From positions 115,991-179,990 of the forward strand of contig CAYGWB010000006.1 in the NCBI GenBank assembly GCA_964353775.1: a stretch of 64,000 bases of DNA, in the 5' to 3' direction. The notes beneath the pieces are model-generated. The model had not been told where the DNA came from. It searched no databases and saw only the letters and a program-made list of their open reading frames with translations. Below are positions 1 to 64,000 of this stretch, piece by piece; position 1 is the stretch's first letter; each line of letters begins with the position of its first letter. The translations under genes were made by a program, and so were the position numbers. This DNA is from an uncultured archaeon. GTDB taxonomy: Archaea > Aenigmatarchaeota > Aenigmatarchaeia > Aenigmatarchaeales > JAHLMS01.

Positions 1-2
1 CG

Positions 3-383
3 ACGCTGGTGAAAAAGGTGGCCGAACAGATGAAGATTGAGTCGGCGATGATAAATAAAATTTTTGACGACATAACAGAACTTGTGAAAACTGGCGTATC
101 TGACATAGAGGACGGAAGATGGTCCGAGTTCGGAAGAAAGATGAATTACAACCAATCGCTGCTGGAAAAACTCGGCGTCAGCACGCCGGAGCTGGACAGA
201 TTGATATCTGCTGCGCGCTCGGTCGGGGCCGGCGCAAAGCTTTCTGGCGCGGGCGGCGGCGATTGCATGATCGCGGTCGCTGAACCCGAGAAAGAAGAGA
301 CCGTACAAAGGGCGATAGCATCGGCCGGAGGTACGCTCATACCTGTGAAAACAGGCGTCGAGGGCGTCAAAATCGAGGGTTAG
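3..383 (+). CDS. GHMP-kinase family protein, C-terminal fragment (5' end lies outside the window)
   Basis: The frame is open to the window edge. It carries the GHMP-kinase C-terminal motif KLSGAGGGDCMIAVA. It sits directly upstream of type-2 IDI, so it may be a mevalonate-pathway kinase. Confidence 0.55.
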   Translation, partial: TLVKKVAEQMKIESAMINKIFDDITELVKTGVSDIEDGRWSEFGRKMNYNQSLLEKLGVSTPELDRLISAARSVGAGAKLSGAGGGDCMIAVAEPEKEETVQRAIASAGGTLIPVKTGVEGVKIEG

Positions 384-456
384 CTAAGCGAATTTACGAC
401 AATTGCCGAGTGAAAAGTCCGAAGCTTTAAATAGCCTTCTGATGTACTTGCTATCA

Positions 457-1524
457 ATGTCAAACGGTATAATAAAGAAACTCACAGAAAGAATCCAGAG
501 CCGAAAGCTGGACCACATACAGATATGCCTTGAGAAGGACGTCCAGAACGGCAACTCGGCAGGCTTCGAACACGTGCGGCTTATCCACAAGTCGTTGCCT
601 GAGGTCGATTTCAACAAGATTGACACTTCTTGCACTTTACTCGGAAAGGAGATGTCCGCGCCGATAATAATAGCCGGAATGACCGGCGGCTGGCCCGGAG
701 CCACTAGAATAAACAGGAACCTGGCAGGTGCCGCAGAGAAGCTCGGCCTGGCATTCGGTCTGGGAAGCCAGCGTGCGATGATACAGCATCCGAAACTCAA
801 GAAAACCTACTCTGTGCGCAGCATAGCACCGTCAATACTTCTGTTGGGCAATCTGGGCCTGATACAGTTCGGAGGCGGTTGGACGGAACGAGAGGTAAAG
901 AAGGCGGCCGGCGTCGGCATCGATGCGCTTGCGCTACACTTGAACGCTTTGCAGGAACTGGTCCAGCCGGAGGGTGACAGGAACTGGACCGGTTGTTTTG
1001 CCGCTCTGAAAAGATTATGCTCAAAGTCAAAACTGCCGATAATAGCGAAGGAGACAGGAGCCGGCATATCGGGCGAGACCGCGAAGATGCTGGAATCTGC
1101 GGGCGTCGCTGCGATCGACATATCCGGTTCTGGCGGGACGAACTTCGCACTCGTCGAATCACACCGCGGAAACCAGATCGGAAAGGTCTTCTCGGACTGG
1201 GGAATACCGACGGTCTGCTCTCTTTTGGAAGTTCACAATGCAGTGAGCATACCAATAATATGTTCAGGTGGTGTTCGGAGCGGACTGGACATCGCGAAGG
1301 CGATCGCGCTGGGCGCGGACGCTGTCGGAATAGCCAAACCACTGCTCAAGCCGGCGCTGAAAAGCCAGGAAGCCGTCGAGGAGCGGCTGAAGCTGCTGAT
1401 GAGCGAGCTCAGGACAGCGATGGCACTGACGGGCAGCCAGAACATCAACGAACTGAAGAAGACCAAATACGTTCTCACGGGCTTTGTCCACGACTGGGCA
1501 GAGCAACGGCTAACACACAAATAA
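457..1524 (+). CDS. fni: Type-2 (FMN-dependent) isopentenyl-diphosphate delta-isomerase
   Basis: Motifs IAGMTGG and GSQRAM, an N-terminal TERIQSRKLDHIQI stretch, and a length near 355 aa. The ORF track begins at 403; the ATG at 457 fits the family N-terminus better. Confidence 0.85.
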   Translation: MSNGIIKKLTERIQSRKLDHIQICLEKDVQNGNSAGFEHVRLIHKSLPEVDFNKIDTSCTLLGKEMSAPIIIAGMTGGWPGATRINRNLAGAAEKLGLAFGLGSQRAMIQHPKLKKTYSVRSIAPSILLLGNLGLIQFGGGWTEREVKKAAGVGIDALALHLNALQELVQPEGDRNWTGCFAALKRLCSKSKLPIIAKETGAGISGETAKMLESAGVAAIDISGSGGTNFALVESHRGNQIGKVFSDWGIPTVCSLLEVHNAVSIPIICSGGVRSGLDIAKAIALGADAVGIAKPLLKPALKSQEAVEERLKLLMSELRTAMALTGSQNINELKKTKYVLTGFVHDWAEQRLTHK

Positions 1525-1551
1525 AAGAGAAATAGAAAAAGAAAAAAATCT

Positions 1552-2190
1552 TTACGCCTTGCTGTAGGCCTCTGCGATAAGCGTTATCGCTGTAACGCCG
1601 CCGACGAATGTCGCTATCGCGCTTCCAAGGAACGGTATCAGCGAAAGTATCGCCGACAACACGCCCATGTATATCATGCCTATCAGCCATGCGGCGAAGT
1701 ACGGACCGTTGAATGCTTTCTTAAATATCGTATTGAGTTCGAACGCAGCACCTAACGTTCCCTTCTCAGCATAGCGTATTATCGCAGCGCTTCCAAGGAG
1801 TCCGAATATGATACCGACTATCGCTGTCACTATCAGACCGATGCCCGCTGTCGCCATTGACGTCAACAAAGTTGAAATGGCTTGTCCGGACATTAAGCCA
1901 GTGAAACCGCCTGCTGTCAGCACCGTCATGCCTATCGTCAACGCAAAGACTATGGCTGCAGGTATCATGTAAATGATCATGATTACCAACGCCACTATTC
2001 CTTTGATGAAAAGATCGAGCCAGTTGCCCCACTTGGGCATCTTGTAGTCTCGCCTTGCGGTACCCTTTGCACACTGAAGCAGATATCCGAAACCGATGAT
2101 GTTGACTATCGGTATCAGCATTATCACTATTCCTATGATGAGCGTCTTGAAATCCTGGAAAGGCCTTTTGAATGCATCTTGAAATGCCAT
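1552..2190 (-). CDS. Polytopic membrane protein of unknown function (possibly DUF4013-like)
   Basis: A 212-aa ORF with at least five hydrophobic helices and coding-like composition. It is a paralogue-like neighbour of the next gene. Confidence 0.5.
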   Translation of the reverse strand: MAFQDAFKRPFQDFKTLIIGIVIMLIPIVNIIGFGYLLQCAKGTARRDYKMPKWGNWLDLFIKGIVALVIMIIYMIPAAIVFALTIGMTVLTAGGFTGLMSGQAISTLLTSMATAGIGLIVTAIVGIIFGLLGSAAIIRYAEKGTLGAAFELNTIFKKAFNGPYFAAWLIGMIYMGVLSAILSLIPFLGSAIATFVGGVTAITLIAEAYSKA

Positions 2191-2205
2191 CTTCTCACCT
2201 CCTTT

Positions 2206-2952
2206 TCACTTCTTTTTTGACAAATAGTATGATGTCCATGTCAGCATTACGAACGGTGCTACGAAAACAACAGCCACTACCGAGCCTAGGAACGGTATTA
2301 AGCTGCTCAGCAATGTGGCTGCTCCTGCTATAATCAATACGAGTATGGAAAGTATGAACACCTTGATGTAGTTTGGACGTACGATTCGGTAGCTCTTTCG
2401 TATGCCCTCCATCGCCGCAATGCGATCGAGGACGACCGCATAAGTATTGAAATTGAAGAGCAGGCTTACCAGTATGCCAGCTATGCCCAATATTATTGCA
2501 AGGCATGCAATCGACCATGATTGTAAAGATATTGCAACCAAGCCTACAATCAGAGCGGGCAAAAAGAGCAGAACAAATATCAGCGCCTTGATTATCGACG
2601 TACCTATTATGGATTTCCAGCGGCTTCTGGCGACATCGAACATCGTCATGACCTTAGCCTTTTTCTTCAGAGCGTCTCGACCAACCGCGATGTAACCGCC
2701 CTGCAACACTATGCCGACAATAATGCCTATGAAAAACATGACAAACCCGAGCACCATGAGCGGTGCATTGAGCGTAGATATCTCCTCTACCGATGTTAGA
2801 GCTGCTAGTGGCACTATCGAGAAGATGACTCCAGGAATCACTATGACAGTGGTTATCAGTGTCATCAATATCGATGCGGTGACAAGTGGTCGGAAGTTCT
2901 TTTTGTACGCCTGCCATGCGCGCTTCAGATGCTCAACAACCATGGCTATCAA
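2206..2952 (-). CDS. Polytopic membrane protein of unknown function
   Basis: A 248-aa ORF with multiple TM helices and the same architecture as 1552-2190. Confidence 0.5.
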   Translation of the reverse strand: MIAMVVEHLKRAWQAYKKNFRPLVTASILMTLITTVIVIPGVIFSIVPLAALTSVEEISTLNAPLMVLGFVMFFIGIIVGIVLQGGYIAVGRDALKKKAKVMTMFDVARSRWKSIIGTSIIKALIFVLLFLPALIVGLVAISLQSWSIACLAIILGIAGILVSLLFNFNTYAVVLDRIAAMEGIRKSYRIVRPNYIKVFILSILVLIIAGAATLLSSLIPFLGSVVAVVFVAPFVMLTWTSYYLSKKK

Positions 2953-2979
2953 TTGCCGCAGCCGCCTTATAAATATTTG

Positions 2980-3786
2980 TCAGAACTTGTGGCCGAGCTT
3001 CTCGAATATTTTTTTCATCTTTATTGCGTCATATTCGAGCGTCGGGCCTTCCGCTATAATGGTCACATCCAGCTTGCGCTTCACTATCTCTCTGGCCAAC
3101 GGCTCGAACGGAGGGTGGCCGTTGATGGGCATGTGTGACAACTCGTTGCCCGTGCCCGGTGCCTTGCTGGAGAACTTGATGCCTTCGAAGTGGCAGTGCA
3201 GATGTTTGAACCTCTTGACGTTGTCCAGAACGGCCGCGTAGTCGATGTTTCCGCCCGCCCTCGCATACAGGTGCGCCCAATCGATGACAGGCATGCACTG
3301 CGACACTTCCTTGCAGACCGCCAGTATCTCGTCGAGCGTACCCCACTGCGACATCCGTCCGGTGGTCTCGATGCCTATCCTGACGTTATCAGAAAATCTT
3401 GACAATTTCTTGAACTCGGATATCATCTGTCCTGTAACGTTCTCGCTCTTCATTTTTCCATACCAGCCGGCATGGATGGCTATGACGACCGCGTCCATGG
3501 CTTCCGCACGACTGATCGTATCTGCTATCATGCGCTCGCTGGCAACTATCTTCTCTTTTTCAGCACTGTTCAAGTTGATGTAATACGGAGCGTGGATGGA
3601 AAGAGCGACGCCTAGCTGCTTCGCCACTTCTCCGGTCTCCTTGGCCACCGGTATCGACATCTTGACGCCGCGAACGAACTCGAGTTCCATCGCGTTAAGG
3701 CCGAGCTCTGCACAGCGTCTGACTCCGTCAACGGAAGAACCGCCCTTTGCCGATATCGGGATGCCTGCCGGCCCCAGTCTAATCAT
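2980..3786 (-). CDS. nfo: Endonuclease IV / AP-endonuclease family 2 (xylose-isomerase-like TIM barrel)
   Basis: A 268-aa protein with the spaced His, Asp and Glu metal-ligand pattern of Nfo (IHAPYYINL, ...HAGWY..., ...IDWAHL...). Confidence 0.7.
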   Translation of the reverse strand: MIRLGPAGIPISAKGGSSVDGVRRCAELGLNAMELEFVRGVKMSIPVAKETGEVAKQLGVALSIHAPYYINLNSAEKEKIVASERMIADTISRAEAMDAVVIAIHAGWYGKMKSENVTGQMISEFKKLSRFSDNVRIGIETTGRMSQWGTLDEILAVCKEVSQCMPVIDWAHLYARAGGNIDYAAVLDNVKRFKHLHCHFEGIKFSSKAPGTGNELSHMPINGHPPFEPLAREIVKRKLDVTIIAEGPTLEYDAIKMKKIFEKLGHKF

Positions 3787-3824
3787 GCCAAGGATTTCGG
3801 TCGGCTTACAAATAAATCTACTAT

Positions 3825-3989
3825 CTAAACTCTAAGGAAGAAGAACATCATTCCTTCGATGACGACAAGCGCGGCCGCGATCGCGACTATGTGCTCAGGC
3901 TTCAGCCTGATCAGGCCTTCCTCTGTGTCCTCGTAGCGGACTAGACCGGCCATTCCGGTCGGTGCCTGCATCCTTTGCTTCTCTGCCAT
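3825..3989 (-). CDS. Preprotein translocase subunit Sec61-beta (archaeal SecG)
   Basis: A hand-translated 54-aa ORF: MAEKQRMQAPTGMAGLVRYEDTEEGLIRLKPEHIVAIAAALVVIEGMMFFFLRV. It matches the archaeal Sec61-beta pattern (GLIRY.DE..I.LKPEHV plus a C-terminal TM helix). A TATA-like ctatttaaat lies about 26 nt upstream. Confidence 0.8.
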   Translation of the reverse strand: MAEKQRMQAPTGMAGLVRYEDTEEGLIRLKPEHIVAIAAALVVIEGMMFFFLRV

Positions 3990-4011
3990 ACAAACTACTT
4001 AAACCGCGAGC

Positions 4012-4020
4012 TATTTAAAT
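4012..4020. promoter_or_regulatory. TATA-like box tatttaaat between divergent genes (Sec61-beta and DUF167-like)
   Basis: A palindromic TTTAAA core about 26 nt from the minus-strand start codon, typical of archaeal leaderless promoters. Confidence 0.4.
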
Positions 4021-4026
4021 ATTCTC

Positions 4027-4236
4027 ATGTTGGTCGCCGTCAAGGTCCATCCGAACTCGAAAGAGTTCAGGATCGAGAAGCGCGGAGAGGGGTTGGAGGT
4101 CTGGCTGACCGAACCGGCCGAAAGAGGAAAGGCGAATGCGGAACTGATCAAAGAGCTGACAAAAAGATTTGGCAGCTGTCGGATAGTTTCTGGCCTGTCC
4201 TCTAAGAAGAAAACTCTGGAAATGGAGAGAATCTGA
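4027..4236 (+). CDS. DUF167/YggU-like small protein
   Basis: A 69-aa ORF whose VKVHPNSK..I pattern resembles the UPF0235/DUF167 family. Confidence 0.4.
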   Translation: MLVAVKVHPNSKEFRIEKRGEGLEVWLTEPAERGKANAELIKELTKRFGSCRIVSGLSSKKKTLEMERI

Positions 4237-4467
4237 CTATTGTGAAGGCAATTTTTCCTGCAATTTAGAAAACGTAGCTGACCTTCCTTCATATTCTACG
4301 TTCAGCGGGTTGCCTGGTGCGACCATCTCGCATATGAAAACCCGGTTATCATTCCCGTCTCTGTAGTTGCAGGGGCCTATTTTGTCGAATCCCATTCCCA
4401 CGAGCGTCTGACTTATCAGGAATATTGATTGCTCCTTAGGTATGTAATCCTTCTTGACTTCTATCAT
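4237..4467 (-). CDS. Hypothetical protein (76 aa)
   Basis: An ORF with ctatttaaatt about 25 nt upstream of its start (4489-4499). No family recognised. Confidence 0.3.
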   Translation of the reverse strand: MIEVKKDYIPKEQSIFLISQTLVGMGFDKIGPCNYRDGNDNRVFICEMVAPGNPLNVEYEGRSATFSKLQEKLPSQ

Positions 4468-4506
4468 ATTGAGAATGAAGAAGCAAAACTATTTAAATTG
4501 AATTGT

Positions 4507-4803
4507 GGTGTGCCGGGCGTAGCCCGTCTTCTGTAGTAGGTATCGGTCCGCGCAGATGCGGACGTCACTTGTCCCCTGACAGCATTCGTCTAAGCTGGGT
4601 ACCCGGCCCTCCTTCATCATCAGGCCTGCTTCCCATTGCACCTTGCCGGCGTAATGCGTTTCAGCCGGAACATGTTTTCGCTCCACTGAACGCGCCCAAA
4701 CCTCTCGACTTGATCACTTGCGTGATGGCAAATGGCTGCGCCACTGATGGCGGACGGAGCTTTCTCCCCGCTTGCGCGAGGGCAGCTGTCTGCCCGGCTC
4801 ACC
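4507..4803 (-). ncRNA. Structured ncRNA, candidate RNase P RNA (SRP RNA is the alternative)
   Basis: A 297-nt ORF-poor GC-rich segment. Its ends are complementary (ggugagccgggc with gcccggcacacc), as in P1. On the minus strand it has a GCAA-tetraloop hairpin, a CR-I-like gGAGAAAGCUCCGUCC, and a CR-V-like ACAGAAGACGGGCUA 13 nt from the 3' end. A TTTAAAAA box lies at 4826-4833, just upstream. Confidence 0.4.
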
Positions 4804-4854
4804 AAAACAGATTTGGTTTCTGAGGTTTAAAAAGATTTGCGGGAAATTTCTATC

Positions 4855-5319
4855 ATGGTCTACGACGCACCGTACAGACCGTCGCCTCCGAAAGTAGTTG
4901 AACACATGATAAATTTGGCGGACGTCAGACCAGACGACATTTTCTATGATCTGGGCTGCGGCGACGGACGTTTAGTGGTGGCCGCGGCAAAAAGAGGCGC
5001 GCAGGCCTTCGGCATCGAGAAACAGGATTATCTCGTGCGCGAATCTATAAAGAAAATAAGGGAGGCCCGTCTCGATAACGCGCATATCATCCAAGGCGAC
5101 GTGTTCAAGTACGATTTCAGCGATGCTACCGTCGTGACGCTTTACCTTATACCGCCTGCGCACGTCAAGCTGAAAAGCAGGCTCAAAAGATTGCAGAAGG
5201 GGGCGCGCATAGTCTGCCATGACTTTGAGCTCGATTGGTGGGCCCGCATGCTAGGATACTGGCCGCCCGAAAAAACAGAACGATATGAATGGCACAAGCT
5301 GTTCCTGTATCGGATTTAG
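4855..5319 (+). CDS. Small class-I SAM-dependent methyltransferase
   Basis: Motif I is DLGCGDGRL. The ATG at 4855 lies 25 nt downstream of the TATA at 4826-4833, consistent with a leaderless transcript (the ORF track begins at a TTG at 4837). Confidence 0.6.
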   Translation: MVYDAPYRPSPPKVVEHMINLADVRPDDIFYDLGCGDGRLVVAAAKRGAQAFGIEKQDYLVRESIKKIREARLDNAHIIQGDVFKYDFSDATVVTLYLIPPAHVKLKSRLKRLQKGARIVCHDFELDWWARMLGYWPPEKTERYEWHKLFLYRI

Positions 5320-5324
5320 GTCAT

Positions 5325-5483
5325 TCAGCGACGTCCGTCTTCTAGAATTCTGAGTCCGTCATTGTTGCCTGCCCAGTTGGTGGATCTTTCTCTGCCGGCA
5401 TACACGGTTGCCGATCCGCAACTTTTGCATGGCGGTGGAAACTTATTCAGATAACATTCTGTGCAGGAATCGTGGTAGTACAT
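5325..5483 (-). CDS. Small zinc-ribbon protein (52 aa), not in the ORF track
   Basis: Hand translation gives MYYHDSCTECYLNKFPPPCKSCGSATVYAGRERSTNWAGNNDGLRILEDGRR, with CxxC...CxxC. The promoter motif tattatttaaagctta sits 26 nt upstream (5504-5516). Confidence 0.3.
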   Translation of the reverse strand: MYYHDSCTECYLNKFPPPCKSCGSATVYAGRERSTNWAGNNDGLRILEDGRR

Positions 5484-5913
5484 AGCTTTCAAATGGAAAT
5501 AATATTATTTAAAGCTTACGCTAGTTCGAAATTGAAATAAAATTTAACCAGCAGAGGAATTTCAGGGGGTCAATAGAGGTGCAAAATCGTTGGCCGTTGG
5601 GGACTCCGAGCTGAACACGTCGCCGAAGCTTCGTGCGTACACCCGAGTTCCATTAAGCGGGTCATCTAGCCCGCGGCCATCGCCTCTTTTTCCCGGACGG
5701 TTCGGACTTAGTTCGGCGCACCGCTATAGCAGGTTCCTTCTTATAGCTACAGCTGGCGCTATGCCTTCAGTCCTTACCGCTTATCGCGTAGCTGCCCGGC
5801 ATTGCCTTTCGACAACCGGTCAACCAGTGGCGACGAACGCGCGTTCCTTTCGTACTTGCGCATTCTTCGGGTCAGGCGACTAAACACCCTCGGAAGATAT
5901 AAACCATACTGTC

Positions 5914-6123
5914 TATGTCGTCTCGCGTGGGCAAACACTAATCATAATTTACCGTAAGGGGTATCGTGCAGTCACAGCTAGCCAGAGCTAAAGCTCAGCA
6001 CGTTATCATACTTACGGTGTGCAAAACTAACCGGTCATAAAGGGTTTAGATATTCATAGCGGCTGACGCCGCTCAACTAACTTCAGATTACTTCATCCCG
6101 GTTCGAAGACGCCCACGTCGAAA
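5914..6123 (-). other. 210-nt intervening sequence in 23S domain V between GUCGUGA and GACAG (E. coli about 2598/2599, next to A2602); putative intron or IVS
   Basis: The flanking exon sequences are contiguous in all known 23S rRNAs. The insert ends carry the inverted repeat cgugggc/gcccacg, which could form a closing helix. Confidence 0.55.
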
Positions 6124-6271
6124 TCACGACGTATTGAACCCAGCTAACGTCCCCCTTTAATCAATAAACCCTTGCACCCTTGGCCGCTACTGCACGGCCA
6201 GGAGGGGGGGAGCCGACAGCGAGGTAGCAACGCGCGGGGTCGATAGGAGCTCTCGCCCGCCACGACTCTGT

Positions 6272-6422
6272 TATAGAGTGGCGATGCACAGAAACAGATC
6301 GGCTGCAACTTCCTTAGCCGACCTATCGGGTCCTCTGGATATCTATTTCTAATTCTAATCAAAAGGATTTTCCAGAAGACCCGTTACTCTGCACAACTTA
6401 TCTCTTCAGAATTTCTTCACCA
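6272..6422 (-). other. About 150-nt intervening sequence in 23S domain V inside GGGGAUA|ACAG (E. coli about 2449-2451, next to A2451); putative intron or IVS
   Basis: The exon flanks CCCCGGGGAUA and ACAGAGUCGUGGCGG are universally contiguous. An AUA direct repeat sits at both junctions. Confidence 0.55.
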
Positions 6423-9400
6423 TATCCCCGGGGTAGCTTTTCTGAAGTTACCGATATCCATCAAGGACGCTCGGCATATCGTTAGCCCATGCTTTCGCAG
6501 CTGGATCGCTTGCTATTCGCGATCCAGTCAAGCCAGCTTTTGCGCTTACACTCTACTCCAGATTTCTGACCTGGATGAGCTGACCTTAGGGCGCTCTTGA
6601 TATCCTGTCAAGAGCGTACCGCCCCAGCCGAGCGGCCCACCAATCGGTGTTCCCCCAAGTCGAGGGTTAGCCATGCGTCCACGAGATGGCAGTGTTACAC
6701 TTTCGAGTATCCAACGACCGAAATCGTTGGCATGACCTCTTCTGCCTACTCTATGAAACCGCAAACACACAGCAACGACAGGCTGCCGCAGAGCTCCACG
6801 GGGTCTTCTCTTCCCACCGAGGGTCAGTGGCCTTTTCACCACTATAGCAGGTTCGCCAGGTTCCAGCCCGGGACAGCGGGGAAGTCGTTAAGCCCTTCAT
6901 GCGGGTCGCTAATTAAGCGACAAGGGATTACGCTACCTTAAGACGGTCAGAGTTACCGCCGCCGTTAACCGGGGCTTAGGTCGGTTGAAACCAACTTTAA
7001 CACACCGGCACTGGGCAGGCCTCACTGACTGTACAGATCGTTTCCGATTAGCAGTCAGCTACGTTTTTGTTAAACAGTCGCTTCCCCCTTGTTAGTGACA
7101 CCTGCGCATCCCTGCGCAGGCAAAGGTTATACCGAAGATACCCTTCTAGATTGCCGAGTTCCCTGGACTGGTGTCTCCTGACACGCCATTGCCTTTTCAG
7201 CAAGGGGCACGTGTGTCCGTTCTTGGTACGGACATGGTGCGTCGTTCTCGCCTTCCTTTTCATGGACTCTGGAAATTTCTCCAATTCCCGCTTGCGCAGA
7301 AACTATGCACGCCCTCGGCTCCTTCTCTCCTTGACGGAACTCCGGAGCCTTCAGCGCTCAACTTACGTGGAAATATCCCAAAGTGTCGGAATGCGAGCTT
7401 GCGTCGCCGCAGCTAGCACCATGGTCACGGAATATTAACCGTGTTCCCTTTCGTCAACTTCAGTTAAGGGTTGACTTAGGACCGACTGACTCCCGGCCCA
7501 AAAAAGTTGCCGGGAAACCCTTGCCCTTTAGGCGGAGAGGATTCCAACCTCTCTTTGCTGTTACTTCTGGCAGGATTATCGATGCTGAACGGTCCATCGG
7601 AACTCACGCCCCGACTTCTACCCGAACAGCACGCCTTCCTATTCTATCGCTTTCGCGATCTCCGGTATCGGCCATGTACTTACCCCCGTCCATTTTGGCC
7701 GCACCGGCCCTCGAGAGGTCCGCTGTTACGCGTTGTTTGACGGATGGCTGCTTCTAAGCCTACCGCCCTCCTGTCTTGGGACCGGCACCAGCTTTGTGTA
7801 TTAGTACATAGTTAGGGGCCTTAACCAGAGGCTAGTTTGTTCACTTTTCGGGCACCGAGCTTACCCCAGTACCCTCACTCCCGCGGTCTTCGAGCCCAGC
7901 GTATTGTTAGTTTGTCAGGGATGCCGCCGATTTCTCAGCTTAACACCCCAAACAGTGCTTTACCCCACCGGGACCCTCACGCGAGGCTGTCCTGAGGGAC
8001 ATTTCGGAAGGAACCAGCTATCACCGTTTTCGATTGGCTTTTCACCCCTAATCCCAGGTCACCCGAGTGATTCGTAGCTCAACATCGGTATCAGCCCTCC
8101 ACGGGCCTTTCGGCCCGCTTCAGCTTACCCAGGATTAGATCAAACGGTTTCGGGTCTCACGCCCGTGACTACCCGCCCTTTCAGACGGCGCCCCTCACCA
8201 CTTGCGTGGATGCGGGCTTGTTGCTTTCGCTACGGTTACCTGCCTTCGCAGTTAGCCTCGCCACGAACGTGAACTCCCTGCCTCGTGTTTCGAAACGAAC
8301 TCCATAACCCTGTAATCGACCGCTCGTACACGCCGTTTGCACGGCTTTCCTTCGCAGTCGCACCTTTCAGGCCATGGATGACTATTACCAACTGGTTTCG
8401 GGATATTTTCACCTTCGGTGAAGAATACTTTTCAGCTTTCAGTCACCTTACTGATTTCGCTATCGGTTTCGCGAGATATTTAGGGTTGGCTGTTGATGTC
8501 AGCCACCTTTCGCCTGCATATCCGAGCAGACGTACTCGATTCCTGCAATCAACCCAACAGTCTACGCCTACGGGGCTATCACCCTTTGTCGCGCGCCGTT
8601 CCAGGCTACTTCGACTCGACTGCCAGGTCGTACGCAGATCCCACATCTTCGGCACATTACTGTGCAGAATTCGGTTCGCCCTGTTCCGCTTTCGATCGCC
8701 TTTACTAACGGAATCGCAATTGTTTTCTTCTCCTCCGCTTAATAAAATGCTTTAATTCAGCGGGTTCCCACTCCTCACGGAGCACCGGCCGAAGCCGGTA
8801 TGAGGTCACATTCGGAGATGATCGGTTCTCAGGCTGCGTGCGCCTCGCCGATCCTTTTCGCAGCTTGCTGCGTCCTTCATCGGTCTCGCGAACCAAGCCG
8901 TCCACCAGCTGGTTTATTTTGCGTGTGCGTAGGTCGATGCCTACGCTATTGACACCTGCTATTGACCCTATCCTATTCCTCTGCTGGTCTCATCGACAAA
9001 ATTGTCTCATGAGGCTCATTGGATAACAACGTTATCATTCACTGCCTCGGATGCGGCTTGCTTCACGTGTTGTTCTCATCGGGCTCTATAGCTACTCCGA
9101 CTTTCATCGCGCTTTCGCGCTCGTTTTGGGACGGTCGGTTCATCGCCCTCGATTTATCGACCTTGGCCGTAAAGCGTTGCCGCGTCACAGACGTAAAGTC
9201 TGTTATGACCCTTCCACCACGACTTGTGGTCGTGATGTGCACATTTTTTTCACCGCGTCATTTACCCCATGGGCATTTCATCGTGCTTTCGCACTCAGCC
9301 GCGTTTGCTGATTTTCATCCGCGGTGTTTGCGCGCGTATGGTATGCGCGCATCACATTTTCATGTGACTATGATTTTTGATGTTTTAGATGGATTTTGAT

Positions 9401-9570
9401 AAACCCATCAGTGATTTCACAGTCTATACTGTGAGAAAAAGCTTCATCTCGTCGCCGAATCCGCCTAAACAGGCAGTGCCGGTCCCAGACCGACGACCTG
9501 TGGTCCCAATGCGTGTTTATTCAACAGGCATACACCCACCGTATTAGCAAACAACAATATCTCCGTATAG

Positions 9571-9580
9571 TATTTAAAGC
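9571..9580. promoter_or_regulatory. TATA-like box tatttaaagc about 640 nt upstream of the 23S 5' end (candidate rRNA promoter)
   Basis: It belongs to the recurring tatttaaagctta motif family found in this window. Confidence 0.25.
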
Positions 9581-9732
9581 TTAATTTCTATGCGAATTTT
9601 TATAATTCAGCTCATTTCATAGTAAATATGGTCAATGTTCTCATAATTCATGATACTGAGGGCAGCCCAGAAGGAAACTGGTTCCCGTGGCTCAAAATCG
9701 AACTTGAAAAAATAAAAAATGAGCTGTGAGCT

Positions 9733-10929
9733 TCATTTCAGCCCGAGTTCTCTTTTCAGTTCGTCGGCCTTGTCCGTCTTCTCCCACGTGAAATCCGGAT
9801 CGTTCCGCCCGAAATGGCCGTAGGCAGCAGTCTTCTTGTAGATGGGCCTATTTAGCCTGAGCGTTTCTATGATCTTCTTCGGACTGCAGTTGAATATTTT
9901 CCTGACAGCCTCCAGAATCTTCTCTTCTGGCACCTTGTTCGTTCCGAAGGTCTGAACGAGTATCGAGACGGGCTGTGCGATGCCAATCGAGTATGCGAGC
10001 TGCACTTCGCACTTGTCAGCCGCGCCTGAAGCGACGATGTTCTTCGCTATATATCTTGCCATGTAGGCGGCCGACCTGTCGACCTTGGTCGGATCCTTAC
10101 CGGAGAAGCAACCGCCGCCGTGCCTTCCCATGCCGCCGTAGGTGTCAACAATTATTTTCCTGCCTGTGACGCCCGTGTCCGCCTCGGGCCCGCCAACGAC
10201 GAAAATACCAGTCTCGTTTATGAAAATTTTTGTGTCCCTGTCCATGTAGTTCTTGCAAACGGGCTTTATCACGTTTTCCAGTATGTCGCTTCTTATCTTC
10301 TCCCTGCCGACTTCAGGACTGTGGTGGACCGCCACAACGACGGCTTCCAATCTTTTCGGTTTGCCATTCTCATATTCCACCGTGACCTGGGACTTGCCAT
10401 CGGGCCTGACCCAGTCGAGAACCCTTTTCTTCCTCACTTCCGCGAGTCTCATGGTAAGCCTGTGGGCAAGCGTTATCGGGAGCGGCATGAGCTCAGGCGT
10501 CTCGTTGCAGGCAAAACCGAACATCATTCCCTGGTCCCCAGCGCCCTGTTCATGGCCATCGGTCTCGTCGACGCCAACAGCAATGTTCCGGCTCTGCTCA
10601 TGAATCGCAGTCAGGACAGCACAGTCCTTGCAATCGATACCGAACTCGGGATTGGTATAACCTATGTCTTGAAGGGTGTTTCTCACGACAGTCGGTATGT
10701 CTACGTAGCAATTGGTTGTGACCTCACCAGCAACCATAACTAGTCCCGTTGTGGTCAGACATTCGATGGCCACCCTTGCCTTCGGATCTTTGGTATATAT
10801 CGCGTCGAGAATGGCATCGGAAACCTGATCACATATCTTGTCCGGATGACCTTCTGTAACGGACTCTGACGTGAAAAGAACTTTTTCTGTCAATGATACA
10901 CACCTCCAATTTGTTAATTCAATCATCAT
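9733..10929 (-). CDS. metK: S-adenosylmethionine synthetase, bacterial/eukaryotic type (MetK)
   Basis: A 398-aa protein with [29 protein letters not shown] and GGGCFSGKD, which are canonical MetK motifs rather than those of the archaeal MAT type. Confidence 0.9.
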
Positions 10930-11092
10930 CAGTGCTTATAAATATTCATATACGCTTTTTCTGAGGACCGTGCTACCACTTTTCCCAGTGGATGAGCTCA
11001 TTCGCAGGTTTTCTTTTCGATTGGCCCGCCACCGGCATAGGTAGCCAAAACGGCCTTTCCCAGAAATCGGTTAAGTTCCTTTAACAATGATT

Positions 11093-11572
11093 TCATTTCC
11101 ATTTACCTTCGCTCCAAGGATGTGGATATAATTCCTTAATTGTGTATTTTTCTATGTTCTTGAAAAGGAAGTCAAAATTAGCGTCTTTTCTTTCAAAATA
11201 ACTGCCAGCACACAGAACGGTTGCTTTGCCATCAGAATATTCATGAATTACATCTCTGCATAAACCACAAGGAGTTAGATGGCCTCCTTTACCAACCGGA
11301 CCCATGACAAGAACAGCTTTAACTCTTGCTTTTTCAGTTTCTTTGAAAGCCATATCTGCTATAGCAACTCTTTCACAGCAAATTGTTCCGCTACAATTTT
11401 TTGGCTCAAATGGCTTACCTTCATATATTTTTCCAGAGTCAGAAATTATGCAGGCATATATAGTATCAAGTACTCCTTTCTTTCTCCTATTCATAATAAA
11501 TTTAGGGAATGCTTTTTTAGCAAAATTAATTAATTTATTTTCTTCTGCAGAAAACATTATCATCATGTCCAT
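11093..11572 (-). CDS. cdd: Cytidine/deoxycytidylate deaminase family protein (cytidine deaminase-like)
   Basis: Zinc-ligand motifs C-CERVAI (CxE) and PCGLCRDVI (PCxxC). The product is about 150 aa. Confidence 0.6.
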   Translation of the reverse strand: MDMMIMFSAEENKLINFAKKAFPKFIMNRRKKGVLDTIYACIISDSGKIYEGKPFEPKNCSGTICCERVAIADMAFKETEKARVKAVLVMGPVGKGGHLTPCGLCRDVIHEYSDGKATVLCAGSYFERKDANFDFLFKNIEKYTIKELYPHPWSEGKWK

Positions 11573-12798
11573 TGCATCACTTCTTCCATGAAGTCCCCTA
11601 TGCGCCTGACAGGTCCGAGAGGCGACCTGCAGCTCTCCTCGTCGTACTTCTGTACCTTGTTCGACTTTATTCCTTTAGTGTAGATAGCGAACGGGAACTT
11701 GCCCGGCTCGTGTCTGCCGCTGACAATGGACGTTAAGTGATCGGAAGTCACGGCCATCACCGTGTCGTCCCAGTCTATGCGGGAAAGGATGTGGCGGAAG
11801 AAGTCTCGGTCTATACGTTCGATGAAGTCGCGACGAAGATCGAAGTTCCTGTCATGTGCAGCCACGTCCGCACCGAGGATGCTGACAAGCACAAAGTTGT
11901 GGTCGCGGAGCGCGCGGAGCGCTGCTTTCGCTTTGTTCGTCAAGTTCGTGTTCAGGTCGGCTGTCGCGCCTTTCGGGATTATCATGTCCATTCCGAGTGC
12001 GGCGCCTATGCCGATGGCTGCAGGTGATGCGCCCACAACCGCGCCCTTCAGTCCGTACATTTCAGCAAATGATTTGAATTTTCGCATCTGGGCCGCACCG
12101 CGCAACAGAACGAAGTTCGCGGGAACTTTTCTTTTTTTATTCGTTGGGTGGTCCTTGAGAATCTTGTAAGCCTGAGCCGAGAACTTGTTCAGCACGGTCG
12201 CTGTGCGAACTGCCTCAGACGTCCTGTTCAGAGGCTTGATAATAGGTACCTCTATGTTGTTCGTTTGAGGATCGCTGTCTGTGACAGTGGAAGACAGACC
12301 TTTGCTTTCACGAAGCACCAGCACAGCGCGATGGCTCACAGAATGGATAAAATCTATATTGACGCCGTCTATGTTCAGTTTTGAGAGTTTCTTGGCGAAA
12401 TCTTCATAGCCAGTCGTATCGCGGCCTGCACGGCGGTCGATTATCATCAGATGCGGCAACATTCTTTTCGTCTTCGCTGTCGTCAGTTCTTCGGACGGTG
12501 GCGGCATCTCACGGACGTTCGCGAAGTTCGCGCGCAAGTAGACATTGCCTGGCTGCGGTTTCAGGCCGATGCCATAGGCATCGAACAGGCCACGACCGGG
12601 ATAATCTCGTTCAGAATAACCCAGGAGCGCCCAATGAGAAACGCCAGAGTCGGGATGATCGTCCAGCTTGTTCTCGACCAGACCGGCAACACCGCGCTCG
12701 GCGATGTTGTCAAGATACGGCTTGTGCGCCACGGCCAGCACGCTCTTATCGGGGTCGGCAGCACCATCCAAAATAACAAGAATTATTTTTTTCGGCAT
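11563..12798 (-). CDS. apgM: 2,3-bisphosphoglycerate-independent phosphoglycerate mutase, archaeal type
   Basis: A 411-aa protein with an N-terminal IILVILDGAAD metal-binding motif and the typical ApgM length. It overlaps cdd by a few nt. Confidence 0.65.
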   Translation of the reverse strand: MPKKIILVILDGAADPDKSVLAVAHKPYLDNIAERGVAGLVENKLDDHPDSGVSHWALLGYSERDYPGRGLFDAYGIGLKPQPGNVYLRANFANVREMPPPSEELTTAKTKRMLPHLMIIDRRAGRDTTGYEDFAKKLSKLNIDGVNIDFIHSVSHRAVLVLRESKGLSSTVTDSDPQTNNIEVPIIKPLNRTSEAVRTATVLNKFSAQAYKILKDHPTNKKRKVPANFVLLRGAAQMRKFKSFAEMYGLKGAVVGASPAAIGIGAALGMDMIIPKGATADLNTNLTNKAKAALRALRDHNFVLVSILGADVAAHDRNFDLRRDFIERIDRDFFRHILSRIDWDDTVMAVTSDHLTSIVSGRHEPGKFPFAIYTKGIKSNKVQKYDEESCRSPLGPVRRIGDFMEEVMQWT

Positions 12799-12806
12799 GG
12801 AATCGC

Positions 12807-14378
12807 CTATCGTTCCAGTATGAACCTATGTTTGTGGGACACCTTGGTCGGAACCCTGCCTATCAGCATGCGCTCGGATATGTGTTTGCCGGCGGCCACA
12901 GGCTTTTCCTGTTCTGCCAAAGCAAGCGCCTCATTCAGATTCGCAGTACTTGAGGAGTAAATTGTGAAAAGCGTCTGGCCTTTCTTCACATGGTCCCCGA
13001 CCTTGACACCGAGCCGTATTCCCGCACCCTTGTCCTTTGGCGCACCAGCCAATCTGGCCACGGAAGTTATTTCGGCATTGCTTATCCAGAAAACCGTGCC
13101 GTCTGTTTCCGATTTGATCTGCACCTGTTTGTCTCCGATCGGAATGTCATCTATCTTGACGCGCGGATTTCCGCCCTGCGCATCTATTATCTGTCTGAAC
13201 TTCTTCTCGGCCTTGCCGCTCTTCAGTATGTCGTGCGCCACCTTCTTGCCTCTGGCGCTGTCCTTGCCGACAAGGTCGAAAAGCAGCCCTGCCAGGCTCG
13301 TCGCCTTCTCAATCACATCAGGCGATGCCTTTCCTGCGAGCGCTGCAAGTGTTTCCTGCGCCTCGAGTGCCGGTCCCATTGACCAGCCGAGCGGCTGTTC
13401 GCCGTAGGTGATTCCGCACACAACTGTCATTCCCAAACGCTGTCCAAGCTCGATGAAGTCTTCGGCGAGAGTGTGCGCCTGTCCTATTGTTTTTATCTTG
13501 GCACCACGACCTGTCGGTATGTCTATAACAACGTACTTGGAGCCGAGTGCCTTCTTCTTTGCCATTATTGACGGTAAGAGTAACGGATCGATACCGAGAG
13601 GATATTCTATCTTTATGAAAGCGTCATCAGCTGGAGCGAGCTCCAACGCTCCGCCCCAGACAAGACAACCGTTAGTCCTTTTCACGACACGCAGTATGTC
13701 TTCATAGCTCAGCGCCACCGGACAAAGAACTTCCATGCAATCTGCTGTGCCGGCAGGTGACGTGATGGCCCGTGAAGAAGTCTTCGGTATTGTCAGACCG
13801 GCCGCGGCGACTATTGGAACGACGAGCATGCTGGACTTGTTGTTGCCTGGTATCCCGCCTATGGAGTGCTTGTCGCAGACGCATTTGCCAGGCACTCTGA
13901 TTGTCTTGCCTGTCGCAAGCATCGCCCTGGTAAGATGCTCGATCTCATCCATGGACATGCCGTGGATATCGAGGGCGGTTACGAAAGCGGAAAGCTCGGC
14001 GTCCGACAGGTGGCGCTCGACCACGTCCTTGACTATGGCAAGCATCTCAGATGCGATCAGCCTGTCGCCTTTGATCTTCTCCTTGACGAACATGACCGAT
14101 TCGGGCGCCGACACGGGTTTGATATCTATCTGCTCACCCGACCTGATATTGAAAAATGAGTTCAGCTCCGAGTTTGTAACAACCTCGCCCGGCTTCGCGA
14201 ACTTCTTGGCCGTATCGACTATTGCTATTATTGATTTATTGCCCTTTGTCAGCTTTACGCGGTCAAGGGCGCGAATGCCCATTGTTCCGACGTCTTCCTT
14301 GTTGAGTATGACTACGCTCTTGCCGCCTGTCTCCATATCGATGGGTTTTGCACGCAGTCGCATGTCATTACGCCTCAC
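12807..14378 (-). CDS. deoA: AMP phosphorylase (thymidine-phosphorylase family with an N-terminal extension)
   Basis: A 523-aa protein. Its pyrimidine-nucleoside phosphorylase core (SIGGIPGNNKSSM, TSSRAITSPAGTAD) follows an extra N-terminal domain of about 80 aa. It is co-operonic with form III RuBisCO and e2b2. Confidence 0.8.
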   Translation of the reverse strand: MRRNDMRLRAKPIDMETGGKSVVILNKEDVGTMGIRALDRVKLTKGNKSIIAIVDTAKKFAKPGEVVTNSELNSFFNIRSGEQIDIKPVSAPESVMFVKEKIKGDRLIASEMLAIVKDVVERHLSDAELSAFVTALDIHGMSMDEIEHLTRAMLATGKTIRVPGKCVCDKHSIGGIPGNNKSSMLVVPIVAAAGLTIPKTSSRAITSPAGTADCMEVLCPVALSYEDILRVVKRTNGCLVWGGALELAPADDAFIKIEYPLGIDPLLLPSIMAKKKALGSKYVVIDIPTGRGAKIKTIGQAHTLAEDFIELGQRLGMTVVCGITYGEQPLGWSMGPALEAQETLAALAGKASPDVIEKATSLAGLLFDLVGKDSARGKKVAHDILKSGKAEKKFRQIIDAQGGNPRVKIDDIPIGDKQVQIKSETDGTVFWISNAEITSVARLAGAPKDKGAGIRLGVKVGDHVKKGQTLFTIYSSSTANLNEALALAEQEKPVAAGKHISERMLIGRVPTKVSHKHRFILER

Positions 14379-15363
14379 TCTTTAATTTTTTCCAGTACAA
14401 ATAAAACCATACCATCGGAATGATTGCGGATGCCACAAGCGTGAGGGCCAAAATGTGCCACACATCGACTGACAGCGGCCATTCAGGTATTCCGAATATA
14501 GTCGCAACAGTGTTCGGTATCGCCAGTATTGTCGCGATTGCTGTCCAGACGAACATGATATAGGTCAGTCGTTTTATTGAGGCGTTCACTTTGTTCGATA
14601 TCGTCGCCAGCTTGTTCGAGAGCACGGATTCGTAGATGGTCAGCGCGTCGGAGAGTGTGTCGCGCTGCGCGGACACTATCTCCATCTGGTGTACGTATGT
14701 GTCGTGCACGTCATCGAACAGCCTTGTCAGGTTCTCGTCCATGGTGATGGGCGTCATGCCCTTTTTGATGGAAAACAGAATCTTTGAGCTGCCCCAGAAC
14801 CTTCTCCACATGTTCAGCAGATCCCGCTTGAAATTCACGACGGCCGTTATTTTTTTGCCGGCCTGCTCCGGTAAAAGAACGGATTTCTCGAGTTCGCTGA
14901 TCTTTCTTTCACTTGCCGCCAGGACATCATAAGTCTCCTCGGAATCGCTGTCCATTATTTCGTAAAGAAGGTATCCTACGTTCAGGGGCATCTTCTTTAT
15001 CCTTGAGACATTGTCCTCAAAAATCTGGTCGAAGTGGGGAAGATTGGCCCTTGTGACTGTTATCAGGAAGTGCGTTCCGACCGCATACATGATGTTCTCG
15101 AGCGCGATCTGGCCCTTGGCAATATGATAGTCGACTATCGTGAAGGTCAGCGGCTTGAACGTGTAACGCACAGACCGTTGTTCGCGTTCGAACCGTTCCA
15201 ACGGGGCTTCGGCAATACCGAAATCTTTACGGATTCTTGCCAGTTCTGCAGAAGTCGGTGCTGTAACATGTACCCAGACGAAGCCTTTAGGCGGCTTTGG
15301 ATATTTGATCCCGCTGCCTGAACCGAACTTTTTGTCGGAGAACTTGTATAGCCAGCGAAGCAT
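14368..15363 (-). CDS. CorA/MIT-family divalent-cation transporter-like protein (GMN motif replaced by GIP-EWP)
   Basis: A 331-aa protein with a cytoplasmic domain and two C-terminal TM helices separated by IFGIPEWP (compare CorA YGMNFEYMPEL), and a KK tail. Confidence 0.55.
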   Translation of the reverse strand: MLRWLYKFSDKKFGSGSGIKYPKPPKGFVWVHVTAPTSAELARIRKDFGIAEAPLERFEREQRSVRYTFKPLTFTIVDYHIAKGQIALENIMYAVGTHFLITVTRANLPHFDQIFEDNVSRIKKMPLNVGYLLYEIMDSDSEETYDVLAASERKISELEKSVLLPEQAGKKITAVVNFKRDLLNMWRRFWGSSKILFSIKKGMTPITMDENLTRLFDDVHDTYVHQMEIVSAQRDTLSDALTIYESVLSNKLATISNKVNASIKRLTYIMFVWTAIATILAIPNTVATIFGIPEWPLSVDVWHILALTLVASAIIPMVWFYLYWKKLKSEA

Positions 15364-15393
15364 GAAAGAAATATTGCGGGCCCACTTAAATTG

Positions 15394-15807
15394 CTATCCG
15401 AGCGGACAAGTGGCCTCTCCGGTCGCCTGGTTGCAGGCCAGCTTCAGGTTCGAGCAGTCCAGCTTGTCAGAATGGTACTGGTTGTGGATATTGCATAGGT
15501 TGCCGATGTACCATTCGATCTCCGGCAGGGATGGGTTCGAGCATTCCTTCCAGTCGCTGCAGTGCTCGCAGGTATAATTACCCCAGAAATCGCAATTCTC
15601 GATCATCACAGTCTTTGCAGAGTCGCACTTGTATCCGGCCCTCGCGACCTCGCACCCGTTCTTCGGCAGGTTCACAGGTATGGCGATGATGATCACGAAC
15701 ACTATCAGAACTGCGAGTGCGATCCAGTCGATGCGCCGCCAGCTCTTGAAATAGCCGACGACGTCAAACTTCTTCTTATGCTCGTGATGTGCGTGCTCTT
15801 CGGTCAT
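15394..15807 (-). CDS. Membrane-anchored Cys-rich small protein (hypothetical)
   Basis: A 137-aa protein with a His-rich N-terminus, one TM helix and 12 Cys in its ectodomain. Confidence 0.45.
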   Translation of the reverse strand: MTEEHAHHEHKKKFDVVGYFKSWRRIDWIALAVLIVFVIIIAIPVNLPKNGCEVARAGYKCDSAKTVMIENCDFWGNYTCEHCSDWKECSNPSLPEIEWYIGNLCNIHNQYHSDKLDCSNLKLACNQATGEATCPLG

Positions 15808-15842
15808 GCTATCAACTAACGGATTGAACGCTTAAAAAAGTA

Positions 15843-17138
15843 TCATCTTGGCGAGATGAAGCCCCACTTGTCGATCGCCGCCTTCAGCTCCTTGTGCGTC
15901 TTCGCGTATTCCTTTAGATCGATGCCTTTCGTCGTTGCATCCACTGCCTGACGGAAGGCGGTTGCGCCTACGCGTGTCCCGCCAGGGTGGCCGTGAACCC
16001 CACCACCAGCCTGAAGTATTATGTCGTTGCCAAGCATCTTTACGAGCGGCGGAACTAGACCGGGATGCATTCCGCCGCTGCATACGGCGAACACGGGCTT
16101 GATGTGCCTCCACTCTTCACGCATGCGGTGTCCGCTCTCGGTGACGAAGCCTTTCTCGATCTCCTCGCCGATGGATATGACCTCTTTCTTTCCACCTTCC
16201 ATCTTTCCGACGATCGTTCCGATGTGTAGCTGATCCATCCCTATGAGACGGCAGCAGTCGGCAAGGACCATCATGGATATGCCGTGCTTCTTGTTCCTGG
16301 TCAGAGCTGCATGGCCTGCGCGGTGGGCGTGTATCACGAGCTGGAGCTCGTCGTTTATGTCCCTCAGGGTCTGAAGTGCGGCCCAACCGACTGTTAGAAC
16401 ATCAACCATGACATATTCTCCGCCCGCGTTCCTGACGAACTTCGCGCGTCGTATCATCTCGTTCGTTTCTGCTGATATGTTGGCCATGTACATCTTGCGT
16501 TCTCCGGTCTCTTTCTCGGCCTTGTCCCTCATCTTCAGCGTCTCGGTCACGCGTTCATCGAACTTGTTGAATGATTGTGACGTTAGATTCTCATCGTCCT
16601 TGACTATGTCCAGTCCTCCTGCCCATGCGTCGTACGCGACCTTTGCGTGGGCCTTCCATCCCAGACCGATCTTCGGTTTCACTATTGTGCCGCAGAGCGG
16701 CCTTTTTGGAACTCTGAGCAGACGGCGTATGCCAGGGATGCCGTAGAAAGGCCCCTTGAAAGAATCCATGAGCTTCTCTGGCCAGTGAATATCCTCCAAG
16801 CGCAAATTATTGACGGCCTTCATGCCGAAGACATTGCCGGCGACCGAGCTGAGTATGCACGGCATGTTCCCGAGCTCGAACAGCTCCAGAGGGTAGGCGA
16901 TGCGCACGTACGGCCCTTTGATTTCATAAACCTTGGCAGCCATGCGCATGATGTCCGTACCGGACGTCTTCACCTCCGTCCACGTTCCGACGCTGGACTC
17001 GGCAGCAACCGCCTCGGCCGCGATCTTCATCGAAATTCCTTTCGCAGGCTCCATGCGAAAAAGGCATAACAGATCCGTCTCGGAAGGTTTGTACTTCAAA
17101 TCGATATAACCGCTATAAGCTACTTTTGGCATGTACAT
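15843..17138 (-). CDS. rbcL: Ribulose-1,5-bisphosphate carboxylase/oxygenase large subunit, form III
   Basis: A 431-aa protein with GGLDIVKDDENLTSQ, GIPGIRRLL and a KPKIGLG carbamylation-lysine context. No small-subunit gene is present. Confidence 0.9.
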   Translation of the reverse strand: MYMPKVAYSGYIDLKYKPSETDLLCLFRMEPAKGISMKIAAEAVAAESSVGTWTEVKTSGTDIMRMAAKVYEIKGPYVRIAYPLELFELGNMPCILSSVAGNVFGMKAVNNLRLEDIHWPEKLMDSFKGPFYGIPGIRRLLRVPKRPLCGTIVKPKIGLGWKAHAKVAYDAWAGGLDIVKDDENLTSQSFNKFDERVTETLKMRDKAEKETGERKMYMANISAETNEMIRRAKFVRNAGGEYVMVDVLTVGWAALQTLRDINDELQLVIHAHRAGHAALTRNKKHGISMMVLADCCRLIGMDQLHIGTIVGKMEGGKKEVISIGEEIEKGFVTESGHRMREEWRHIKPVFAVCSGGMHPGLVPPLVKMLGNDIILQAGGGVHGHPGGTRVGATAFRQAVDATTKGIDLKEYAKTHKELKAAIDKWGFISPR

Positions 17139-17167
17139 TCCACCTCATGAATATTTCTTCTGATTGT

Positions 17168-18004
17168 TCATTTTAGCAACCTTTTTACATTGCCTGGAGT
17201 CATGATGCCCTTCTCTGTTATGATGCGCGTGACCAGATTCCAGGGTGTGATATCGAAGGCCGGGTTGCGGACGGCCGCGCCGTGCAGTTCGTGCAGCTCA
17301 CGATAAACTTCTTTCGGGGGGCGCTCTTCGATTTCGAACTTCTTACGCTTGTCGAGCTTGAATGTTGAAGCGACAGTATAGAACGGCTTCTTGTGAACGT
17401 GGGCCAGTAGCGCCATCGGATAAGTTCCTGTCTTGTTTATCAGGCCCTCTTTCATACGCAGCGCGTCGCAGCCGACGATGACGGCGTCACATTCCGGCAT
17501 GAAGAAACCTGCAGCTGCATCGGTTATCAACGTGACCGGTATTTTCGCGGCCCTGAGCTCCTTTACGGTCCGTATGCCTTGCTCGACGGGCTCGGTCTCC
17601 GTGGCAATTATGTGAACCTTCTTTCCGGACGACCATGCGGCCTTCATGACGGACAGGGCCTCACCAGAATGACAATGGGTCATTATGGTCCAACCTGGTT
17701 TGATGACCTTTGAACCGATTATTCCCAGCCGTTTTGTAGCCGTCTGCAGTTGTACGAGCAGACGGTCGATTGATTTTGCGTTGCGCTCCCTTCTGACGGC
17801 CTCGATGACGTTGTGCAGCGGCACTGCTGTCGGGCGCGCGGCCTCGATCTTTTTGCAGGCATCATCGAACTTCTTTCCGAAACCGTTCTGCTTAGAGAAA
17901 TGTTTTAGAAATTTGAGACTCGCGACAGCTATCTCCTTCGCGCCTTGGATATGCAGCGCTCGGAGCTCGTGAACGAACTGTTCGAGCGTAAGCTGTTTCG
18001 GCAT
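17168..18004 (-). CDS. e2b2: Ribose-1,5-bisphosphate isomerase (eIF-2B alpha/beta/delta family)
   Basis: A 278-aa eIF2B-like fold protein (IMTHCHSGEAL..). It sits 30 nt upstream of rbcL in the AMP-salvage operon. The MTR-1-P isomerase alternative cannot be excluded. Confidence 0.6.
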   Translation of the reverse strand: MPKQLTLEQFVHELRALHIQGAKEIAVASLKFLKHFSKQNGFGKKFDDACKKIEAARPTAVPLHNVIEAVRRERNAKSIDRLLVQLQTATKRLGIIGSKVIKPGWTIMTHCHSGEALSVMKAAWSSGKKVHIIATETEPVEQGIRTVKELRAAKIPVTLITDAAAGFFMPECDAVIVGCDALRMKEGLINKTGTYPMALLAHVHKKPFYTVASTFKLDKRKKFEIEERPPKEVYRELHELHGAAVRNPAFDITPWNLVTRIITEKGIMTPGNVKRLLK

Positions 18005-18014
18005 AGACCTTTTA

Positions 18015-18695
18015 TTGTCTGGAATGCAAATTAAAGATATGCCTTCTCAAGCAGAATTGGAAGAGCTGATAAGAAATATGAAGGCTTCTGGCTACCTGAA
18101 GGACCCGGAAATAGAGAAGGCGCTTCGTGCGGTTCCTCGTCATCTTTTCGTGCCGAAGAACCTGATTGGAATGGCCTACCGCGACTGCCCGCTGGCCATC
18201 GGGCATGAACAGACCATTTCTCAGCCTAGCACCGTAGTTGCAATGACCGAGACCCTGAAGGCCGAACGCGGGCAAAAGATTCTGGAGATAGGATCCGGCA
18301 GCGGCTGGCAGGCCGGATTGCTCGGTCGTATAGTCGGTTCGAAAGGCAAGGTGTATACTATTGAGCGCATCAAGGAGCTGGTGGGAATGGCGAGGCAGAA
18401 TCTGACCTCGGCCGGAATCAAGAACGTCCGAGTTGTGCAAGGCGATGGCAGCGCCGGGCTTCCCAAGCATGCGCCGTTCGACCGTATCATTGTAACGGCC
18501 GCCTGCCCTTCTGTTCCGTCGCACCTGTTCACCCAGTTGAAAGTAAAAGGCAGGATGATCGTACCGGTAGGCGACCTCTACAGGCAAACGATGATAGTTA
18601 TAACCAAGGCAGCTAAAGGGAAGGTTGAGCAGGAAGAAATCGGATACTTCATGTTCGTGCCGCTCATCGGACGATACGGATTTAAACGGGCTTGA
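18015..18695 (+). CDS. pcm: Protein-L-isoaspartate O-methyltransferase
   Basis: Motifs TISQPSTVAMT, ILEIGSGSGW and the PIMT post-I region. The start is probably the ATG at 18024 or 18042 (the ORF track begins at TTG). Confidence 0.85.
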   Translation: MSGMQIKDMPSQAELEELIRNMKASGYLKDPEIEKALRAVPRHLFVPKNLIGMAYRDCPLAIGHEQTISQPSTVVAMTETLKAERGQKILEIGSGSGWQAGLLGRIVGSKGKVYTIERIKELVGMARQNLTSAGIKNVRVVQGDGSAGLPKHAPFDRIIVTAACPSVPSHLFTQLKVKGRMIVPVGDLYRQTMIVITKAAKGKVEQEEIGYFMFVPLIGRYGFKRA

Positions 18696-18698
18696 GTA

Positions 18699-19193
18699 GT
18701 GATATGTATGCCAAAAAAGCTGGAATGGCAACATGTTGCATTTCTCGGTAACGTACTCGAGACAAACCTTGCAATGAACGAAATAGTCGATGGCAGGGCG
18801 AACTTTCTGGCAGGTCTGTCGGGCATAATGTTGACGATAGCGCTGACCCAGGTATTCACGTCTGCAGGCTGGGACAGGGCAGGCTTCAGTGTATTGTCTT
18901 TGACGTGCTTCGTAGTGGCGTTCCTCGCCATAGGCGTGATCCGACCGAGGATCCGCGTGTTCAACAAGAACAACATGTACTATCTCGGAATCGTAAAGAA
19001 CTCCCGCGAGAACTACAGAAAACTCATGAAGAGCTTGATAAAAGACGGCAATAAGGTTATAGACGAGTACGTCGATGAAGTCTACGACCTTTCCAAGGAG
19101 CTTAAGATAAAGTTCAAACTTCTGCGCTATGCGGCGGATGTATTGGCCATCGGCCTGGCCGCCGGCATGACACTGATAATACTTCCGATATGA
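18699..19193 (+). CDS. Small 3-TM membrane protein (hypothetical; SLATT-like topology)
   Basis: A 164-aa protein with two TM helices, a soluble K/E-rich helix, and a C-terminal TM. The start lies 3 nt after the pcm stop. Confidence 0.45.
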   Translation: MICMPKKLEWQHVAFLGNVLETNLAMNEIVDGRANFLAGLSGIMLTIALTQVFTSAGWDRAGFSVLSLTCFVVAFLAIGVIRPRIRVFNKNNMYYLGIVKNSRENYRKLMKSLIKDGNKVIDEYVDEVYDLSKELKIKFKLLRYAADVLAIGLAAGMTLIILPI

Positions 19194-19570
19194 TTTTTAT
19201 GCCGATGTCAGCGAACGTTATCAAACGTGACGGCCGCGTGGAGGCGTACATACCTGAAAAGATAGCCATTTCTTGCATGCGCGCCGGCCTGAAGGCTGAC
19301 ATCTCTTATGAAATATCGAAAGAAGTTAGCAAGAAGATATATCAGAACATGCCTACGAATGAGATACGCAAACTTGTAGCCAAATATATAGGGGAATACG
19401 ACAAGGCGGCTGCCAAGAAATACTTGACGTACGGCGAGCGAAATCCGTCACAGCAGCCTTCTGAACGTAAATTCCACAGATACAAGTCCAACATAGAGAA
19501 GCAGGATAAGCTCAGTGGAAGACCAATCAAGAGACGGAGCAGGCTCGGAAAAAAGAAGTCTACTTCTTGA
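19190..19570 (+). CDS. Stand-alone ATP-cone domain protein with a Lys/Arg-rich tail
   Basis: It has an NrdR/RNR-type ATP-cone signature (VIKRDGRVEAYIPEKIAISCMRAGL) followed by a basic tail. It overlaps the upstream gene by 4 nt (ATGA). Confidence 0.55.
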   Translation: MIFMPMSANVIKRDGRVEAYIPEKIAISCMRAGLKADISYEISKEVSKKIYQNMPTNEIRKLVAKYIGEYDKAAAKKYLTYGERNPSQQPSERKFHRYKSNIEKQDKLSGRPIKRRSRLGKKKSTS

Positions 19571-20693
19571 GCAGTATGACGCTCTCGCGCATCTGTCCGA
19601 CCTTTACGGTAGCCGCACGCGTGCAACAACTTGTTCTTGCAACAAGTATCTTTTTGACGTCGAAACCTATCTGACCGGCCAGCTCTGCAACAGCCGTGTC
19701 CGTATCGACCACCCTGTCCGGGAAACAGCCGCCACCGATTACAATCGCTACGTTCGCACCTGATTTGCATACGCGATGCATCTCGCGCAACGAAAGCGCA
19801 AGGTCGTAGAAATACGTCTGCGCGACCGGCGGCAATTGGTCAAAGTCCGTCAAAGTCAGACCGAGCTTGGCTATGTCAGCCTCTGCCGTGCCGCCGATGT
19901 AGGCCCTTAGCTTTGTTATAGGCTCCTCGAAAAAGAGCGACAGCTCGAGCTTGTATATTTTCGTATATTCGATCTTGTTAAGGTACGGCGGCGATGTTAT
20001 GACAGCGTCGACGGACTCTTCACCGAGCTTCATATCGCGCGCATCGCCCAGTTCGATGACCGCCGGTACGGGCTTCAGCCCGGCTGGCCGCAGTTCTCTC
20101 AACATCCTGCGTATCTTCTGCTGAAACAGCGGACGTACGGGCGGCTTGTGCCTCTTGTCTATCTTGACCAGCGCGCCGTCCTTCACCGTCCAGCTGGCCT
20201 TTGTCGCTGCATCGATGAGCGCGAGCAGCATGTAGTTGCGTGTCTGTTCGTCCTCGAGCTCGAAAATCTTGTTCCTATAAAAAATTATGTCCTCGAGCGC
20301 CCATTTCGAGAACGCCCGTTTGAAGTATTTGTCAGAAGGCAGCTCGCGCGGTCGTTCGAACTTCCATTTTAGCGCAACCCTGACAGCCTGTTCTAGAGCA
20401 GGTATGTCATAATCGGCCGTCTTCACCTTTGAGACGAAAACGCACAGCGGACTGACATCGAATCCAATGGATTCGATCTCACGTTGTTTGCATGCAAGGC
20501 AGGTCGTGCCTACACCTACGAAAGGATCGAGAACCGTCTGGCCTGGCTGTAGCTCGAACCTGCCAATCAACCAGTCCACCAGCTGTTTTGAGTATCCTTC
20601 CTTGTACCAGTACCAATTATGTATCGGCTCGATGCGATTAGGTAAGAACGTCACAAGTTGCCCGAGCTCTGGGGCTGACTGCAAAAGAGGCAT
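19560..20693 (-). CDS. SAM-dependent N6-adenine/N4-cytosine-type methyltransferase (orphan; DNA or RNA target unresolved)
   Basis: Motif I (VLDPFVGVGTT) is N-terminal and motif IV (SPPY) lies about 170 aa downstream. A GAGGT Shine-Dalgarno sits before the ATG. No restriction endonuclease is adjacent. Confidence 0.6.
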   Translation of the reverse strand: MPLLQSAPELGQLVTFLPNRIEPIHNWYWYKEGYSKQLVDWLIGRFELQPGQTVLDPFVGVGTTCLACKQREIESIGFDVSPLCVFVSKVKTADYDIPALEQAVRVALKWKFERPRELPSDKYFKRAFSKWALEDIIFYRNKIFELEDEQTRNYMLLALIDAATKASWTVKDGALVKIDKRHKPPVRPLFQQKIRRMLRELRPAGLKPVPAVIELGDARDMKLGEESVDAVITSPPYLNKIEYTKIYKLELSLFFEEPITKLRAYIGGTAEADIAKLGLTLTDFDQLPPVAQTYFYDLALSLREMHRVCKSGANVAIVIGGGCFPDRVVDTDTAVAELAGQIGFDVKKILVARTSCCTRAATVKVGQMRESVILLKK

Positions 20694-20717
20694 ACCTCTA
20701 GATTGGCTATACGACTT

Positions 20718-20855
20718 TTAAGCCTGTTGGAGATAGCAAATAGCAGGCTCGAAGTTTATGCCCATGTTGGCCAGGTACTTGAACCTGCGCTCCGTGCGCT
20801 TTACTCGGCCCCTGTTGTACTCCCCACGTATGGTGTACATAGCGTTGTTGTCCAT
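20718..20855 (-). CDS. Small leaderless ORF (45 aa), not in the ORF track
   Basis: Hand translation gives MDNNAMYTIRGEYNRGRVKRTERRFKYLANMGINFEPAICYLQQA. The promoter motif gtatttaaagcttac (20877-20887) sits 27 nt upstream. It ends 25 nt before the SD and ATG of the methyltransferase gene. Confidence 0.3.
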   Translation of the reverse strand: MDNNAMYTIRGEYNRGRVKRTERRFKYLANMGINFEPAICYLQQA

Positions 20856-20912
20856 AATATTTCTGTATTCAGTAAAGTATTTAAAGCTTACTTTTTCACT
20901 CTACAAACCGAG

Positions 20913-21950
20913 TTACAAATTAGTGCTTTTAGCCCATTTGCCGAGCCCGTCGGCTGTCGGGCGCAGCTCGCTAAGCGTCTTGATCACTTTCTCGATGCGC
21001 TCTGCGCTGAATTCGAACTGGCCAGTCATGAACTTCCTTATATTGTCGGGCTGCAGCGGACCAGAAGTTATCTTCACGTCCTTCTGCACGGGGGGCTCCA
21101 TGAAAAATTTGAAAATCTCCTCGGCCGGCGGTCCTTCCCATTTGTCCTTGACAGCTTCAATGACGTTTGCCAGAGTCTTCTTCTCTTTGACGAGCGCCAA
21201 CGCCTTCTTCGGACCGATGCCGTGGATGCCTGGGTTGAAGTCCGTACCACAGAGCATACCGATGATTATCAGCTGCTCGCGATTGATGCCTAGCTCGGAA
21301 AGAACGGCCTTGAGATCTAGCAGCTCCGTATTGACTTCCACATAGGCGCCGGTCTTCGGTATCTTTTTCTTCCCGGAGACCGACATGTTCCTGAGCATCC
21401 GTGGCGAACCGAATAGGAGCGAGTCCCAATCCTGCGATGCCGAGGCCCATACGAGCTTCTGGCTGCACATCTCGGCGCACTGAGCTTCGCCCTCGCTCGG
21501 CGCCTGCACCCAAGGCACGCCCATGAACGTCAACAGTTGCTTCGACTGTTCTATCATCTCGCTGTTCAGCTTGGCTGACATCTTTGCTCTCTTCAATATC
21601 TCTTTTTGGTCGCCTTCGGCCAGCGCCAGCTGCCAACGCACATGCGCCTGTTCGCGTATATCCTTCCTTTTTTCGACCACGCCGCGCTTGAACGCGGGCG
21701 GCTCGCCGTCAAAAACAAAGACCGGCTGAACACCGGCTTCCAAAAATTTCGTCGTGCGATATAAAAGACCGGACAGATGAGAGGTGATCTGACCCTTGCT
21801 GTTCATCAGCGGCTGGCCCGTCATGCGGTCGCGAATGATCGTGATAAACTGGAACAAAGTGTTGAAGGCATCGATGGCTATGCGCTTGCCCTTCAGCTCC
21901 TCGAGTTCGATCGGTTTGCCGGTGATTATGCTGCCGAGTGCTACGCCCAT
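20913..21950 (-). CDS. fen: Flap endonuclease 1
   Basis: A 345-aa protein with the XPG-N motif (AIDAFNTLFQF), the XPG-I domain, a 5'-3' exonuclease C-terminal region (GIHGIGPKKA), and a C-terminal PIP-like QFEFS. Confidence 0.9.
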   Translation of the reverse strand: MGVALGSIITGKPIELEELKGKRIAIDAFNTLFQFITIIRDRMTGQPLMNSKGQITSHLSGLLYRTTKFLEAGVQPVFVFDGEPPAFKRGVVEKRKDIREQAHVRWQLALAEGDQKEILKRAKMSAKLNSEMIEQSKQLLTFMGVPWVQAPSEGEAQCAEMCSQKLVWASASQDWDSLLFGSPRMLRNMSVSGKKKIPKTGAYVEVNTELLDLKAVLSELGINREQLIIIGMLCGTDFNPGIHGIGPKKALALVKEKKTLANVIEAVKDKWEGPPAEEIFKFFMEPPVQKDVKITSGPLQPDNIRKFMTGQFEFSAERIEKVIKTLSELRPTADGLGKWAKSTNL

Positions 21951-21988
21951 ACAACCAGTTGCAGTCCTTGAATATATTAATTGCAGAA

Positions 21989-23566
21989 TCAGACGAAGCC
22001 GGCGTACGTATCCTTATAGAGCTGGGTCGCGGCCAGCTTCGCTGGGTCGCGCTTGTAGAGCTCGGACTCCAACCGCTTTCCGAACTTCTTCTCCCAGTCC
22101 TTTATCGACACGGAATACTTCCTCTGGATATCGTCGCGGTACCACTGCGGTATGACGTTGAAGGCGCAGAACGGTACTATGCGGCCGTCCGGCTGAACGT
22201 AGTGGATGCAGCAGCGCTTCACGCGCTCGATATCATAGTTCCATAGGTCCATGAAGTGCATCATACCGACGAAAAGGCTCTTGTGATGCAGTACGCGCAG
22301 CGCACCGTAGTCGTGCTTTGCGATTATGGACTTGAACATTGAGACCAGGTTAAGATCCTTCGGTTGTTTTTCCTTGTCTATGAACTTGCCAAGGGCACTT
22401 ATTACTTTCAGTGTAGTCAGCATCTTGGACTTGCCCGAATTTATTTCGTCAGCCCGTTCGTTCAAATACTCCATCAGCCCTTCAACGTCGACGAAGCGCG
22501 GTATCGGCACCACCTTGTCGCCGTCCTTGAAGACGTAGGTGGCCGCGCCGCATGCGAAATGCGATGTGAGTTCGTACTTCGGCTTTCCTGTCAGGGCCTC
22601 TATGAGATGGCTGACCGCTGTCACAATCGGTATCGGATAAAAGTCCTCCTTTGTTATCATTCCATCGGTCTGCTTTTCCAGTCTGTCGATCACTTCCGGT
22701 ATCGTTATCCTGCACTTGCGCACGTCCGCCTTGGTTATCCGGCCGACCATGCTGACTGGCTGATAATTTATTCCGCGGATGATGTCGATATGCTTCAGAC
22801 CGAAGCGAAAGATGTTGCCGACATCGTTGTCGTTAATCATGTTGATTACGGTCGGGACCAACACGACACCCATCTGAGCCTTTCGGCAGTTGTCCAAACA
22901 GCCAGGAATTTCCCAGTGGTTCTTCGGATTCGTCCTTGGTGTCGTGCCGTCGAAGCTGAGATATATGGTGTTCACGCCGGCCGCGCGTATCGCACTCGTC
23001 CATTCCGGATTGCGGCTGAGCTTGTGCGTTCCGTTGATATTGAGCTGGACGTGGGCGAACCCCTCCTTCTTGGCCAGCTTGACTATTTCGACCAGATCCT
23101 CCCGCATCTCCGGATTTCCGCCCGTCAGCTGTATGGCGTTCGGCGGGACCGGCTTCTGGGCACGTAGCGTGCGGAGCATCTGCCCGATCTGGTCGAGCGT
23201 CGGCTCGTATACGTAGCCCATTGCCGAGGCGAAAAAGAAGCAGTAGAAGCATTTCAGGTCGCAGCGATTTGTGATAACCATGTTGGCCAGTGCTGTTTGC
23301 GAGGTGTGATCCTTGCACAGACCGCAGTTCTTGGGGCAGTCGATCTTCTCGTCCGCAACGTTCGGATTCTGTATACCCTTGCCGTCATGCGCCCATTTCG
23401 AGAACCTCTTGAACATGGAGGCGTCGCCCCAATACTTGTCCTCGAAAACGCCGTGCTTTGGACATCTCTTCCTTATCCAGATCTCCCCGTCGGCCTCTTC
23501 TATCGTAGCCGATATTTTGAGTAGACAGGTTGGGCAAAGCGAAGTCGTTTGGTGTGGCAATTCCAT
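21989..23566 (-). CDS. Radical SAM enzyme with an N-terminal Cys4 rubredoxin-like ribbon (tetraether lipid synthase Tes/GDGT-MAS-like)
   Basis: A 525-aa protein with a CPTC...CPKHG ribbon, then the CxxxCxxC motif NRCDLKCFYC, and a large C-terminal domain. The architecture and length resemble MJ0619-type tetraether synthases. Confidence 0.5.
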   Translation of the reverse strand: MELPHQTTSLCPTCLLKISATIEEADGEIWIRKRCPKHGVFEDKYWGDASMFKRFSKWAHDGKGIQNPNVADEKIDCPKNCGLCKDHTSQTALANMVITNRCDLKCFYCFFFASAMGYVYEPTLDQIGQMLRTLRAQKPVPPNAIQLTGGNPEMREDLVEIVKLAKKEGFAHVQLNINGTHKLSRNPEWTSAIRAAGVNTIYLSFDGTTPRTNPKNHWEIPGCLDNCRKAQMGVVLVPTVINMINDNDVGNIFRFGLKHIDIIRGINYQPVSMVGRITKADVRKCRITIPEVIDRLEKQTDGMITKEDFYPIPIVTAVSHLIEALTGKPKYELTSHFACGAATYVFKDGDKVVPIPRFVDVEGLMEYLNERADEINSGKSKMLTTLKVISALGKFIDKEKQPKDLNLVSMFKSIIAKHDYGALRVLHHKSLFVGMMHFMDLWNYDIERVKRCCIHYVQPDGRIVPFCAFNVIPQWYRDDIQRKYSVSIKDWEKKFGKRLESELYKRDPAKLAATQLYKDTYAGFV

Positions 23567-23580
23567 ATTATCAACTTTTT

Positions 23581-23620
23581 GAACTTTTTAAAAGTTGTAA
23601 AAGTTTATATATCAGCAAGA
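23581..23620. promoter_or_regulatory. Divergent promoter region with an imperfect palindrome AACTTTTTAAAAGTT and an aaagtttatatatc TATA box
   Basis: It lies in the 70-nt spacer between the radical-SAM gene (minus strand) and the wHTH regulator gene (plus strand). The half-sites flank a TTTAAA core. Confidence 0.4.
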
Positions 23621-23635
23621 ATATAAAGATTACTC

Positions 23636-24088
23636 ATGTCCGCGAGCATCGAACGCGAGATCTATGCTACGTTCTCAGAAATCACCGTGAATATGGGATA
23701 TTCCGAGATACACGGCAGGATATTGGCCGCACTCTTCGTGGCGGGCAAGCCGCTGTCCTTGACGGAGCTGGCCCACAAGATAGGGGTGTCCGTTCCGGCC
23801 ATCTCTCTGTCACTGGACCTTCTTGAGACGCTCGGAATGGCGAGGCGAATAAAGATGCCGGGCGACCGCAACCTGTACGTGCAGCTGACCGGCGATCTGG
23901 TCTCCGGACTGCGCACCGCTTTCGTGACAAAGGCCCAGAGAACTTTGGAGAACACGTTGACACGGTTCGCCGAATACAGAAAACGGATAAAGAACGATGA
24001 CGACCTTATGGACGCGCTGAACAGACTGGAGCACGAGTCCAGAAGGCTGAAACGTTACATCGATATTCTCGGGAAGGCCCCGCTCTAG
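23636..24088 (+). CDS. Winged-helix transcriptional regulator (MarR/TrmB-like)
   Basis: A 150-aa protein with a wHTH segment (ILAALFVAGKPLSLTELAHKIGVSVPAISLSLDLLETLGMARR) and a C-terminal coiled coil. Confidence 0.6.
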   Translation: MSASIEREIYATFSEITVNMGYSEIHGRILAALFVAGKPLSLTELAHKIGVSVPAISLSLDLLETLGMARRIKMPGDRNLYVQLTGDLVSGLRTAFVTKAQRTLENTLTRFAEYRKRIKNDDDLMDALNRLEHESRRLKRYIDILGKAPL

Positions 24089-24951
24089 TGACCGAAAGCG
24101 ATCTGGATAGAGCGCGAAAGGTTAGTTTCTATTCCGGCGGCAAGCAGGATGAGCCCGATAGACATAACAATCAGACAGGCCGCTACCAACATCAGCTTGC
24201 GGCTTTTTGGCCCGAAGGGGTCGTATCTCATCATGGCGCTGGAAATCATCGCACCTGCGATGGCCGCCAAGAAGTATGACACTACCTCGGGTACGAGGTG
24301 CATTATGTAATAGGCAAAGCCGAGCGGAATTCCTTGTGCAACGGCGGTCGCAAGCCCGCCTTCCGTTGATAGGCGCCGCACGACCAGGCCTATCGCAACG
24401 CCGACAACGGAAGCGTTCCAGGCCAGGATGAACAGGGCGCCTGCGGCAAATATGAATGATAGAACTGCCATCAGGAGCACGAGCTTGATGTTGTTCATGG
24501 CTATCAGCATGAATATTTCAGTTCCGAAGGCCTGCGTGGTAGTTGCAGTGGCGGATGCCGAGGCCGCACTTATCTGGGTTATGCTGTACAGGTTGAACAG
24601 CTGTTCGGACAAGAGACCGTCTGCCATGGATGCCGGCAGCACGCTGAACCATAGGGCGATTCCGGCCACCATCCCGAGGAAAAGGAACGTGTACATCTCG
24701 ACTATGTCTATGTTCACGGTCAACAGGTCCAGCAGGCTCTTGACCTTTACCTCCTCCAGGCTCTTTCTCTTCAGTATCTGGGTGAATATGTAGACCGTAG
24801 GCAGTGTCATGAAAGTAACAATGACCATGGACGGCGCGTGGAAGAAGAGGACGGCGGAAACGAAGATGGCTATCGACGAGTAGAAGAAGCCCGTTCCGAA
24901 TAGGTGGATGGGCTTCTTGACCTCATATCCTAGCAGATATTCCAATACCAA
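24085..24951 (-). CDS. Polytopic membrane protein (SpoIIM/DUF95-like)
   Basis: A 288-aa protein with six to seven TM helices. The family assignment is tentative. Confidence 0.4.
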   Translation of the reverse strand: MVLEYLLGYEVKKPIHLFGTGFFYSSIAIFVSAVLFFHAPSMVIVTFMTLPTVYIFTQILKRKSLEEVKVKSLLDLLTVNIDIVEMYTFLFLGMVAGIALWFSVLPASMADGLLSEQLFNLYSITQISAASASATATTTQAFGTEIFMLIAMNNIKLVLLMAVLSFIFAAGALFILAWNASVVGVAIGLVVRRLSTEGGLATAVAQGIPLGFAYYIMHLVPEVVSYFLAAIAGAMISSAMMRYDPFGPKSRKLMLVAACLIVMSIGLILLAAGIETNLSRSIQIAFGH

Positions 24952-25032
24952 ACCATCACCGTATGACTAATGTGGCAAAAACTGAAATAAAAAACAAACG
25001 GATGCTACAGTCCAGAAAGGAAGTCTGAATCC

Positions 25033-25260
25033 TCAGACCTCGTTCAATGCTGCGACCAGCTGTTCGACGATTTCCTTCTCTGCCGGAAAGCCCAGCGCGT
25101 TCTTGAAGCGCTTCTGGCCGGTCGGCGTCATGAACCCTCGCGAGATCGATATGAACTCGTTCTCGCCCTCAGGACTCACTGCTTTCTTGCGAGCTACTTC
25201 CAAGAACTTGTTTTTTCCGAACTTTATTTCCTTTGTCGTTATGGTCTCGAATTCCACCAT
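25033..25260 (-). CDS. Small nucleic-acid-binding protein (PC4/YdbC-like, DUF3276-like)
   Basis: A 75-aa protein with KFGKNKFLEV...EFISISRGF...KRF, as in the bacterial and archaeal PC4-like ssDNA-binding fold. Confidence 0.35.
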   Translation of the reverse strand: MVEFETITTKEIKFGKNKFLEVARKKAVSPEGENEFISISRGFMTPTGQKRFKNALGFPAEKEIVEQLVAALNEV

Positions 25261-25319
25261 TCCTATTACCTCCCTTGTTGTGTTTCTGATTATGACATCT
25301 TCGATATTCTTAAATGTTT

Positions 25320-25568
25320 CTATATGAGAGTGACCGATTCGACCGTCACGTCCGACACTCCGGGTATTACGCGTATCTTTGCTTCGACGGCCTCAGTGCC
25401 TACGTCGCCCGCGATGACAAGTACTATGAGCGATTTGAGTCCGAAAGCGAGCGGCACCAGTTTGGTGTCCTTTATCTCGACCTTCTTCGCTATCTCGGCC
25501 TTTATTTTTTCAAGATCGGTCTCCGGACTTTCCGGCATTATCTTAAGAGAAATCGCGACCTTTCCCAC
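25320..25568 (-). CDS. Translation elongation factor aEF-1beta
   Basis: An 82-aa protein in which MGKVAISLKIMPESPETDLEKIK...LVPLAFGLKSL..V matches archaeal EF1B end to end. Confidence 0.85.
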   Translation of the reverse strand: MGKVAISLKIMPESPETDLEKIKAEIAKKVEIKDTKLVPLAFGLKSLIVLVIAGDVGTEAVEAKIRVIPGVSDVTVESVTLI

Positions 25569-25572
25569 AAAA

Positions 25573-25737
25573 TCACGGACCTTCGAATCCGCAGGCTTCG
25601 CACTTGTACGAATTGGACAGTTTCTTGCAGCGGCGGCACCTGGTTATCTCTACGCCTCCGCACTGCGGACAGTTGAACTTCACGAAACCTTCGGCCCCAA
25701 CTAGCGAGACACCGCAGGTTGAGCAGCGTATTGTCAT
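25573..25737 (-). CDS. Zn-ribbon protein conserved upstream of aEF-1beta (54 aa), not in the ORF track
   Basis: Hand translation gives MTIRCSTCGVSLVGAEGFVKFNCPQCGGVEITRCRRCKKLSNSYKCEACGFEGP, with four CxxC pairs. It ends 4 nt before the EF-1beta start, a gene pairing conserved in archaea. Confidence 0.6.
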   Translation of the reverse strand: MTIRCSTCGVSLVGAEGFVKFNCPQCGGVEITRCRRCKKLSNSYKCEACGFEGP

Positions 25738-25780
25738 AGTACAGGTATTTTTAAAGTGAAGTATTTAAAGATAGTATCAG

Positions 25781-25857
25781 GCCCCTGTAGTCTAGCCTGG
25801 ATAGGACATGAGGTTGCGGACCTCAGGACCGGGGTTCGAATCCCCGCGGGGGCACCA
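25781..25857 (+). tRNA. tRNA-Arg (anticodon GCG), CCA encoded
   Basis: Hand-folded cloverleaf: acceptor GCCCCUG/CGGGGGC with a G-U pair, anticodon stem UGAGG/CCUCA with loop UUGCGGA, and T-arm GGGGUUCGAAUCCCC. TATA-like boxes lie at 25747-25754 and 25763-25770. Confidence 0.8.
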
Positions 25858-25880
25858 ATTTTAGAAATGTAGCTATCATT

Positions 25881-26846
25881 TCAGATAGTCGTCTTGAGCA
25901 CTGAAGCTCCCTGCTGCTGTAGTGCTTTGGCAACGCGTTCCTGCAGCTCCTTTCCCGGTGTCAGCGCGACCATGTAACCGCCGAGACCGCCGCCTGTAAG
26001 CTTTGCGCCGTACGCGCCCTGCATTCTTGCCACATTGACAAGGTTGTCGAGCTCCTTGCACGAGACGCCGATATCCTGGAGCATCTTGTGGTTCTCGTTC
26101 ATGTATTGACCGAGGGCCTTCAGGTCGTTGGCCTCGATCGCCTTGCGCGCCTTTATGGCAAGTTCGCCGGCTGACTTGAATATCGCATCGTAGCGCGCCT
26201 TATCCGCATCATAGCGCTTGCGAACTGCAGCCACAGCCTCCTTCGTGTCCGTGACTATGCCGGTATTTCCCATTACAATCTCGACCGGCTGACTCATCTT
26301 CAGACGCTCCATCACTGGACCTTCTGCGGACTTCCTGAACCATATCAGCCCGCCGTATGTGGCTGCGGTGTTGTCTATCCCAGACGGTGTTCCGTGATAG
26401 CCCTTCTCACCTTCATAGGCAAGCTTGTTTATTTCATCGTCCGAGAGCTTGAGCCCGAACTCGTGGCTGAGCGCCCGCGCTATCGCCGTGCAGGAGGCCG
26501 CGCTCGCGCCAACGCCGCTAGCTGCTAGCAGCTCTCCGCCGAGAATTATTCTCAATCCGGTTTTGGCCGTGTCGATTCCGGCGGCCTTCAGTATCCTATC
26601 CGTGGAATCCTTCTGCTGGTCGTTCTTCTCTGTCTTGTAGCCCGGCGTTTCCGGTCTGTTATCCTTAATCACGAAACCTGTGCCGGGTGTTCGATCGACC
26701 TCGGCCGTAGTTCTCATACCGATCGCAGAAACGATCGACGGTATACCGTAGACGACGATGTGCTCGTTAAAAAGAATGACCTTCCCGTACCCGAAACCAA
26801 AACCCATATAGACACGCCCCCTTTCTTCCATTATTATTGCGGTCAT
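25881..26846 (-). CDS. mvk: Mevalonate kinase
   Basis: The N-terminal motif GFGYGKVILFNEHIVVYG and the GHMP motifs place it in this family. The likely start is the ATG at 26846 (322 aa); the ORF track extends to 27155. Confidence 0.8.
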   Translation of the reverse strand: MTAIIMEERGRVYMGFGFGYGKVILFNEHIVVYGIPSIVSAIGMRTTAEVDRTPGTGFVIKDNRPETPGYKTEKNDQQKDSTDRILKAAGIDTAKTGLRIILGGELLAASGVGASAASCTAIARALSHEFGLKLSDDEINKLAYEGEKGYHGTPSGIDNTAATYGGLIWFRKSAEGPVMERLKMSQPVEIVMGNTGIVTDTKEAVAAVRKRYDADKARYDAIFKSAGELAIKARKAIEANDLKALGQYMNENHKMLQDIGVSCKELDNLVNVARMQGAYGAKLTGGGLGGYMVALTPGKELQERVAKALQQQGASVLKTTI

Positions 26847-26910
26847 ATTTAACTCTTTCTCTCTTGAAAACCAACAAACTTTATATACGCAGCAAGGCAA
26901 AGGTGTTTCT

Positions 26911-27513
26911 ATGGTATTTGCGGAAATCATCGCGGCGCTGTCTGGCGTTGCCGGTTTTGTGGTTTTCTTCAACAGGAACCCAAAGAGAAGCCCGCCGAAA
27001 GGCAGGGACATAATGGTATCTCCGGCTGACGGCAAGATGAAAAAACACTTCAAGGTCAAGTCGGTAAATGGCCTGTTCGGCGCGACAGGAAAAACCATAG
27101 GAAAAATCGACGCGCAAGGCCCGCATATGGTCGTGCCCATAAATCTCTCCATCATGGATGTTCATGTGACACGCGCACCTTGCAATGCCAAAGTGATCGA
27201 TGTCATCCACCAGAGGGGAAAGTTCCTGCCGGCCATCTGCAAATCGGCGCTCGTCAAGAACCAGCGCAACATAATCGTAATGCAGGCACGCGGTGTCTAT
27301 TTCGCGGTCGTCCAGAGCACAGGCGCAATCGCAAGACGCGTACGCTGCTGGGTAAAGCCCGGCGACATGGTCGTGACAGGCCAGGCCATCGGACGCATAC
27401 TGCTCGGCTCAAACACATCTTTGATAATACCCGCCAGGCATTTCACAAATTCCAAGGACCACAGGCGCGTAAGGGCGGGAGAAACGATATTGGGAGTGCT
27501 GAAGGCTGATTGA
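26911..27513 (+). CDS. psd: Phosphatidylserine decarboxylase family proenzyme (archaeal short type)
   Basis: A 200-aa protein with an N-terminal TM helix, a PSD-like core, and LGS near the C-terminus as a candidate self-cleavage site. It sits directly upstream of a serine-type CDP-alcohol phosphatidyltransferase. Confidence 0.55.
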   Translation: MVFAEIIAALSGVAGFVVFFNRNPKRSPPKGRDIMVSPADGKMKKHFKVKSVNGLFGATGKTIGKIDAQGPHMVVPINLSIMDVHVTRAPCNAKVIDVIHQRGKFLPAICKSALVKNQRNIIVMQARGVYFAVVQSTGAIARRVRCWVKPGDMVVTGQAIGRILLGSNTSLIIPARHFTNSKDHRRVRAGETILGVLKAD

Positions 27514-27514
27514 A

Positions 27515-28069
27515 ATGCGTTTCAGCATCGCCCGACACATAACATTCGCCGACATGATATCGCTGACATCTGCGCTACTGGGCTTCGCATCTATTTTCAT
27601 GATTGTTCTTGGTCGCGTCCACACGGCCGCCCTTGCGATAGTCGCTTCTGCCATACTAGATTATCTTGACGGCCGTATCGCGCGCAAGCACGGCGGCAAC
27701 AAGGACTGGGGCAGGCAGATGGACTCGCTATGCGACATCGTAGCATTCGGCGTCGCTCCGGCGTTCCTGGCATGGCCGGTGATAGCCGCCGGCTTCGCAC
27801 AGATGAACATGAATATCGCCATTGCCGTCGGCTTCGCGTTCCCTTCACTTATAATAATAGCCGGCATACTCCGCCTTGCCAGATACAACATATCCACTCA
27901 CAATAACATCTATGTCGGAATGCCGATAACGATGAACGGTCTGATATTCCCTGTTGTCTGGGCGGTGACGCTCGGGATGGCAGTCGATCTGAGGGCGGTC
28001 ATAATGGCAATCACATGCGTGCTGTCCGCTGTTCTCATGGTCAGCGATTTCCTCATACGAAAAAGATAG
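27515..28069 (+). CDS. CDP-alcohol phosphatidyltransferase (archaetidylserine synthase-like)
   Basis: Motif D-x2-DG-x2-AR-x8-G-x3-D-x3-D appears as LDYLDGRIARKHGGNKDWGRQMDSLCD. The protein is 184 aa with multiple TM helices. Confidence 0.65.
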   Translation: MRFSIARHITFADMISLTSALLGFASIFMIVLGRVHTAALAIVASAILDYLDGRIARKHGGNKDWGRQMDSLCDIVAFGVAPAFLAWPVIAAGFAQMNMNIAIAVGFAFPSLIIIAGILRLARYNISTHNNIYVGMPITMNGLIFPVVWAVTLGMAVDLRAVIMAITCVLSAVLMVSDFLIRKR

Positions 28070-28079
28070 GCGCAATGAA

Positions 28080-28619
28080 ATGGACATCTGGATCGAACTT
28101 ATCGGTGCTTTATGGCTACTGATACCTGCCTATGCAGCGAACGGCTGGCCGCCGCTGGCCCGAGGCAGAAGGCCGATAGACGGCGGACGGAACTGGAGGG
28201 ACGGCAGGCGGATCTTCGGAGACAGCAAAACGATAGAAGGGTTCGCGCTCGGCGTCGGCGCAGGAACATTCTACGGAATCATCGAGAGCTACCTGTTCCC
28301 GATTTTCAACACCTATTCTGGCATGTGGGGCGCGTCGCTACCGTTGATGACGCCTTTTATCGGCTTCATGATAGCGTTCGGCGCAATGACCGGCGACCTT
28401 GTCGGAAGCTTCATCAAGAGACGGCTCGGAATGAAGTCCAGCGCCAATGCACCCGGTCTCGACCAGCTCAATTTCGTCGTGGGCGCGATCGTCTTCAGCT
28501 TCGCGTTCACGCACATCAGCATCGTCATGGCGGCCATAATGCTGTTAATAACACTGTTCATTCACAGGATGGTCTGCATAATCGGTTATTTGCTGGGTTT
28601 CAAGAAAGTTCCGTGGTGA
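28080..28619 (+). CDS. carS: CDP-archaeol synthase
   Basis: A 179-aa membrane protein with the CarS signature (GGRNWRDGRRIFGDSKTIEG) and the typical length. Confidence 0.65.
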   Translation: MDIWIELIGALWLLIPAYAANGWPPLARGRRPIDGGRNWRDGRRIFGDSKTIEGFALGVGAGTFYGIIESYLFPIFNTYSGMWGASLPLMTPFIGFMIAFGAMTGDLVGSFIKRRLGMKSSANAPGLDQLNFVVGAIVFSFAFTHISIVMAAIMLLITLFIHRMVCIIGYLLGFKKVPW

Positions 28620-29091
28620 AATAGCTCAGCATCCAATGCATACCGAAATATCCGGCCAGTGCAATGACAGTGTAGCGGACTATCTTCCCTGAAACGGCTG
28701 CGATGTAGAATTTCTTTGCGCTGTAGTGGATGCTACCGGCAAAAAGCCCCATGAAATCGAACGGTATTACCGGTATGGCTGCAACGACAAAGATGACCAG
28801 GCTGCCGTGATATTTTCTGAACAGCTCTTCCATGTGATGTATCTGCTTCTTGTATTTTTTCTCCAGAATTCGCTCGCCGCCCCTGGCTATCCAATACGAG
28901 GTCAGCTCGCCTGTCGCTGAACCCAGGCCTGCGGCTATACCGACGCCGATAGGGTTGAGCTTGGCCGCCGCCAAGAACACCAGCAAAGAGAGCGGGAACG
29001 TCGGCAGAAACACTGTGGCGGATGAGGCCGCTGCCACGGCAAATATTCCGAAGTAACCGTAGGTGCCGATTGCATTGTTTGCCCATATCAC
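28600..29091 (-). CDS. DedA/VTT-family membrane protein
   Basis: A 163-aa protein with the DedA-like N-terminus YGYFGIFAVAAASSATVFLPTFP and a G-rich re-entrant region. Confidence 0.55.
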   Translation of the reverse strand: MIWANNAIGTYGYFGIFAVAAASSATVFLPTFPLSLLVFLAAAKLNPIGVGIAAGLGSATGELTSYWIARGGERILEKKYKKQIHHMEELFRKYHGSLVIFVVAAIPVIPFDFMGLFAGSIHYSAKKFYIAAVSGKIVRYTVIALAGYFGMHWMLSYFTTELS

Positions 29092-29116
29092 GAACGATTC
29101 TATATCTATCGTGTTC

Positions 29117-29701
29117 TCACCTCAACGTTCTCCATAGAATGCCGAAACGCTGACCGAATGTCAACGCTGACAGCACGGATATTATAAAGACCGTAGCTCC
29201 GAGCGCTCCTGGCAAGAAGAACCCAGCTATCGCTCCGGCCGCTATAATCACTATCCTGTCGGCCCTCGTCAACATGCCCGCATATAGCCTTTTTTTAGTC
29301 AAGGCATGCGCCTCGGTGCCGATATAGCTGACGAGGAGCACTATCACGATGGTGGCCGCTCCGATCCATGGTTCTACGAAACCTCCGCCGGTTATTCCGG
29401 CTATCATAGCGATGTCGGCCAGCCTGTCTACCGTGTGATCAAGAAGGTCGCCGCGCTTGCTCGAACCGTATTTTCTGGCTATCTCGCCGTCGAGTATGTC
29501 CAGGAAGCCGTTGAAAAGAACGAGCAGAGCGGCCGGTATGAGAAGCTGCCGGTAGAATGCAAGGCCTGCCGCAATCGCTACAAAGAGTGCGAACAATGTT
29601 ACGGCGTTCGGATTTACATTTATCACGAACGGTTTGAGAATCGATTTTTTCAAGCTGGGAAGCTTAACGTTAATCCAATCGAGCATATTGATTGTTGGCA
29701 T
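29117..29701 (-). CDS. CDP-alcohol phosphatidyltransferase (second copy; polar head group unknown, possibly inositol-phosphate or glycerol-phosphate type)
   Basis: The motif appears as DILDGEIARKYGSSKRGDLLDHTVDRLAD. The protein is 194 aa. Confidence 0.65.
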   Translation of the reverse strand: MPTINMLDWINVKLPSLKKSILKPFVINVNPNAVTLFALFVAIAAGLAFYRQLLIPAALLVLFNGFLDILDGEIARKYGSSKRGDLLDHTVDRLADIAMIAGITGGGFVEPWIGAATIVIVLLVSYIGTEAHALTKKRLYAGMLTRADRIVIIAAGAIAGFFLPGALGATVFIISVLSALTFGQRFGILWRTLR

Positions 29702-29744
29702 GCCAGCTGATAAATATATAAGTTATGTTCGATAAAGGCTGGAC

Positions 29745-30083
29745 ATGAAACAGGCCATAATAATACGGGCTGACCTAAAGATGGGCAAGGGAAAAATGGT
29801 CAGCCAGGGCTCGCATGCGAGCGTCGCTTCTTTCCTTCGTTCATCCGAGATCGCGCGCGAACGATGGCTCGGCGAGGGGATGGCAAAAATAGTTCTGAAA
29901 GTCTCAAGCGAGGAGGAGCTGAGGGCGATACATGCCGCGGCCAAGCGCGCAAAGCTGCCAGCCGAACTTATTGTAGACCGCGGACTCACGCAGATCGAAC
30001 CGGGCTCGGCGACAGCCGTCGGCATCGGGCCTGCCGAGGATTCTGCGATCGATAAGATAACTGGGAAACTGAAACTGCTGTGA
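29745..30083 (+). CDS. pth2: Peptidyl-tRNA hydrolase, archaeal/eukaryotic type (Pth2)
   Basis: A 112-aa protein with KQAIIIRADLKMGKGKMVSQGSHAS and a C-terminal AIGIGPAE. Confidence 0.85.
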   Translation: MKQAIIIRADLKMGKGKMVSQGSHASVASFLRSSEIARERWLGEGMAKIVLKVSSEEELRAIHAAAKRAKLPAELIVDRGLTQIEPGSATAVGIGPAEDSAIDKITGKLKLL

Positions 30084-30889
30084 ATGTTATGGACATCGGC
30101 ACGTGGATTTCAGCGAACTACCTAGTCCCACTTTGTCACTACTACACACCTGCCGCAACGATCACCTATGGCATCATTTTGGTCGCTGCTGTCGCAGGCC
30201 TTTACAAGATGTTGCAGAAATTGCACGTCAAGATCGACAAATCATTCTTCCTAGGCATGTTGCCTTTCATAATCTATGGCGGATGGACGAGGGCGTTGCG
30301 GGACCACGGGCTTGGCATCTATGGCAGCAACGCCTGGTGGTGGTGCAGCCCGCCGATATATTTCGTGATCGCCGGCATTGCCCTTGCCAGCCTTTTCGCA
30401 GGGCTGGCGATGCAGAAGTACGGCAAAATAAAGTATCATCATGTGATGATTGCTGTCGGTGTCCTGCTTCTGTTGTACGGTCTGACGCTGACATCGATAA
30501 CCAACTGGACGGCGTTCGGAATGATTGTCGGGCTGGTCGGGTTGTTTGCCGCAGCGTTCTTCGGCTTCCACTACTTCAGACCGAAGCTGCTATCGTTCGA
30601 GAACGCGGGCATCATGGTGGCGCACATCCTGGACGCGGCCAGCAGCTTCACAGCAATCCAGTTCTTCGGATACTACGAGCAACACGTGCTGCCCGGATTC
30701 CTTATCGGCCAGGTCGGGCCGTGGGTGATGTTCCCGCTGAAGATTGTGGTCGTCCTAGCCGTGCTGCTTGCGATAGACAAGTATTCGGACGACAAGTTCT
30801 TCAACAATTTCCTGAAAATAGCCATTCTGATACTCGGACTGTCGCTAGGTGTGCGCGACTTTTTAACGGTTAGCATGCTATCTGTTTGA
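30080..30889 (+). CDS. Polytopic membrane protein (possibly DUF63 family)
   Basis: A 269-aa protein with about eight TM helices. Confidence 0.4.
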   Translation: MNVMDIGTWISANYLVPLCHYYTPAATITYGIILVAAVAGLYKMLQKLHVKIDKSFFLGMLPFIIYGGWTRALRDHGLGIYGSNAWWWCSPPIYFVIAGIALASLFAGLAMQKYGKIKYHHVMIAVGVLLLLYGLTLTSITNWTAFGMIVGLVGLFAAAFFGFHYFRPKLLSFENAGIMVAHILDAASSFTAIQFFGYYEQHVLPGFLIGQVGPWVMFPLKIVVVLAVLLAIDKYSDDKFFNNFLKIAILILGLSLGVRDFLTVSMLSV

Positions 30890-30890
30890 T

Positions 30891-32042
30891 ATGTATTTCA
30901 CGAAGGCACCCGGCGTCGGTGGACGACTGAGACAGCGCATAGAGGACTTCAAGGTAGAGGAAATACCAAAGCCCAGCCCGCCCGGCGACGAATACACCAT
31001 ATTCTGGCTCGAGAAGTTCAACTGGGATACGAACCGGGCGTTGGCGGCCGTTGCGCACGCTCTCCATGTAGGCCCGAAAAGATTCGGCATCGCCGGTACG
31101 AAGGACAGGAGGGCAGTGACGAAGCAAAGGGTCTCTGTGTGGAAAGTAGAGCCCGAGCTGCTCGAACATTTGAGGGTAAGGGACATCAAGGTTTCGGGCT
31201 TTGAGAAATCGAGCGAACGAATAAATCTCGGTGACTCTGAAGGAAACAAATTCGTCATCACCATACGCGACATAGGTCTGGAAAATGACGAGGTCAGAAT
31301 GAGATTGGAATCGCTGTTCTTCGAGCTCGATAAAGGAATACCTAATATTTTCGGTCCGCAAAGGTTCGGAGAGGTGAGGAAGGTCACGTCCGAGGTCGGG
31401 CGTGCGATGCTCCGAGGTGACACAGAAGGCGCCGTAAAACTGTATATAGCAAAGGCGTATGATAGGGAACCAGAGGACTCGAAAGCGGCCAGAAACTTCA
31501 TCTGGGAGAACTGGGGCGACAAAGAAAATTATCTCAAAGCGCTCGGCATGTTTCCTGACAGGCTTCACTTCGAACGCACGATGCTGGACTCGCTCACAAA
31601 AATACCGACTGATTTCGCCGCTGCACTGCGCAGGCTTCCGAAAAGGCTGAGAAAGATGTTCCTGAACGCCGTTCAGGCTGATGTATTCAACGAGGTAGCA
31701 ACTTGGTGCGCCACAAACTACTCGCTTGAACAGAGAACGATACCGCTTGTCGGCCACGATACGATACTCAGTCCGTCCGAACCGATCGACAATAAAATCA
31801 TGGAAATAATGAAGCGTGAGGGCATCGAGCAGTCGGCGTTCAAGATGCCGCATGCGCCCGAACTGGCCACCAGCGGCTCGTCCAGAAATTTCATGCTTGT
31901 ACCGAAGAATCTCAAGATTGACGACATAGCGGACGACGATTTCAATCCGGGCAAGCTCAAGGCCGTGATATCTTTCGAGCTGCCGGCCGGCGCCTATGCG
32001 AGCGTCGTATTGGCCGAGGTGTTGAAGATTGGACAGGAATAA
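30891..32042 (+). CDS. truD: tRNA pseudouridine(13) synthase TruD
   Basis: A 383-aa protein with N-terminal RIEDFKVEEI and the catalytic Asp context GIAGTKDRRAVTKQ. Confidence 0.85.
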   Translation: MYFTKAPGVGGRLRQRIEDFKVEEIPKPSPPGDEYTIFWLEKFNWDTNRALAAVAHALHVGPKRFGIAGTKDRRAVTKQRVSVWKVEPELLEHLRVRDIKVSGFEKSSERINLGDSEGNKFVITIRDIGLENDEVRMRLESLFFELDKGIPNIFGPQRFGEVRKVTSEVGRAMLRGDTEGAVKLYIAKAYDREPEDSKAARNFIWENWGDKENYLKALGMFPDRLHFERTMLDSLTKIPTDFAAALRRLPKRLRKMFLNAVQADVFNEVATWCATNYSLEQRTIPLVGHDTILSPSEPIDNKIMEIMKREGIEQSAFKMPHAPELATSGSSRNFMLVPKNLKIDDIADDDFNPGKLKAVISFELPAGAYASVVLAEVLKIGQE

Positions 32043-33423
32043 GCTTTGGAAATTCTGCAGAGATAATAAAATCATTTTAATCGCGTTCATCCTTTCGACT
32101 GTCTGGTTCTTTATCCAGCATGCGTCTGGCCTCAGCTGGGACTTTTCGGTTTACGTCCTCAACGGACGGTATCTACTCTGGGGCGGGCATTATTTTGATT
32201 GGAACCCGGCGCCCATCGTACCGATGATGCTCGGTCTGCTGCAGCCGTTCGGACTCTTATCAGAATATCTTTTCATCCTGATCGTTTCTCTTGTCTGGCT
32301 TGCGGTCTGCCTGAGGTTCGCGGACAGGTTCGGACTCAACAGAACGGCCCTGTACGTTCTGGCCGTCAACCCAGCCGTGCTGCTGTTCGGCCTGAGGAAC
32401 GGCACCGAGCTGCTAGCAACGGCTTTCATTGTATTGTTCTTTACGGAATGGTTCGCAAAACGAAAAGCAAAGGGTGTGCTCGCGCTTGCCGGAGCCGTCC
32501 TGATCCGTTACCCGTCAATGATATTCGCGCCGCTCCTGCTGACAAAGGACGTCAAGCGGCTCCTTATCGGCATCGTGCTGGCTGCCTGCCTGTTCGCACC
32601 TTGGCTCGCATTCAACTGGATAACGAGCGGCAATCCGTTCGCCAGCATAGAGAGCTCATACGCCATGAACGCATTGCAGAACGAGTATGTCAGACCAATC
32701 ATCAACGTCCCTGAGCTGCTGATGTTCATCAATTTCATAATACCGTTCGCCGTTGTCGGTATCATTATCAGGTTCAAGGCCGCAAAGAGGAGCGACTGGT
32801 TTATGCTGGTTGCGATGGGACTGATGATTTTAGCCTTCGCAACCATAGCGACGAAGGACGTCCGCTACATGTTCGCGATGACTGCGCCTGCCATATATTT
32901 TGGCGAGGCCGTCGTCCGCCGTGCAAGGCCATATGTCCTCTGGCTATTGCTTGTTTTGAGCGTGGTCCTGGCGATTTCTGCGACAATCGCAATATCCGAG
33001 CTCAGGCCGGAACTGCCATATCTATACGAGTCGGCTGCCGCAGACGCTGACAACTGCGGTCATGCGAGCAATGCCTGGATATTCATGAACTATCTGGGCG
33101 TCCCGAGCGAGCCGCCGCCAAGGATGGAGCAGGCCGGACAAAAATTGGACGCCGGCTACAGGATAATTTTGTTCAAAAACTATCCTGAACCTGGCTGGCA
33201 GACCAATGAGAGCTTCATGGCTGGCGTACCGGTGCTGACGGAGAAGGAAGGATATTTAATCTTAGGGTACGAAGAGAAATGTGCAGAACCTCCTGTCGTT
33301 AATTCAACCTACTTGGAGATGCTGAACGAGTGGCTGGCTGCGACCGGGAGACCGGAATACGACCCTTGCATGAAGGTATTGCCGAAAGCTTTATGCAACA
33401 TGTTCCCAATAAACATAGAGTGA
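32029..33423 (+). CDS. Large polytopic membrane protein, GT-C-fold glycosyltransferase candidate (ArnT/PMT-like)
   Basis: A 464-aa protein with about 11 TM helices followed by a C-terminal soluble domain. It sits directly upstream of a GT2 gene. Confidence 0.35.
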   Translation: MDRNKLWKFCRDNKIILIAFILSTVWFFIQHASGLSWDFSVYVLNGRYLLWGGHYFDWNPAPIVPMMLGLLQPFGLLSEYLFILIVSLVWLAVCLRFADRFGLNRTALYVLAVNPAVLLFGLRNGTELLATAFIVLFFTEWFAKRKAKGVLALAGAVLIRYPSMIFAPLLLTKDVKRLLIGIVLAACLFAPWLAFNWITSGNPFASIESSYAMNALQNEYVRPIINVPELLMFINFIIPFAVVGIIIRFKAAKRSDWFMLVAMGLMILAFATIATKDVRYMFAMTAPAIYFGEAVVRRARPYVLWLLLVLSVVLAISATIAISELRPELPYLYESAAADADNCGHASNAWIFMNYLGVPSEPPPRMEQAGQKLDAGYRIILFKNYPEPGWQTNESFMAGVPVLTEKEGYLILGYEEKCAEPPVVNSTYLEMLNEWLAATGRPEYDPCMKVLPKALCNMFPINIE

Positions 33424-33427
33424 TTGC

Positions 33428-34654
33428 ATGATGAACATAACGTTGTTGATATTGCAGATGTTCGTAGTCACGCTCACGCTGTTCTGCGGTTGCGCCATGC
33501 TGTTGACGATGCTTTCCAACAGGAAGATGATGTTCTTTGACCCGAAACCGACACGGTTTCCGACGGTGACGATCGGCGTTCCTGCATACAACAAGGCGAA
33601 AGAGATAGGGGCGACGCTGAAAAGCCTTTTGGCGCTCGACTACCCGGTCAAGCCGGAGATAATAGTCGTGGACGACGCTTCGACCGACGGGACGGCCGAT
33701 GTTGTGAGAAAGTTCGCTGGCGTGAAGCTGATACAGCTGAAGAAGAACAGCGGACACAAGGCCGTTCCTCTCAATGTCGCACTGAAGAATGCGAAGGGCG
33801 AACTTTTCGGTTTCATAGACGCGGACACGATTATGCATAAGGACGCTCTGAAATCGATGGTCGGATATTTTTCAGATGTTCAGGTCGCCGCTGTCATGCC
33901 CGCCATGAACACGCTGCCAGGCAAGGGGATACTGGTCCGTCTGCAGCGCATAGAATACATGATAACCATTTTATCGCGAAAGGTGCTGACTTTCCTGAAC
34001 GCGCTGTTCCTGACTCCGGGCTGCGCGCTGTTCAGGACAGAAGTTCTGCGGCTTGTCGGCGGGTTTGACGAGCACGACATCACGGAGGACCTGGAGATAG
34101 GGCTGAGGCTGAAAAGGGCCGGCTGGCGAATAGAGAACTCGCTGAACGCCGTCGTTTGGACAGGCGTGCCCGAGAGCTTCAAGGCCGTGACAAGACAGCG
34201 AGTGAGATGGTACAGGGGCATGATACAGAACCTCAGGAGATACCATGACCTCATAGGACAGAAGAGCGACCTGGGCGTGTTCGTGATACCGTTCCTGCTG
34301 TTGGGCGGAGCAATAGGAATAGTGGTCTTTGCCAGTGCCATGATATACATCGCCTCGAATGCTTTGCTGGACTCGTTCAATTTTGTTTCTGCGCTCGCGC
34401 TCTCCGGCTGGGACCTGTCGCTGCTCGACCTGTCCTATCTCAGCTTCCAGCCGAACATCTTCATGTTCCTCAGCGTGCTGTTCATTCTGATTTTCGGCAC
34501 CAACTTCTATTTTTCGACCGTTGCGGCGCGCCAGTCAAAAACCGGCTGCCTGGTCGATGCCATAATATTTATCTTGATATACACACCACTTGTAGGATTC
34601 TGGTGGGTGCTTAGCGTGGTACAGGAAGCCGTAGGAGCTGACAACGTATGGTGA
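33428..34654 (+). CDS. Family-2 glycosyltransferase (membrane-embedded, processive-type)
   Basis: Motifs PAYNKAKEI, VVDDASTDGT and DADT (DxD), plus QRVRWYRG (QxxRW). TM helices flank the catalytic domain. Confidence 0.8.
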   Translation: MMNITLLILQMFVVTLTLFCGCAMLLTMLSNRKMMFFDPKPTRFPTVTIGVPAYNKAKEIGATLKSLLALDYPVKPEIIVVDDASTDGTADVVRKFAGVKLIQLKKNSGHKAVPLNVALKNAKGELFGFIDADTIMHKDALKSMVGYFSDVQVAAVMPAMNTLPGKGILVRLQRIEYMITILSRKVLTFLNALFLTPGCALFRTEVLRLVGGFDEHDITEDLEIGLRLKRAGWRIENSLNAVVWTGVPESFKAVTRQRVRWYRGMIQNLRRYHDLIGQKSDLGVFVIPFLLLGGAIGIVVFASAMIYIASNALLDSFNFVSALALSGWDLSLLDLSYLSFQPNIFMFLSVLFILIFGTNFYFSTVAARQSKTGCLVDAIIFILIYTPLVGFWWVLSVVQEAVGADNVW

Positions 34655-35292
34655 AGGTAAAGGTGTACTTTGCTGCTGCAGTCATCACGGCCGCGCTTGT
34701 CATGTCCGGCTTTGCGCTCAACTGGTATTTCAACGATCTGCGCCAGGCTGGATTATCACGAACGCTGACCGAGCTCGAGACGTCCATATCCGAGTCGCAG
34801 CTCGAACTGCTGTACGTGACCGAGTTCTCGGACCAGGGCTGCAACGTGCTCGAAGAGAGCAGGCGCGTGACGACCGAGAACCTGATAGGCGTCAACCAGA
34901 AGCTCATCAGCGCGGAACAGAACCTGATACTGCCCGATTGGGAATGGAACAGGCTGAAGACCGAACAGACCATCCAGTACATCAAGCTGTGGATGCTGAC
35001 AAGGAAGATGAAGGACATGTGCGACACGAACGTTTCCACGATATTGTACTTCTTCGACACGGCCTCTGACGTGAGCAAGCAGCAGGGCTACGTGCTGGAC
35101 TCGTTGACGAACCAGTATGGTTCCAGTCGCGTGCTGGTCGTACCGCTAGACTACAATTATAATATAGGGATAATCAGGATACTGCGCACCCAGTTCAACG
35201 TGACTTCTACACCGACCGTTATCGTGGACGAGAAGAACAAGCTTGAAGGGCTGACTTCCAAGGCGGACATAGTTGCCAGTGCGGGCCTCTGA
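34648..35292 (+). CDS. Membrane-anchored hypothetical protein
   Basis: A 214-aa protein with an N-terminal TM helix and a coiled-coil-like ectodomain. It overlaps the GT2 stop by 7 nt. Confidence 0.35.
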   Translation: MVKVKVYFAAAVITAALVMSGFALNWYFNDLRQAGLSRTLTELETSISESQLELLYVTEFSDQGCNVLEESRRVTTENLIGVNQKLISAEQNLILPDWEWNRLKTEQTIQYIKLWMLTRKMKDMCDTNVSTILYFFDTASDVSKQQGYVLDSLTNQYGSSRVLVVPLDYNYNIGIIRILRTQFNVTSTPTVIVDEKNKLEGLTSKADIVASAGL

Positions 35293-35829
35293 TCATTCTT
35301 GCCACAAGAATGCCAAGAGAAGCCTGTCTGCTGCCAAGTCAAGGTCCGTATATGTCCGGTTGACCTCTGTCATGTCCAATCCTTCCACTGTTACCAGTCC
35401 GCCGTTCACCGTTACAGCCGTCTGGTTCGCACCTGCGGCAGGACCGCGCATCCATATGATTATCGCGTTCGGCTCAGGCTGGCCGGGCGTTGTGTTCAGT
35501 TCAAGTGCCCGTATGGTCGGCTTTATCCCGAACATGTCCCTGTATCCGACGACCATCTTGTACGTCAGCTCATAGCCGGCAACAGTATAGAAACCGTTCT
35601 CCTTGTCGTTCGGCATGTACGCTATATATAATATTTTCAGGCCAGGATCGTTCAATGTCTGAAGCAGTGTTGCCTTGTCCGGATATATGGGGACTTTTTC
35701 GGCTTCGTTCAGGTCCGCGCGGAAATTGAAGAGCGTGCTGCCGAAGTATTTCTTGTTCGGTTCGAGCTGAGTACAGCCCGACACTAACATGAGCAGGATT
35801 ATGGACGTTATCAGGATGAGTTTTCGCAT
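35293..35829 (-). CDS. Lipobox lipoprotein (hypothetical)
   Basis: A signal peptide ends in the lipobox LVSGC. The protein is 178 aa. Confidence 0.45.
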   Translation of the reverse strand: MRKLILITSIILLMLVSGCTQLEPNKKYFGSTLFNFRADLNEAEKVPIYPDKATLLQTLNDPGLKILYIAYMPNDKENGFYTVAGYELTYKMVVGYRDMFGIKPTIRALELNTTPGQPEPNAIIIWMRGPAAGANQTAVTVNGGLVTVEGLDMTEVNRTYTDLDLAADRLLLAFLWQE

Positions 35830-35850
35830 ATAGTATCATCTAGGTCGCTA

Positions 35851-35889
35851 ATATAAAAAATAAAAGGCGGGGGCGGTTTCCCGCCCCCG
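35851..35889 (-). terminator. Terminator-like hairpin plus T-tract downstream of the S-layer gene
   Basis: On the minus strand the 9-bp GC stem cgggggcgg-gaaa-ccgcccccg is followed by ccuuuuauuuuuuaua. The same AT tract may serve as the TATA of the lipoprotein gene. Confidence 0.55.
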
Positions 35890-35900
35890 AAATATTGTTT

Positions 35901-38660
35901 TTATGCCAGTGTCGTTATTGTCGGTGAAGCGATTGTTCCACTGACCTGTACGCCTGCAACTGCCTGTGTCTTCAACAGGTCACTCTTTGCCTGTATTACA
36001 CGTGCAGCCAAGTCTGTGTCAGCCGCTTCCCATCCTGCAATCAACACAGCTGTCTTGCCAGTCGCGAACGCGTCTGGGAAGACTTTTATGATTGCTGCGT
36101 TTTGCGGGATTCCCGAGTCGGCACCGTATGCCGGGTAGGTCTTGTCCAATAATTCAGCGGCCAGTTTGTTTACTCCCGGTCCGCCCATTACGAACAGGTC
36201 GCTACCTGTCTTTACGGAGTCTGTCACCTCGGTGTCCAACATGGCGATGTCAGCTGTCACTGCAACGACCTTGTCGGTTGTCACAGTTCCGCCTGTTCCG
36301 CCTGTTCCGACCGTCGGGCTTGCTCCGACAGCTACTGTCGCTAATGCGAAGCTGTCCGGGTAGCTCAATGATGCGCTACCAGACTGCGTGTCGTACTGGA
36401 AGAAGGTTCCGTACTGGGTCATTTTCTTTGTCTGTGTTGTTCCCGAAACGGTTCCTGTTATTCCAGTTACTGCATCTGTCGAAGGTACGCCGGCCTCAAG
36501 CTGGTTGGATGTTGCGTCGTATATCGCCGGGACGTATATCCAGTTGTGGACAGTTCCACCCTCAAGTGATTCCTCAACTAGTACGAGTCCTTTCTCGCCT
36601 ATCTTACCAGCTGCTGCGCCTGTCCACATGTAGAGACCGAGTCCACCATCTGCTGCGTTACCACAGTTGAGTACTGTAGCAGGGTTCTCCTGACAGCTCA
36701 ATCTGAAGTCCACACTATTTATGGTGAAGTCCAAGTTCGCTACTGCACCAGGTGCTCCGTCCGGAACAGTCAGTGTTCCGATCGCGCCTTGCGGTCCGGT
36801 TACTGCCACAGTGCTTGCTGCACCGCCAGCGCCGACAGTTGCTACCAACTGTATGTATCCTACACCGACTGCCGGGTAGTATGTAGCCGAACCAAGTGCT
36901 GGGGCGTCATACTCTCCATTGGAGAAGTACATTCCACCTTGTCCAGCCGATATCAAGTTCGGCACCAGGTATGCATAGTCCTGTCCTGCTGTTGCTGCTG
37001 TTAGTGCGGTGTCGCTACCGTCTGTGTCTGCGCTTCCAGCGATGTTGCCGTCTCTGTTCATGTCAACCCATATCTTCTTGTTGGTAGGCGATGGCACTCC
37101 GTTGACCTCGATGTTGTATGCGAATCCGTCCGAGATCAATTGTGCGTCATAAACACCGCCACCTATCGCGAAAGATATCTGGATTGCCTGTCCTGTTCCT
37201 ACGTCCGTGAATGTCATCAGGTTGTTTGCCGGGTCCATGCTCGTGAACTGGAGCACGTGCGAGAAACCACCAGATGCCACGACGAAGTAGTCGCCTGTCA
37301 CAGCGTTTATCACTGTGTTCTCATCTACTGCAAAGCCTATTGTAGCTGACTTACCCCAAATTACCGGTCCAGCGTTGTAGAACAGCGGAGTGAACGATTC
37401 AGTCTCGCTGTCAAGGTTCTTGTAGCTCACAGCCATGTTCGGTCCAGACGCGCTGTATGTTATGGACTGTCTGCTTGTCGTGTCATCAAGTGCCGGTGTT
37501 AATGCACCGAACAATATCTTGAATGCTCCGACGAACGCGTCGCTTATGCTACTTCCGACTGGTACTGCTACTGCCGTGTTTGGCGTGTAGGTCAACTGTA
37601 TGCTCGACATCTTGTGTGCGGCAGTCGTTATTGCCGATGTCAGACCTGTTACGATGACACCGTCCTTCTGTACGCTTCCTGCCTGCGGTAGGAGCAACTT
37701 CGAGCCTCCGATCACGAGCTCAGCGAAGTCAGGTGCTCCCGACTTGCCTTGCATGACCGATATGGCACCTACGTTTGTTCCGTCCGTCATTGTCATCGTC
37801 TGGCCTGATCTCAAGCTAAACGAATTGCCACCGATTGTTCCGAGCGCCTTGTAGTATACAACTCCGCCGATGTTCTCAGCAGCCACACCTGTCAAAGTTA
37901 CTGTGTAGGTCGTTGAACCCACAGTAGAATCGACAGATTCGGTTGTTGAAACAGTGACTTTCTGGCCACCGCCAAGAACAGTCAGACCTGTTATTGCACC
38001 GCCGACTACTGTTGCCTCGGAGATGATGAACTCCTTGCCCATCATCGTCATCTTCGAGCCCTCGAGTGACACCTTGTCTGTCGCGTCGGTTGTTCCGAGC
38101 GTCAGAGGCGTCGGGAAGCTCATTAGATAACTGTACAGGATCTTACCTGACGGTACATCCATGTACAAGCTCGGCGTTGTAGCTCCAGTCGGTGTGTCGT
38201 ATTTCACTGTTGCGTCTCCACCTGCTGGGTCGCCCATATACATGTATTCTTTGTATGTTCCTGAAGTTCCACTTGTCAGCTGGTAGGTTCCACCCTTCAA
38301 TAGGTCCAGGTTCGTGCTTGTTATCACTGGTTTCAGAGCGTTCATGCTCTGCCACGGTGTGAACTTGTCACCCGGTGACTCCAGTGCTATTCCACCTGAT
38401 ACGCTTGGTCCTACACCAGCTAGCGCAACGTTCGAAGTCTCCTTCGACATTGACGCGTAGTTCGCTGCTATGCCGATGGCACCTGCTATGTCTGCTGGCA
38501 TCGCGTCAGCACCAACTACGAAGACAGGGAACGAGTCCTTTGTCACGAGGTTGGTGATTTCGCTAACCTTTGTTACGTTTATGGCCATCGCTGGTGCAAC
38601 TGCAGCCAAGCTTCCTACTAGAGCAGATCCTGCTAGAGCTGCTATTTGTCTAAATTGCAT
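35901..38660 (-). CDS. S-layer/major surface protein (signal peptide, Thr/Gly/Ala-rich)
   Basis: A roughly 920-aa protein. The signal peptide MQFRQIAALAGSALVGSLAAVAPAMA starts at the second Met, with GGAGGT 7 nt upstream. Composition is T/G/A/S-rich and beta-rich. A C-terminal LFVMGGPGVNKLAAEL...AVLIAGWEAADTDLAA block resembles an archaeal S-layer anchoring domain. Confidence 0.6.
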   Translation of the reverse strand: MQFRQIAALAGSALVGSLAAVAPAMAINVTKVSEITNLVTKDSFPVFVVGADAMPADIAGAIGIAANYASMSKETSNVALAGVGPSVSGGIALESPGDKFTPWQSMNALKPVITSTNLDLLKGGTYQLTSGTSGTYKEYMYMGDPAGGDATVKYDTPTGATTPSLYMDVPSGKILYSYLMSFPTPLTLGTTDATDKVSLEGSKMTMMGKEFIISEATVVGGAITGLTVLGGGQKVTVSTTESVDSTVGSTTYTVTLTGVAAENIGGVVYYKALGTIGGNSFSLRSGQTMTMTDGTNVGAISVMQGKSGAPDFAELVIGGSKLLLPQAGSVQKDGVIVTGLTSAITTAAHKMSSIQLTYTPNTAVAVPVGSSISDAFVGAFKILFGALTPALDDTTSRQSITYSASGPNMAVSYKNLDSETESFTPLFYNAGPVIWGKSATIGFAVDENTVINAVTGDYFVVASGGFSHVLQFTSMDPANNLMTFTDVGTGQAIQISFAIGGGVYDAQLISDGFAYNIEVNGVPSPTNKKIWVDMNRDGNIAGSADTDGSDTALTAATAGQDYAYLVPNLISAGQGGMYFSNGEYDAPALGSATYYPAVGVGYIQLVATVGAGGAASTVAVTGPQGAIGTLTVPDGAPGAVANLDFTINSVDFRLSCQENPATVLNCGNAADGGLGLYMWTGAAAGKIGEKGLVLVEESLEGGTVHNWIYVPAIYDATSNQLEAGVPSTDAVTGITGTVSGTTQTKKMTQYGTFFQYDTQSGSASLSYPDSFALATVAVGASPTVGTGGTGGTVTTDKVVAVTADIAMLDTEVTDSVKTGSDLFVMGGPGVNKLAAELLDKTYPAYGADSGIPQNAAIIKVFPDAFATGKTAVLIAGWEAADTDLAARVIQAKSDLLKTQAVAGVQVSGTIASPTITTLA

Positions 38661-38951
38661 CTGCTTTACCTCCATTTATTTCGATTTTATTTTTTCTTAA
38701 CCTCACATGATACAACAAACTTTTCTGTCCGTTGCATCACGTTCGGTTTTGCACGAAGTTTTTCGTGCGTATTTTGAATTTCAACTCTCTGCAGCGCGCA
38801 TTGCAACCTGCTAGCGGCTGCTACAAGGTCGAAATTTTGTAAGTATACTACTATAATGATGGGATATATAATTTAGGAGAAACTGTTTCTGAAAAGGTTT
38901 GGGATTGTTTCTCGGCATGTTTTCAGGCTGAAATAACAAACAAAATGCATT

Positions 38952-39848
38952 TTAATCGTTTCTAGAGCTCTTTTGTGAGTCCTTTTTGACTTCCTTGCCC
39001 CAGAATATCCTGTTTGAGCGGCCAGTTCGCTCAAGTTTCACAAGTCCGCGTTCGTTCAAAGATTTCAGCACTTTCGACACTTTTGCCTTGGAATAGCCGC
39101 TTTCCTTCACAATCATCTTCTGATTTACACCGCTGCCGTGCTTGATTAGTCCTTCGAGAACAGATTTCTCGTCCTTCTTCAGCACGGGCAAAATAATTTT
39201 CATGTTCTCTTTCGAAGAGTTGCTGAAATAAAATTTGTAGGCGATGCCGCCCGCTATCGCAACGATTGCGAGAACAGCAATCAAGATATTCGTTGCTGAT
39301 GAGAAACCTGTCTGCTCGTACGCGATCGATGCGGACCATTGGTCACTGACATCTTTCGCGGTCCAGCTTATCAAAATATTTCTGCCGTCCGTGCCGATTG
39401 TCGCACCTTCCGGCTCGATCGCATCTGCTATCGGTTCCTTGAGCACTATTCCTGCCGGAAGTTTCACGTTCACTTTAAAATCCGAAGCTGGCTCAGTAAG
39501 TCGGAAATTGTCAGCCCACACTAGCCAATCTCCTTTGCGGTTGATGCGTTCTGAAGAAGTATAATCGACCGTGAAGAAGTTCACTGGATTGTCACATATT
39601 ATGTTCGTCTGCAGCAATGCCTTGTCGATGCGGCACGTGCTCGGACTCACCACAACGTCCTTCGGTGTTCCGGGTATGACCATTATCAACCCGGAAGAAT
39701 ATTTTGTGAAGTTGATGGAAGTGTGATATGTTGCAGTGCTGTCCGATATACTTACATCTACGGAATAGCCTTCTATTTGGGCAGCCACCGGCACCGTCAT
39801 TATCCCGAACAGGACTAGCGCCAGTGCGACCATTATTGGAGTTTTCAT
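38952..39848 (-). CDS. Membrane-tethered winged-helix regulator (signal peptide, extracellular domain, TM, cytoplasmic wHTH)
   Basis: A 298-aa protein. The C-terminus LEGLIKHGSGVNQKMIVKESGYSKAKVSKVLKSLNERGLVKLERTGRSNRIFW is a MarR/TrmB-type wHTH that follows a TM helix. Confidence 0.5.
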   Translation of the reverse strand: MKTPIMVALALVLFGIMTVPVAAQIEGYSVDVSISDSTATYHTSINFTKYSSGLIMVIPGTPKDVVVSPSTCRIDKALLQTNIICDNPVNFFTVDYTSSERINRKGDWLVWADNFRLTEPASDFKVNVKLPAGIVLKEPIADAIEPEGATIGTDGRNILISWTAKDVSDQWSASIAYEQTGFSSATNILIAVLAIVAIAGGIAYKFYFSNSSKENMKIILPVLKKDEKSVLEGLIKHGSGVNQKMIVKESGYSKAKVSKVLKSLNERGLVKLERTGRSNRIFWGKEVKKDSQKSSRND

Positions 39849-40318
39849 TTCTCCTGTCCCCGCACAAATACAATTCCGCCAAGCCCTGCCTCGGCAAAGC
39901 GGTGCATCATTGCCGCAACGGTGTTCATTATGTTCTGCGCCTCGCCCGCACCGACAGAAATCTTATTCGGTTCGAGCAGTTCGACGGACGACGGACCGTA
40001 TTCCATTACGACCTGAAACAGGCCCTCAAGGTTCTTCGCTATCAGCTCGACTTCCACGGTGCAGGAGAAACCGACCTCTATGTTTTTCAAAGGCTTATCG
40101 CGCATCACCATATCGCCGAAATCCTTCTTGTAGACCTTAACTCTCTGATCCTTATCAAGCCTGCCGACGAGCTCGTCGAGGGCGGAGCGCGTTACGTCCG
40201 CTTTTACAGCCAGCGCCTCAAAGGCGAGCCAGGCGCGCAACCATCCGCCAGATACTTTTTCATCGGCCAGTTCCTTGTTTATGATAGTAGACACCTTGCC
40301 AATTCTATGGATGGACAA
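39845..40318 (-). CDS. Hypothetical cytoplasmic protein (157 aa)
   Basis: It has coding-like composition and overlaps the downstream gene by 4 nt. No family recognised. Confidence 0.4.
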   Translation of the reverse strand: MSIHRIGKVSTIINKELADEKVSGGWLRAWLAFEALAVKADVTRSALDELVGRLDKDQRVKVYKKDFGDMVMRDKPLKNIEVGFSCTVEVELIAKNLEGLFQVVMEYGPSSVELLEPNKISVGAGEAQNIMNTVAAMMHRFAEAGLGGIVFVRGQEK

Positions 40319-40336
40319 ACCTTTTAATGTTATTGT

Positions 40337-41365
40337 TCACGGACTTTTGGGCGACCATTTTCTGCCCGCAATCGGTATTTTCGCGCCGCATCCGGGGCAT
40401 TTCGAGTCCTTCGTAAGGTCCATCCTCAGAACGCTTATCCCACTACGTTCTATGAGCATCCGCCCGCAGTCCGGGCAGTAAGTGGACTCATAATTATGGT
40501 CGGAAACGTTTCCAAGGTAGACGAACCTCAGGCCTTCATTTCGCGCTATATTATATGCCTTTTCCAGCAGCTTCACGTCCGGGCTAGGCAGCTGGAGCTT
40601 GTAGGACGGGAAGAAACGGATGAGATGTAAAGGTGTGTCTGGTCCGAGGTTCTCTACGATCCATCTGCAGAACTTCTTCATGTCTGCCATGGATTCGCCG
40701 TGCTGAGGAACTATCAGATTAGTGACCTCGATGAACACCTTGTTCGCCTTGTACGCCAGCAGCGCATCGTATATCGGCTGGACGTTCGGGACGTTGGACA
40801 GCACTTTGTAGGCCTCAGGATTGCCCGACGCTTTGAAGTCTATGACAGAGGCGTCCAGATGCTTGGATATTTCCTTTATCGTTTCCGGGCTGGTGTAGCC
40901 GTTGGTTACCCAGCAGTTGTATAGGCCGGCCTTCGAGGCGAGCTTTGCGCAGTCGAATGCGAACTCGTAGAACATCGTCGGTTCGACATATGTGTAGCAT
41001 ACGCCCGCGCAATCCTGTTTCTTTGCCGCCTTGACGATATCCTCAGGCTTCCACTCACGACCCGCTATGGTCTGCCAGTTCTGCGAGAGCTCGGCGTTGC
41101 AGCAGAACTTACATTGGAAGTTACAACCAACAGTGCTAATAGAGAACGTTTTCGAACCTGGAGCGAAATGGAAGAACGGTTTCTTCTGGATAGGATCGAT
41201 GTTGACGGCGGCTATCTTGCCGTAGTTGAGAGAAAAGAGCTTTCCGCCCAAGTTCTGCCTGACCCGGCAGAAGCCTGTGCCCTGGTCTGGAATCCTGCAC
41301 TTTCTTGCGCACAGCTGACAACGCACGAACTTGCCCTCGGTCTTCCAGAACTTTGCCGCGTGCAT
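40337..41365 (-). CDS. AmmeMemoRadiSam-system radical SAM enzyme (PFL-activase-like)
   Basis: It has an N-terminal CQLCARKC...GFCRVR cluster, the radical-SAM motif GCNFQCKFC, DPIQKKPFFHF, and a C-terminal CPDCG...CPGCG ribbon. Confidence 0.65.
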   Translation of the reverse strand: MHAAKFWKTEGKFVRCQLCARKCRIPDQGTGFCRVRQNLGGKLFSLNYGKIAAVNIDPIQKKPFFHFAPGSKTFSISTVGCNFQCKFCCNAELSQNWQTIAGREWKPEDIVKAAKKQDCAGVCYTYVEPTMFYEFAFDCAKLASKAGLYNCWVTNGYTSPETIKEISKHLDASVIDFKASGNPEAYKVLSNVPNVQPIYDALLAYKANKVFIEVTNLIVPQHGESMADMKKFCRWIVENLGPDTPLHLIRFFPSYKLQLPSPDVKLLEKAYNIARNEGLRFVYLGNVSDHNYESTYCPDCGRMLIERSGISVLRMDLTKDSKCPGCGAKIPIAGRKWSPKSP

Positions 41366-41400
41366 ACAATACTTATAAATTCCGTACCTTTAATCTCTTT

Positions 41401-41509
41401 TGCCTTGGTGGCTCAGTCAGCAGAGCGGCTGCCTCGTACGGCATGACGGCCTTCGGCCGTCTGTTCGTGTAAGCAGCAGGTCGGGAGTGCAAATCTCCCC
41501 CAAGGCTCC
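41401..41509 (+). tRNA. tRNA-Thr (anticodon CGU) with a 33-nt intron at the canonical 37/38 site (41438-41470), CCA encoded
   Basis: Acceptor GCCUUGG/CCAAGGC, D-arm GCUC/GAGC, anticodon stem GCUGC/GCAGC interrupted after CUCGUA, and T-arm GGGAGUGCAAAUCUCCC. The spliced loop is CUCGUAA. Confidence 0.75.
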
Positions 41510-41551
41510 ATACTCAGATAAACTTAAATTCTGGGAGTATGAAATCTGCCC

Positions 41552-41728
41552 ATGATAAAATACCGTATTTTTGCCTGGAGCATGGACGTCAAGGAACTTG
41601 AAGGTGGCGTGGGCCGCAGGAACGTGCTGCTCGACCTGGTTGAGCAATTTATAAATAAACTCGGTGAAGATAAAATAGTAGCTATTACGAACCAGTTCAA
41701 CGCTATAATTGTATGGTATAGGGAGTGA
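41552..41728 (+). CDS. Small ORF (58 aa), hypothetical
   Basis: Hand translation gives MIKYRIFAWSMDVKELEGGVGRRNVLLDLVEQFINKLGEDKIVAITNQFNAIIVWYRE. It is the first of three tightly spaced small genes. Confidence 0.3.
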   Translation: MIKYRIFAWSMDVKELEGGVGRRNVLLDLVEQFINKLGEDKIVAITNQFNAIIVWYRE

Positions 41729-41732
41729 TAAA

Positions 41733-42038
41733 ATGGAATTGATTTGCTTCGTGAAAAGGGAGAACGCAAGAAAGGCGGAGGAAGCGCTGCGGAAGGACTT
41801 CGATGTCGCGGCCAAGCAGTCGATAACAATCCGCGATGCGGGTGCGCTCGGCGTCAAGGACGCAGGAGACGGCAGTTTCTTCTATGTGACAGGAACGGAC
41901 GAGGGCGTGAAAAGGTGCCAGGGGTTAATCAGGGACTTCATTTTCAACGTGAAACCAGAACTTCTGAACAAGGCTAAAGCGAAGATCAAAGAAGAGGAGG
42001 ATGCTGCAGCAGCCGGCTTCGGCGGAATCTTCGGGTGA
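41733..42038 (+). CDS. Small protein (101 aa) with a C-terminal ribosomal P-stalk-like tail
   Basis: GGGAGTGA sits before the ATG. The C-terminus KIKEEEDAAAAGFGGIFG resembles the aP1/P0 stalk tail (EEE..AGLGALFG). The N-terminal 70 aa are not P1-like. Confidence 0.5.
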   Translation: MELICFVKRENARKAEEALRKDFDVAAKQSITIRDAGALGVKDAGDGSFFYVTGTDEGVKRCQGLIRDFIFNVKPELLNKAKAKIKEEEDAAAAGFGGIFG

Positions 42039-42042
42039 TAAC

Positions 42043-42393
42043 ATGGCAAAGATGGCGATTTTCACAATAGGGGCGAACCAGATCCAGATAACTAAAATGA
42101 CCACATATGCAAGGGACAAGTGGGAGTTTGCAGGCAACTATACCGAAAACAAAAGGCTGATGGACGACGCCAGAGCGGGCAGGTTCGCCTACCTTTTGGT
42201 GTTCGATCACGAGGCCGTGGACGAGATCGTGCAGAAACAGCTGAGGAGCTGCGGCATAGAGATTCTGTGCTTCAAGGATCAGAACAGGCTCGAGCTCGCG
42301 TTGGATAATGAGAGGCGCAAGAAGGAGAAGGCCGAGAAGGAAAGGAAGGTGCGGCTGGATTTCGAGAAAGACATCGCGGTAATAAAGATCTGA
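42043..42393 (+). CDS. Small hypothetical protein (116 aa) with a K/E-rich C-terminus
   Basis: GGTGAT sits before the ATG. The start lies 4 nt after the upstream stop. Confidence 0.4.
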   Translation: MAKMAIFTIGANQIQITKMTTYARDKWEFAGNYTENKRLMDDARAGRFAYLLVFDHEAVDEIVQKQLRSCGIEILCFKDQNRLELALDNERRKKEKAEKERKVRLDFEKDIAVIKI

Positions 42394-42423
42394 TTTTTAT
42401 TCTTTGGGCGCCAAGTCTGGAAT

Positions 42424-42497
42424 GCGTCCGTAGTCTAGCGGTAGGATTTGAGCTTCCCAAGCTCGCGACCCGGGTTCGAATCCCGGCGGGCGCACCA
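42424..42497 (+). tRNA. tRNA-Gly (anticodon CCC), CCA encoded
   Basis: Acceptor GCGUCCG/CGGGCGC, anticodon loop UUCCCAA, and T-arm CGGGUUCGAAUCCCG. Confidence 0.8.
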
Positions 42498-42510
42498 ATT
42501 TATTTAGGTC

Positions 42511-43050
42511 ATGTCAACTATTTGCATGCAACAAGCACCTCCGATGCAGCCGGTACCTCCGCTCGGGCCGCCTCCTAGACAGCAAGGAACGCCACGCGAA
42601 AACATGCTTGCACACTTTCACCCTTCACGACTCGCTTTCTTCAAGCTGTACGTTTCGGCCATAGCACTCATTGTTATCACGCTTTTGCTCCAGACAGAAT
42701 TGATGCCAACCATTGTCCAACAATATAGATTATACACATTGGTGCTTATTGCACCGGCCGTGATACTTCTATTATTGGCCGAGCTCAGACGGATGACCGA
42801 TACCTATACAATAACAAACCTTACCGTTGTAGAGCGCATCGGTATCCTGCGTATCAACGAGAGCTTCGTAAACGTCGACAAAATATCGAGCACCACCATC
42901 AAGCAGTCGCTGTTAGACCGTCTGTTCGACATAGGCTCAATTGAAATGTGGTCGACGGGCGGGTCGGACGAACCTGAGATATCGATAGAAAAGATAGCGA
43001 ACGTACGACGCACAAAACAAATAATTGACCAGCTAGTGCAGCAGAGCTAG
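42511..43050 (+). CDS. Membrane protein with a bacterial-PH (bPH_2/YdbT-like) domain
   Basis: A 179-aa protein with a Pro/Gln-rich N-terminus, two TM helices, and then the ITNLTVVERIGILRINESFVNVDKISS pattern. Confidence 0.45.
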   Translation: MSTICMQQAPPMQPVPPLGPPPRQQGTPRENMLAHFHPSRLAFFKLYVSAIALIVITLLLQTELMPTIVQQYRLYTLVLIAPAVILLLLAELRRMTDTYTITNLTVVERIGILRINESFVNVDKISSTTIKQSLLDRLFDIGSIEMWSTGGSDEPEISIEKIANVRRTKQIIDQLVQQS

Positions 43051-44087
43051 ATCATCTGTAGCCTGTGAATTCTCAGATAAGGCTGCTTGTCCATCATCTG
43101 GACCTTGCCCCATACGCGGTAGCGCGCAGACGGTCGCGGTGTTATGCCCTTGCCCACAGCGATCATCCTGTTGTGCAGCCTGAATACGATGTCGCCGTTC
43201 TGATATTTCTTTATCGGATCGAGCGTACCGTGCAATACCACGCGTTTGCCGGCATGACCGGCAGTAATCTTGGTAACGTCGATTATGTGTTCATATCTTA
43301 GGAAGGCCGTTGACATGCCGAACGCTGCCGCCAATATTGCGGCGCCTACGACCAGCGGCAACCACGACGGTAACGCCGCTCCCATCGGTTCTTTCTGGAT
43401 TAGATGCGCGTTTCGTGCGGACTCTGCTGCGCTGTCGGCCAGGTTCTTTGCTACGGCCCAGTTCTGATTGCCGAAAGCGTTCTGCGCTTCGGCGAAAGTG
43501 CTCTCCGCACCGCTGACGTCCTTGCCCTCGGACTTTGCGGTCTGGATTGCTGCGGCGGCGGTCGCTATAGCAGCGCTCGCATCTGCTTCCGTAACTGTCG
43601 GTTGCTCTGACGGAGGCATCGTACAGACCTGCGTTTCTGTGTATGACTTGCAGGTGTAGTTGGTAGTTGCGTTGCACCTGTAATTTGTCCTGCTCTGATT
43701 GCTGTCAGCGCACGTTGACCATGCGGTCGGAGCTGAGCAGTTCGGACAGCTCCTTGTTCCGCCACCACCTAAGCTGCCGCCGCCTCCGCTCGGGCCGCCT
43801 CCGCCACCTCCGCTCGAACATGCGCTAGTGTTGAATGTGCAGCTCGCAGTGCAGGTCAGTGTACCGCTAACATAGCCCAAACCAGTACAGGTCTGTCCGT
43901 TGAGATTCGTGCCGTCACAGCTCTCCGATCCTGTTATAGAACCGTCCCCGCATATCTGAGTTATGTTGCCGCCGATTCCTCCGGCAGAAATATTGCCGCC
44001 GGTCTCAGCGAGCGGTGCGGCCATTGCCAGAGCTGGCAAAAGTAGCAGAATCGGAATCAATATTAGTACAGCTCGCATTTCTATCAC
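43047..44087 (-). CDS. Secreted/membrane Cys- and Gly-rich protein with a C-terminal OB-fold-like domain
   Basis: A 346-aa protein with a signal peptide, a Cys-rich region, a poly-Gly tract, a helical region, a TM helix, and a C-terminus KRVVLHGTLDPIKKYQNGDIVFRL. Its start overlaps the stop of the giant gene by 4 nt. Confidence 0.45.
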   Translation of the reverse strand: MIEMRAVLILIPILLLLPALAMAAPLAETGGNISAGGIGGNITQICGDGSITGSESCDGTNLNGQTCTGLGYVSGTLTCTASCTFNTSACSSGGGGGGPSGGGGSLGGGGTRSCPNCSAPTAWSTCADSNQSRTNYRCNATTNYTCKSYTETQVCTMPPSEQPTVTEADASAAIATAAAAIQTAKSEGKDVSGAESTFAEAQNAFGNQNWAVAKNLADSAAESARNAHLIQKEPMGAALPSWLPLVVGAAILAAAFGMSTAFLRYEHIIDVTKITAGHAGKRVVLHGTLDPIKKYQNGDIVFRLHNRMIAVGKGITPRPSARYRVWGKVQMMDKQPYLRIHRLQMI

Positions 44088-47000
44088 GCATAGATACCGA
44101 ACGCATACGTCGTCGAATAGCTGGCCGGATATGTTCCAGCCGGTATCGTCTGATTCAGTATAAGAGTTGTCCAGCCGCTCGTAATGTTCAGCGCATCGAC
44201 TGCCTCTGTCTCATTGTATGAATTCAAAATGTTATAAGTCTTCCAAGTGCCGGTCGCGTTCTGGTACTGCAATCTCGCGTAGCTGGCGACTGGTATGATG
44301 TGTCCTGAGCCGTCTGTCCAGTTCGCGACCTTCATCCTTATTCTGGTTCCGCCGGAAGCGCTGACGTTGAACGTCCACTGCCAATAGTCAGTACCGCTCG
44401 CGCTGGCTGACGTCTTGTCAGGCGTTATCGAGTTGATGAATATCGCGAAGCCTGTGTTGTCCACCGTGAAGTTCTTTATACTGCTCGTTGTATATCCTAT
44501 GTTGGCGTTGTCTGAGGCTTGCACATTTGCTTGGAAATCCGACAGGTTTGCGGCGCAGCCAGCAAAACTGCAGTTCCATGTTGCGCTCCAGATATTGTTC
44601 ACCGGATCGGTAAGGGCTAGATTAATGCTATTACCTACACCAGGCAGAACTCCAAGAGGGGTTGCATTGGTTATGACGGCTATCGTAGCATTGATTCCGG
44701 ATGAAACGCCGCCCGATATTGGATCGAAAACCTTCGCGCTGATTGTTATGTTCTGATAACGCTTGACATGATTCTGACCGAGCGGGTATGTTATCGTCAC
44801 GTTGGTCACGTTCGGGAGTGTATTGTCGACGAAATAATAGACTGTCGTTGAGTTCCTGTTGCCAGCGGTATCATTAGCAACAACTTGAAGTTCGTGTATT
44901 CCTTCAGTAAATGCCACTGACACATTTCCTGTCCAGACAGTCGGCGTTATGTTTGTGAGCACGACGCCGTTGGCTGTAACCACTGACACACCTGACGGGT
45001 CTGAGGCTGTAACGTTCACGGTCATGTTATTTGCAGGGAACACATTGCCGACATAGTACGGCGGGTTGCGATCCAGAACGACCGAGCTGATTAATGCTCC
45101 TGTTGTGTCGACGGTAAAGTTGTTCAGCACGGAGACGTTGCTGTTTCCTGCCAGGTCCGTACAGTTTATGGATATGTTGTGCTGGCCGGTCGTTAACGAC
45201 AGCGTCACGTACTGCGTCGTTCCGTTTATCACGCTTGCCAGTGTGCTAGGCACTGCGTCCAGTGTGTAATAGCAGTTCAATGTGGACGAGAAGTTGTCCC
45301 ATGGCGTGTAGATGAGCTGCGTCGGATTCGTCCAAGTGCTTCCGTTGGCCGGAGCTGTCAGATTGATGTACGGCTTGCTGCTGTCAACTGTCAGTTTCCA
45401 TATCGTGCTGTCGGAAGCGCCGCCTCCTGCATCTATGGAGCTGACCCTCCAGTACCATATGCCCTGTTGTGATGTCCAAGTGTAGTTGCGGTCAGTCCAC
45501 GTGTTGTTGTACTCGGGCGAGAGCATGTTCGGGCTGTTGTCGATCTTGATGGTGTAGTTCACAGCGCCTGAGACGTTTGTCCAGTTGAAGTAGACCGTGC
45601 TGTTGGTCGTTATCGTCCCGTCGGCCGGGCTCACCAGGTCTGGTGATGGCAGCTGTCGGATGAACGTTTCGGATGAGTCTGCAGGCCAGGACATCGTAGA
45701 ATAGAACGTGTATCCGGACGTAGCACCGCTGACAATCGTTGAATTGTCATACTCGATAGTCGCCTGAACAGTTTTGTATGGCATCCCGCTCGAGCTGATG
45801 TTGTAGACGACATGAATGATCTTCGATGTTCCGTTGGTTATTATATAGGAGGTCGGTGCGAGCTCGTATGGCGACGAAGTGTCAGAAGCACCAGGTATCG
45901 GCATGCTCGGACCGCTGCTGTCATTCCAGAGCTCGACAGCTGTCAGGTTGGTGTCGTCAGCCGTGCCAGTGAACAGAACAGAGACATTGTTTAGCGTGAT
46001 GTTCTCGCCAAAGGCTGTCAAGTTCAATCGCAACATCCCGACGCTCGTACCTCTGGCCGCAGTATACGGTGCCTCGTCGGTCCAATTAGCCGTCAATATT
46101 CCATAGACGCGCGTCGTCACTGACACACCAGATGAAGGCGTGTAGTACTGCGCTGGATTCGTGGTTATGTTGCAGGTAATCAGATGCACGCCTGCGGTTG
46201 TCGGTGTCCATGTTATGTTGGACCACCCATCGAAGAGCGTATAGTTGTTTCCCAGGAATCCGGTCACGTTGGACCAGAAGTTCACGTAGTGGCTGGAAAG
46301 CGGTGAGGTCGTGTTCGCATCCACCACCCTGCATGCCAGGTTCACTGGAGTGTTTATCTGGGTTGCTGCTGGCAGGTTTGTCTCATTGACCCTTGACCAA
46401 CCCCATATCTGGATCGGCCATAGCAGACGATAATCGTCATAATAGCTCAGGTTGGTGCTGACATTCAGGACCCATACGCCAAGCGGCGTCCAGCTCTCGT
46501 TGATGTACCACGTTACATTCTCCCAGTTCGTTGTCAGGTTGGCCATCGGTGGCGTGACGTTGGTCAGGTTGGTAGAATTGATGAACCATTTCAGCGGCGG
46601 TGGCGGCACTACATTACCGTTCTCATCAAAACCAGTGACGTTCGCGCTGATGTTCTGAGTCTTGAAGAATATCTGGCCTGACACGATGTTGGTTATGTTC
46701 AGGTACAGCTTGCCCTTTATTGTCAGATATGTGGTGTTCTGGGTCGAGCTCGTGTAGTATGGGCCAGAGGCGTTGGCCATTATCGAATAGTTGCCTGGCG
46801 TCGTAGTGTTAGGCGGGTTCCAGTCGGCCTGGCACACTCCCGGGCTTAGTATCGAGTCTGTCGTGCAGTTGGCTAGCAGTGCGGGCGAGAAAGTCGCGTT
46901 CCAGAAGCTTATGTTGATATTTGGAATTTCCGCTCCTAACTCGTCCTTGACCTCGGCCCTGAAGGTAGTTACGTATGGCGTGAAGTTGTCATTCCTGTAT

Positions 47001-50000
47001 ATCGGGTTCGGACTCACGCTCATGAATATAATATAGAGATTACCGTACAGACTGGTGCTGCCTGTCCAGTTGTTGTTCACGGTGTCATTGAAGTATAATG
47101 TCTCGTTGTCCGTGATGTTGCAGGTGATGTTGTATGGACCGACCGCTTCGTTCGTGGTGTTCCAGTTCCAGACGGCTATTCCGCTGCTGTTCGTCAGGTT
47201 CGTGCCCAACAGTGTACTATTGTCGCGCCAGAAGCGTACGGGATAGTTCGTTATGCCGGCCGAAGTGTTGACGTTCGAAACTAGGCAAGCGACATTGGCA
47301 AAAGTACCGCGCTGATAGGTCGGGCTGAGAGCAGTTGCGTTGGTTATGTTCGCCCAACCCCAGATGGTCGAGAGCGCAGAGCTGTAGGGCTCTGAACCGT
47401 TCGCCTGGATCGGTAGAACGGACGTGTTGCCGATTGCGCTGATGTTGCTGTTGTTGAGTGTGACTCCGAGCGTGAATGAATTGAACGCGGTACCGGAGAT
47501 GTTGTAGAGTACGTGCACGACCTTCCAGCCGCCGGCAGGCACGACTATCGGTTGCGTCAGGGTCAGGTTCGCGACGCCACCGTTGAAGGTCGCAGGTACT
47601 GTCAGGCTTAGCGATTTGTTCGGAATGCCCGCGCTGTCGTTCCACAGCTCAATTGCGCTGACGTTAGTGTCTGTAGCTGTTCCGGTCAGCGTCACATTTA
47701 TCTGGGTGACATTGATGGTTTCGCCTTCTGCGCTGAAGTTGAGCTTCAGCATGGCGACGCGTCTCTGGTCGACCTGAACGCCGCCAGGAGCCTCGCTAGT
47801 CGAACTCACGTTCAGCTTCCCGTAAATCCTGAGTTCGGACAAAGCGCTGTTGTTCACAGAGGCCGTGTAGTATGAGGCGTTATAGTCAGTGAAGTTGCAT
47901 GTGATGTTATGTACGCCTGCGTTTGGCCAGCTGTAGGTTATGTTGGCCCAGCCGGTGCTGTCCGTATTGTCGGCGCCCAACATTCCGCTTATACTGGACC
48001 AGAAGCGCACGATGTAGCCGTTGAGCGGCGCGTTTGTGACATTGTCAGTGACCCTGCAGCTGATGTTGACAAGCGTGTTTATCGAGCCATTGACAGGTAT
48101 CGACGTGCCGTTGATCATTGAGTAGCCCCAGATTTGGATCGCCTTTGTCTGGGTGCTGTCGAAATAATAAGTGCGATTCGCTATCGCGTTCAATGAATAG
48201 TCGCCGAGTTTGAATGTCTGGTCGACGGTCCAGCTGTAGTTCTCAGCACCGTACGGGCTAAGGGTAGTGTTCCATGTGACGTTGTTCAATGTCCATGTGA
48301 CGTTGTGGTCTGTCATTACCGTGCCGTTCTCGGCTCGCGTAGTCGAATTGACGTTGTAGGTGACGTTCCTGTAGAACTTCTGGCCGGCTATGACGTTGGT
48401 AATGTTGATGTTCAGTGCACCTTGGACGACCACCCAAGTGTAGTTCGTTGTCGATGGGTTGTAGCCTGACTTTGTCGCGTTGACCGCCAGTGTGACATTG
48501 CTAGGTTCGAAGTTGTTCGGCGGGTTCCATGTGACCGAGCAGAAGCCGATGGCGTTTGTAGTACAGTTGCAGGGCTTCGTTCCGTCCGTGCAGTTGTAGA
48601 GCAGGTTGCCCGTACTGTTGTCATACCACGAGACCGTGGCGTTCAGAACGCTCGCACCTGCGGTGTCCTTGATGTGAGCGGAGAGCGAGGCCGTGTACGG
48701 CGAGTAGCTGTCGTTCCTGTAGATGAATTGGTTGTCGACGCTGTACTCGAAGATGCTCAAGGTGGCAACTACGGATATCAGTGAGGAGTTCGAGTTGCTG
48801 GCAGATGCCGTGTAATATTTTATATCGCTGCCGGTGATGTTGCACGTTACGTTGTAGACTCCTGCGGCCGCCCAACTATAAGTGGTGTTGGCCCAGCCGG
48901 TGCTGTCCGTGGTGGATGAATTTATCAGTGTGTCATTTGACCAGAACTGCACGCTGTAGCCTGATATGTTGGCGTTTGTTACGTTGTCGGAAACCCTGCA
49001 TGCCAGAGCGGTTGTCGTGTTGGCCGGCGTGCTGGCCGGTATTGCAGTGCCGTTGATCATTGAGTAGCCCCAGATTTGGATCGCCTTTGTCTGGGTGCTG
49101 TCGGTGAAGTAGGTCAAGTTTGCGGTCGCGTTCAGCGAGTAGTCGCCAATCTTCAGCCCAGTACCTACAGTCCAGCTGTAGTTCTCAGCACCGTACGGGC
49201 TAAGGGTATTGTTCCATGTGGCATTGTATAGCCGCCATGTTACACTATGACTGGTCATCGCGGTTCCGTTCTCGGCGCGCGTTGTCGAATTTATGAAGTA
49301 GTTGACGTTCCTGTAGAACTTCTGCTCGTCCACTACGTTGGTCATGTTTAAGATCAATACGCCTTGAACGACCACCCAGGTAGAATTCGTGGTCGATGGA
49401 TAATAGTTCGTTCCTGTAGCGTTTACGTCGAGCGTGATGTTGTTCGGCTCGAAGTTGCTTGATGGGTTCCACTGCACAGAGCAGAAGCCTATTGGGTCAG
49501 TCGTGCAGTTTCCTATCAAAGCACCGTTAGTGGTGTCCCACCAGGTGACGTTCGCGTTCTGCACGCTATCACCAATCGCATCCTTGATGTGGGCGGACAG
49601 TGTCGTGATGTAAGGCGAGTAGCTGTCGTTCCTGTAGATGTAAGCGTTATCGCGGGCGTACTCGAAAATTACCAATCTGTCCGTCAGATTTATCTGACCT
49701 GCCTTGCCTGCAGCATTCAGGTCAGCCGTATAGTAGAGCGTGGCGTTGTCGGTGATGTTGCATGAGATGTTGTAGAGTCCTACTGGATCGGTCGGCACGT
49801 AGTTCCATGTGGCATTTCCGACTGAATTTGTCAGTATCGTCGTGTTCTTGACGCCGTTCTTCCAGAAGTCCACAGGATAGTTGGCTATGCCGTCTCCTGT
49901 GACGTTGTCCCGGACCCTACAGATTATCGGAATCGGAATGAGGCTGCGGTTCTGCGAGTAGTCCATGGCTGTCATGTTTGTGATGTTCGAATAGCCCCAT

Positions 50001-51346
50001 ACCTGAGCGTTGACCTTCTGGTCGGTATCATCATAGTACGATTTGTTGGCGACGGCCTTCACGTAGCTCCATCCGAGGGTCTCGTTTCTGCTGACGTTCC
50101 ACGTAGTGTTCTCCGGTCCGTACAGCGGCGTGATGTTCTTGGTCGCGCCGAGATACCAGCTGACATTCACGGACACGTTGTTTCCGAATTCATTCACAGT
50201 CGTCGAGTTGAGCCAGTAGCTGACGTTCCTGTAGAACTTCTGCCCCTCAGTAACGCTCCTGATCGTTATTCCCAGCCTTCCTCTGACATCGACGCTCGTG
50301 CTTGTCGTCGTGAACGGAGTGTAGTAGTCCTTTGTGCCGTTGACGTTGATTGTCTGTGAGCCTGGCGCGTAGCTGTCCGGTGGGTTCCAGATTATCCAGC
50401 ATCTTCCGCTGGCTGTCGTACAGTTGCAGGATCCGCTCGAGGGACCGTTAGATGTTTGGGTGCAGTTGTCCAGTAAATTGGAAGTTCCATTCCAAAATCT
50501 AACAGCAACTCCGTCTACAGTGGCGGAATAGCTGTCACGCACGGTCAGCGATATGTTGAGAGTATTAGGCGTATCACTGTTGCTGCGATATATGTAGAGA
50601 TTATCCCTATTGAGTTCTGCTAAAGTCAGCGTGTCATTCACGTTCGACAATCCGGACACATAACTGAAATCCACATTGTAGTATGAATAATCGGATATGC
50701 TGCAGCTAATATTGTGTTGGCCTGGAAGGTCACCGCCACCTGGCGACCATGTCCATGTTGCGAGACCGCTTGGGTTGGTTGATACGGTTGTTTGTGGGAC
50801 ACCGCCCTTCATGAACGTGATTGGGTAGCTGTCTATGTCACCAGTGCTGTTCGAATCCGTCACCTTGCATGTGTATGGGATGCTGCCGACGCCGCGCAAG
50901 ATGCCGGGCGAACTCAACGGGGTCGTGTTCGTGAGATTTGAATATCCGAATACGGTAAATTGTTTCTGGCTAGTGACGTTCTGGCTTCCGGTCGAATTAT
51001 TGGCGAATATTTTGACATTATATACACCTAGGTTCGAGCCAGAGTTGGTAGAGATAACATGGAATGACCAGTTCGAGGCCAAGCCAGCGATTGCCGTATC
51101 ATTTGCCCAAGAGGCGCCAGCATCCTGATGGCTGAGCCACGTGAAACTTGCGGTTTCGTTCCATTTCGCGCTTACATTGACAGCCTCTCCTTTGTGTATG
51201 ATGCTTGCGTTCACAGCGGCATCGGTCGTATAGCCTATGGCAGCGAGCGCCTGCACCGCATAGAAAGCGAAGGCTATGACTATCAAGCCGACGAGCGCCA
51301 TCGCGCCCAGCTTCGCCAGACCCTTATTTCTTCGGTATATAGACAT
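44084..51346 (-). CDS. Giant (about 2400 aa) N-glycosylation-sequon-rich surface protein with tandemly repeated beta-rich modules (adhesin-like)
   Basis: A single 7.26-kb ORF. The N-terminal signal anchor MALVGLIVIAFAFYAVQALA starts at Met16 (nt 51301). It carries hundreds of N-x-S/T sequons and about six copies of a roughly 310-aa module marked by AIQIWGYS / PIQIWGWS / QFTVFGYS. An FN3-like segment lies near the C-terminus. Confidence 0.65.
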   Translation of the reverse strand: MSIYRRNKGLAKLGAMALVGLIVIAFAFYAVQALAAIGYTTDAAVNASIIHKGEAVNVSAKWNETASFTWLSHQDAGASWANDTAIAGLASNWSFHVISTNSGSNLGVYNVKIFANNSTGSQNVTSQKQFTVFGYSNLTNTTPLSSPGILRGVGSIPYTCKVTDSNSTGDIDSYPITFMKGGVPQTTVSTNPSGLATWTWSPGGGDLPGQHNISCSISDYSYYNVDFSYVSGLSNVNDTLTLAELNRDNLYIYRSNSDTPNTLNISLTVRDSYSATVDGVAVRFWNGTSNLLDNCTQTSNGPSSGSCNCTTASGRCWIIWNPPDSYAPGSQTINVNGTKDYYTPFTTTSTSVDVRGRLGITIRSVTEGQKFYRNVSYWLNSTTVNEFGNNVSVNVSWYLGATKNITPLYGPENTTWNVSRNETLGWSYVKAVANKSYYDDTDQKVNAQVWGYSNITNMTAMDYSQNRSLIPIPIICRVRDNVTGDGIANYPVDFWKNGVKNTTILTNSVGNATWNYVPTDPVGLYNISCNITDNATLYYTADLNAAGKAGQINLTDRLVIFEYARDNAYIYRNDSYSPYITTLSAHIKDAIGDSVQNANVTWWDTTNGALIGNCTTDPIGFCSVQWNPSSNFEPNNITLDVNATGTNYYPSTTNSTWVVVQGVLILNMTNVVDEQKFYRNVNYFINSTTRAENGTAMTSHSVTWRLYNATWNNTLSPYGAENYSWTVGTGLKIGDYSLNATANLTYFTDSTQTKAIQIWGYSMINGTAIPASTPANTTTALACRVSDNVTNANISGYSVQFWSNDTLINSSTTDSTGWANTTYSWAAAGVYNVTCNITGSDIKYYTASASNSNSSLISVVATLSIFEYSVDNQFIYRNDSYSPYTASLSAHIKDTAGASVLNATVSWYDNSTGNLLYNCTDGTKPCNCTTNAIGFCSVTWNPPNNFEPSNVTLAVNATKSGYNPSTTNYTWVVVQGALNINITNVIAGQKFYRNVTYNVNSTTRAENGTVMTDHNVTWTLNNVTWNTTLSPYGAENYSWTVDQTFKLGDYSLNAIANRTYYFDSTQTKAIQIWGYSMINGTSIPVNGSINTLVNISCRVTDNVTNAPLNGYIVRFWSSISGMLGADNTDSTGWANITYSWPNAGVHNITCNFTDYNASYYTASVNNSALSELRIYGKLNVSSTSEAPGGVQVDQRRVAMLKLNFSAEGETINVTQINVTLTGTATDTNVSAIELWNDSAGIPNKSLSLTVPATFNGGVANLTLTQPIVVPAGGWKVVHVLYNISGTAFNSFTLGVTLNNSNISAIGNTSVLPIQANGSEPYSSALSTIWGWANITNATALSPTYQRGTFANVACLVSNVNTSAGITNYPVRFWRDNSTLLGTNLTNSSGIAVWNWNTTNEAVGPYNITCNITDNETLYFNDTVNNNWTGSTSLYGNLYIIFMSVSPNPIYRNDNFTPYVTTFRAEVKDELGAEIPNINISFWNATFSPALLANCTTDSILSPGVCQADWNPPNTTTPGNYSIMANASGPYYTSSTQNTTYLTIKGKLYLNITNIVSGQIFFKTQNISANVTGFDENGNVVPPPPLKWFINSTNLTNVTPPMANLTTNWENVTWYINESWTPLGVWVLNVSTNLSYYDDYRLLWPIQIWGWSRVNETNLPAATQINTPVNLACRVVDANTTSPLSSHYVNFWSNVTGFLGNNYTLFDGWSNITWTPTTAGVHLITCNITTNPAQYYTPSSGVSVTTRVYGILTANWTDEAPYTAARGTSVGMLRLNLTAFGENITLNNVSVLFTGTADDTNLTAVELWNDSSGPSMPIPGASDTSSPYELAPTSYIITNGTSKIIHVVYNISSSGMPYKTVQATIEYDNSTIVSGATSGYTFYSTMSWPADSSETFIRQLPSPDLVSPADGTITTNSTVYFNWTNVSGAVNYTIKIDNSPNMLSPEYNNTWTDRNYTWTSQQGIWYWRVSSIDAGGGASDSTIWKLTVDSSKPYINLTAPANGSTWTNPTQLIYTPWDNFSSTLNCYYTLDAVPSTLASVINGTTQYVTLSLTTGQHNISINCTDLAGNSNVSVLNNFTVDTTGALISSVVLDRNPPYYVGNVFPANNMTVNVTASDPSGVSVVTANGVVLTNITPTVWTGNVSVAFTEGIHELQVVANDTAGNRNSTTVYYFVDNTLPNVTNVTITYPLGQNHVKRYQNITISAKVFDPISGGVSSGINATIAVITNATPLGVLPGVGNSINLALTDPVNNIWSATWNCSFAGCAANLSDFQANVQASDNANIGYTTSSIKNFTVDNTGFAIFINSITPDKTSASASGTDYWQWTFNVSASGGTRIRMKVANWTDGSGHIIPVASYARLQYQNATGTWKTYNILNSYNETEAVDALNITSGWTTLILNQTIPAGTYPASYSTTYAFGIYA
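46380..50930. repeat. Tandem array of roughly 940-950-bp repeats inside the giant gene
   Basis: Blocks of 24 to 54 nt are identical between copies at 48107-48160/49048-49101, 48217-48253/49158-49194 and 47935-47958/48882-48905. More diverged copies sit near 46393, 47352 and 49990. Confidence 0.7.
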
Positions 51347-51461
51347 AGGATCGTCCTACCTTTACCATGTGCAGAAGGCCCTTCGACCGCATGGCCTCTA
51401 AGAAACCGGCCGTGAAGTCCCTGCGCAACCCGACCTCTCGGGCTAACTGGGAAACCGACAT
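51324..51461 (-). CDS. Small winged-helix DNA-binding protein upstream of the giant gene (not in the ORF track)
   Basis: The reading frame gives ...TEDTESRILKLLRANPMSVSQLAREVGLRRDFTAGFLEAMRSKGLLHMVKVGRSYVYIPKK (ArsR/Lrp-type wHTH). The only ATG would truncate helix 1, so a TTG at 51476 or a non-canonical start is possible. The stop overlaps the annotated first codon of the giant gene. Confidence 0.35.
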   Translation of the reverse strand: MSVSQLAREVGLRRDFTAGFLEAMRSKGLLHMVKVGRSYVYIPKK

Positions 51462-51836
51462 GGGGTTTGCCCTAAGCAACTTGAGGATACGGCTTTCTGT
51501 GTCTTCTGTCGTCTAACCACCTATAGTTACTACGTTGAGTATGATATGGTCGGTATTTAAAGATTTATATCGTGAGATATATCAGTTTGAAATCAAGTAG
51601 TATGTGGACTCTACGTGTATTCTATTAGGTATCTATGTTGTTTTTCATATCAGTACATATGTATTATGTATGTAATTCACCACATTAGTACAAATGTCGT
51701 ATATATGTTGATTATTATTTGATAATCACATGATATTCTTAAGATTACTATATAGTAACCATACCCCCTTAGGGAGCCCTTTGGCTAAGGAATCGGAGGA
51801 ATAAAAGATATAAGCTTCCACCAGCAATTGCCATTC

Positions 51837-51911
51837 GGGCCGGTGGTCTAGCGGTATGACGTCACCCTGACACGGTGGAGGTCGTCGGTTCGAATCCGAC
51901 CCGGCCCACCA
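51837..51911 (+). tRNA. tRNA-Val (anticodon GAC), CCA encoded
   Basis: Acceptor GGGCCGG/CCGGCCC, anticodon stem UCACC/GGUGG with loop CUGACAC, and T-arm GUCGGUUCGAAUCCGAC. Confidence 0.8.
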
Positions 51912-51920
51912 GTGATCATT

Positions 51921-53210
51921 ATGAAAATGTTCGCCGATCTGCACATACACTCGCACTTCTCTCGGGCGACTTCGAAGGACATGAACATAGTCAATCTGGA
52001 GAAGTACGGGAAGCTGAAGGGCATCAACCTGATCGGATGCGGGGACTTCACGCATCCGGACTGGCTGGCCGAGCTGAAGGGCGTGCTGAAACCTGTGGGC
52101 GACTCCGGCCTTTTCCATCACACCGATGAGGGCATGTTATTCGCGCTGAGCGCCGAGATTTCTCTTATATACAGCCAGGACGGGCAGGTGAGGAAGATAC
52201 ACAACGTGCTGCTCGCGCCGTCCTTCGATGTGGTAGACCAGATAAACGAATGGCTCGGAAAGCGCGGGAATCTTTCGGCGGACGGCAGGCCGATATTCGG
52301 AAAGATAACCTGCCCTGAGTTCGTGGAAGCGATGATGAAGATTTCTAAAGACATAATGGTGATACCTGCGCATGCGTGGACGCCGTGGTTCTCACTGTTC
52401 GGTTCGATGTCCGGCTTCGACAGGATAGATGACTGCTTCCAGGACCAGACAAAGAACATTTTTGCGATCGAGACCGGCCTGTCGAGCGATCCGGCAATGA
52501 ACTGGCGGCTGTCGCAGCTCGATAGGTTCGCGCTCGTCTCGAACAGCGACTGTCACAGCTACTATCCTTGGAGACTCGGACGCGAGGCAAACGTGTTTGA
52601 CATCGAGCCCACGTATGCGAATATGATAGACGCCATAAAGACCAAGGACCCGAAAAGATTCCTGTTCACGATCGAAACTGACCCGAAGTACGGCAAATAC
52701 CACTGGGACGGCCACCGATTGTGCAATGTCGTTTTCTCTCCGAAGGAAGCGGAGAAGCACAAGAACATCTGTCCGGCATGCCGAAGGCAGCTGACAATCG
52801 GCGTGGAACACCGCGTAGAAGAACTGGCCGACAGGCCTGAGGGCTACGTACCGAAGAACGCCATACCGTTCAGATCCATGCTTCCGCTGTCCGAGCTCAT
52901 TGCAGGGCTATATAATACGCAGGCGTTCTCGAAAAAAGTGTTCGAGGTGCATGCGAAGCTGATGAAAGAGTTCGGAAATGAGTTGGCTGTTCTGCTGGAA
53001 GTGCCGGAAACGAAGTTGAAAGATGTGGTGAACGATAAAATCGTCTCCGCGATAATAACGAATAGAAGGGGCGGTATACAAGTCCAGCCCGGATATGACG
53101 GCGTCTACGGGAAAGCCATATTCGGGGCTGAAGAACTGGCAAAGCCAGAAAAAATAAAAAGGCCGCAGGCCTCACTCAGCGATTTCCTTAATTCTTCCCA
53201 ATCGCGCTGA
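51921..53210 (+). CDS. Endonuclease Q-like PHP-domain nuclease
   Basis: N-terminal DLHIHSHFSRATSKDM and GCGDFTHPDW (PHP metal ligands), a length of about 430 aa, and a C-terminal zinc finger KNICPACRRQ. It matches the Pyrococcus EndoQ architecture. The ORF track begins at a GTG at 51912, directly abutting the tRNA. Confidence 0.65.
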   Translation: MKMFADLHIHSHFSRATSKDMNIVNLEKYGKLKGINLIGCGDFTHPDWLAELKGVLKPVGDSGLFHHTDEGMLFALSAEISLIYSQDGQVRKIHNVLLAPSFDVVDQINEWLGKRGNLSADGRPIFGKITCPEFVEAMMKISKDIMVIPAHAWTPWFSLFGSMSGFDRIDDCFQDQTKNIFAIETGLSSDPAMNWRLSQLDRFALVSNSDCHSYYPWRLGREANVFDIEPTYANMIDAIKTKDPKRFLFTIETDPKYGKYHWDGHRLCNVVFSPKEAEKHKNICPACRRQLTIGVEHRVEELADRPEGYVPKNAIPFRSMLPLSELIAGLYNTQAFSKKVFEVHAKLMKEFGNELAVLLEVPETKLKDVVNDKIVSAIITNRRGGIQVQPGYDGVYGKAIFGAEELAKPEKIKRPQASLSDFLNSSQSR

Positions 53211-54129
53211 TGGAGACCTGTTGCTCTGAATAATATCCGTAGCCTGCGTTGAAGCTGACGGCATACCCTGTCTTGACGCTTGGCGGGTTCAGCACTTCCA
53301 CGTCACAGATTATGCTCGTCCTTCCACCGACCATCTGGATGTTCTGATAGCACTCGCTGCTGCTTATCTTCAGGTTCTTGCTGCCGTCCAGACCGGTTAT
53401 CTGAAGATTCAAAACATTCAGGTTAGTCTCCGAAATGGAGAATCTGCTCACATCGTTGCCGTCTGCGACACCTGTTACACTGCCATAATTGTAGGAAACT
53501 CCGCCCCCGACATTGTCGAACGTCACCTCGATGGTGAAGGTCTCGCCTGCCATCTCTATGACCGGTGGATCAGGTGCTACCCTGACTGTCATCGCTACCG
53601 GCCCTTTGGTCGTCACGAAATTCGATGACTCCAGAGTCTCGCCGCGCTCTCGCGCAGCTGTCGCCTCAGATGGCGGATATATAAATATCGTTCCTAGAGC
53701 AGTCGTGTTATAGTCGTAGTAGACCCTGCCCGTGAAGGTGAAAGGCTTTGTCTGTCCTCTCGGTAGGGTCGGCGCTTTCAGCGTCCATGTCTCTATCTGC
53801 ATGTCAGCAGGTATTCCGCGCACCGGGTCTGCCGGTCGCAGGCTCTTAGAGAAGCTGCGCACCAACATCTTGTCCGTCGGGCCCCATTCATCCGCGCCTA
53901 TCAATAGAAGTCCTCCGCCCTGCCTAACTGTGGTCTCGCCCTGGTTCTCTATCGACGCTGTCACGCGTACGTTGCTGTCGCTGTACACCTCTGTCTGATC
54001 AGAAGAGAAATCAGTAATCTCAAGGCCGTTGCCAGTTGTTGTGGTGGGCGTACCGCCCTGAGTGCAGCCGGCCACAAGCATTACGCCTAGAACCAGCAGC
54101 ACGAGCGTGATTTTTTTGTTGAAAAACAT
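53188..54129 (-). CDS. Secreted lipobox protein with beta-rich Ig/CARDB-like domains
   Basis: The signal peptide MFFNKKITLVLLVLGVMLVAGC carries a lipobox. The Thr/Gly/Val-rich beta pattern is CARDB-like (RVTASIENQGETTV). Confidence 0.5.
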   Translation of the reverse strand: MFFNKKITLVLLVLGVMLVAGCTQGGTPTTTTGNGLEITDFSSDQTEVYSDSNVRVTASIENQGETTVRQGGGLLLIGADEWGPTDKMLVRSFSKSLRPADPVRGIPADMQIETWTLKAPTLPRGQTKPFTFTGRVYYDYNTTALGTIFIYPPSEATAARERGETLESSNFVTTKGPVAMTVRVAPDPPVIEMAGETFTIEVTFDNVGGGVSYNYGSVTGVADGNDVSRFSISETNLNVLNLQITGLDGSKNLKISSSECYQNIQMVGGRTSIICDVEVLNPPSVKTGYAVSFNAGYGYYSEQQVSISAIGKN

Positions 54130-54141
54130 TACATCATCCTC

Positions 54142-54999
54142 CTATTTGTTTTTTATTTTGATAGTGAAGCTATTGTCAAGCTCGTATTTATAGTTTGCGG
54201 TCAGACTTATCGTTCCCGTGCTCACTGGGCTGTTGCCGGCTTTCGTACTGAACGTGCAGGTGCTGCGCGGCGCAGCCTTGTTTATGAACGACAGGTTGCG
54301 GTTTAGGTCGATTCCCGTGTAGTGGTTGCAATCCGAATCTTTGATATTGTCCGGCATAGTGAGCTTCACAGAACCGCTGGCCAGATTGTCGATGAATCCA
54401 CCGCCCGTGTCTGTATAGTCGATGAACATGCTTACCGTCTCGTTGTCCGCCCAGGGCTGCTCGCTGCCGAAGGTTATAGTGATAGAGACCGGGCTGTTCG
54501 ATGCGGACATGCCTGCAGTGATGTCGCCGAGCGTGCCAGCGGCTTCTCTGGCAGTATACTCCGCGTCTGAAAGGACCGTGACGCTCTGGCTAAGGCTCGC
54601 GTTCCCTTCCCAAGAAGTCCTGAACTTTATCTCGCAGTCTGTGTCGAACTGTACGGCAGGCGCGGTCCATCTGGGGTTCCAACGCAGGGTCCTGTTGGAT
54701 GTGAGGTTGTCCTTATGGTATGTGAAACCGTCCTGATCCGACCGGAACCCGCAGGTCTCGTAGACGTTGATATTGATGTTATACAAATCGGACTGCTGCG
54801 TGTTGGTGATGTCAAAATTAACGCTCATGTTCTTTTCTTCCCTGACCTCTGCCGGCACTGCGGCAACGGACATACTCATGTCAGTGTTAGTTACGGATGT
54901 CGTACCGGCTATCGGTCCGATCTGCGACTTTTGCCATGGCATCGAAACGCAGCCAGAAACGAGTATGGCAAGTGCGAGCAACAATAGCATATAGCGCAT
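54142..54999 (-). CDS. Secreted lipobox protein, beta-rich (paralogue-like)
   Basis: A signal peptide with the lipobox ILVSGC. The protein is 285 aa. Confidence 0.5.
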   Translation of the reverse strand: MRYMLLLLALAILVSGCVSMPWQKSQIGPIAGTTSVTNTDMSMSVAAVPAEVREEKNMSVNFDITNTQQSDLYNININVYETCGFRSDQDGFTYHKDNLTSNRTLRWNPRWTAPAVQFDTDCEIKFRTSWEGNASLSQSVTVLSDAEYTAREAAGTLGDITAGMSASNSPVSITITFGSEQPWADNETVSMFIDYTDTGGGFIDNLASGSVKLTMPDNIKDSDCNHYTGIDLNRNLSFINKAAPRSTCTFSTKAGNSPVSTGTISLTANYKYELDNSFTIKIKNK

Positions 55000-55035
55000 G
55001 CTATTACATCACAATATAGATAGATAAATCTTTTG

Positions 55036-56007
55036 TTAGCCTGTCAGTTCCGTGTTGATCGAGACGGACTGCTCGGCCGCCAGGTCGTAGGAATATGTGT
55101 AATTGGCTATTACCGTGAACACCTTTGTCACGTCGACCGACGGCGCCGTCAGTCCGCACCTTACCTGGATGCTCTCTTTCTGTACCATGTTGATGGTCTT
55201 GTTGTTGGTGTATATCTTAAAGTCGCCGTCCGTGTTAGTGGTATCCTTGAAGTAGCCGCCGCAGTTGTCAGTATCCATCGTCAAATCCTTCGGAATTCTC
55301 AAATCCAGGTTGCCTGTCACTATGTCCCGCAACGCGCCTGTCCCCTTGTCTTCAACCTGTATGAACAACGGTAGCGTGTTGCCGCTCTTGACTGGCAGGC
55401 TCGCGCCCCAGCTGAGGCTTATCTTGACCGGACCGGGACCGATCGTTGTCGTCGGGCTGAACGAAGCTGACTCTCCGGACCTCTGCAGCCGTTTGAGCTC
55501 ATCGGCGTTTATGACCTGCGCGGTCGATGTGCTCACGGACTCCATGGTGTAGTTGACCTTCCATCTTACCGGACAGGTCGCTTCCAATCCGCCTGTCTGC
55601 GCCTTTGTCGGCGCAGTGAAGCCGAGTTCGAAGAACTCCGTCTGCTGCGGCACTAGTTCGCCCATGTCCTTAAAGTAGGCCGACGAGCCGACTGCAGTAA
55701 AGCCTGTGGTCGTGCTTGCTGTGCAGAGGCCCCAGTCGTACAGAAGCACGCCGACGTTTTCCACTGGGAAATCGCCCGTGTTGATGACCTTGAAGTTGAG
55801 CTCGAATGTCTCGTCTGGTGAAACGCTAGAAGGAATGATGTTGATATCAGAAACTTGGATGACATCCGCCGGTGCCTCCTTTACCTCGCCTGGCTGGCCG
55901 AAGAGCCCTTGGAAACCGCCGCCGCTGATGCAGCCAGCAACGGCAACGACTGAAATCAGGAGCAGTGCGAACATCGCTTTTTGCATGATATCAATACCGT
56001 TTACCAT
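55036..56007 (-). CDS. Secreted lipobox protein, beta-rich (paralogue-like)
   Basis: A signal peptide with the lipobox VAVAGC. The protein is 323 aa. Confidence 0.5.
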   Translation of the reverse strand: MVNGIDIMQKAMFALLLISVVAVAGCISGGGFQGLFGQPGEVKEAPADVIQVSDINIIPSSVSPDETFELNFKVINTGDFPVENVGVLLYDWGLCTASTTTGFTAVGSSAYFKDMGELVPQQTEFFELGFTAPTKAQTGGLEATCPVRWKVNYTMESVSTSTAQVINADELKRLQRSGESASFSPTTTIGPGPVKISLSWGASLPVKSGNTLPLFIQVEDKGTGALRDIVTGNLDLRIPKDLTMDTDNCGGYFKDTTNTDGDFKIYTNNKTINMVQKESIQVRCGLTAPSVDVTKVFTVIANYTYSYDLAAEQSVSINTELTG

Positions 56008-56019
56008 ATATTTAATACT

Positions 56020-58143
56020 TTAACATGATGTGCATCCTTGGCACGGTGCGATCGAAGTCTGTGTTATCGTCATCTTTACCGAGTCGTCGACTGTGACATA
56101 GTGATAGTCGACGCTGCCGACGAACGCTATTGTCTTCTTGTCAAGGTTGTTCGCGATGTTGTATGCGAACTCGAACGCCCAGTTGGCAGATTCGCCAGGG
56201 CCTATCTGGCTGCTAAGGTTCAGCGTATAGCAAATGTAACTGCTGTCATCAGGGCATTCTTTTATTATCACATTATTTGCATCCGTATCGATGTTTGTAG
56301 CGGACACTGTTTTCAAGTCTACGTAAGGAGCCTCAATTCCAGAGAGGGTTTTCGGTATCCTGAGTTTTATCTTCGCGCCGTCTTTTGTCACGTTGCCGTT
56401 ACCAGTGTTCATTATCGAGATGCGTCCGAAGCTGGTCTCATTGTCTCTCAGCGGTTGCTTCTGGGCGAAAAGTGAAATCTTCACAGGCCCGCCAGAGTAT
56501 TTCGACTCCATCGATTTCAGCTGGATCTGCTTGTTCATCAGCTGCGTCTCGAACAGCGACATGTTCATTATTTCTATCGGCATGCTGACGTTCGCCATGT
56601 AGTCGAACGAATAGTCGAACGGTATGACGACTTGCCAACCACTGTGATTGTAGGTCGTTATTCCGCTCGTTAGGTCTTTTGTTTCCTTGCGTACTTTGCA
56701 GTCCTGCCAGCCGGCCGGTGCGCACTTGAAGAGCATCAGTTTTATGTCGCCCGGCAGACTTTCCTGCTTGCCTTCCTCTGTCCACTTGCAGCTGTCGGCC
56801 GTTGTGTCGGTCAGATAAGGCGTCGTGCCTGTACAGGCGGTGAATGCGCATGTATCTGATATAGATTGCCAGCACTTTTGCGGATCATTTGCAGAATATA
56901 ATGTCGGGTCGCAGACAGCCAGTTCGTGGAACTTGATGCTGATGTTGCGCGCCGTAAACGTGCCCTTGTTCTCGAGCTGCATTGAGCCTACTAACGGTAT
57001 CCTCGGGTCGAGCTCGCTCGTGCCTTCGGCGTAGTTTATCGCCATAAACTCCGTCAGTTCGATACTCTTGGCAGTGCCACCTTCAGTGACCTTGGTATTT
57101 GCCTCCTGCTGCTTCTTCTCTTGCTCGGCATAGTAGCAGGTCGGGCAGGTCATTATGGTCGTAACATCATGCATGCCGCTGCTCATCTGGTCCCAGACGC
57201 CGCCGAAAGGTTCTGCGATGGCCGTGCCGGTCGCCAGTACCTGCGGCCACCAGACACCGAATACATTGGTACCGACAACGCCGGTATATTGGAAAGAGAA
57301 CGCTATCACGGCGAGTGAAATTACGAATATGCCGAGGTAAGGTCTGGTATCCCTGCCGCCGGCATAGCCCATCACGAATGATAACAGCCATATCAGTCCG
57401 GTTATCACCTGCGCGACGGGTATGCTTGCCGCTCCAGCCGGACCCATTGTCATCCACATCACCATTGGCACGCCTCCGATGATTGCAAACGACATGAAGA
57501 TGCTGTCAGCGAACGAATCGATGGCGCCTGTGACGCCCTCCTGGAAGCCTTTGAGGGCCGTGTTCTTTATCTCAAGTACGACCTTCTGTTCGCCTTCGCG
57601 TTCCATGGGTTTCGGTGGCTGACAGAAGAAGGCTATTGCCAGGAAGAATATGGAGAAGGAAGGCGATGCGTCGCTGAAGAAATAGGAAGATAACCATGTA
57701 ATGCCGGCCCCGACGAATACCATGAATATCAAAAATATTATGAATATGAGAGCCTTCTGCCACTTCTTCTTGGCTGCGATGGTTGCGATGCCTAGACAGA
57801 TGGCAATGACGCCAGGGATGAACATCGCCATTAGATTAGTCAAGAGTTCGCCTGTGCCTCCAGGCGAAAGAATGACCAGCAGGAACACTGCCACAAGGCC
57901 GCCGACTAACATCTTGAACCAGCCCTCGATTGCCCTGAACGGCTCGTCCTTGTAGTAGCTGCTTGGCATCGTGAAGTAGGCGGCGAGCGCGGCAATCAAA
58001 CCTATTATCGGATAGAAGAAGAAGCATTGGATTGCGATGAAGAAGACCGCAAACATCTTAAGCAGGCTTTTCATCATAAGCTGGCCTATGTGTTCGCGCA
58101 TGCCCATCTTCAATTTCAGTATGTCTTCTTCTCCAGCCATCAC
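56020..58143 (-). CDS. 8-TM membrane protein with a large Cys-rich C-terminal ectodomain (unknown family)
   Basis: A 707-aa protein. The N-terminal half has about eight hydrophobic helices. The C-terminal 340 aa are rich in Cys, Thr and Asn with a C-terminal CQGCTSC. It overlaps the upstream gene by 4 nt. Confidence 0.55.
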   Translation of the reverse strand: MMAGEEDILKLKMGMREHIGQLMMKSLLKMFAVFFIAIQCFFFYPIIGLIAALAAYFTMPSSYYKDEPFRAIEGWFKMLVGGLVAVFLLVILSPGGTGELLTNLMAMFIPGVIAICLGIATIAAKKKWQKALIFIIFLIFMVFVGAGITWLSSYFFSDASPSFSIFFLAIAFFCQPPKPMEREGEQKVVLEIKNTALKGFQEGVTGAIDSFADSIFMSFAIIGGVPMVMWMTMGPAGAASIPVAQVITGLIWLLSFVMGYAGGRDTRPYLGIFVISLAVIAFSFQYTGVVGTNVFGVWWPQVLATGTAIAEPFGGVWDQMSSGMHDVTTIMTCPTCYYAEQEKKQQEANTKVTEGGTAKSIELTEFMAINYAEGTSELDPRIPLVGSMQLENKGTFTARNISIKFHELAVCDPTLYSANDPQKCWQSISDTCAFTACTGTTPYLTDTTADSCKWTEEGKQESLPGDIKLMLFKCAPAGWQDCKVRKETKDLTSGITTYNHSGWQVVIPFDYSFDYMANVSMPIEIMNMSLFETQLMNKQIQLKSMESKYSGGPVKISLFAQKQPLRDNETSFGRISIMNTGNGNVTKDGAKIKLRIPKTLSGIEAPYVDLKTVSATNIDTDANNVIIKECPDDSSYICYTLNLSSQIGPGESANWAFEFAYNIANNLDKKTIAFVGSVDYHYVTVDDSVKMTITQTSIAPCQGCTSC

Positions 58144-58916
58144 TTTCCACCTGTAAGTTCGACCTTAATCCTCCGGATCTCTCCCTGCTGTCCCGGCAGT
58201 TCTTGTCCAGCCTCTAACAATATTCTGACTATATTTTCAATCGGAACTCCACCACCTTTTAGCACTGCCACCGCATCCTGGACGCTTAAACCTGATTTCA
58301 TAAGTTGAATCATTTCTCTCTTCAGTCTTGGGAAATGCCCCGCCCTTACGGATTCCATCACTTCTGCCTCGCTGGGCATGGTTATGTAGAAAGCTAAGAA
58401 TATCAGTCCTATACCGAGCCAGATGAAATTGAAAATGCCCGCGATTAACGCGGCAGCGAACAGAATTCCCATCTCGACAAGCCTTTCTTTAACATGGATA
58501 TTCGTTACATGAATGCCGTGCTCCCAGACAGGTTTTTTCGCCTCCTCTTCTTCTTTTTTTGGCGGTAGGATTGCCTTCTTCAATCGCTTCGAATCTTCCC
58601 ATTCTTGAAATTTTGCCAGAGACCCAGGTGGCAGTCCAGCTGCCGGTCCTGCCCCCCTCCCGATCTTGGCCGTAAAACCCCCGTGCGTAGGGCACTCCCA
58701 TACATCAGTTGTTGCATCATAAGTAAGCGGGCCATTGCATGCGGGGCATACTCTCCGTGGAAATTGGGATGGTGCTGCAATGGGCGTGCTACATTCTGGA
58801 CATACTGTAGCATCATATGGTATCATCTTTCCACAAGCAGGATTGGGACATCTTTTTCTCGGAATCATCGGTGGTAAAGGAATTCTCCTTTTAAAAGTTC
58901 TAGCCAAAAGCACCAC
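58140..58916 (-). CDS. Double zinc-ribbon, TM-hairpin protein (unknown family)
   Basis: A 258-aa protein with two Cys4 ribbons (CPNPACG..CPEC and CPACNG..CPTHG), a K/E-rich linker, a hydrophobic segment of about 32 aa, and a C-terminal alpha domain. Confidence 0.5.
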   Translation of the reverse strand: MVLLARTFKRRIPLPPMIPRKRCPNPACGKMIPYDATVCPECSTPIAAPSQFPRRVCPACNGPLTYDATTDVWECPTHGGFTAKIGRGAGPAAGLPPGSLAKFQEWEDSKRLKKAILPPKKEEEEAKKPVWEHGIHVTNIHVKERLVEMGILFAAALIAGIFNFIWLGIGLIFLAFYITMPSEAEVMESVRAGHFPRLKREMIQLMKSGLSVQDAVAVLKGGGVPIENIVRILLEAGQELPGQQGEIRRIKVELTGGK

Positions 58917-58985
58917 CCTCGCTTTTACCTGTCATGAATGGAAGCATCATAACAAATAACTCCGTATCCATACTTATATTATTGC

Positions 58986-60149
58986 TCATGGACAATCGAG
59001 GCACACCCACTCGTCTTCTTCACTATCGATCGTACGTTTCTTTCGGACGTTAGTGCCTCCGCAATATGGACAAGACGGTACTTCATTCGCTGGTACTACC
59101 ACCTCGGCCATAGGCTCTCCGTACTTTTCTTCGTACTCTTCTTCTTCCTTTTCAATCGACGTTTGTGATGGCGGTGTAGGCCTTGCTGATGGTTGTACTG
59201 TGGTCGTTTGTTGCGGTCTTGGAGGCAATATTTGAATTGGGGGTGATGGCGGTAGCGGCGGTGATGGAGGTGGCGGTCGCATTACTCGCAGTGGCATATC
59301 TCTTGATGAGAGCGGCCTTAAATGTGGTGGTCTAAGCATCGGTCGTGGTGGTAGAGGTCTTTGCGGATAGTCTATGCCTTGTATTAGGTCCTTTCTTAAT
59401 TTCCGTTTTTCCCAAAAACTTAGCTCTGAGGGCGCTTTAGTACCTTTCCATTCAGGAGCCAGTTCTCCCATAGTTTCAATCATTTCTTTGGTCGGTTCTA
59501 CTAGACTTCCGCCTTCGAACAGACCTGGACTAGTCGTTTGAAAGGGCTTTCGTGGAGGCTTCATGAACGTTTTCTTTATCGGCAGTTCGGGTTCTTCCCA
59601 ATCAAGTCCTTCCAAATCAGATGGTGTACCTGTAGCTGTCTCCGTTTCCTTTGCTTCAGCCAAATCTTTATCTATTTCTTCTCCTTTTTTCTCCGCTCCT
59701 GATATCTCTTCTTCCACTACCTTTTCCTCTTTGGCCTCGATTTTCTTAGATTTCTCTATTAATTTTTCAATAGCTTCATTGCATTTTTTTTGAATTTCTG
59801 TATCACTGATGACTTGCGCATCTTTAGTCATCAGTCGAATCATATCATCGAAGAGCGAAGTATTTCCTTTTTCCAGGGCCTCTTCAGCTGTTTTAGAATT
59901 TGTCTCGAACGACTCGATACACAAATTATTAAATCCTTTCATGTATATATCCACGTCTTTCATAGCCGCTGAGAGAGAATCAATCTTTTTTACTGGCAAC
60001 GAACTCACAAGAACAGTTTCCTTTAACCTGGGTCTTTTTGGTTTAGATATGGTTGCTTCCGCACGTTGCTGTTCCGATTCTTCTATCACTTTTTCCGCGG
60101 TTTCAATATCTTGATCTGCCTTTTTCTCTGCCTCTTTTCCCTTTGGCAT
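58986..60149 (-). CDS. Acidic coiled-coil / Pro-rich protein with a C-terminal zinc ribbon (unknown family)
   Basis: A 387-aa protein with an E/K-rich N-terminal half, then a PPxP-rich tract (RPPPPSPPLPPSPP), and a terminal CPYCGG...CLDCP. Confidence 0.5.
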   Translation of the reverse strand: MPKGKEAEKKADQDIETAEKVIEESEQQRAEATISKPKRPRLKETVLVSSLPVKKIDSLSAAMKDVDIYMKGFNNLCIESFETNSKTAEEALEKGNTSLFDDMIRLMTKDAQVISDTEIQKKCNEAIEKLIEKSKKIEAKEEKVVEEEISGAEKKGEEIDKDLAEAKETETATGTPSDLEGLDWEEPELPIKKTFMKPPRKPFQTTSPGLFEGGSLVEPTKEMIETMGELAPEWKGTKAPSELSFWEKRKLRKDLIQGIDYPQRPLPPRPMLRPPHLRPLSSRDMPLRVMRPPPPSPPLPPSPPIQILPPRPQQTTTVQPSARPTPPSQTSIEKEEEEYEEKYGEPMAEVVVPANEVPSCPYCGGTNVRKKRTIDSEEDEWVCLDCP

Positions 60150-60157
60150 GCTAATTC

Positions 60158-62701
60158 TTACCTCTCCACCTTATTTATATTTTCCATTGATTCGTTTCTG
60201 ACATTCGATTCGGGCTTGAACGTAAACTCGACCGTGGATGTCAGGCCTGCCCTCTCGGCGGCCGCTATGCCCTCGACATTGCTGGCCTCAAATATCTTCT
60301 CAAGGTAAAGGTTCCTGTTCTGCACTTTTCCCTTTATGGCGGCCGGAATAATCTTGTGTTCGACCATCGTCCTCTGCTCCAGTATATTGAACTGATTTTC
60401 GAATTCGGTCGTATACTTGATGTTGTCGACGTCCAGCTCCTGCTTCACGGCAGCTAGTGCCGCCTCGACCCTGACGAGACCTCCGCCAGGAGCGCGTGAG
60501 GCCTTTGTGCCGCAGCGCGCGCAGATGTTGTAGCCGTCCTCGCCTACATAAAACTCGTGCGCGCCGTTAGGACAGCTATTCTTCCCCTCGAAGAGCGACA
60601 CGGGTGTGACGGAAGGCATTATTGTCCTTGACAATGTCTTTACTTCGCGGGGCCGCTGCAAAAATAAATCCGGGTGGACCGAAGCGATGTGCTGCTCCAG
60701 CCTTTCGTAGATTCCGTGTTCGCCGCATACCGGGCAATACAACGTTTCGAACGCCCTTTCAAATCTCTGTACCGCCTTGCGATACCTGGTGTTCAACAGA
60801 ACATTCGTCTCGCTCACGAGCTGTTTTACTGGAAGGCCGTAGAGCTGAGCAACGACATTGGACAGGACGTCCTCTCTTGACAACACCACTACGATGCTTC
60901 TGAAACGCTCAAGCTCAGGGATGAGCGACCATTCGTCCATGGTTTCTTCAGAAAGGAATATCCTCTTTATCATGCCCGGAGGTATCGGAGCGGCAGAAAT
61001 GACCTGATATTGTCCGCCCCTGGACATGCCGGGAGCGTAACGTATGAAATAGACATCGTCGGGCGCCCGCTCTATTTCCAGCACAGGACCGCCGCGGGCA
61101 TAATCGCTCGCTTCGTTCGGGTCGGCTGTCAAGTACACGGCCCTTCCTGTCACGGCCTCCCTGCCAAGACTGTCCGCTGCGAACGTGAACGAGCCGGGCT
61201 GCAGGCCGTATTTCAAAATCGCCGGCAGGCTACTGAACGAACAGCCGTGGAACCACCCCGGAAGATTCTCGATGGGAACGGTCAGTTCGCGTTTCTTTAC
61301 CTTCAATACAGGAGTCTCCTCCATCGGAAGCAGGCCTATCGGCAGCGCTTCTTCCAACGGTTGCGATCCTTCTTTAAAGGGCAGGAACGACAGTGGCAGA
61401 CCGCCCTCTTCCGCCTCGCCTCTTTCACCGGCAAGTGGCAGCAGGCCCATCGGAACTCCCTCTTCTGCGCCGCCTGTCTGTTCGATGGGCATGAAACTTA
61501 GAGGCAGCGCCTCTTCCAGACTTTCTGAAGTATCTTCCTTCGGAATGCCTAGGAAGCTCATAGGCAGCCCTTCCCGTATCGTGACAGGTCTGGGCGCCGG
61601 CGGTGCGGGTTTCGTGAACCATCCAACCTTCTTCTCAAGAGTAGGCTCGCCCTTCCTCTCGGTTACTCTGTACGTTCCGGCCGGGGCGGTTCTCTGCATC
61701 GTCCTCACGAGCTTCTCCTCGGTCACACTGCCAGGTTCTTCTCTCATCGTATATTTTGGCCCGCTGGCGGTCATGACCGGCGGCCTCTCCATGAGTTGGG
61801 GCTGTTCGGGCTCCTGATAAACAGAACCCAGCCTCGCTTCACAGCTCGGGCATGCGAATCCCGGCGGGATATCGGTCTGCAGACCGCACCTCGGACACTC
61901 GCTGTTTACAGCGTTCCTGGGGGCGCTATTGAGCGACATGCGCTGGGCATCGAGCAGCCTCTTGTGGGACTGCCAACCGGCTATGTTTTTTTGGACATCA
62001 TCCAGGGCGTTGTCCGTTTGTATTATTTTTTCATAATTCTCCTGGTCCGCTATCTGCAGCGCTCTCATGTTGTCGTTGTATTCAGTATCAATATTCAGAA
62101 GCTCGCGTTGGAATTCTTCCCTGAGGCTCTCCTGCTCCGGGCTGTACTTCTCTTTCACGTCAGGATACCATTTGATCATGGATGAAAGCTCTCTCATACG
62201 CTTGTCGAAGACCGCCTGCAGCTCCTTTTTCCTTCTCTCATTATCTTCCTTGACCTGGCTCATGCCGTTCCGTATGGTCACGATGTTGTCAGAAAGCGCT
62301 GCGTCCGTCTTGATCAATTGCTGCCTATTCGCCTCAAGCGATTGTATCTCTTCGGACACGGACTCCAGATAGACGTTCAGCTGCTCGGCCTCTGCATCGA
62401 CCTGGGCTATGAACTTCTTCGGGGCTGCCTCAATGCCTTGTATGCGCTCGAGCTCCTGGACATATGCCTCCTCGGTTATCCTTCCGGCGGAACGCGCGGT
62501 CGCGGCCTCGGACAGCCTTCTCCGGGCCTCTGCGCCGACCGGTATATATTGGGCCAGACGCCTCTCGCGTCGTCTCCTCAGCTCCTCTATAGAAAGCTCT
62601 TCAGGCACGCTGAATATTTGTCGACATGACCATAAAAACGAGAGGTTTAAATACCAACTAAAACAATTACTTGTAAGTGGTAAAAGTGTCGGAAACCCCA
62701 C
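60158..62701 (-). CDS. Large multidomain protein: coiled-coil, zinc ribbon, 14-aa LPxSFLP tandem repeats, Tpt1/KptA-like ADP-ribosyltransferase-fold domain, C-terminal zinc fingers
   Basis: An 847-aa protein from a GTG start in the ORF track. Residues 478-585 read WFHGCSFSSLPAILKYGLQPG...AVYLTADPNEAS...QYQVISAAPIPPGMI, which aligns with KptA YHGTSRRFLDEILRDGLRP...HVHLSADEATA...GVWLTDHVPPEYL. Zinc ribbons lie at residues 268-287, 655-675 and 710-731. Confidence 0.55.
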   Translation of the reverse strand: MGFPTLLPLTSNCFSWYLNLSFLWSCRQIFSVPEELSIEELRRRRERRLAQYIPVGAEARRRLSEAATARSAGRITEEAYVQELERIQGIEAAPKKFIAQVDAEAEQLNVYLESVSEEIQSLEANRQQLIKTDAALSDNIVTIRNGMSQVKEDNERRKKELQAVFDKRMRELSSMIKWYPDVKEKYSPEQESLREEFQRELLNIDTEYNDNMRALQIADQENYEKIIQTDNALDDVQKNIAGWQSHKRLLDAQRMSLNSAPRNAVNSECPRCGLQTDIPPGFACPSCEARLGSVYQEPEQPQLMERPPVMTASGPKYTMREEPGSVTEEKLVRTMQRTAPAGTYRVTERKGEPTLEKKVGWFTKPAPPAPRPVTIREGLPMSFLGIPKEDTSESLEEALPLSFMPIEQTGGAEEGVPMGLLPLAGERGEAEEGGLPLSFLPFKEGSQPLEEALPIGLLPMEETPVLKVKKRELTVPIENLPGWFHGCSFSSLPAILKYGLQPGSFTFAADSLGREAVTGRAVYLTADPNEASDYARGGPVLEIERAPDDVYFIRYAPGMSRGGQYQVISAAPIPPGMIKRIFLSEETMDEWSLIPELERFRSIVVVLSREDVLSNVVAQLYGLPVKQLVSETNVLLNTRYRKAVQRFERAFETLYCPVCGEHGIYERLEQHIASVHPDLFLQRPREVKTLSRTIMPSVTPVSLFEGKNSCPNGAHEFYVGEDGYNICARCGTKASRAPGGGLVRVEAALAAVKQELDVDNIKYTTEFENQFNILEQRTMVEHKIIPAAIKGKVQNRNLYLEKIFEASNVEGIAAAERAGLTSTVEFTFKPESNVRNESMENINKVER
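61309..61570. repeat. Tandem 14-codon repeats encoding EE(A/G)LP(L/M)(S/G)(F/L)LP x6 inside the 847-aa gene
   Basis: The protein segment GLPMSFLGIPKEDTSESLEEALPLSFMPIEQTGGAEEGVPMGLLPLAGERGEAEEGGLPLSFLPFKEGSQPLEEALPIGLLPMEETP contains the copies. The underlying DNA also repeats (ggcagcaggcc.atcggca.c..ctcttc). Confidence 0.6.
62644..62654. promoter_or_regulatory. TATA-like box ggtttaaatac in the divergent region between the 847-aa gene and the 62677 gene
   Basis: It sits about 25 nt upstream of the plus-strand GTG start at 62677. Confidence 0.3.
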
Positions 62702-63090
62702 AATATACCGGCAGTGACGTCGCGGACGCCATGCGCAGCTACGTCGCAGACGTCAGCAAGGACCTGAGAAAAATAGAGGAAGTGAAGGACCCTGCGAAAC
62801 AGCTTGAGTTCTACAAAGAGGTATTGAGCGGTATAGAAGAGGATGAAAAGGACTTCAAGATCGATATGTGCAGTATCGTGTCGGCCGAGACCGAGCTCGC
62901 GAACAGAGGTAAGATGCCGATGGAATGCATACCTATTATGGAAAAGCTAAAGACCGAACCTACGCCGGCAGAAAAGGTAGTTATCGAATACAACAATATC
63001 GAGCTGCTGAAGATGAGGGTCAATGGACGCATCAAAGAGCTTTCCAAGAAGTATTCTAAAAAGCGTGCGGAAAAATATTCCAAAAATTAG
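62677..63090 (+). CDS. Hypothetical cytoplasmic K/E-rich protein (137 aa)
   Basis: The start is a GTG in the ORF track, with an alternative ATG at about 62731. No family recognised. Confidence 0.4.
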   Translation: MVKVSETPQYTGSDVADAMRSYVADVSKDLRKIEEVKDPAKQLEFYKEVLSGIEEDEKDFKIDMCSIVSAETELANRGKMPMECIPIMEKLKTEPTPAEKVVIEYNNIELLKMRVNGRIKELSKKYSKKRAEKYSKN

Positions 63091-63238
63091 TATTCTCTTA
63101 TGGGCCAGCCGGCTATCGGCCGTCTGAAACCACAGTTCGTGCACATGTTCTTCGTCGTTTCGATGACGTTCCTGCACTTCACGCAATATGATTCCTGCAT
63201 GGGCAGGAATTGGCAATAAAAGGAGATAAAGCTTTGCC

Positions 63239-64000
63239 CTATTCGAAGTAGGCGATTATTTCGACGTGGCTTATGGCATAGCGCGTGCCTGGCATGACCG
63301 ACAGGTCGAGCCTGTTCGTGCCTATGAGGAAGTTGTCCGAACTGAAGTCGCCCAATATGTCCGTCTTGACGTCCGCGTATATCTGCTGTCCGTTCAGCTT
63401 CGCGACCAGTTGGCCGGTCCCCTCCTTGCGGTTTACGCTTATCACTAGGCGCCCCTTTGTCGAAAGAGCCACTTCCCTGTTGGACATCGAAAAGCTAAAG
63501 TTCTTTGTCAGCGCACCGGCCCAGTTGACGCTAGCCTCGGCAGACAGCACGTAGACGGTCGGCGCCCAGAACTTCCAGCCGCTGGATTCGGCCTTGACCT
63601 CCAAAGAGTTCTCGGCCTTCAGAAGCTCCGGTCCGAAGGCTAAGGAATGATCTCCTGGATAGGCATAATCGTTGAAAAGCTCATTGCCGTTCAGGCTGAC
63701 GATAAGTTTTCCGAACCTGTTCGTATCATTTACGTGCAGTACTATGTGGCCGCCTGTCGCGGATTCTGGTTCGGACAGCTGGAAGCTGTATATCTTGTCC
63801 TCTGCAGAAAGCAGGCCGCGGCTGACCGTTCCGGAAATGTTCGCGACCGGCATTTCGGCCGAGATATAGCCGATGGAAAAGTTGTCGGCGATCGGAATAT
63901 GGATAAGGTCCTGCGTTACAGCCCCTCCGCCGCCAGTAGTATGCGAAGGCGGGATGATAGCTATTGCGCCGAAGGCTACTAGGAGGCCTGCGAAAACCAG
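63239..64000 (-). CDS. Secreted/membrane-anchored beta-rich protein, 5' end outside the window
   Basis: The frame stays open upstream of the listed Met to the window edge and encodes an N-terminal hydrophobic helix LVFAGLLVAFGAIAII. The body is beta-rich. Confidence 0.5.
   Translation of the reverse strand: MVFAGLLVAFGAIAIIPPSHTTGGGGAVTQDLIHIPIADNFSIGYISAEMPVANISGTVSRGLLSAEDKIYSFQLSEPESATGGHIVLHVNDTNRFGKLIVSLNGNELFNDYAYPGDHSLAFGPELLKAENSLEVKAESSGWKFWAPTVYVLSAEASVNWAGALTKNFSFSMSNREVALSTKGRLVISVNRKEGTGQLVAKLNGQQIYADVKTDILGDFSSDNFLIGTNRLDLSVMPGTRYAISHVEIIAYFE

What the first reader, a model, noticed from the sequence alone, without database searches (positions are those of the whole stretch)
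60946..61270. Tpt1/KptA-like ADP-ribosyltransferase-fold domain embedded in an 847-aa coiled-coil/zinc-finger protein
Residues 478-585 align motif by motif with RNA 2'-phosphotransferase KptA/Tpt1: FHGCS...ILKYGLQP matches YHGTS...ILRDGLRP, VYLTADPNEA matches VHLSADEATA, and ISAAPIPPGMI matches LTDHVPPEYL. The Tpt1 N-terminal winged-helix with the catalytic Arg-His pair is absent. The second His is replaced by Tyr, giving an H-Y-x pattern that also resembles PARP-type mono-ADP-ribosyltransferases. Tpt1 homologues are normally stand-alone proteins of about 180 aa. A fusion into a large scaffold with zinc ribbons next to membrane and secreted proteins suggests an NAD-using effector, such as a toxin or an RNA or protein modifier, rather than a housekeeping enzyme.
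Basis: partly seen in the sequence, partly recalled or inferred. Interest (0 to 1): 0.6.

Follow-up and report, generated by a model that had tools for sequence, protein, structure and literature searches.

The report
Orphan Tpt1-like NAD-binding domain, archaeal
A large archaeal protein really does contain a highly diverged copy of the NAD-binding half of the RNA-repair enzyme Tpt1/KptA, without that enzyme's RNA-binding half and joined instead to zinc fingers; it defines a tiny, undescribed family whose chemistry is still unknown.

Summary
Residues 478-585 of the minus-strand ORF 60158..62701 carry the quoted motifs. This ORF is 847 codons long, and the public gene call is 816 aa starting at GTG 62608.

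Curated HMM libraries (Pfam, NCBIfam, PADLOC) give nothing significant; PHROGs matches only lie outside the domain. Three other lines show an ADP-ribosyltransferase (ART) fold closest to the Tpt1/KptA NAD+ lobe:
- Profile-profile comparison with four Tpt1 NAD+ lobes gives P 5e-7 and score 42.2. The maximum over 200 shuffles was 22.1.
- A viral bridging homologue itself hits Tpt1 models.

It is not a Tpt1. The RNA lobe and three of the four catalytic tetrad residues are absent, and the fourth position is Phe. The second His is Tyr here and Phe in the two closest homologues. No acidic third residue is conserved.

The family is minute: two homologues among 1.84 billion representatives. The conserved module is the ART domain plus a C2H2-like finger plus a CHCC zinc ribbon.

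The gene heads a 7-gene envelope operon (zinc-ribbon, membrane and lipoprotein genes) between housekeeping genes. I found no toxin, delivery or immunity features.

Best reading: a new ART-fold family that probably binds NAD+. Whether it is catalytically active is unproven.

The parts
60158..62608 (-). Gene for the 816-aa protein (public call P0001). The mechanical ORF extends to 62701 (847 codons). Residue numbers in this report follow the 847-codon ORF.
62645..62652 (-). TATA-box-like TATTTAAA about 40 nt upstream of the GTG start; putative archaeal promoter (inference).
62114..62428 (-). Residues about 92-196: charged helical region with heptad periodicity above shuffled controls; probable coiled coil.
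   Evidence: weak matches to coiled-coil segments of JetC/ZorA/DruC
61841..61897 (-). Zinc ribbon 1 (CPRC-x11-CPSC, residues 269-287).
   Evidence: weak HypA/zinc-ribbon-type hits; phrog_1467 spans residues 176-292
61325..61567 (-). Array of five acidic-flanked peptide motifs [LV]P[LMI][SG][FL][LM][PG] (residues 379-459) inside a Pro/Glu-rich linker (residues about 295-470).
   Evidence: no DNA tandem repeat
60950..61258 (-). ART-fold core, residues 482-584. beta1 WFHG (His485), alpha1 LPAILKYGLQP, a 14-residue insert with invariant Arg514/Arg520, beta2 VYLT (Tyr523), alpha2 EASDYA, beta3 VLEIE, beta4, beta5 QYQVI, beta6 IKRIFL.
60866..60949 (-). Conserved extension of the domain (residues 585-612: DEW..P.L helices plus strand VVVL), present in all three family members.
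60674..60736 (-). C2H2-like zinc finger (Cys656, Cys659, His671, His676). Conserved in P0003; the second Cys is lost in P0004.
   Evidence: zf-Di19/C2H2-type weak hits for P0003
60512..60574 (-). CHCC zinc ribbon (Cys710, His715, Cys727, Cys730); all four ligands invariant in the three family members.
   Evidence: weak Zn_ribbon_RRN7/TFIIB-type hits
60161..60505 (-). C-terminal tail (residues 733-847), not conserved in the homologues.
58986..60149 (-). Operon gene 2: 387 aa, acidic/helical N-terminal half, Pro-rich middle, C-terminal zinc ribbon. Starts 8 nt after the stop of gene 1.
58140..58916 (-). Operon gene 3: double zinc ribbon (includes a CPTHG motif) plus a transmembrane segment. The public call is 242 aa. 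A protein of similar build follows the homologue P0003 on its contig.
56020..58143 (-). Operon gene 4: about 706-aa polytopic membrane protein with a large Cys-rich extracytoplasmic domain.
53188..56007 (-). Operon genes 5-7: three predicted lipoproteins (323, 285 and 313 aa; signal peptide plus [AS]GC lipobox; one weak CARDB hit).
53159..53173 (-). Terminator-like hairpin plus T-run just after the last operon gene.

Best explanation
Residues about 482-612 form a highly diverged ADP-ribosyltransferase-fold domain derived from, or sister to, the NAD+ lobe of Tpt1/KptA. It stands alone, without the Tpt1 RNA lobe. It is always followed by a helical linker, a C2H2-like finger and a CHCC zinc ribbon.

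In this archaeon the module has been built into a larger cytoplasmic scaffold: coiled coil, zinc ribbon, then a disordered linker with five LPxSFLP-type motifs. This protein is the first product of a 7-gene operon that also encodes two more zinc-ribbon proteins (one membrane-anchored), a polytopic membrane protein and three lipoproteins.

Proposed mechanism:
- The domain binds NAD+ in the canonical ART cleft. His485 and the backbone of Gly486 would hold the adenosine ribose and nicotinamide. Leu492, Ala494 and Ile495, with Gly499-Leu-Gln-Pro502, would hold the adenine. Tyr523 and Thr525 would sit at the distal ribose. Arg520 and/or Arg536 would sit at the pyrophosphate.
- Like Tpt1, it lacks a catalytic Glu. 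It would therefore transfer one ADP-ribose by substrate-assisted attack of a nucleophile, most plausibly a phosphate or hydroxyl.
- The substrate would be positioned by the zinc modules or by the membrane-anchored zinc-ribbon partner.

Shown: the sequence motifs, homology to the Tpt1 NAD+ lobe, the predicted ART fold, absence of the RNA lobe and tetrad, the conserved zinc modules, the operon layout and the rarity of the family.

Inferred: NAD+ binding (about 0.55), catalysis (about 0.4), and the nature of the substrate (unknown).
For: Homology:
- hhalign of the family against Tpt1 NAD lobes: P 5.1e-7, score 42.2, against a shuffle maximum of 22.1. At low mact the alignment spans the whole lobe in one register.
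- hhalign against E. coli KptA alone: P 0.012, same register.

Fold:
- AF2 model from the 3-sequence alignment: pLDDT 60.7, pTM 0.60, with a beta1-alpha-beta2-alpha-beta3-beta4-beta5-beta6 order.
- Foldseek against the PDB: the top 20 are almost all Tpt1/KptA (best E 3.7e-3, probability 1.0).
- BFVD hits include DarT, KptA and PARP-domain phage proteins.

Bridge sequence: a viral protein (L005 9557-10612) aligns to the family at P 2.9e-7. It also hits NCBIfam RNA 2'-phosphotransferase (E 3.6e-5), Pfam PARP (E 0.0023) and PTS_2-RNA (E 0.042). Its only PDB hits are Tpt1/KptA.

NAD-contact residues listed for CthTpt1 (PMC6333775) have conserved counterparts: His, Gly, Leu-for-Phe, [AST]-Ile, and Gly-Leu-Gln-Pro, which is identical to Cth G115-P118. 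There is also one basic residue after alpha2.

Family-invariant residues cluster on these elements.

An ART with Phe at the Tyr position can be active: AcrIF11 (PMC8120803).

Context: the conserved zinc modules and a zinc-ribbon/TM neighbour at both loci where context exists.
Against: - No curated HMM reaches significance for the domain.
- The model is only medium confidence, and residues 34-53 and 84-96 of the model are poorly predicted.
- Only three family sequences exist, so conservation is weakly sampled.
- The tetrad Arg of the NAD lobe aligns to invariant Phe505. The Thr of HGT is Cys here.
- The third-site residue varies (Tyr/Tyr/Val or Gln/Glu/Gly, depending on register).
- The C-terminal half of the domain has no independent statistical support.
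- No eraser (macro/ARH/NUDIX) or other NAD-pathway gene lies in the operon.
- A pseudoenzyme is therefore quite possible.
Confidence: 0.55

Rival explanations
1. Pseudoenzyme or sensor. The domain keeps the ART fold, and perhaps NAD+/ADP-ribose binding, but no longer catalyses transfer. It would serve as a ligand sensor or a purely structural interaction module in a membrane-associated scaffold.
For: Three of four Tpt1 catalytic residues are absent and the fourth position is Phe. No conserved acidic third residue. Tyr is replaced by Phe in the homologues. The domain is embedded between a coiled coil, a peptide-motif linker and zinc ribbons, which is typical of scaffolds. No ADP-ribose-processing partner is nearby.
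Against: The residues that line the NAD+ site in Tpt1 are the best-conserved part of the family. Invariant Arg514, Arg520, Glu542 and Glu544 suggest a functional pocket. ARTs without Glu, and with Phe at the Tyr site, are known to be active: Tpt1 and AcrIF11 (PMC10415124, PMC8120803).
Confidence: 0.3
2. Canonical housekeeping RNA 2'-phosphotransferase (Tpt1/KptA) that happens to be fused into a larger protein.
For: Tpt1 is the nearest sequence and fold neighbour. The LP[AS]ILKYGLQP helix closely matches archaeal KptA LPSILKEGLKP.
Against: No RNA lobe and no Arg-His-Arg of the tetrad. Phe sits at the fourth tetrad position. There is no PF01885 or NF002013 hit. A 14-residue insert precedes beta2. 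The second His is lost. The family is extremely rare, whereas KptA is widespread.
Confidence: 0.02
3. Secreted or delivered NAD-dependent toxin or effector.
For: ART folds are common toxin warheads. DarT and pertussis-like toxins are among the fold hits. The remote viral homologue sits in a block of genes sharing an N-terminal MKYTDYY leader, which could mark packaged or injected proteins.
Against: I saw no signal peptide, transmembrane segment or recognisable delivery domain in the protein, though this was by inspection and no predictor was run. No immunity, antitoxin or macro gene is present. PADLOC gave only coiled-coil noise. The gene is chromosomal, between pelota and an EndoQ-like gene. 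The domain is internal, not C-terminal.
Confidence: 0.05
4. Chance motif resemblance; the domain has a different fold.
For: Pfam, NCBIfam and PDB sequence searches are negative for the domain itself. The single-sequence AF2 run failed. The final model is of medium confidence and could be biased by learned Tpt1 motifs.
Confidence: 0.08

Closest known systems
Tpt1/KptA RNA 2'-phosphotransferase (PF01885; H-H-h clade of ARTs), NAD+ lobe only
   Different: No winged-helix RNA lobe. No Arg-His-Arg of the tetrad, and Phe at the fourth Arg position. The second His is Tyr/Phe. A 14-residue insert with two invariant Arg precedes beta2. Invariant Glu-x-Glu on beta3. It is followed by zinc modules. It fails all curated Tpt1 HMMs.
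DarT (ssDNA thymidine ADP-ribosyltransferase, DUF4433)
   Different: No sequence or HMM match. No adjacent DarG macro-domain antitoxin. The DarT catalytic Glu (E160) has no conserved counterpart.
CC0527 / DUF952 (H-H-h ART-like, function unknown)
   Different: Lower score, no sequence match, bacterial distribution and no zinc modules.
PARP-type (H-Y-[EDQ]) ARTs, including zinc-finger PARPs
   Same: His-Tyr in this protein. G-x-x-V-Y-L-T-A-D..A..Y-A resembles the PARP GxGIYFA..S..Y motif. An ART domain combined with zinc fingers recalls PARP1/7/12/13. Sub-threshold PF00644 hits: E 0.34 here and E 0.0023 for the viral relative.
Uncharacterised viral ART protein (IMG/VR UViG_3300032237_001169, ORF 9557-10612 of L005; phrog_13493)
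   Same: The only other detectable relative of the domain: LYHGTSSEDLPTIMKYGLQP, FIYLATD..YRYA, PVVLEV, SIPPQYLKIKEI. It has the same insert position before beta2.
   Different: It has a different N-terminal region and large inserts, and no zinc modules. It keeps HGT and an Arg at the Tpt1 tetrad position. It sits in a viral genome near a NUDIX gene.

Membership tests
Tpt1/KptA (PF01885, NF002013) | Two-lobe architecture with an N-terminal winged-helix RNA lobe | tested here: not met
Tpt1/KptA (PF01885, NF002013) | Arg-His-Arg-Arg catalytic tetrad (PMC6333775) | tested here: not met
   The first three residues lie in the missing lobe. The fourth (Cth Arg121 / Eco Arg125) aligns to invariant Phe505. 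Invariant Arg514/Arg520 lie in a family-specific insert and are not positionally equivalent.
Tpt1/KptA (PF01885, NF002013) | H-H-h motif (HGT; second His on beta2; hydrophobic third residue) (PMC10415124, PMC8120803) | tested here: inconclusive
   The first His is invariant. The Thr is Cys/Ile/Thr. The second His is replaced by Tyr (here) or Phe (homologues). The third position is Tyr565 by hhalign, which is hydrophobic, but that part of the alignment is not significant alone.
Tpt1/KptA (PF01885, NF002013) | Scores above the curated HMM cut-off | tested here: not met
   No PF01885 hit at E<=10 and no NF002013 hit at E<=0.01 for the window protein, P0003 or P0004.
Tpt1/KptA (PF01885, NF002013) | NAD+-dependent removal of RNA 2'-phosphate | not testable with these tools
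   Biochemical assay needed.
ADP-ribosyltransferase superfamily (fold level) | Split six-stranded beta-sheet NAD+-binding fold with beta1-alpha-beta2-alpha order | tested here: met
ADP-ribosyltransferase superfamily (fold level) | Binds NAD+ and transfers or hydrolyses ADP-ribose | not testable with these tools
   Only inferred from conservation of Tpt1 NAD-contact positions (PMC6333775).
PARP / diphtheria-toxin-like H-Y-[EDQ] clade (PF00644) | Conserved His-Tyr-Glu/Asp/Gln triad and family HMM score | tested here: not met
DarT-DarG toxin-antitoxin | DUF4433 ART with an adjacent macro-domain antitoxin | tested here: not met
   No Pfam or PADLOC hit. No macro domain in the neighbours scanned. 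Only fold-level similarity.
Secreted / polymorphic ART toxins | Signal or delivery domain, C-terminal warhead and an adjacent immunity gene | tested here: not met
   The domain is internal. I saw no signal peptide or transmembrane segment by inspection. No toxin, defence or immunity family was found in the neighbours. No formal signal-peptide predictor was available.

The most novel reading that the evidence does not exclude
This would be a Tpt1-derived enzyme that has exchanged its RNA lobe for zinc modules. It would be tethered to a trans-envelope complex through a membrane-anchored zinc-ribbon partner. There it would use NAD+ to ADP-ribosylate a non-RNA phosphate- or hydroxyl-bearing substrate: a partner protein, a phosphorylated envelope precursor or a nucleic-acid end. 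Alternatively it would release a soluble ADP-ribose derivative. Either way it would be a previously unknown NAD+-dependent modification or signalling step in archaeal envelope biology.
Probability: 0.15. Interest if true: 0.8.

Novelty: new variant of a known kind. Interest (0 to 1): 0.45.

Why it matters
ADP-ribosylation in archaea is almost unexplored. Tpt1/KptA is the one ART that archaea widely possess, and its role there is unknown.

A family that keeps only the Tpt1 NAD+ lobe and couples it to zinc fingers would show how the H-H-h clade can be re-targeted. This parallels what DarT and zinc-finger PARPs did in other clades. It also offers a compact test case of about 150-270 residues for substrate-assisted ADP-ribosylation without the catalytic tetrad.

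The finding also shows that profile-profile and fold methods recover ART domains that every curated HMM library misses.

The limits are real. The family is tiny (three cellular sequences plus one viral relative), no function is demonstrated, and it may be a pseudoenzyme.

Tried and rejected
- Pfam, NCBIfam, PADLOC and PHROGs on the protein, the domain and the homologues gave no significant ART family. Only coiled-coil or zinc-ribbon noise and phrog_1467 (unknown function) appeared.
- PDB sequence searches with the protein, the domain and the family profile gave only spurious lactate/malate dehydrogenase hits, or nothing.
- Single-sequence AF2 was useless, with pLDDT 31.7.
- The word-index homologue search found only the protein itself, or nothing. 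With the profile it found only the two known homologues.
- The exhaustive phmmer search found two real homologues plus one spurious repeat protein, P0005.
- Genome contigs (2 scans) and metagenome contigs (pattern scan plus my own degenerate-DNA scan for I[LM]KYGLQP) found no further members. The only ART-like hit was a genuine Tpt1, L088.
- Viral contigs found one remote relative, L005, and no relatives of that relative. It found none for the 707-aa membrane neighbour.
- tblastn against GenBank phages found nothing.
- The afdb50 fold library was unavailable.
- A plain HMM of four Tpt1 NAD lobes does not pick the ORF out of the six-frame translation (E 1.2). There is no second copy of the domain and no canonical KptA in the window.
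- BLASTP between the downstream neighbours at the two loci shows only zinc-ribbon-level similarity with a shared CPTHG motif. Conservation of the neighbour is therefore architectural and not proven homology.
- The antisense ORFs 61010..61501 and 61185..61817 were dismissed as shadows of the long gene, which has homologues.
Full report
**1. What is at the coordinates**

The finding lies inside a long minus-strand ORF, 60158..62701 (847 codons from the first GTG).
- Residues 478-585 correspond exactly to 60946..61270.
- They contain WFHGCSFSSLPAILKYGLQPG (483-503), GRAVYLTADPNEASDYAR (519-536), PVLEIER (539-545) and QYQVISAAPIPPGMIKRIFL (564-583).
- The public gene call for this sequence (P0001; NCBI and Logan) is 816 aa and starts at the GTG at 62608.
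- This shorter start fits two facts. A TATA-like TATTTAAA lies about 40 nt upstream. A divergent plus-strand ORF starting at 62677 overlaps the extra codons.
- The plus-strand ORFs that overlap the finding (61010..61501 and 61185..61817) are antisense shadows of a gene that has homologues.
- No Rfam family lies there.

**2. Genomic setting**

The window is archaeal chromosome.
- It carries an archaeal 23S rRNA, RNase P RNA and three tRNAs.
- It also encodes tetraether lipid synthase Tes, type III RuBisCO, AMP phosphorylase and mevalonate kinase.
- On a second assembly of the same locus (L001) the gene follows pelota and arginine decarboxylase genes.

Downstream on the same strand, with gaps of -4 to 69 nt, lie six more genes:
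- a 387-aa acidic/Pro-rich protein ending in a zinc ribbon;
- a 242/258-aa double-zinc-ribbon protein with a transmembrane segment;
- a polytopic membrane protein of about 706 aa with a large Cys-rich outer domain;
- three lipoproteins (signal peptide plus [AS]GC lipobox).

A hairpin followed by a T-run sits just after the last gene, at 53173-53159. Next comes a convergent TIGR00375/MJ0043-type PHP-domain gene, which looks like endonuclease Q by my reading. The ART-like protein therefore heads a 7-gene envelope-associated operon in an ordinary chromosomal context. None of these genes matches a defence, toxin or phage family.

**3. Do standard methods see an ART domain?**

No.
- Pfam on the full protein gives only sub-threshold zinc-ribbon and coiled-coil noise.
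- The domain alone gives nothing. The 108-aa fragment gives PARP at E 0.34, 10.8 bits against a cut-off of 26.7.
- NCBIfam, PADLOC and PHROGs are negative for the domain.
- PDB sequence searches return only chance dehydrogenase hits.
- Single-sequence AlphaFold failed, with pLDDT 31.7.

**4. Homologues**

The word-index search found only the protein itself. An exhaustive phmmer search of residues 471-847 against 1.84 billion representatives found two real relatives:
- P0003: 444 aa, E 6e-40, 41% identity.
- P0004: 311 aa, E 5e-11.
- A third hit, P0005, is a spurious repeat protein.

In both relatives the domain sits at the extreme N-terminus. After a helical linker it is followed by a C2H2-like finger (CPVC..H-x4-H; the second Cys is lost in P0004) and a CHCC ribbon whose four ligands are invariant.

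The evolutionary unit is therefore the ART-like domain plus two zinc modules. The coiled coil (heptad periodicity above shuffles at residues about 92-196), the first zinc ribbon (269-287), the long disordered linker and the C-terminal tail are additions specific to this protein.

Further scans found no more members. These covered GTDB genomes, JGI metagenomes (including my own degenerate-DNA scan) and GenBank phages. IMG/VR yielded one remote relative, ORF 9557-10612 (351 aa) of L005.

On the P0003 contig the next gene again encodes zinc ribbons plus a C-terminal transmembrane segment. These include a CPTHG motif shared with window gene 58140..58916. This is architectural conservation only.

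**5. Is the similarity to Tpt1 real?**

I took E. coli KptA from the MG1655 record. I took the NAD+ lobes of Runella, C. thermocellum and T. kodakarensis Tpt1 from PDB alignments.

- Against the four-sequence NAD-lobe alignment it gives probability 92.4%, P 5.1e-7 and score 42.2.
- Two hundred column-shuffled templates gave mean 11.4, sd 2.4, max 22.1. The reversed template gave 9.2.
- With a permissive posterior threshold the alignment extends over the entire lobe (query 9-108, template 1-84).
- The C-terminal half alone is not significant (P 0.52), so the third pairing rests on register and fold only.

The viral relative is an independent bridge.
- It aligns to A3 at P 2.9e-7.
- It hits NCBIfam RNA 2'-phosphotransferase at E 3.6e-5, Pfam PARP at 0.0023 and PTS_2-RNA at 0.042.
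- All six of its PDB hits at E<=10 are Tpt1/KptA.
- A genuine metagenomic Tpt1 (L088) even carries IFKYGLQP.
- T. kodakarensis KptA has LPSILKEGLKP, against LPSILKYGLQP in P0003.

**6. Fold**

AlphaFold on the 3-sequence alignment gave pLDDT 60.7 and pTM 0.60. Confident segments cover beta1-alpha1, alpha2-beta3 and beta5-beta6 plus the following helices. The element order is E-H-(E)-H-E-E-E-E.

| Search | Result |
|---|---|
| Foldseek, PDB | Tpt1/KptA in almost all of the top 20 (best E 3.7e-3, probability 1.0) |
| Foldseek, BFVD | Uncharacterised phage proteins plus DarT, KptA and a PARP-domain protein |

**7. Residue mapping**

This is inference from the hhalign register combined with PMC6333775 and PMC10415124.

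| Tpt1 position (C. thermocellum unless stated) | Role in Tpt1 | Counterpart in this family |
|---|---|---|
| His101 / Gly102 | Adenosine ribose, nicotinamide | His485 (invariant in 4/4); Gly486 |
| Thr103 | Adenosine ribose | Cys487 here (Ile/Thr/Thr in relatives) |
| Phe107 | NAD contact | Leu492 |
| Ser110-Ile111 | Adenine | Ala494-Ile495 ([AST]-Ile in the family) |
| Gly115-Leu-Gln-Pro118 | Adenine | Gly499-Leu-Gln-Pro502 (identical) |
| Arg139/140 | Pyrophosphate | Arg536 (His/Arg/Lys in relatives) |
| Arg121 (tetrad) | Catalysis | Invariant Phe505 |
| Second His of H-H-V | Distal ribose | Tyr523 (Phe, Phe, Tyr in relatives); the following Leu-[Thr/Ser] is kept |
| Val of H-H-V | Nicotinamide | Tyr565 |

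- A family-specific 14-residue insert follows Phe505. It carries invariant Asp510, Arg514 and Arg520, directly before beta2.
- One residue either side of Tyr565 the family has Gln/Glu/Asp-type residues, but none is conserved.
- Glu542 on beta3 is conserved in the three family members and apparently also in the viral relative (my manual alignment of PVVLEV with PVLEIE). Glu544 is invariant in the three cellular members. Neither has a Tpt1 counterpart.

The signature is therefore H-[Y/F]-h with a preserved adenosine-binding half. This is closer to the H-H-h clade than to H-Y-[EDQ].

**8. Interpretation**

- The domain is a genuine, very divergent ART fold related to the Tpt1 NAD+ lobe (confidence about 0.85-0.9).
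- It is not a Tpt1. The RNA lobe and tetrad, which define that enzyme's chemistry (PMC6333775, PMC8120803), are missing.
- It is not filed as PARP, DarT or DUF952, because each fails sequence or context tests.
- The preserved NAD-contact positions favour NAD+ binding (about 0.55).
- Catalysis is open (about 0.4). Tpt1 and PARP10-type enzymes work without a catalytic Glu, by substrate-assisted mechanisms. AcrIF11 works with Phe at the Tyr site (PMC10415124, PMC8120803). Loss of the tetrad Arg and the small, variable family leave a pseudoenzyme or sensor as a serious rival (about 0.3).
- The invariant zinc modules are the obvious candidates for substrate recognition in place of the winged helix.
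- The conserved membrane-anchored zinc-ribbon neighbour and the envelope operon suggest action at the membrane.
- The toxin/effector idea has no support in the context.

**9. Novelty and score**

No curated library or paper I could search describes this family or architecture.
- The closest published precedents are KptA domains embedded in viral polyproteins or fused to Nudix (PMC9503650), and RNA-lobe-less Tpt1-like DUF952 (PMC8120803).
- It is a new variant within a well-known superfamily, not a new kind of system.
- It is extremely rare: two homologues among 1.84 billion representatives.
- I score interest at 0.45. An ADP-ribosylation specialist would find it moderately surprising, it is experimentally tractable, and function is unproven.

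Noticed in passing
window 61325-61567 (-), residues 379-459 of the ORF: Five copies of the peptide motif [LV]P[LMI][SG][FL][LM][PG], each preceded by EE[AG]. They are spaced 17-20 residues apart in a Pro/Glu-rich linker just before the ART-like domain. There is no DNA-level tandem repeat. It looks like a short-linear-motif array for a multivalent partner, and it is absent from the homologues.
   Followed up: partly
window 53188-62608 (-): An apparent 7-gene operon of orphan genes. It encodes three zinc-ribbon proteins (one membrane-anchored), a polytopic membrane protein with a Cys-rich outer domain, and three lipobox lipoproteins (one weak CARDB hit). It ends at a terminator-like hairpin at 53173-53159. 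No family in Pfam, NCBIfam, PADLOC or PHROGs explains it.
   Followed up: partly
window 44084-51346 (-): A 2420-aa predicted surface protein with internal repeats, weak Big_13/Big_1 hits and a very high density of N-x-S/T sequons. It is probably a heavily N-glycosylated adhesin or S-layer-associated protein. A second large S-layer-type protein lies at 35901-38675 (TIGR01564, E 3e-7).
   Followed up: no
L005 7290-13820 (IMGVR_UViG_3300032237_001169): Five consecutive viral genes, including the remote ART homologue, all begin with MKYTDYY[NSA][HY]L but diverge afterwards. This could be a shared N-terminal leader or targeting signal. A NUDIX hydrolase gene lies about 3.5 kb downstream (14156-14863). 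The contig is 33% GC.
   Followed up: partly
window 5578-8925 (-): The archaeal 23S rRNA match spans 3348 nt against a 2987-nt model, so it probably contains one or more insertions or introns. No 16S gene is adjacent, so the rRNA genes are unlinked. RNase P RNA lies at 4508-4802.
   Followed up: no
window 9733-10929 (-): The methionine adenosyltransferase matches TIGR01034 metK (E 1.9e-176). To my knowledge this model represents the bacterial/eukaryotic type, which would be unusual in an archaeal genome. That would suggest lateral acquisition or a lineage trait.
   Followed up: no
L088 (metagenome contig, around protein position 1681 of the + frame): A genuine Tpt1/KptA (LYHGTATKNLEQIFKYGLQPCQRTHVHLTENYETA...) carries the same KYGLQP helix motif as the new family. 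The motif is therefore within the natural variation of true Tpt1 enzymes.
   Followed up: no
window 62609-62701 (-) and 62677-63090 (+): The first 31 codons of the 847-codon ORF are probably not translated. The public call starts at GTG 62608, and a divergent 137-aa ORF with no family match overlaps the extension.
   Followed up: partly
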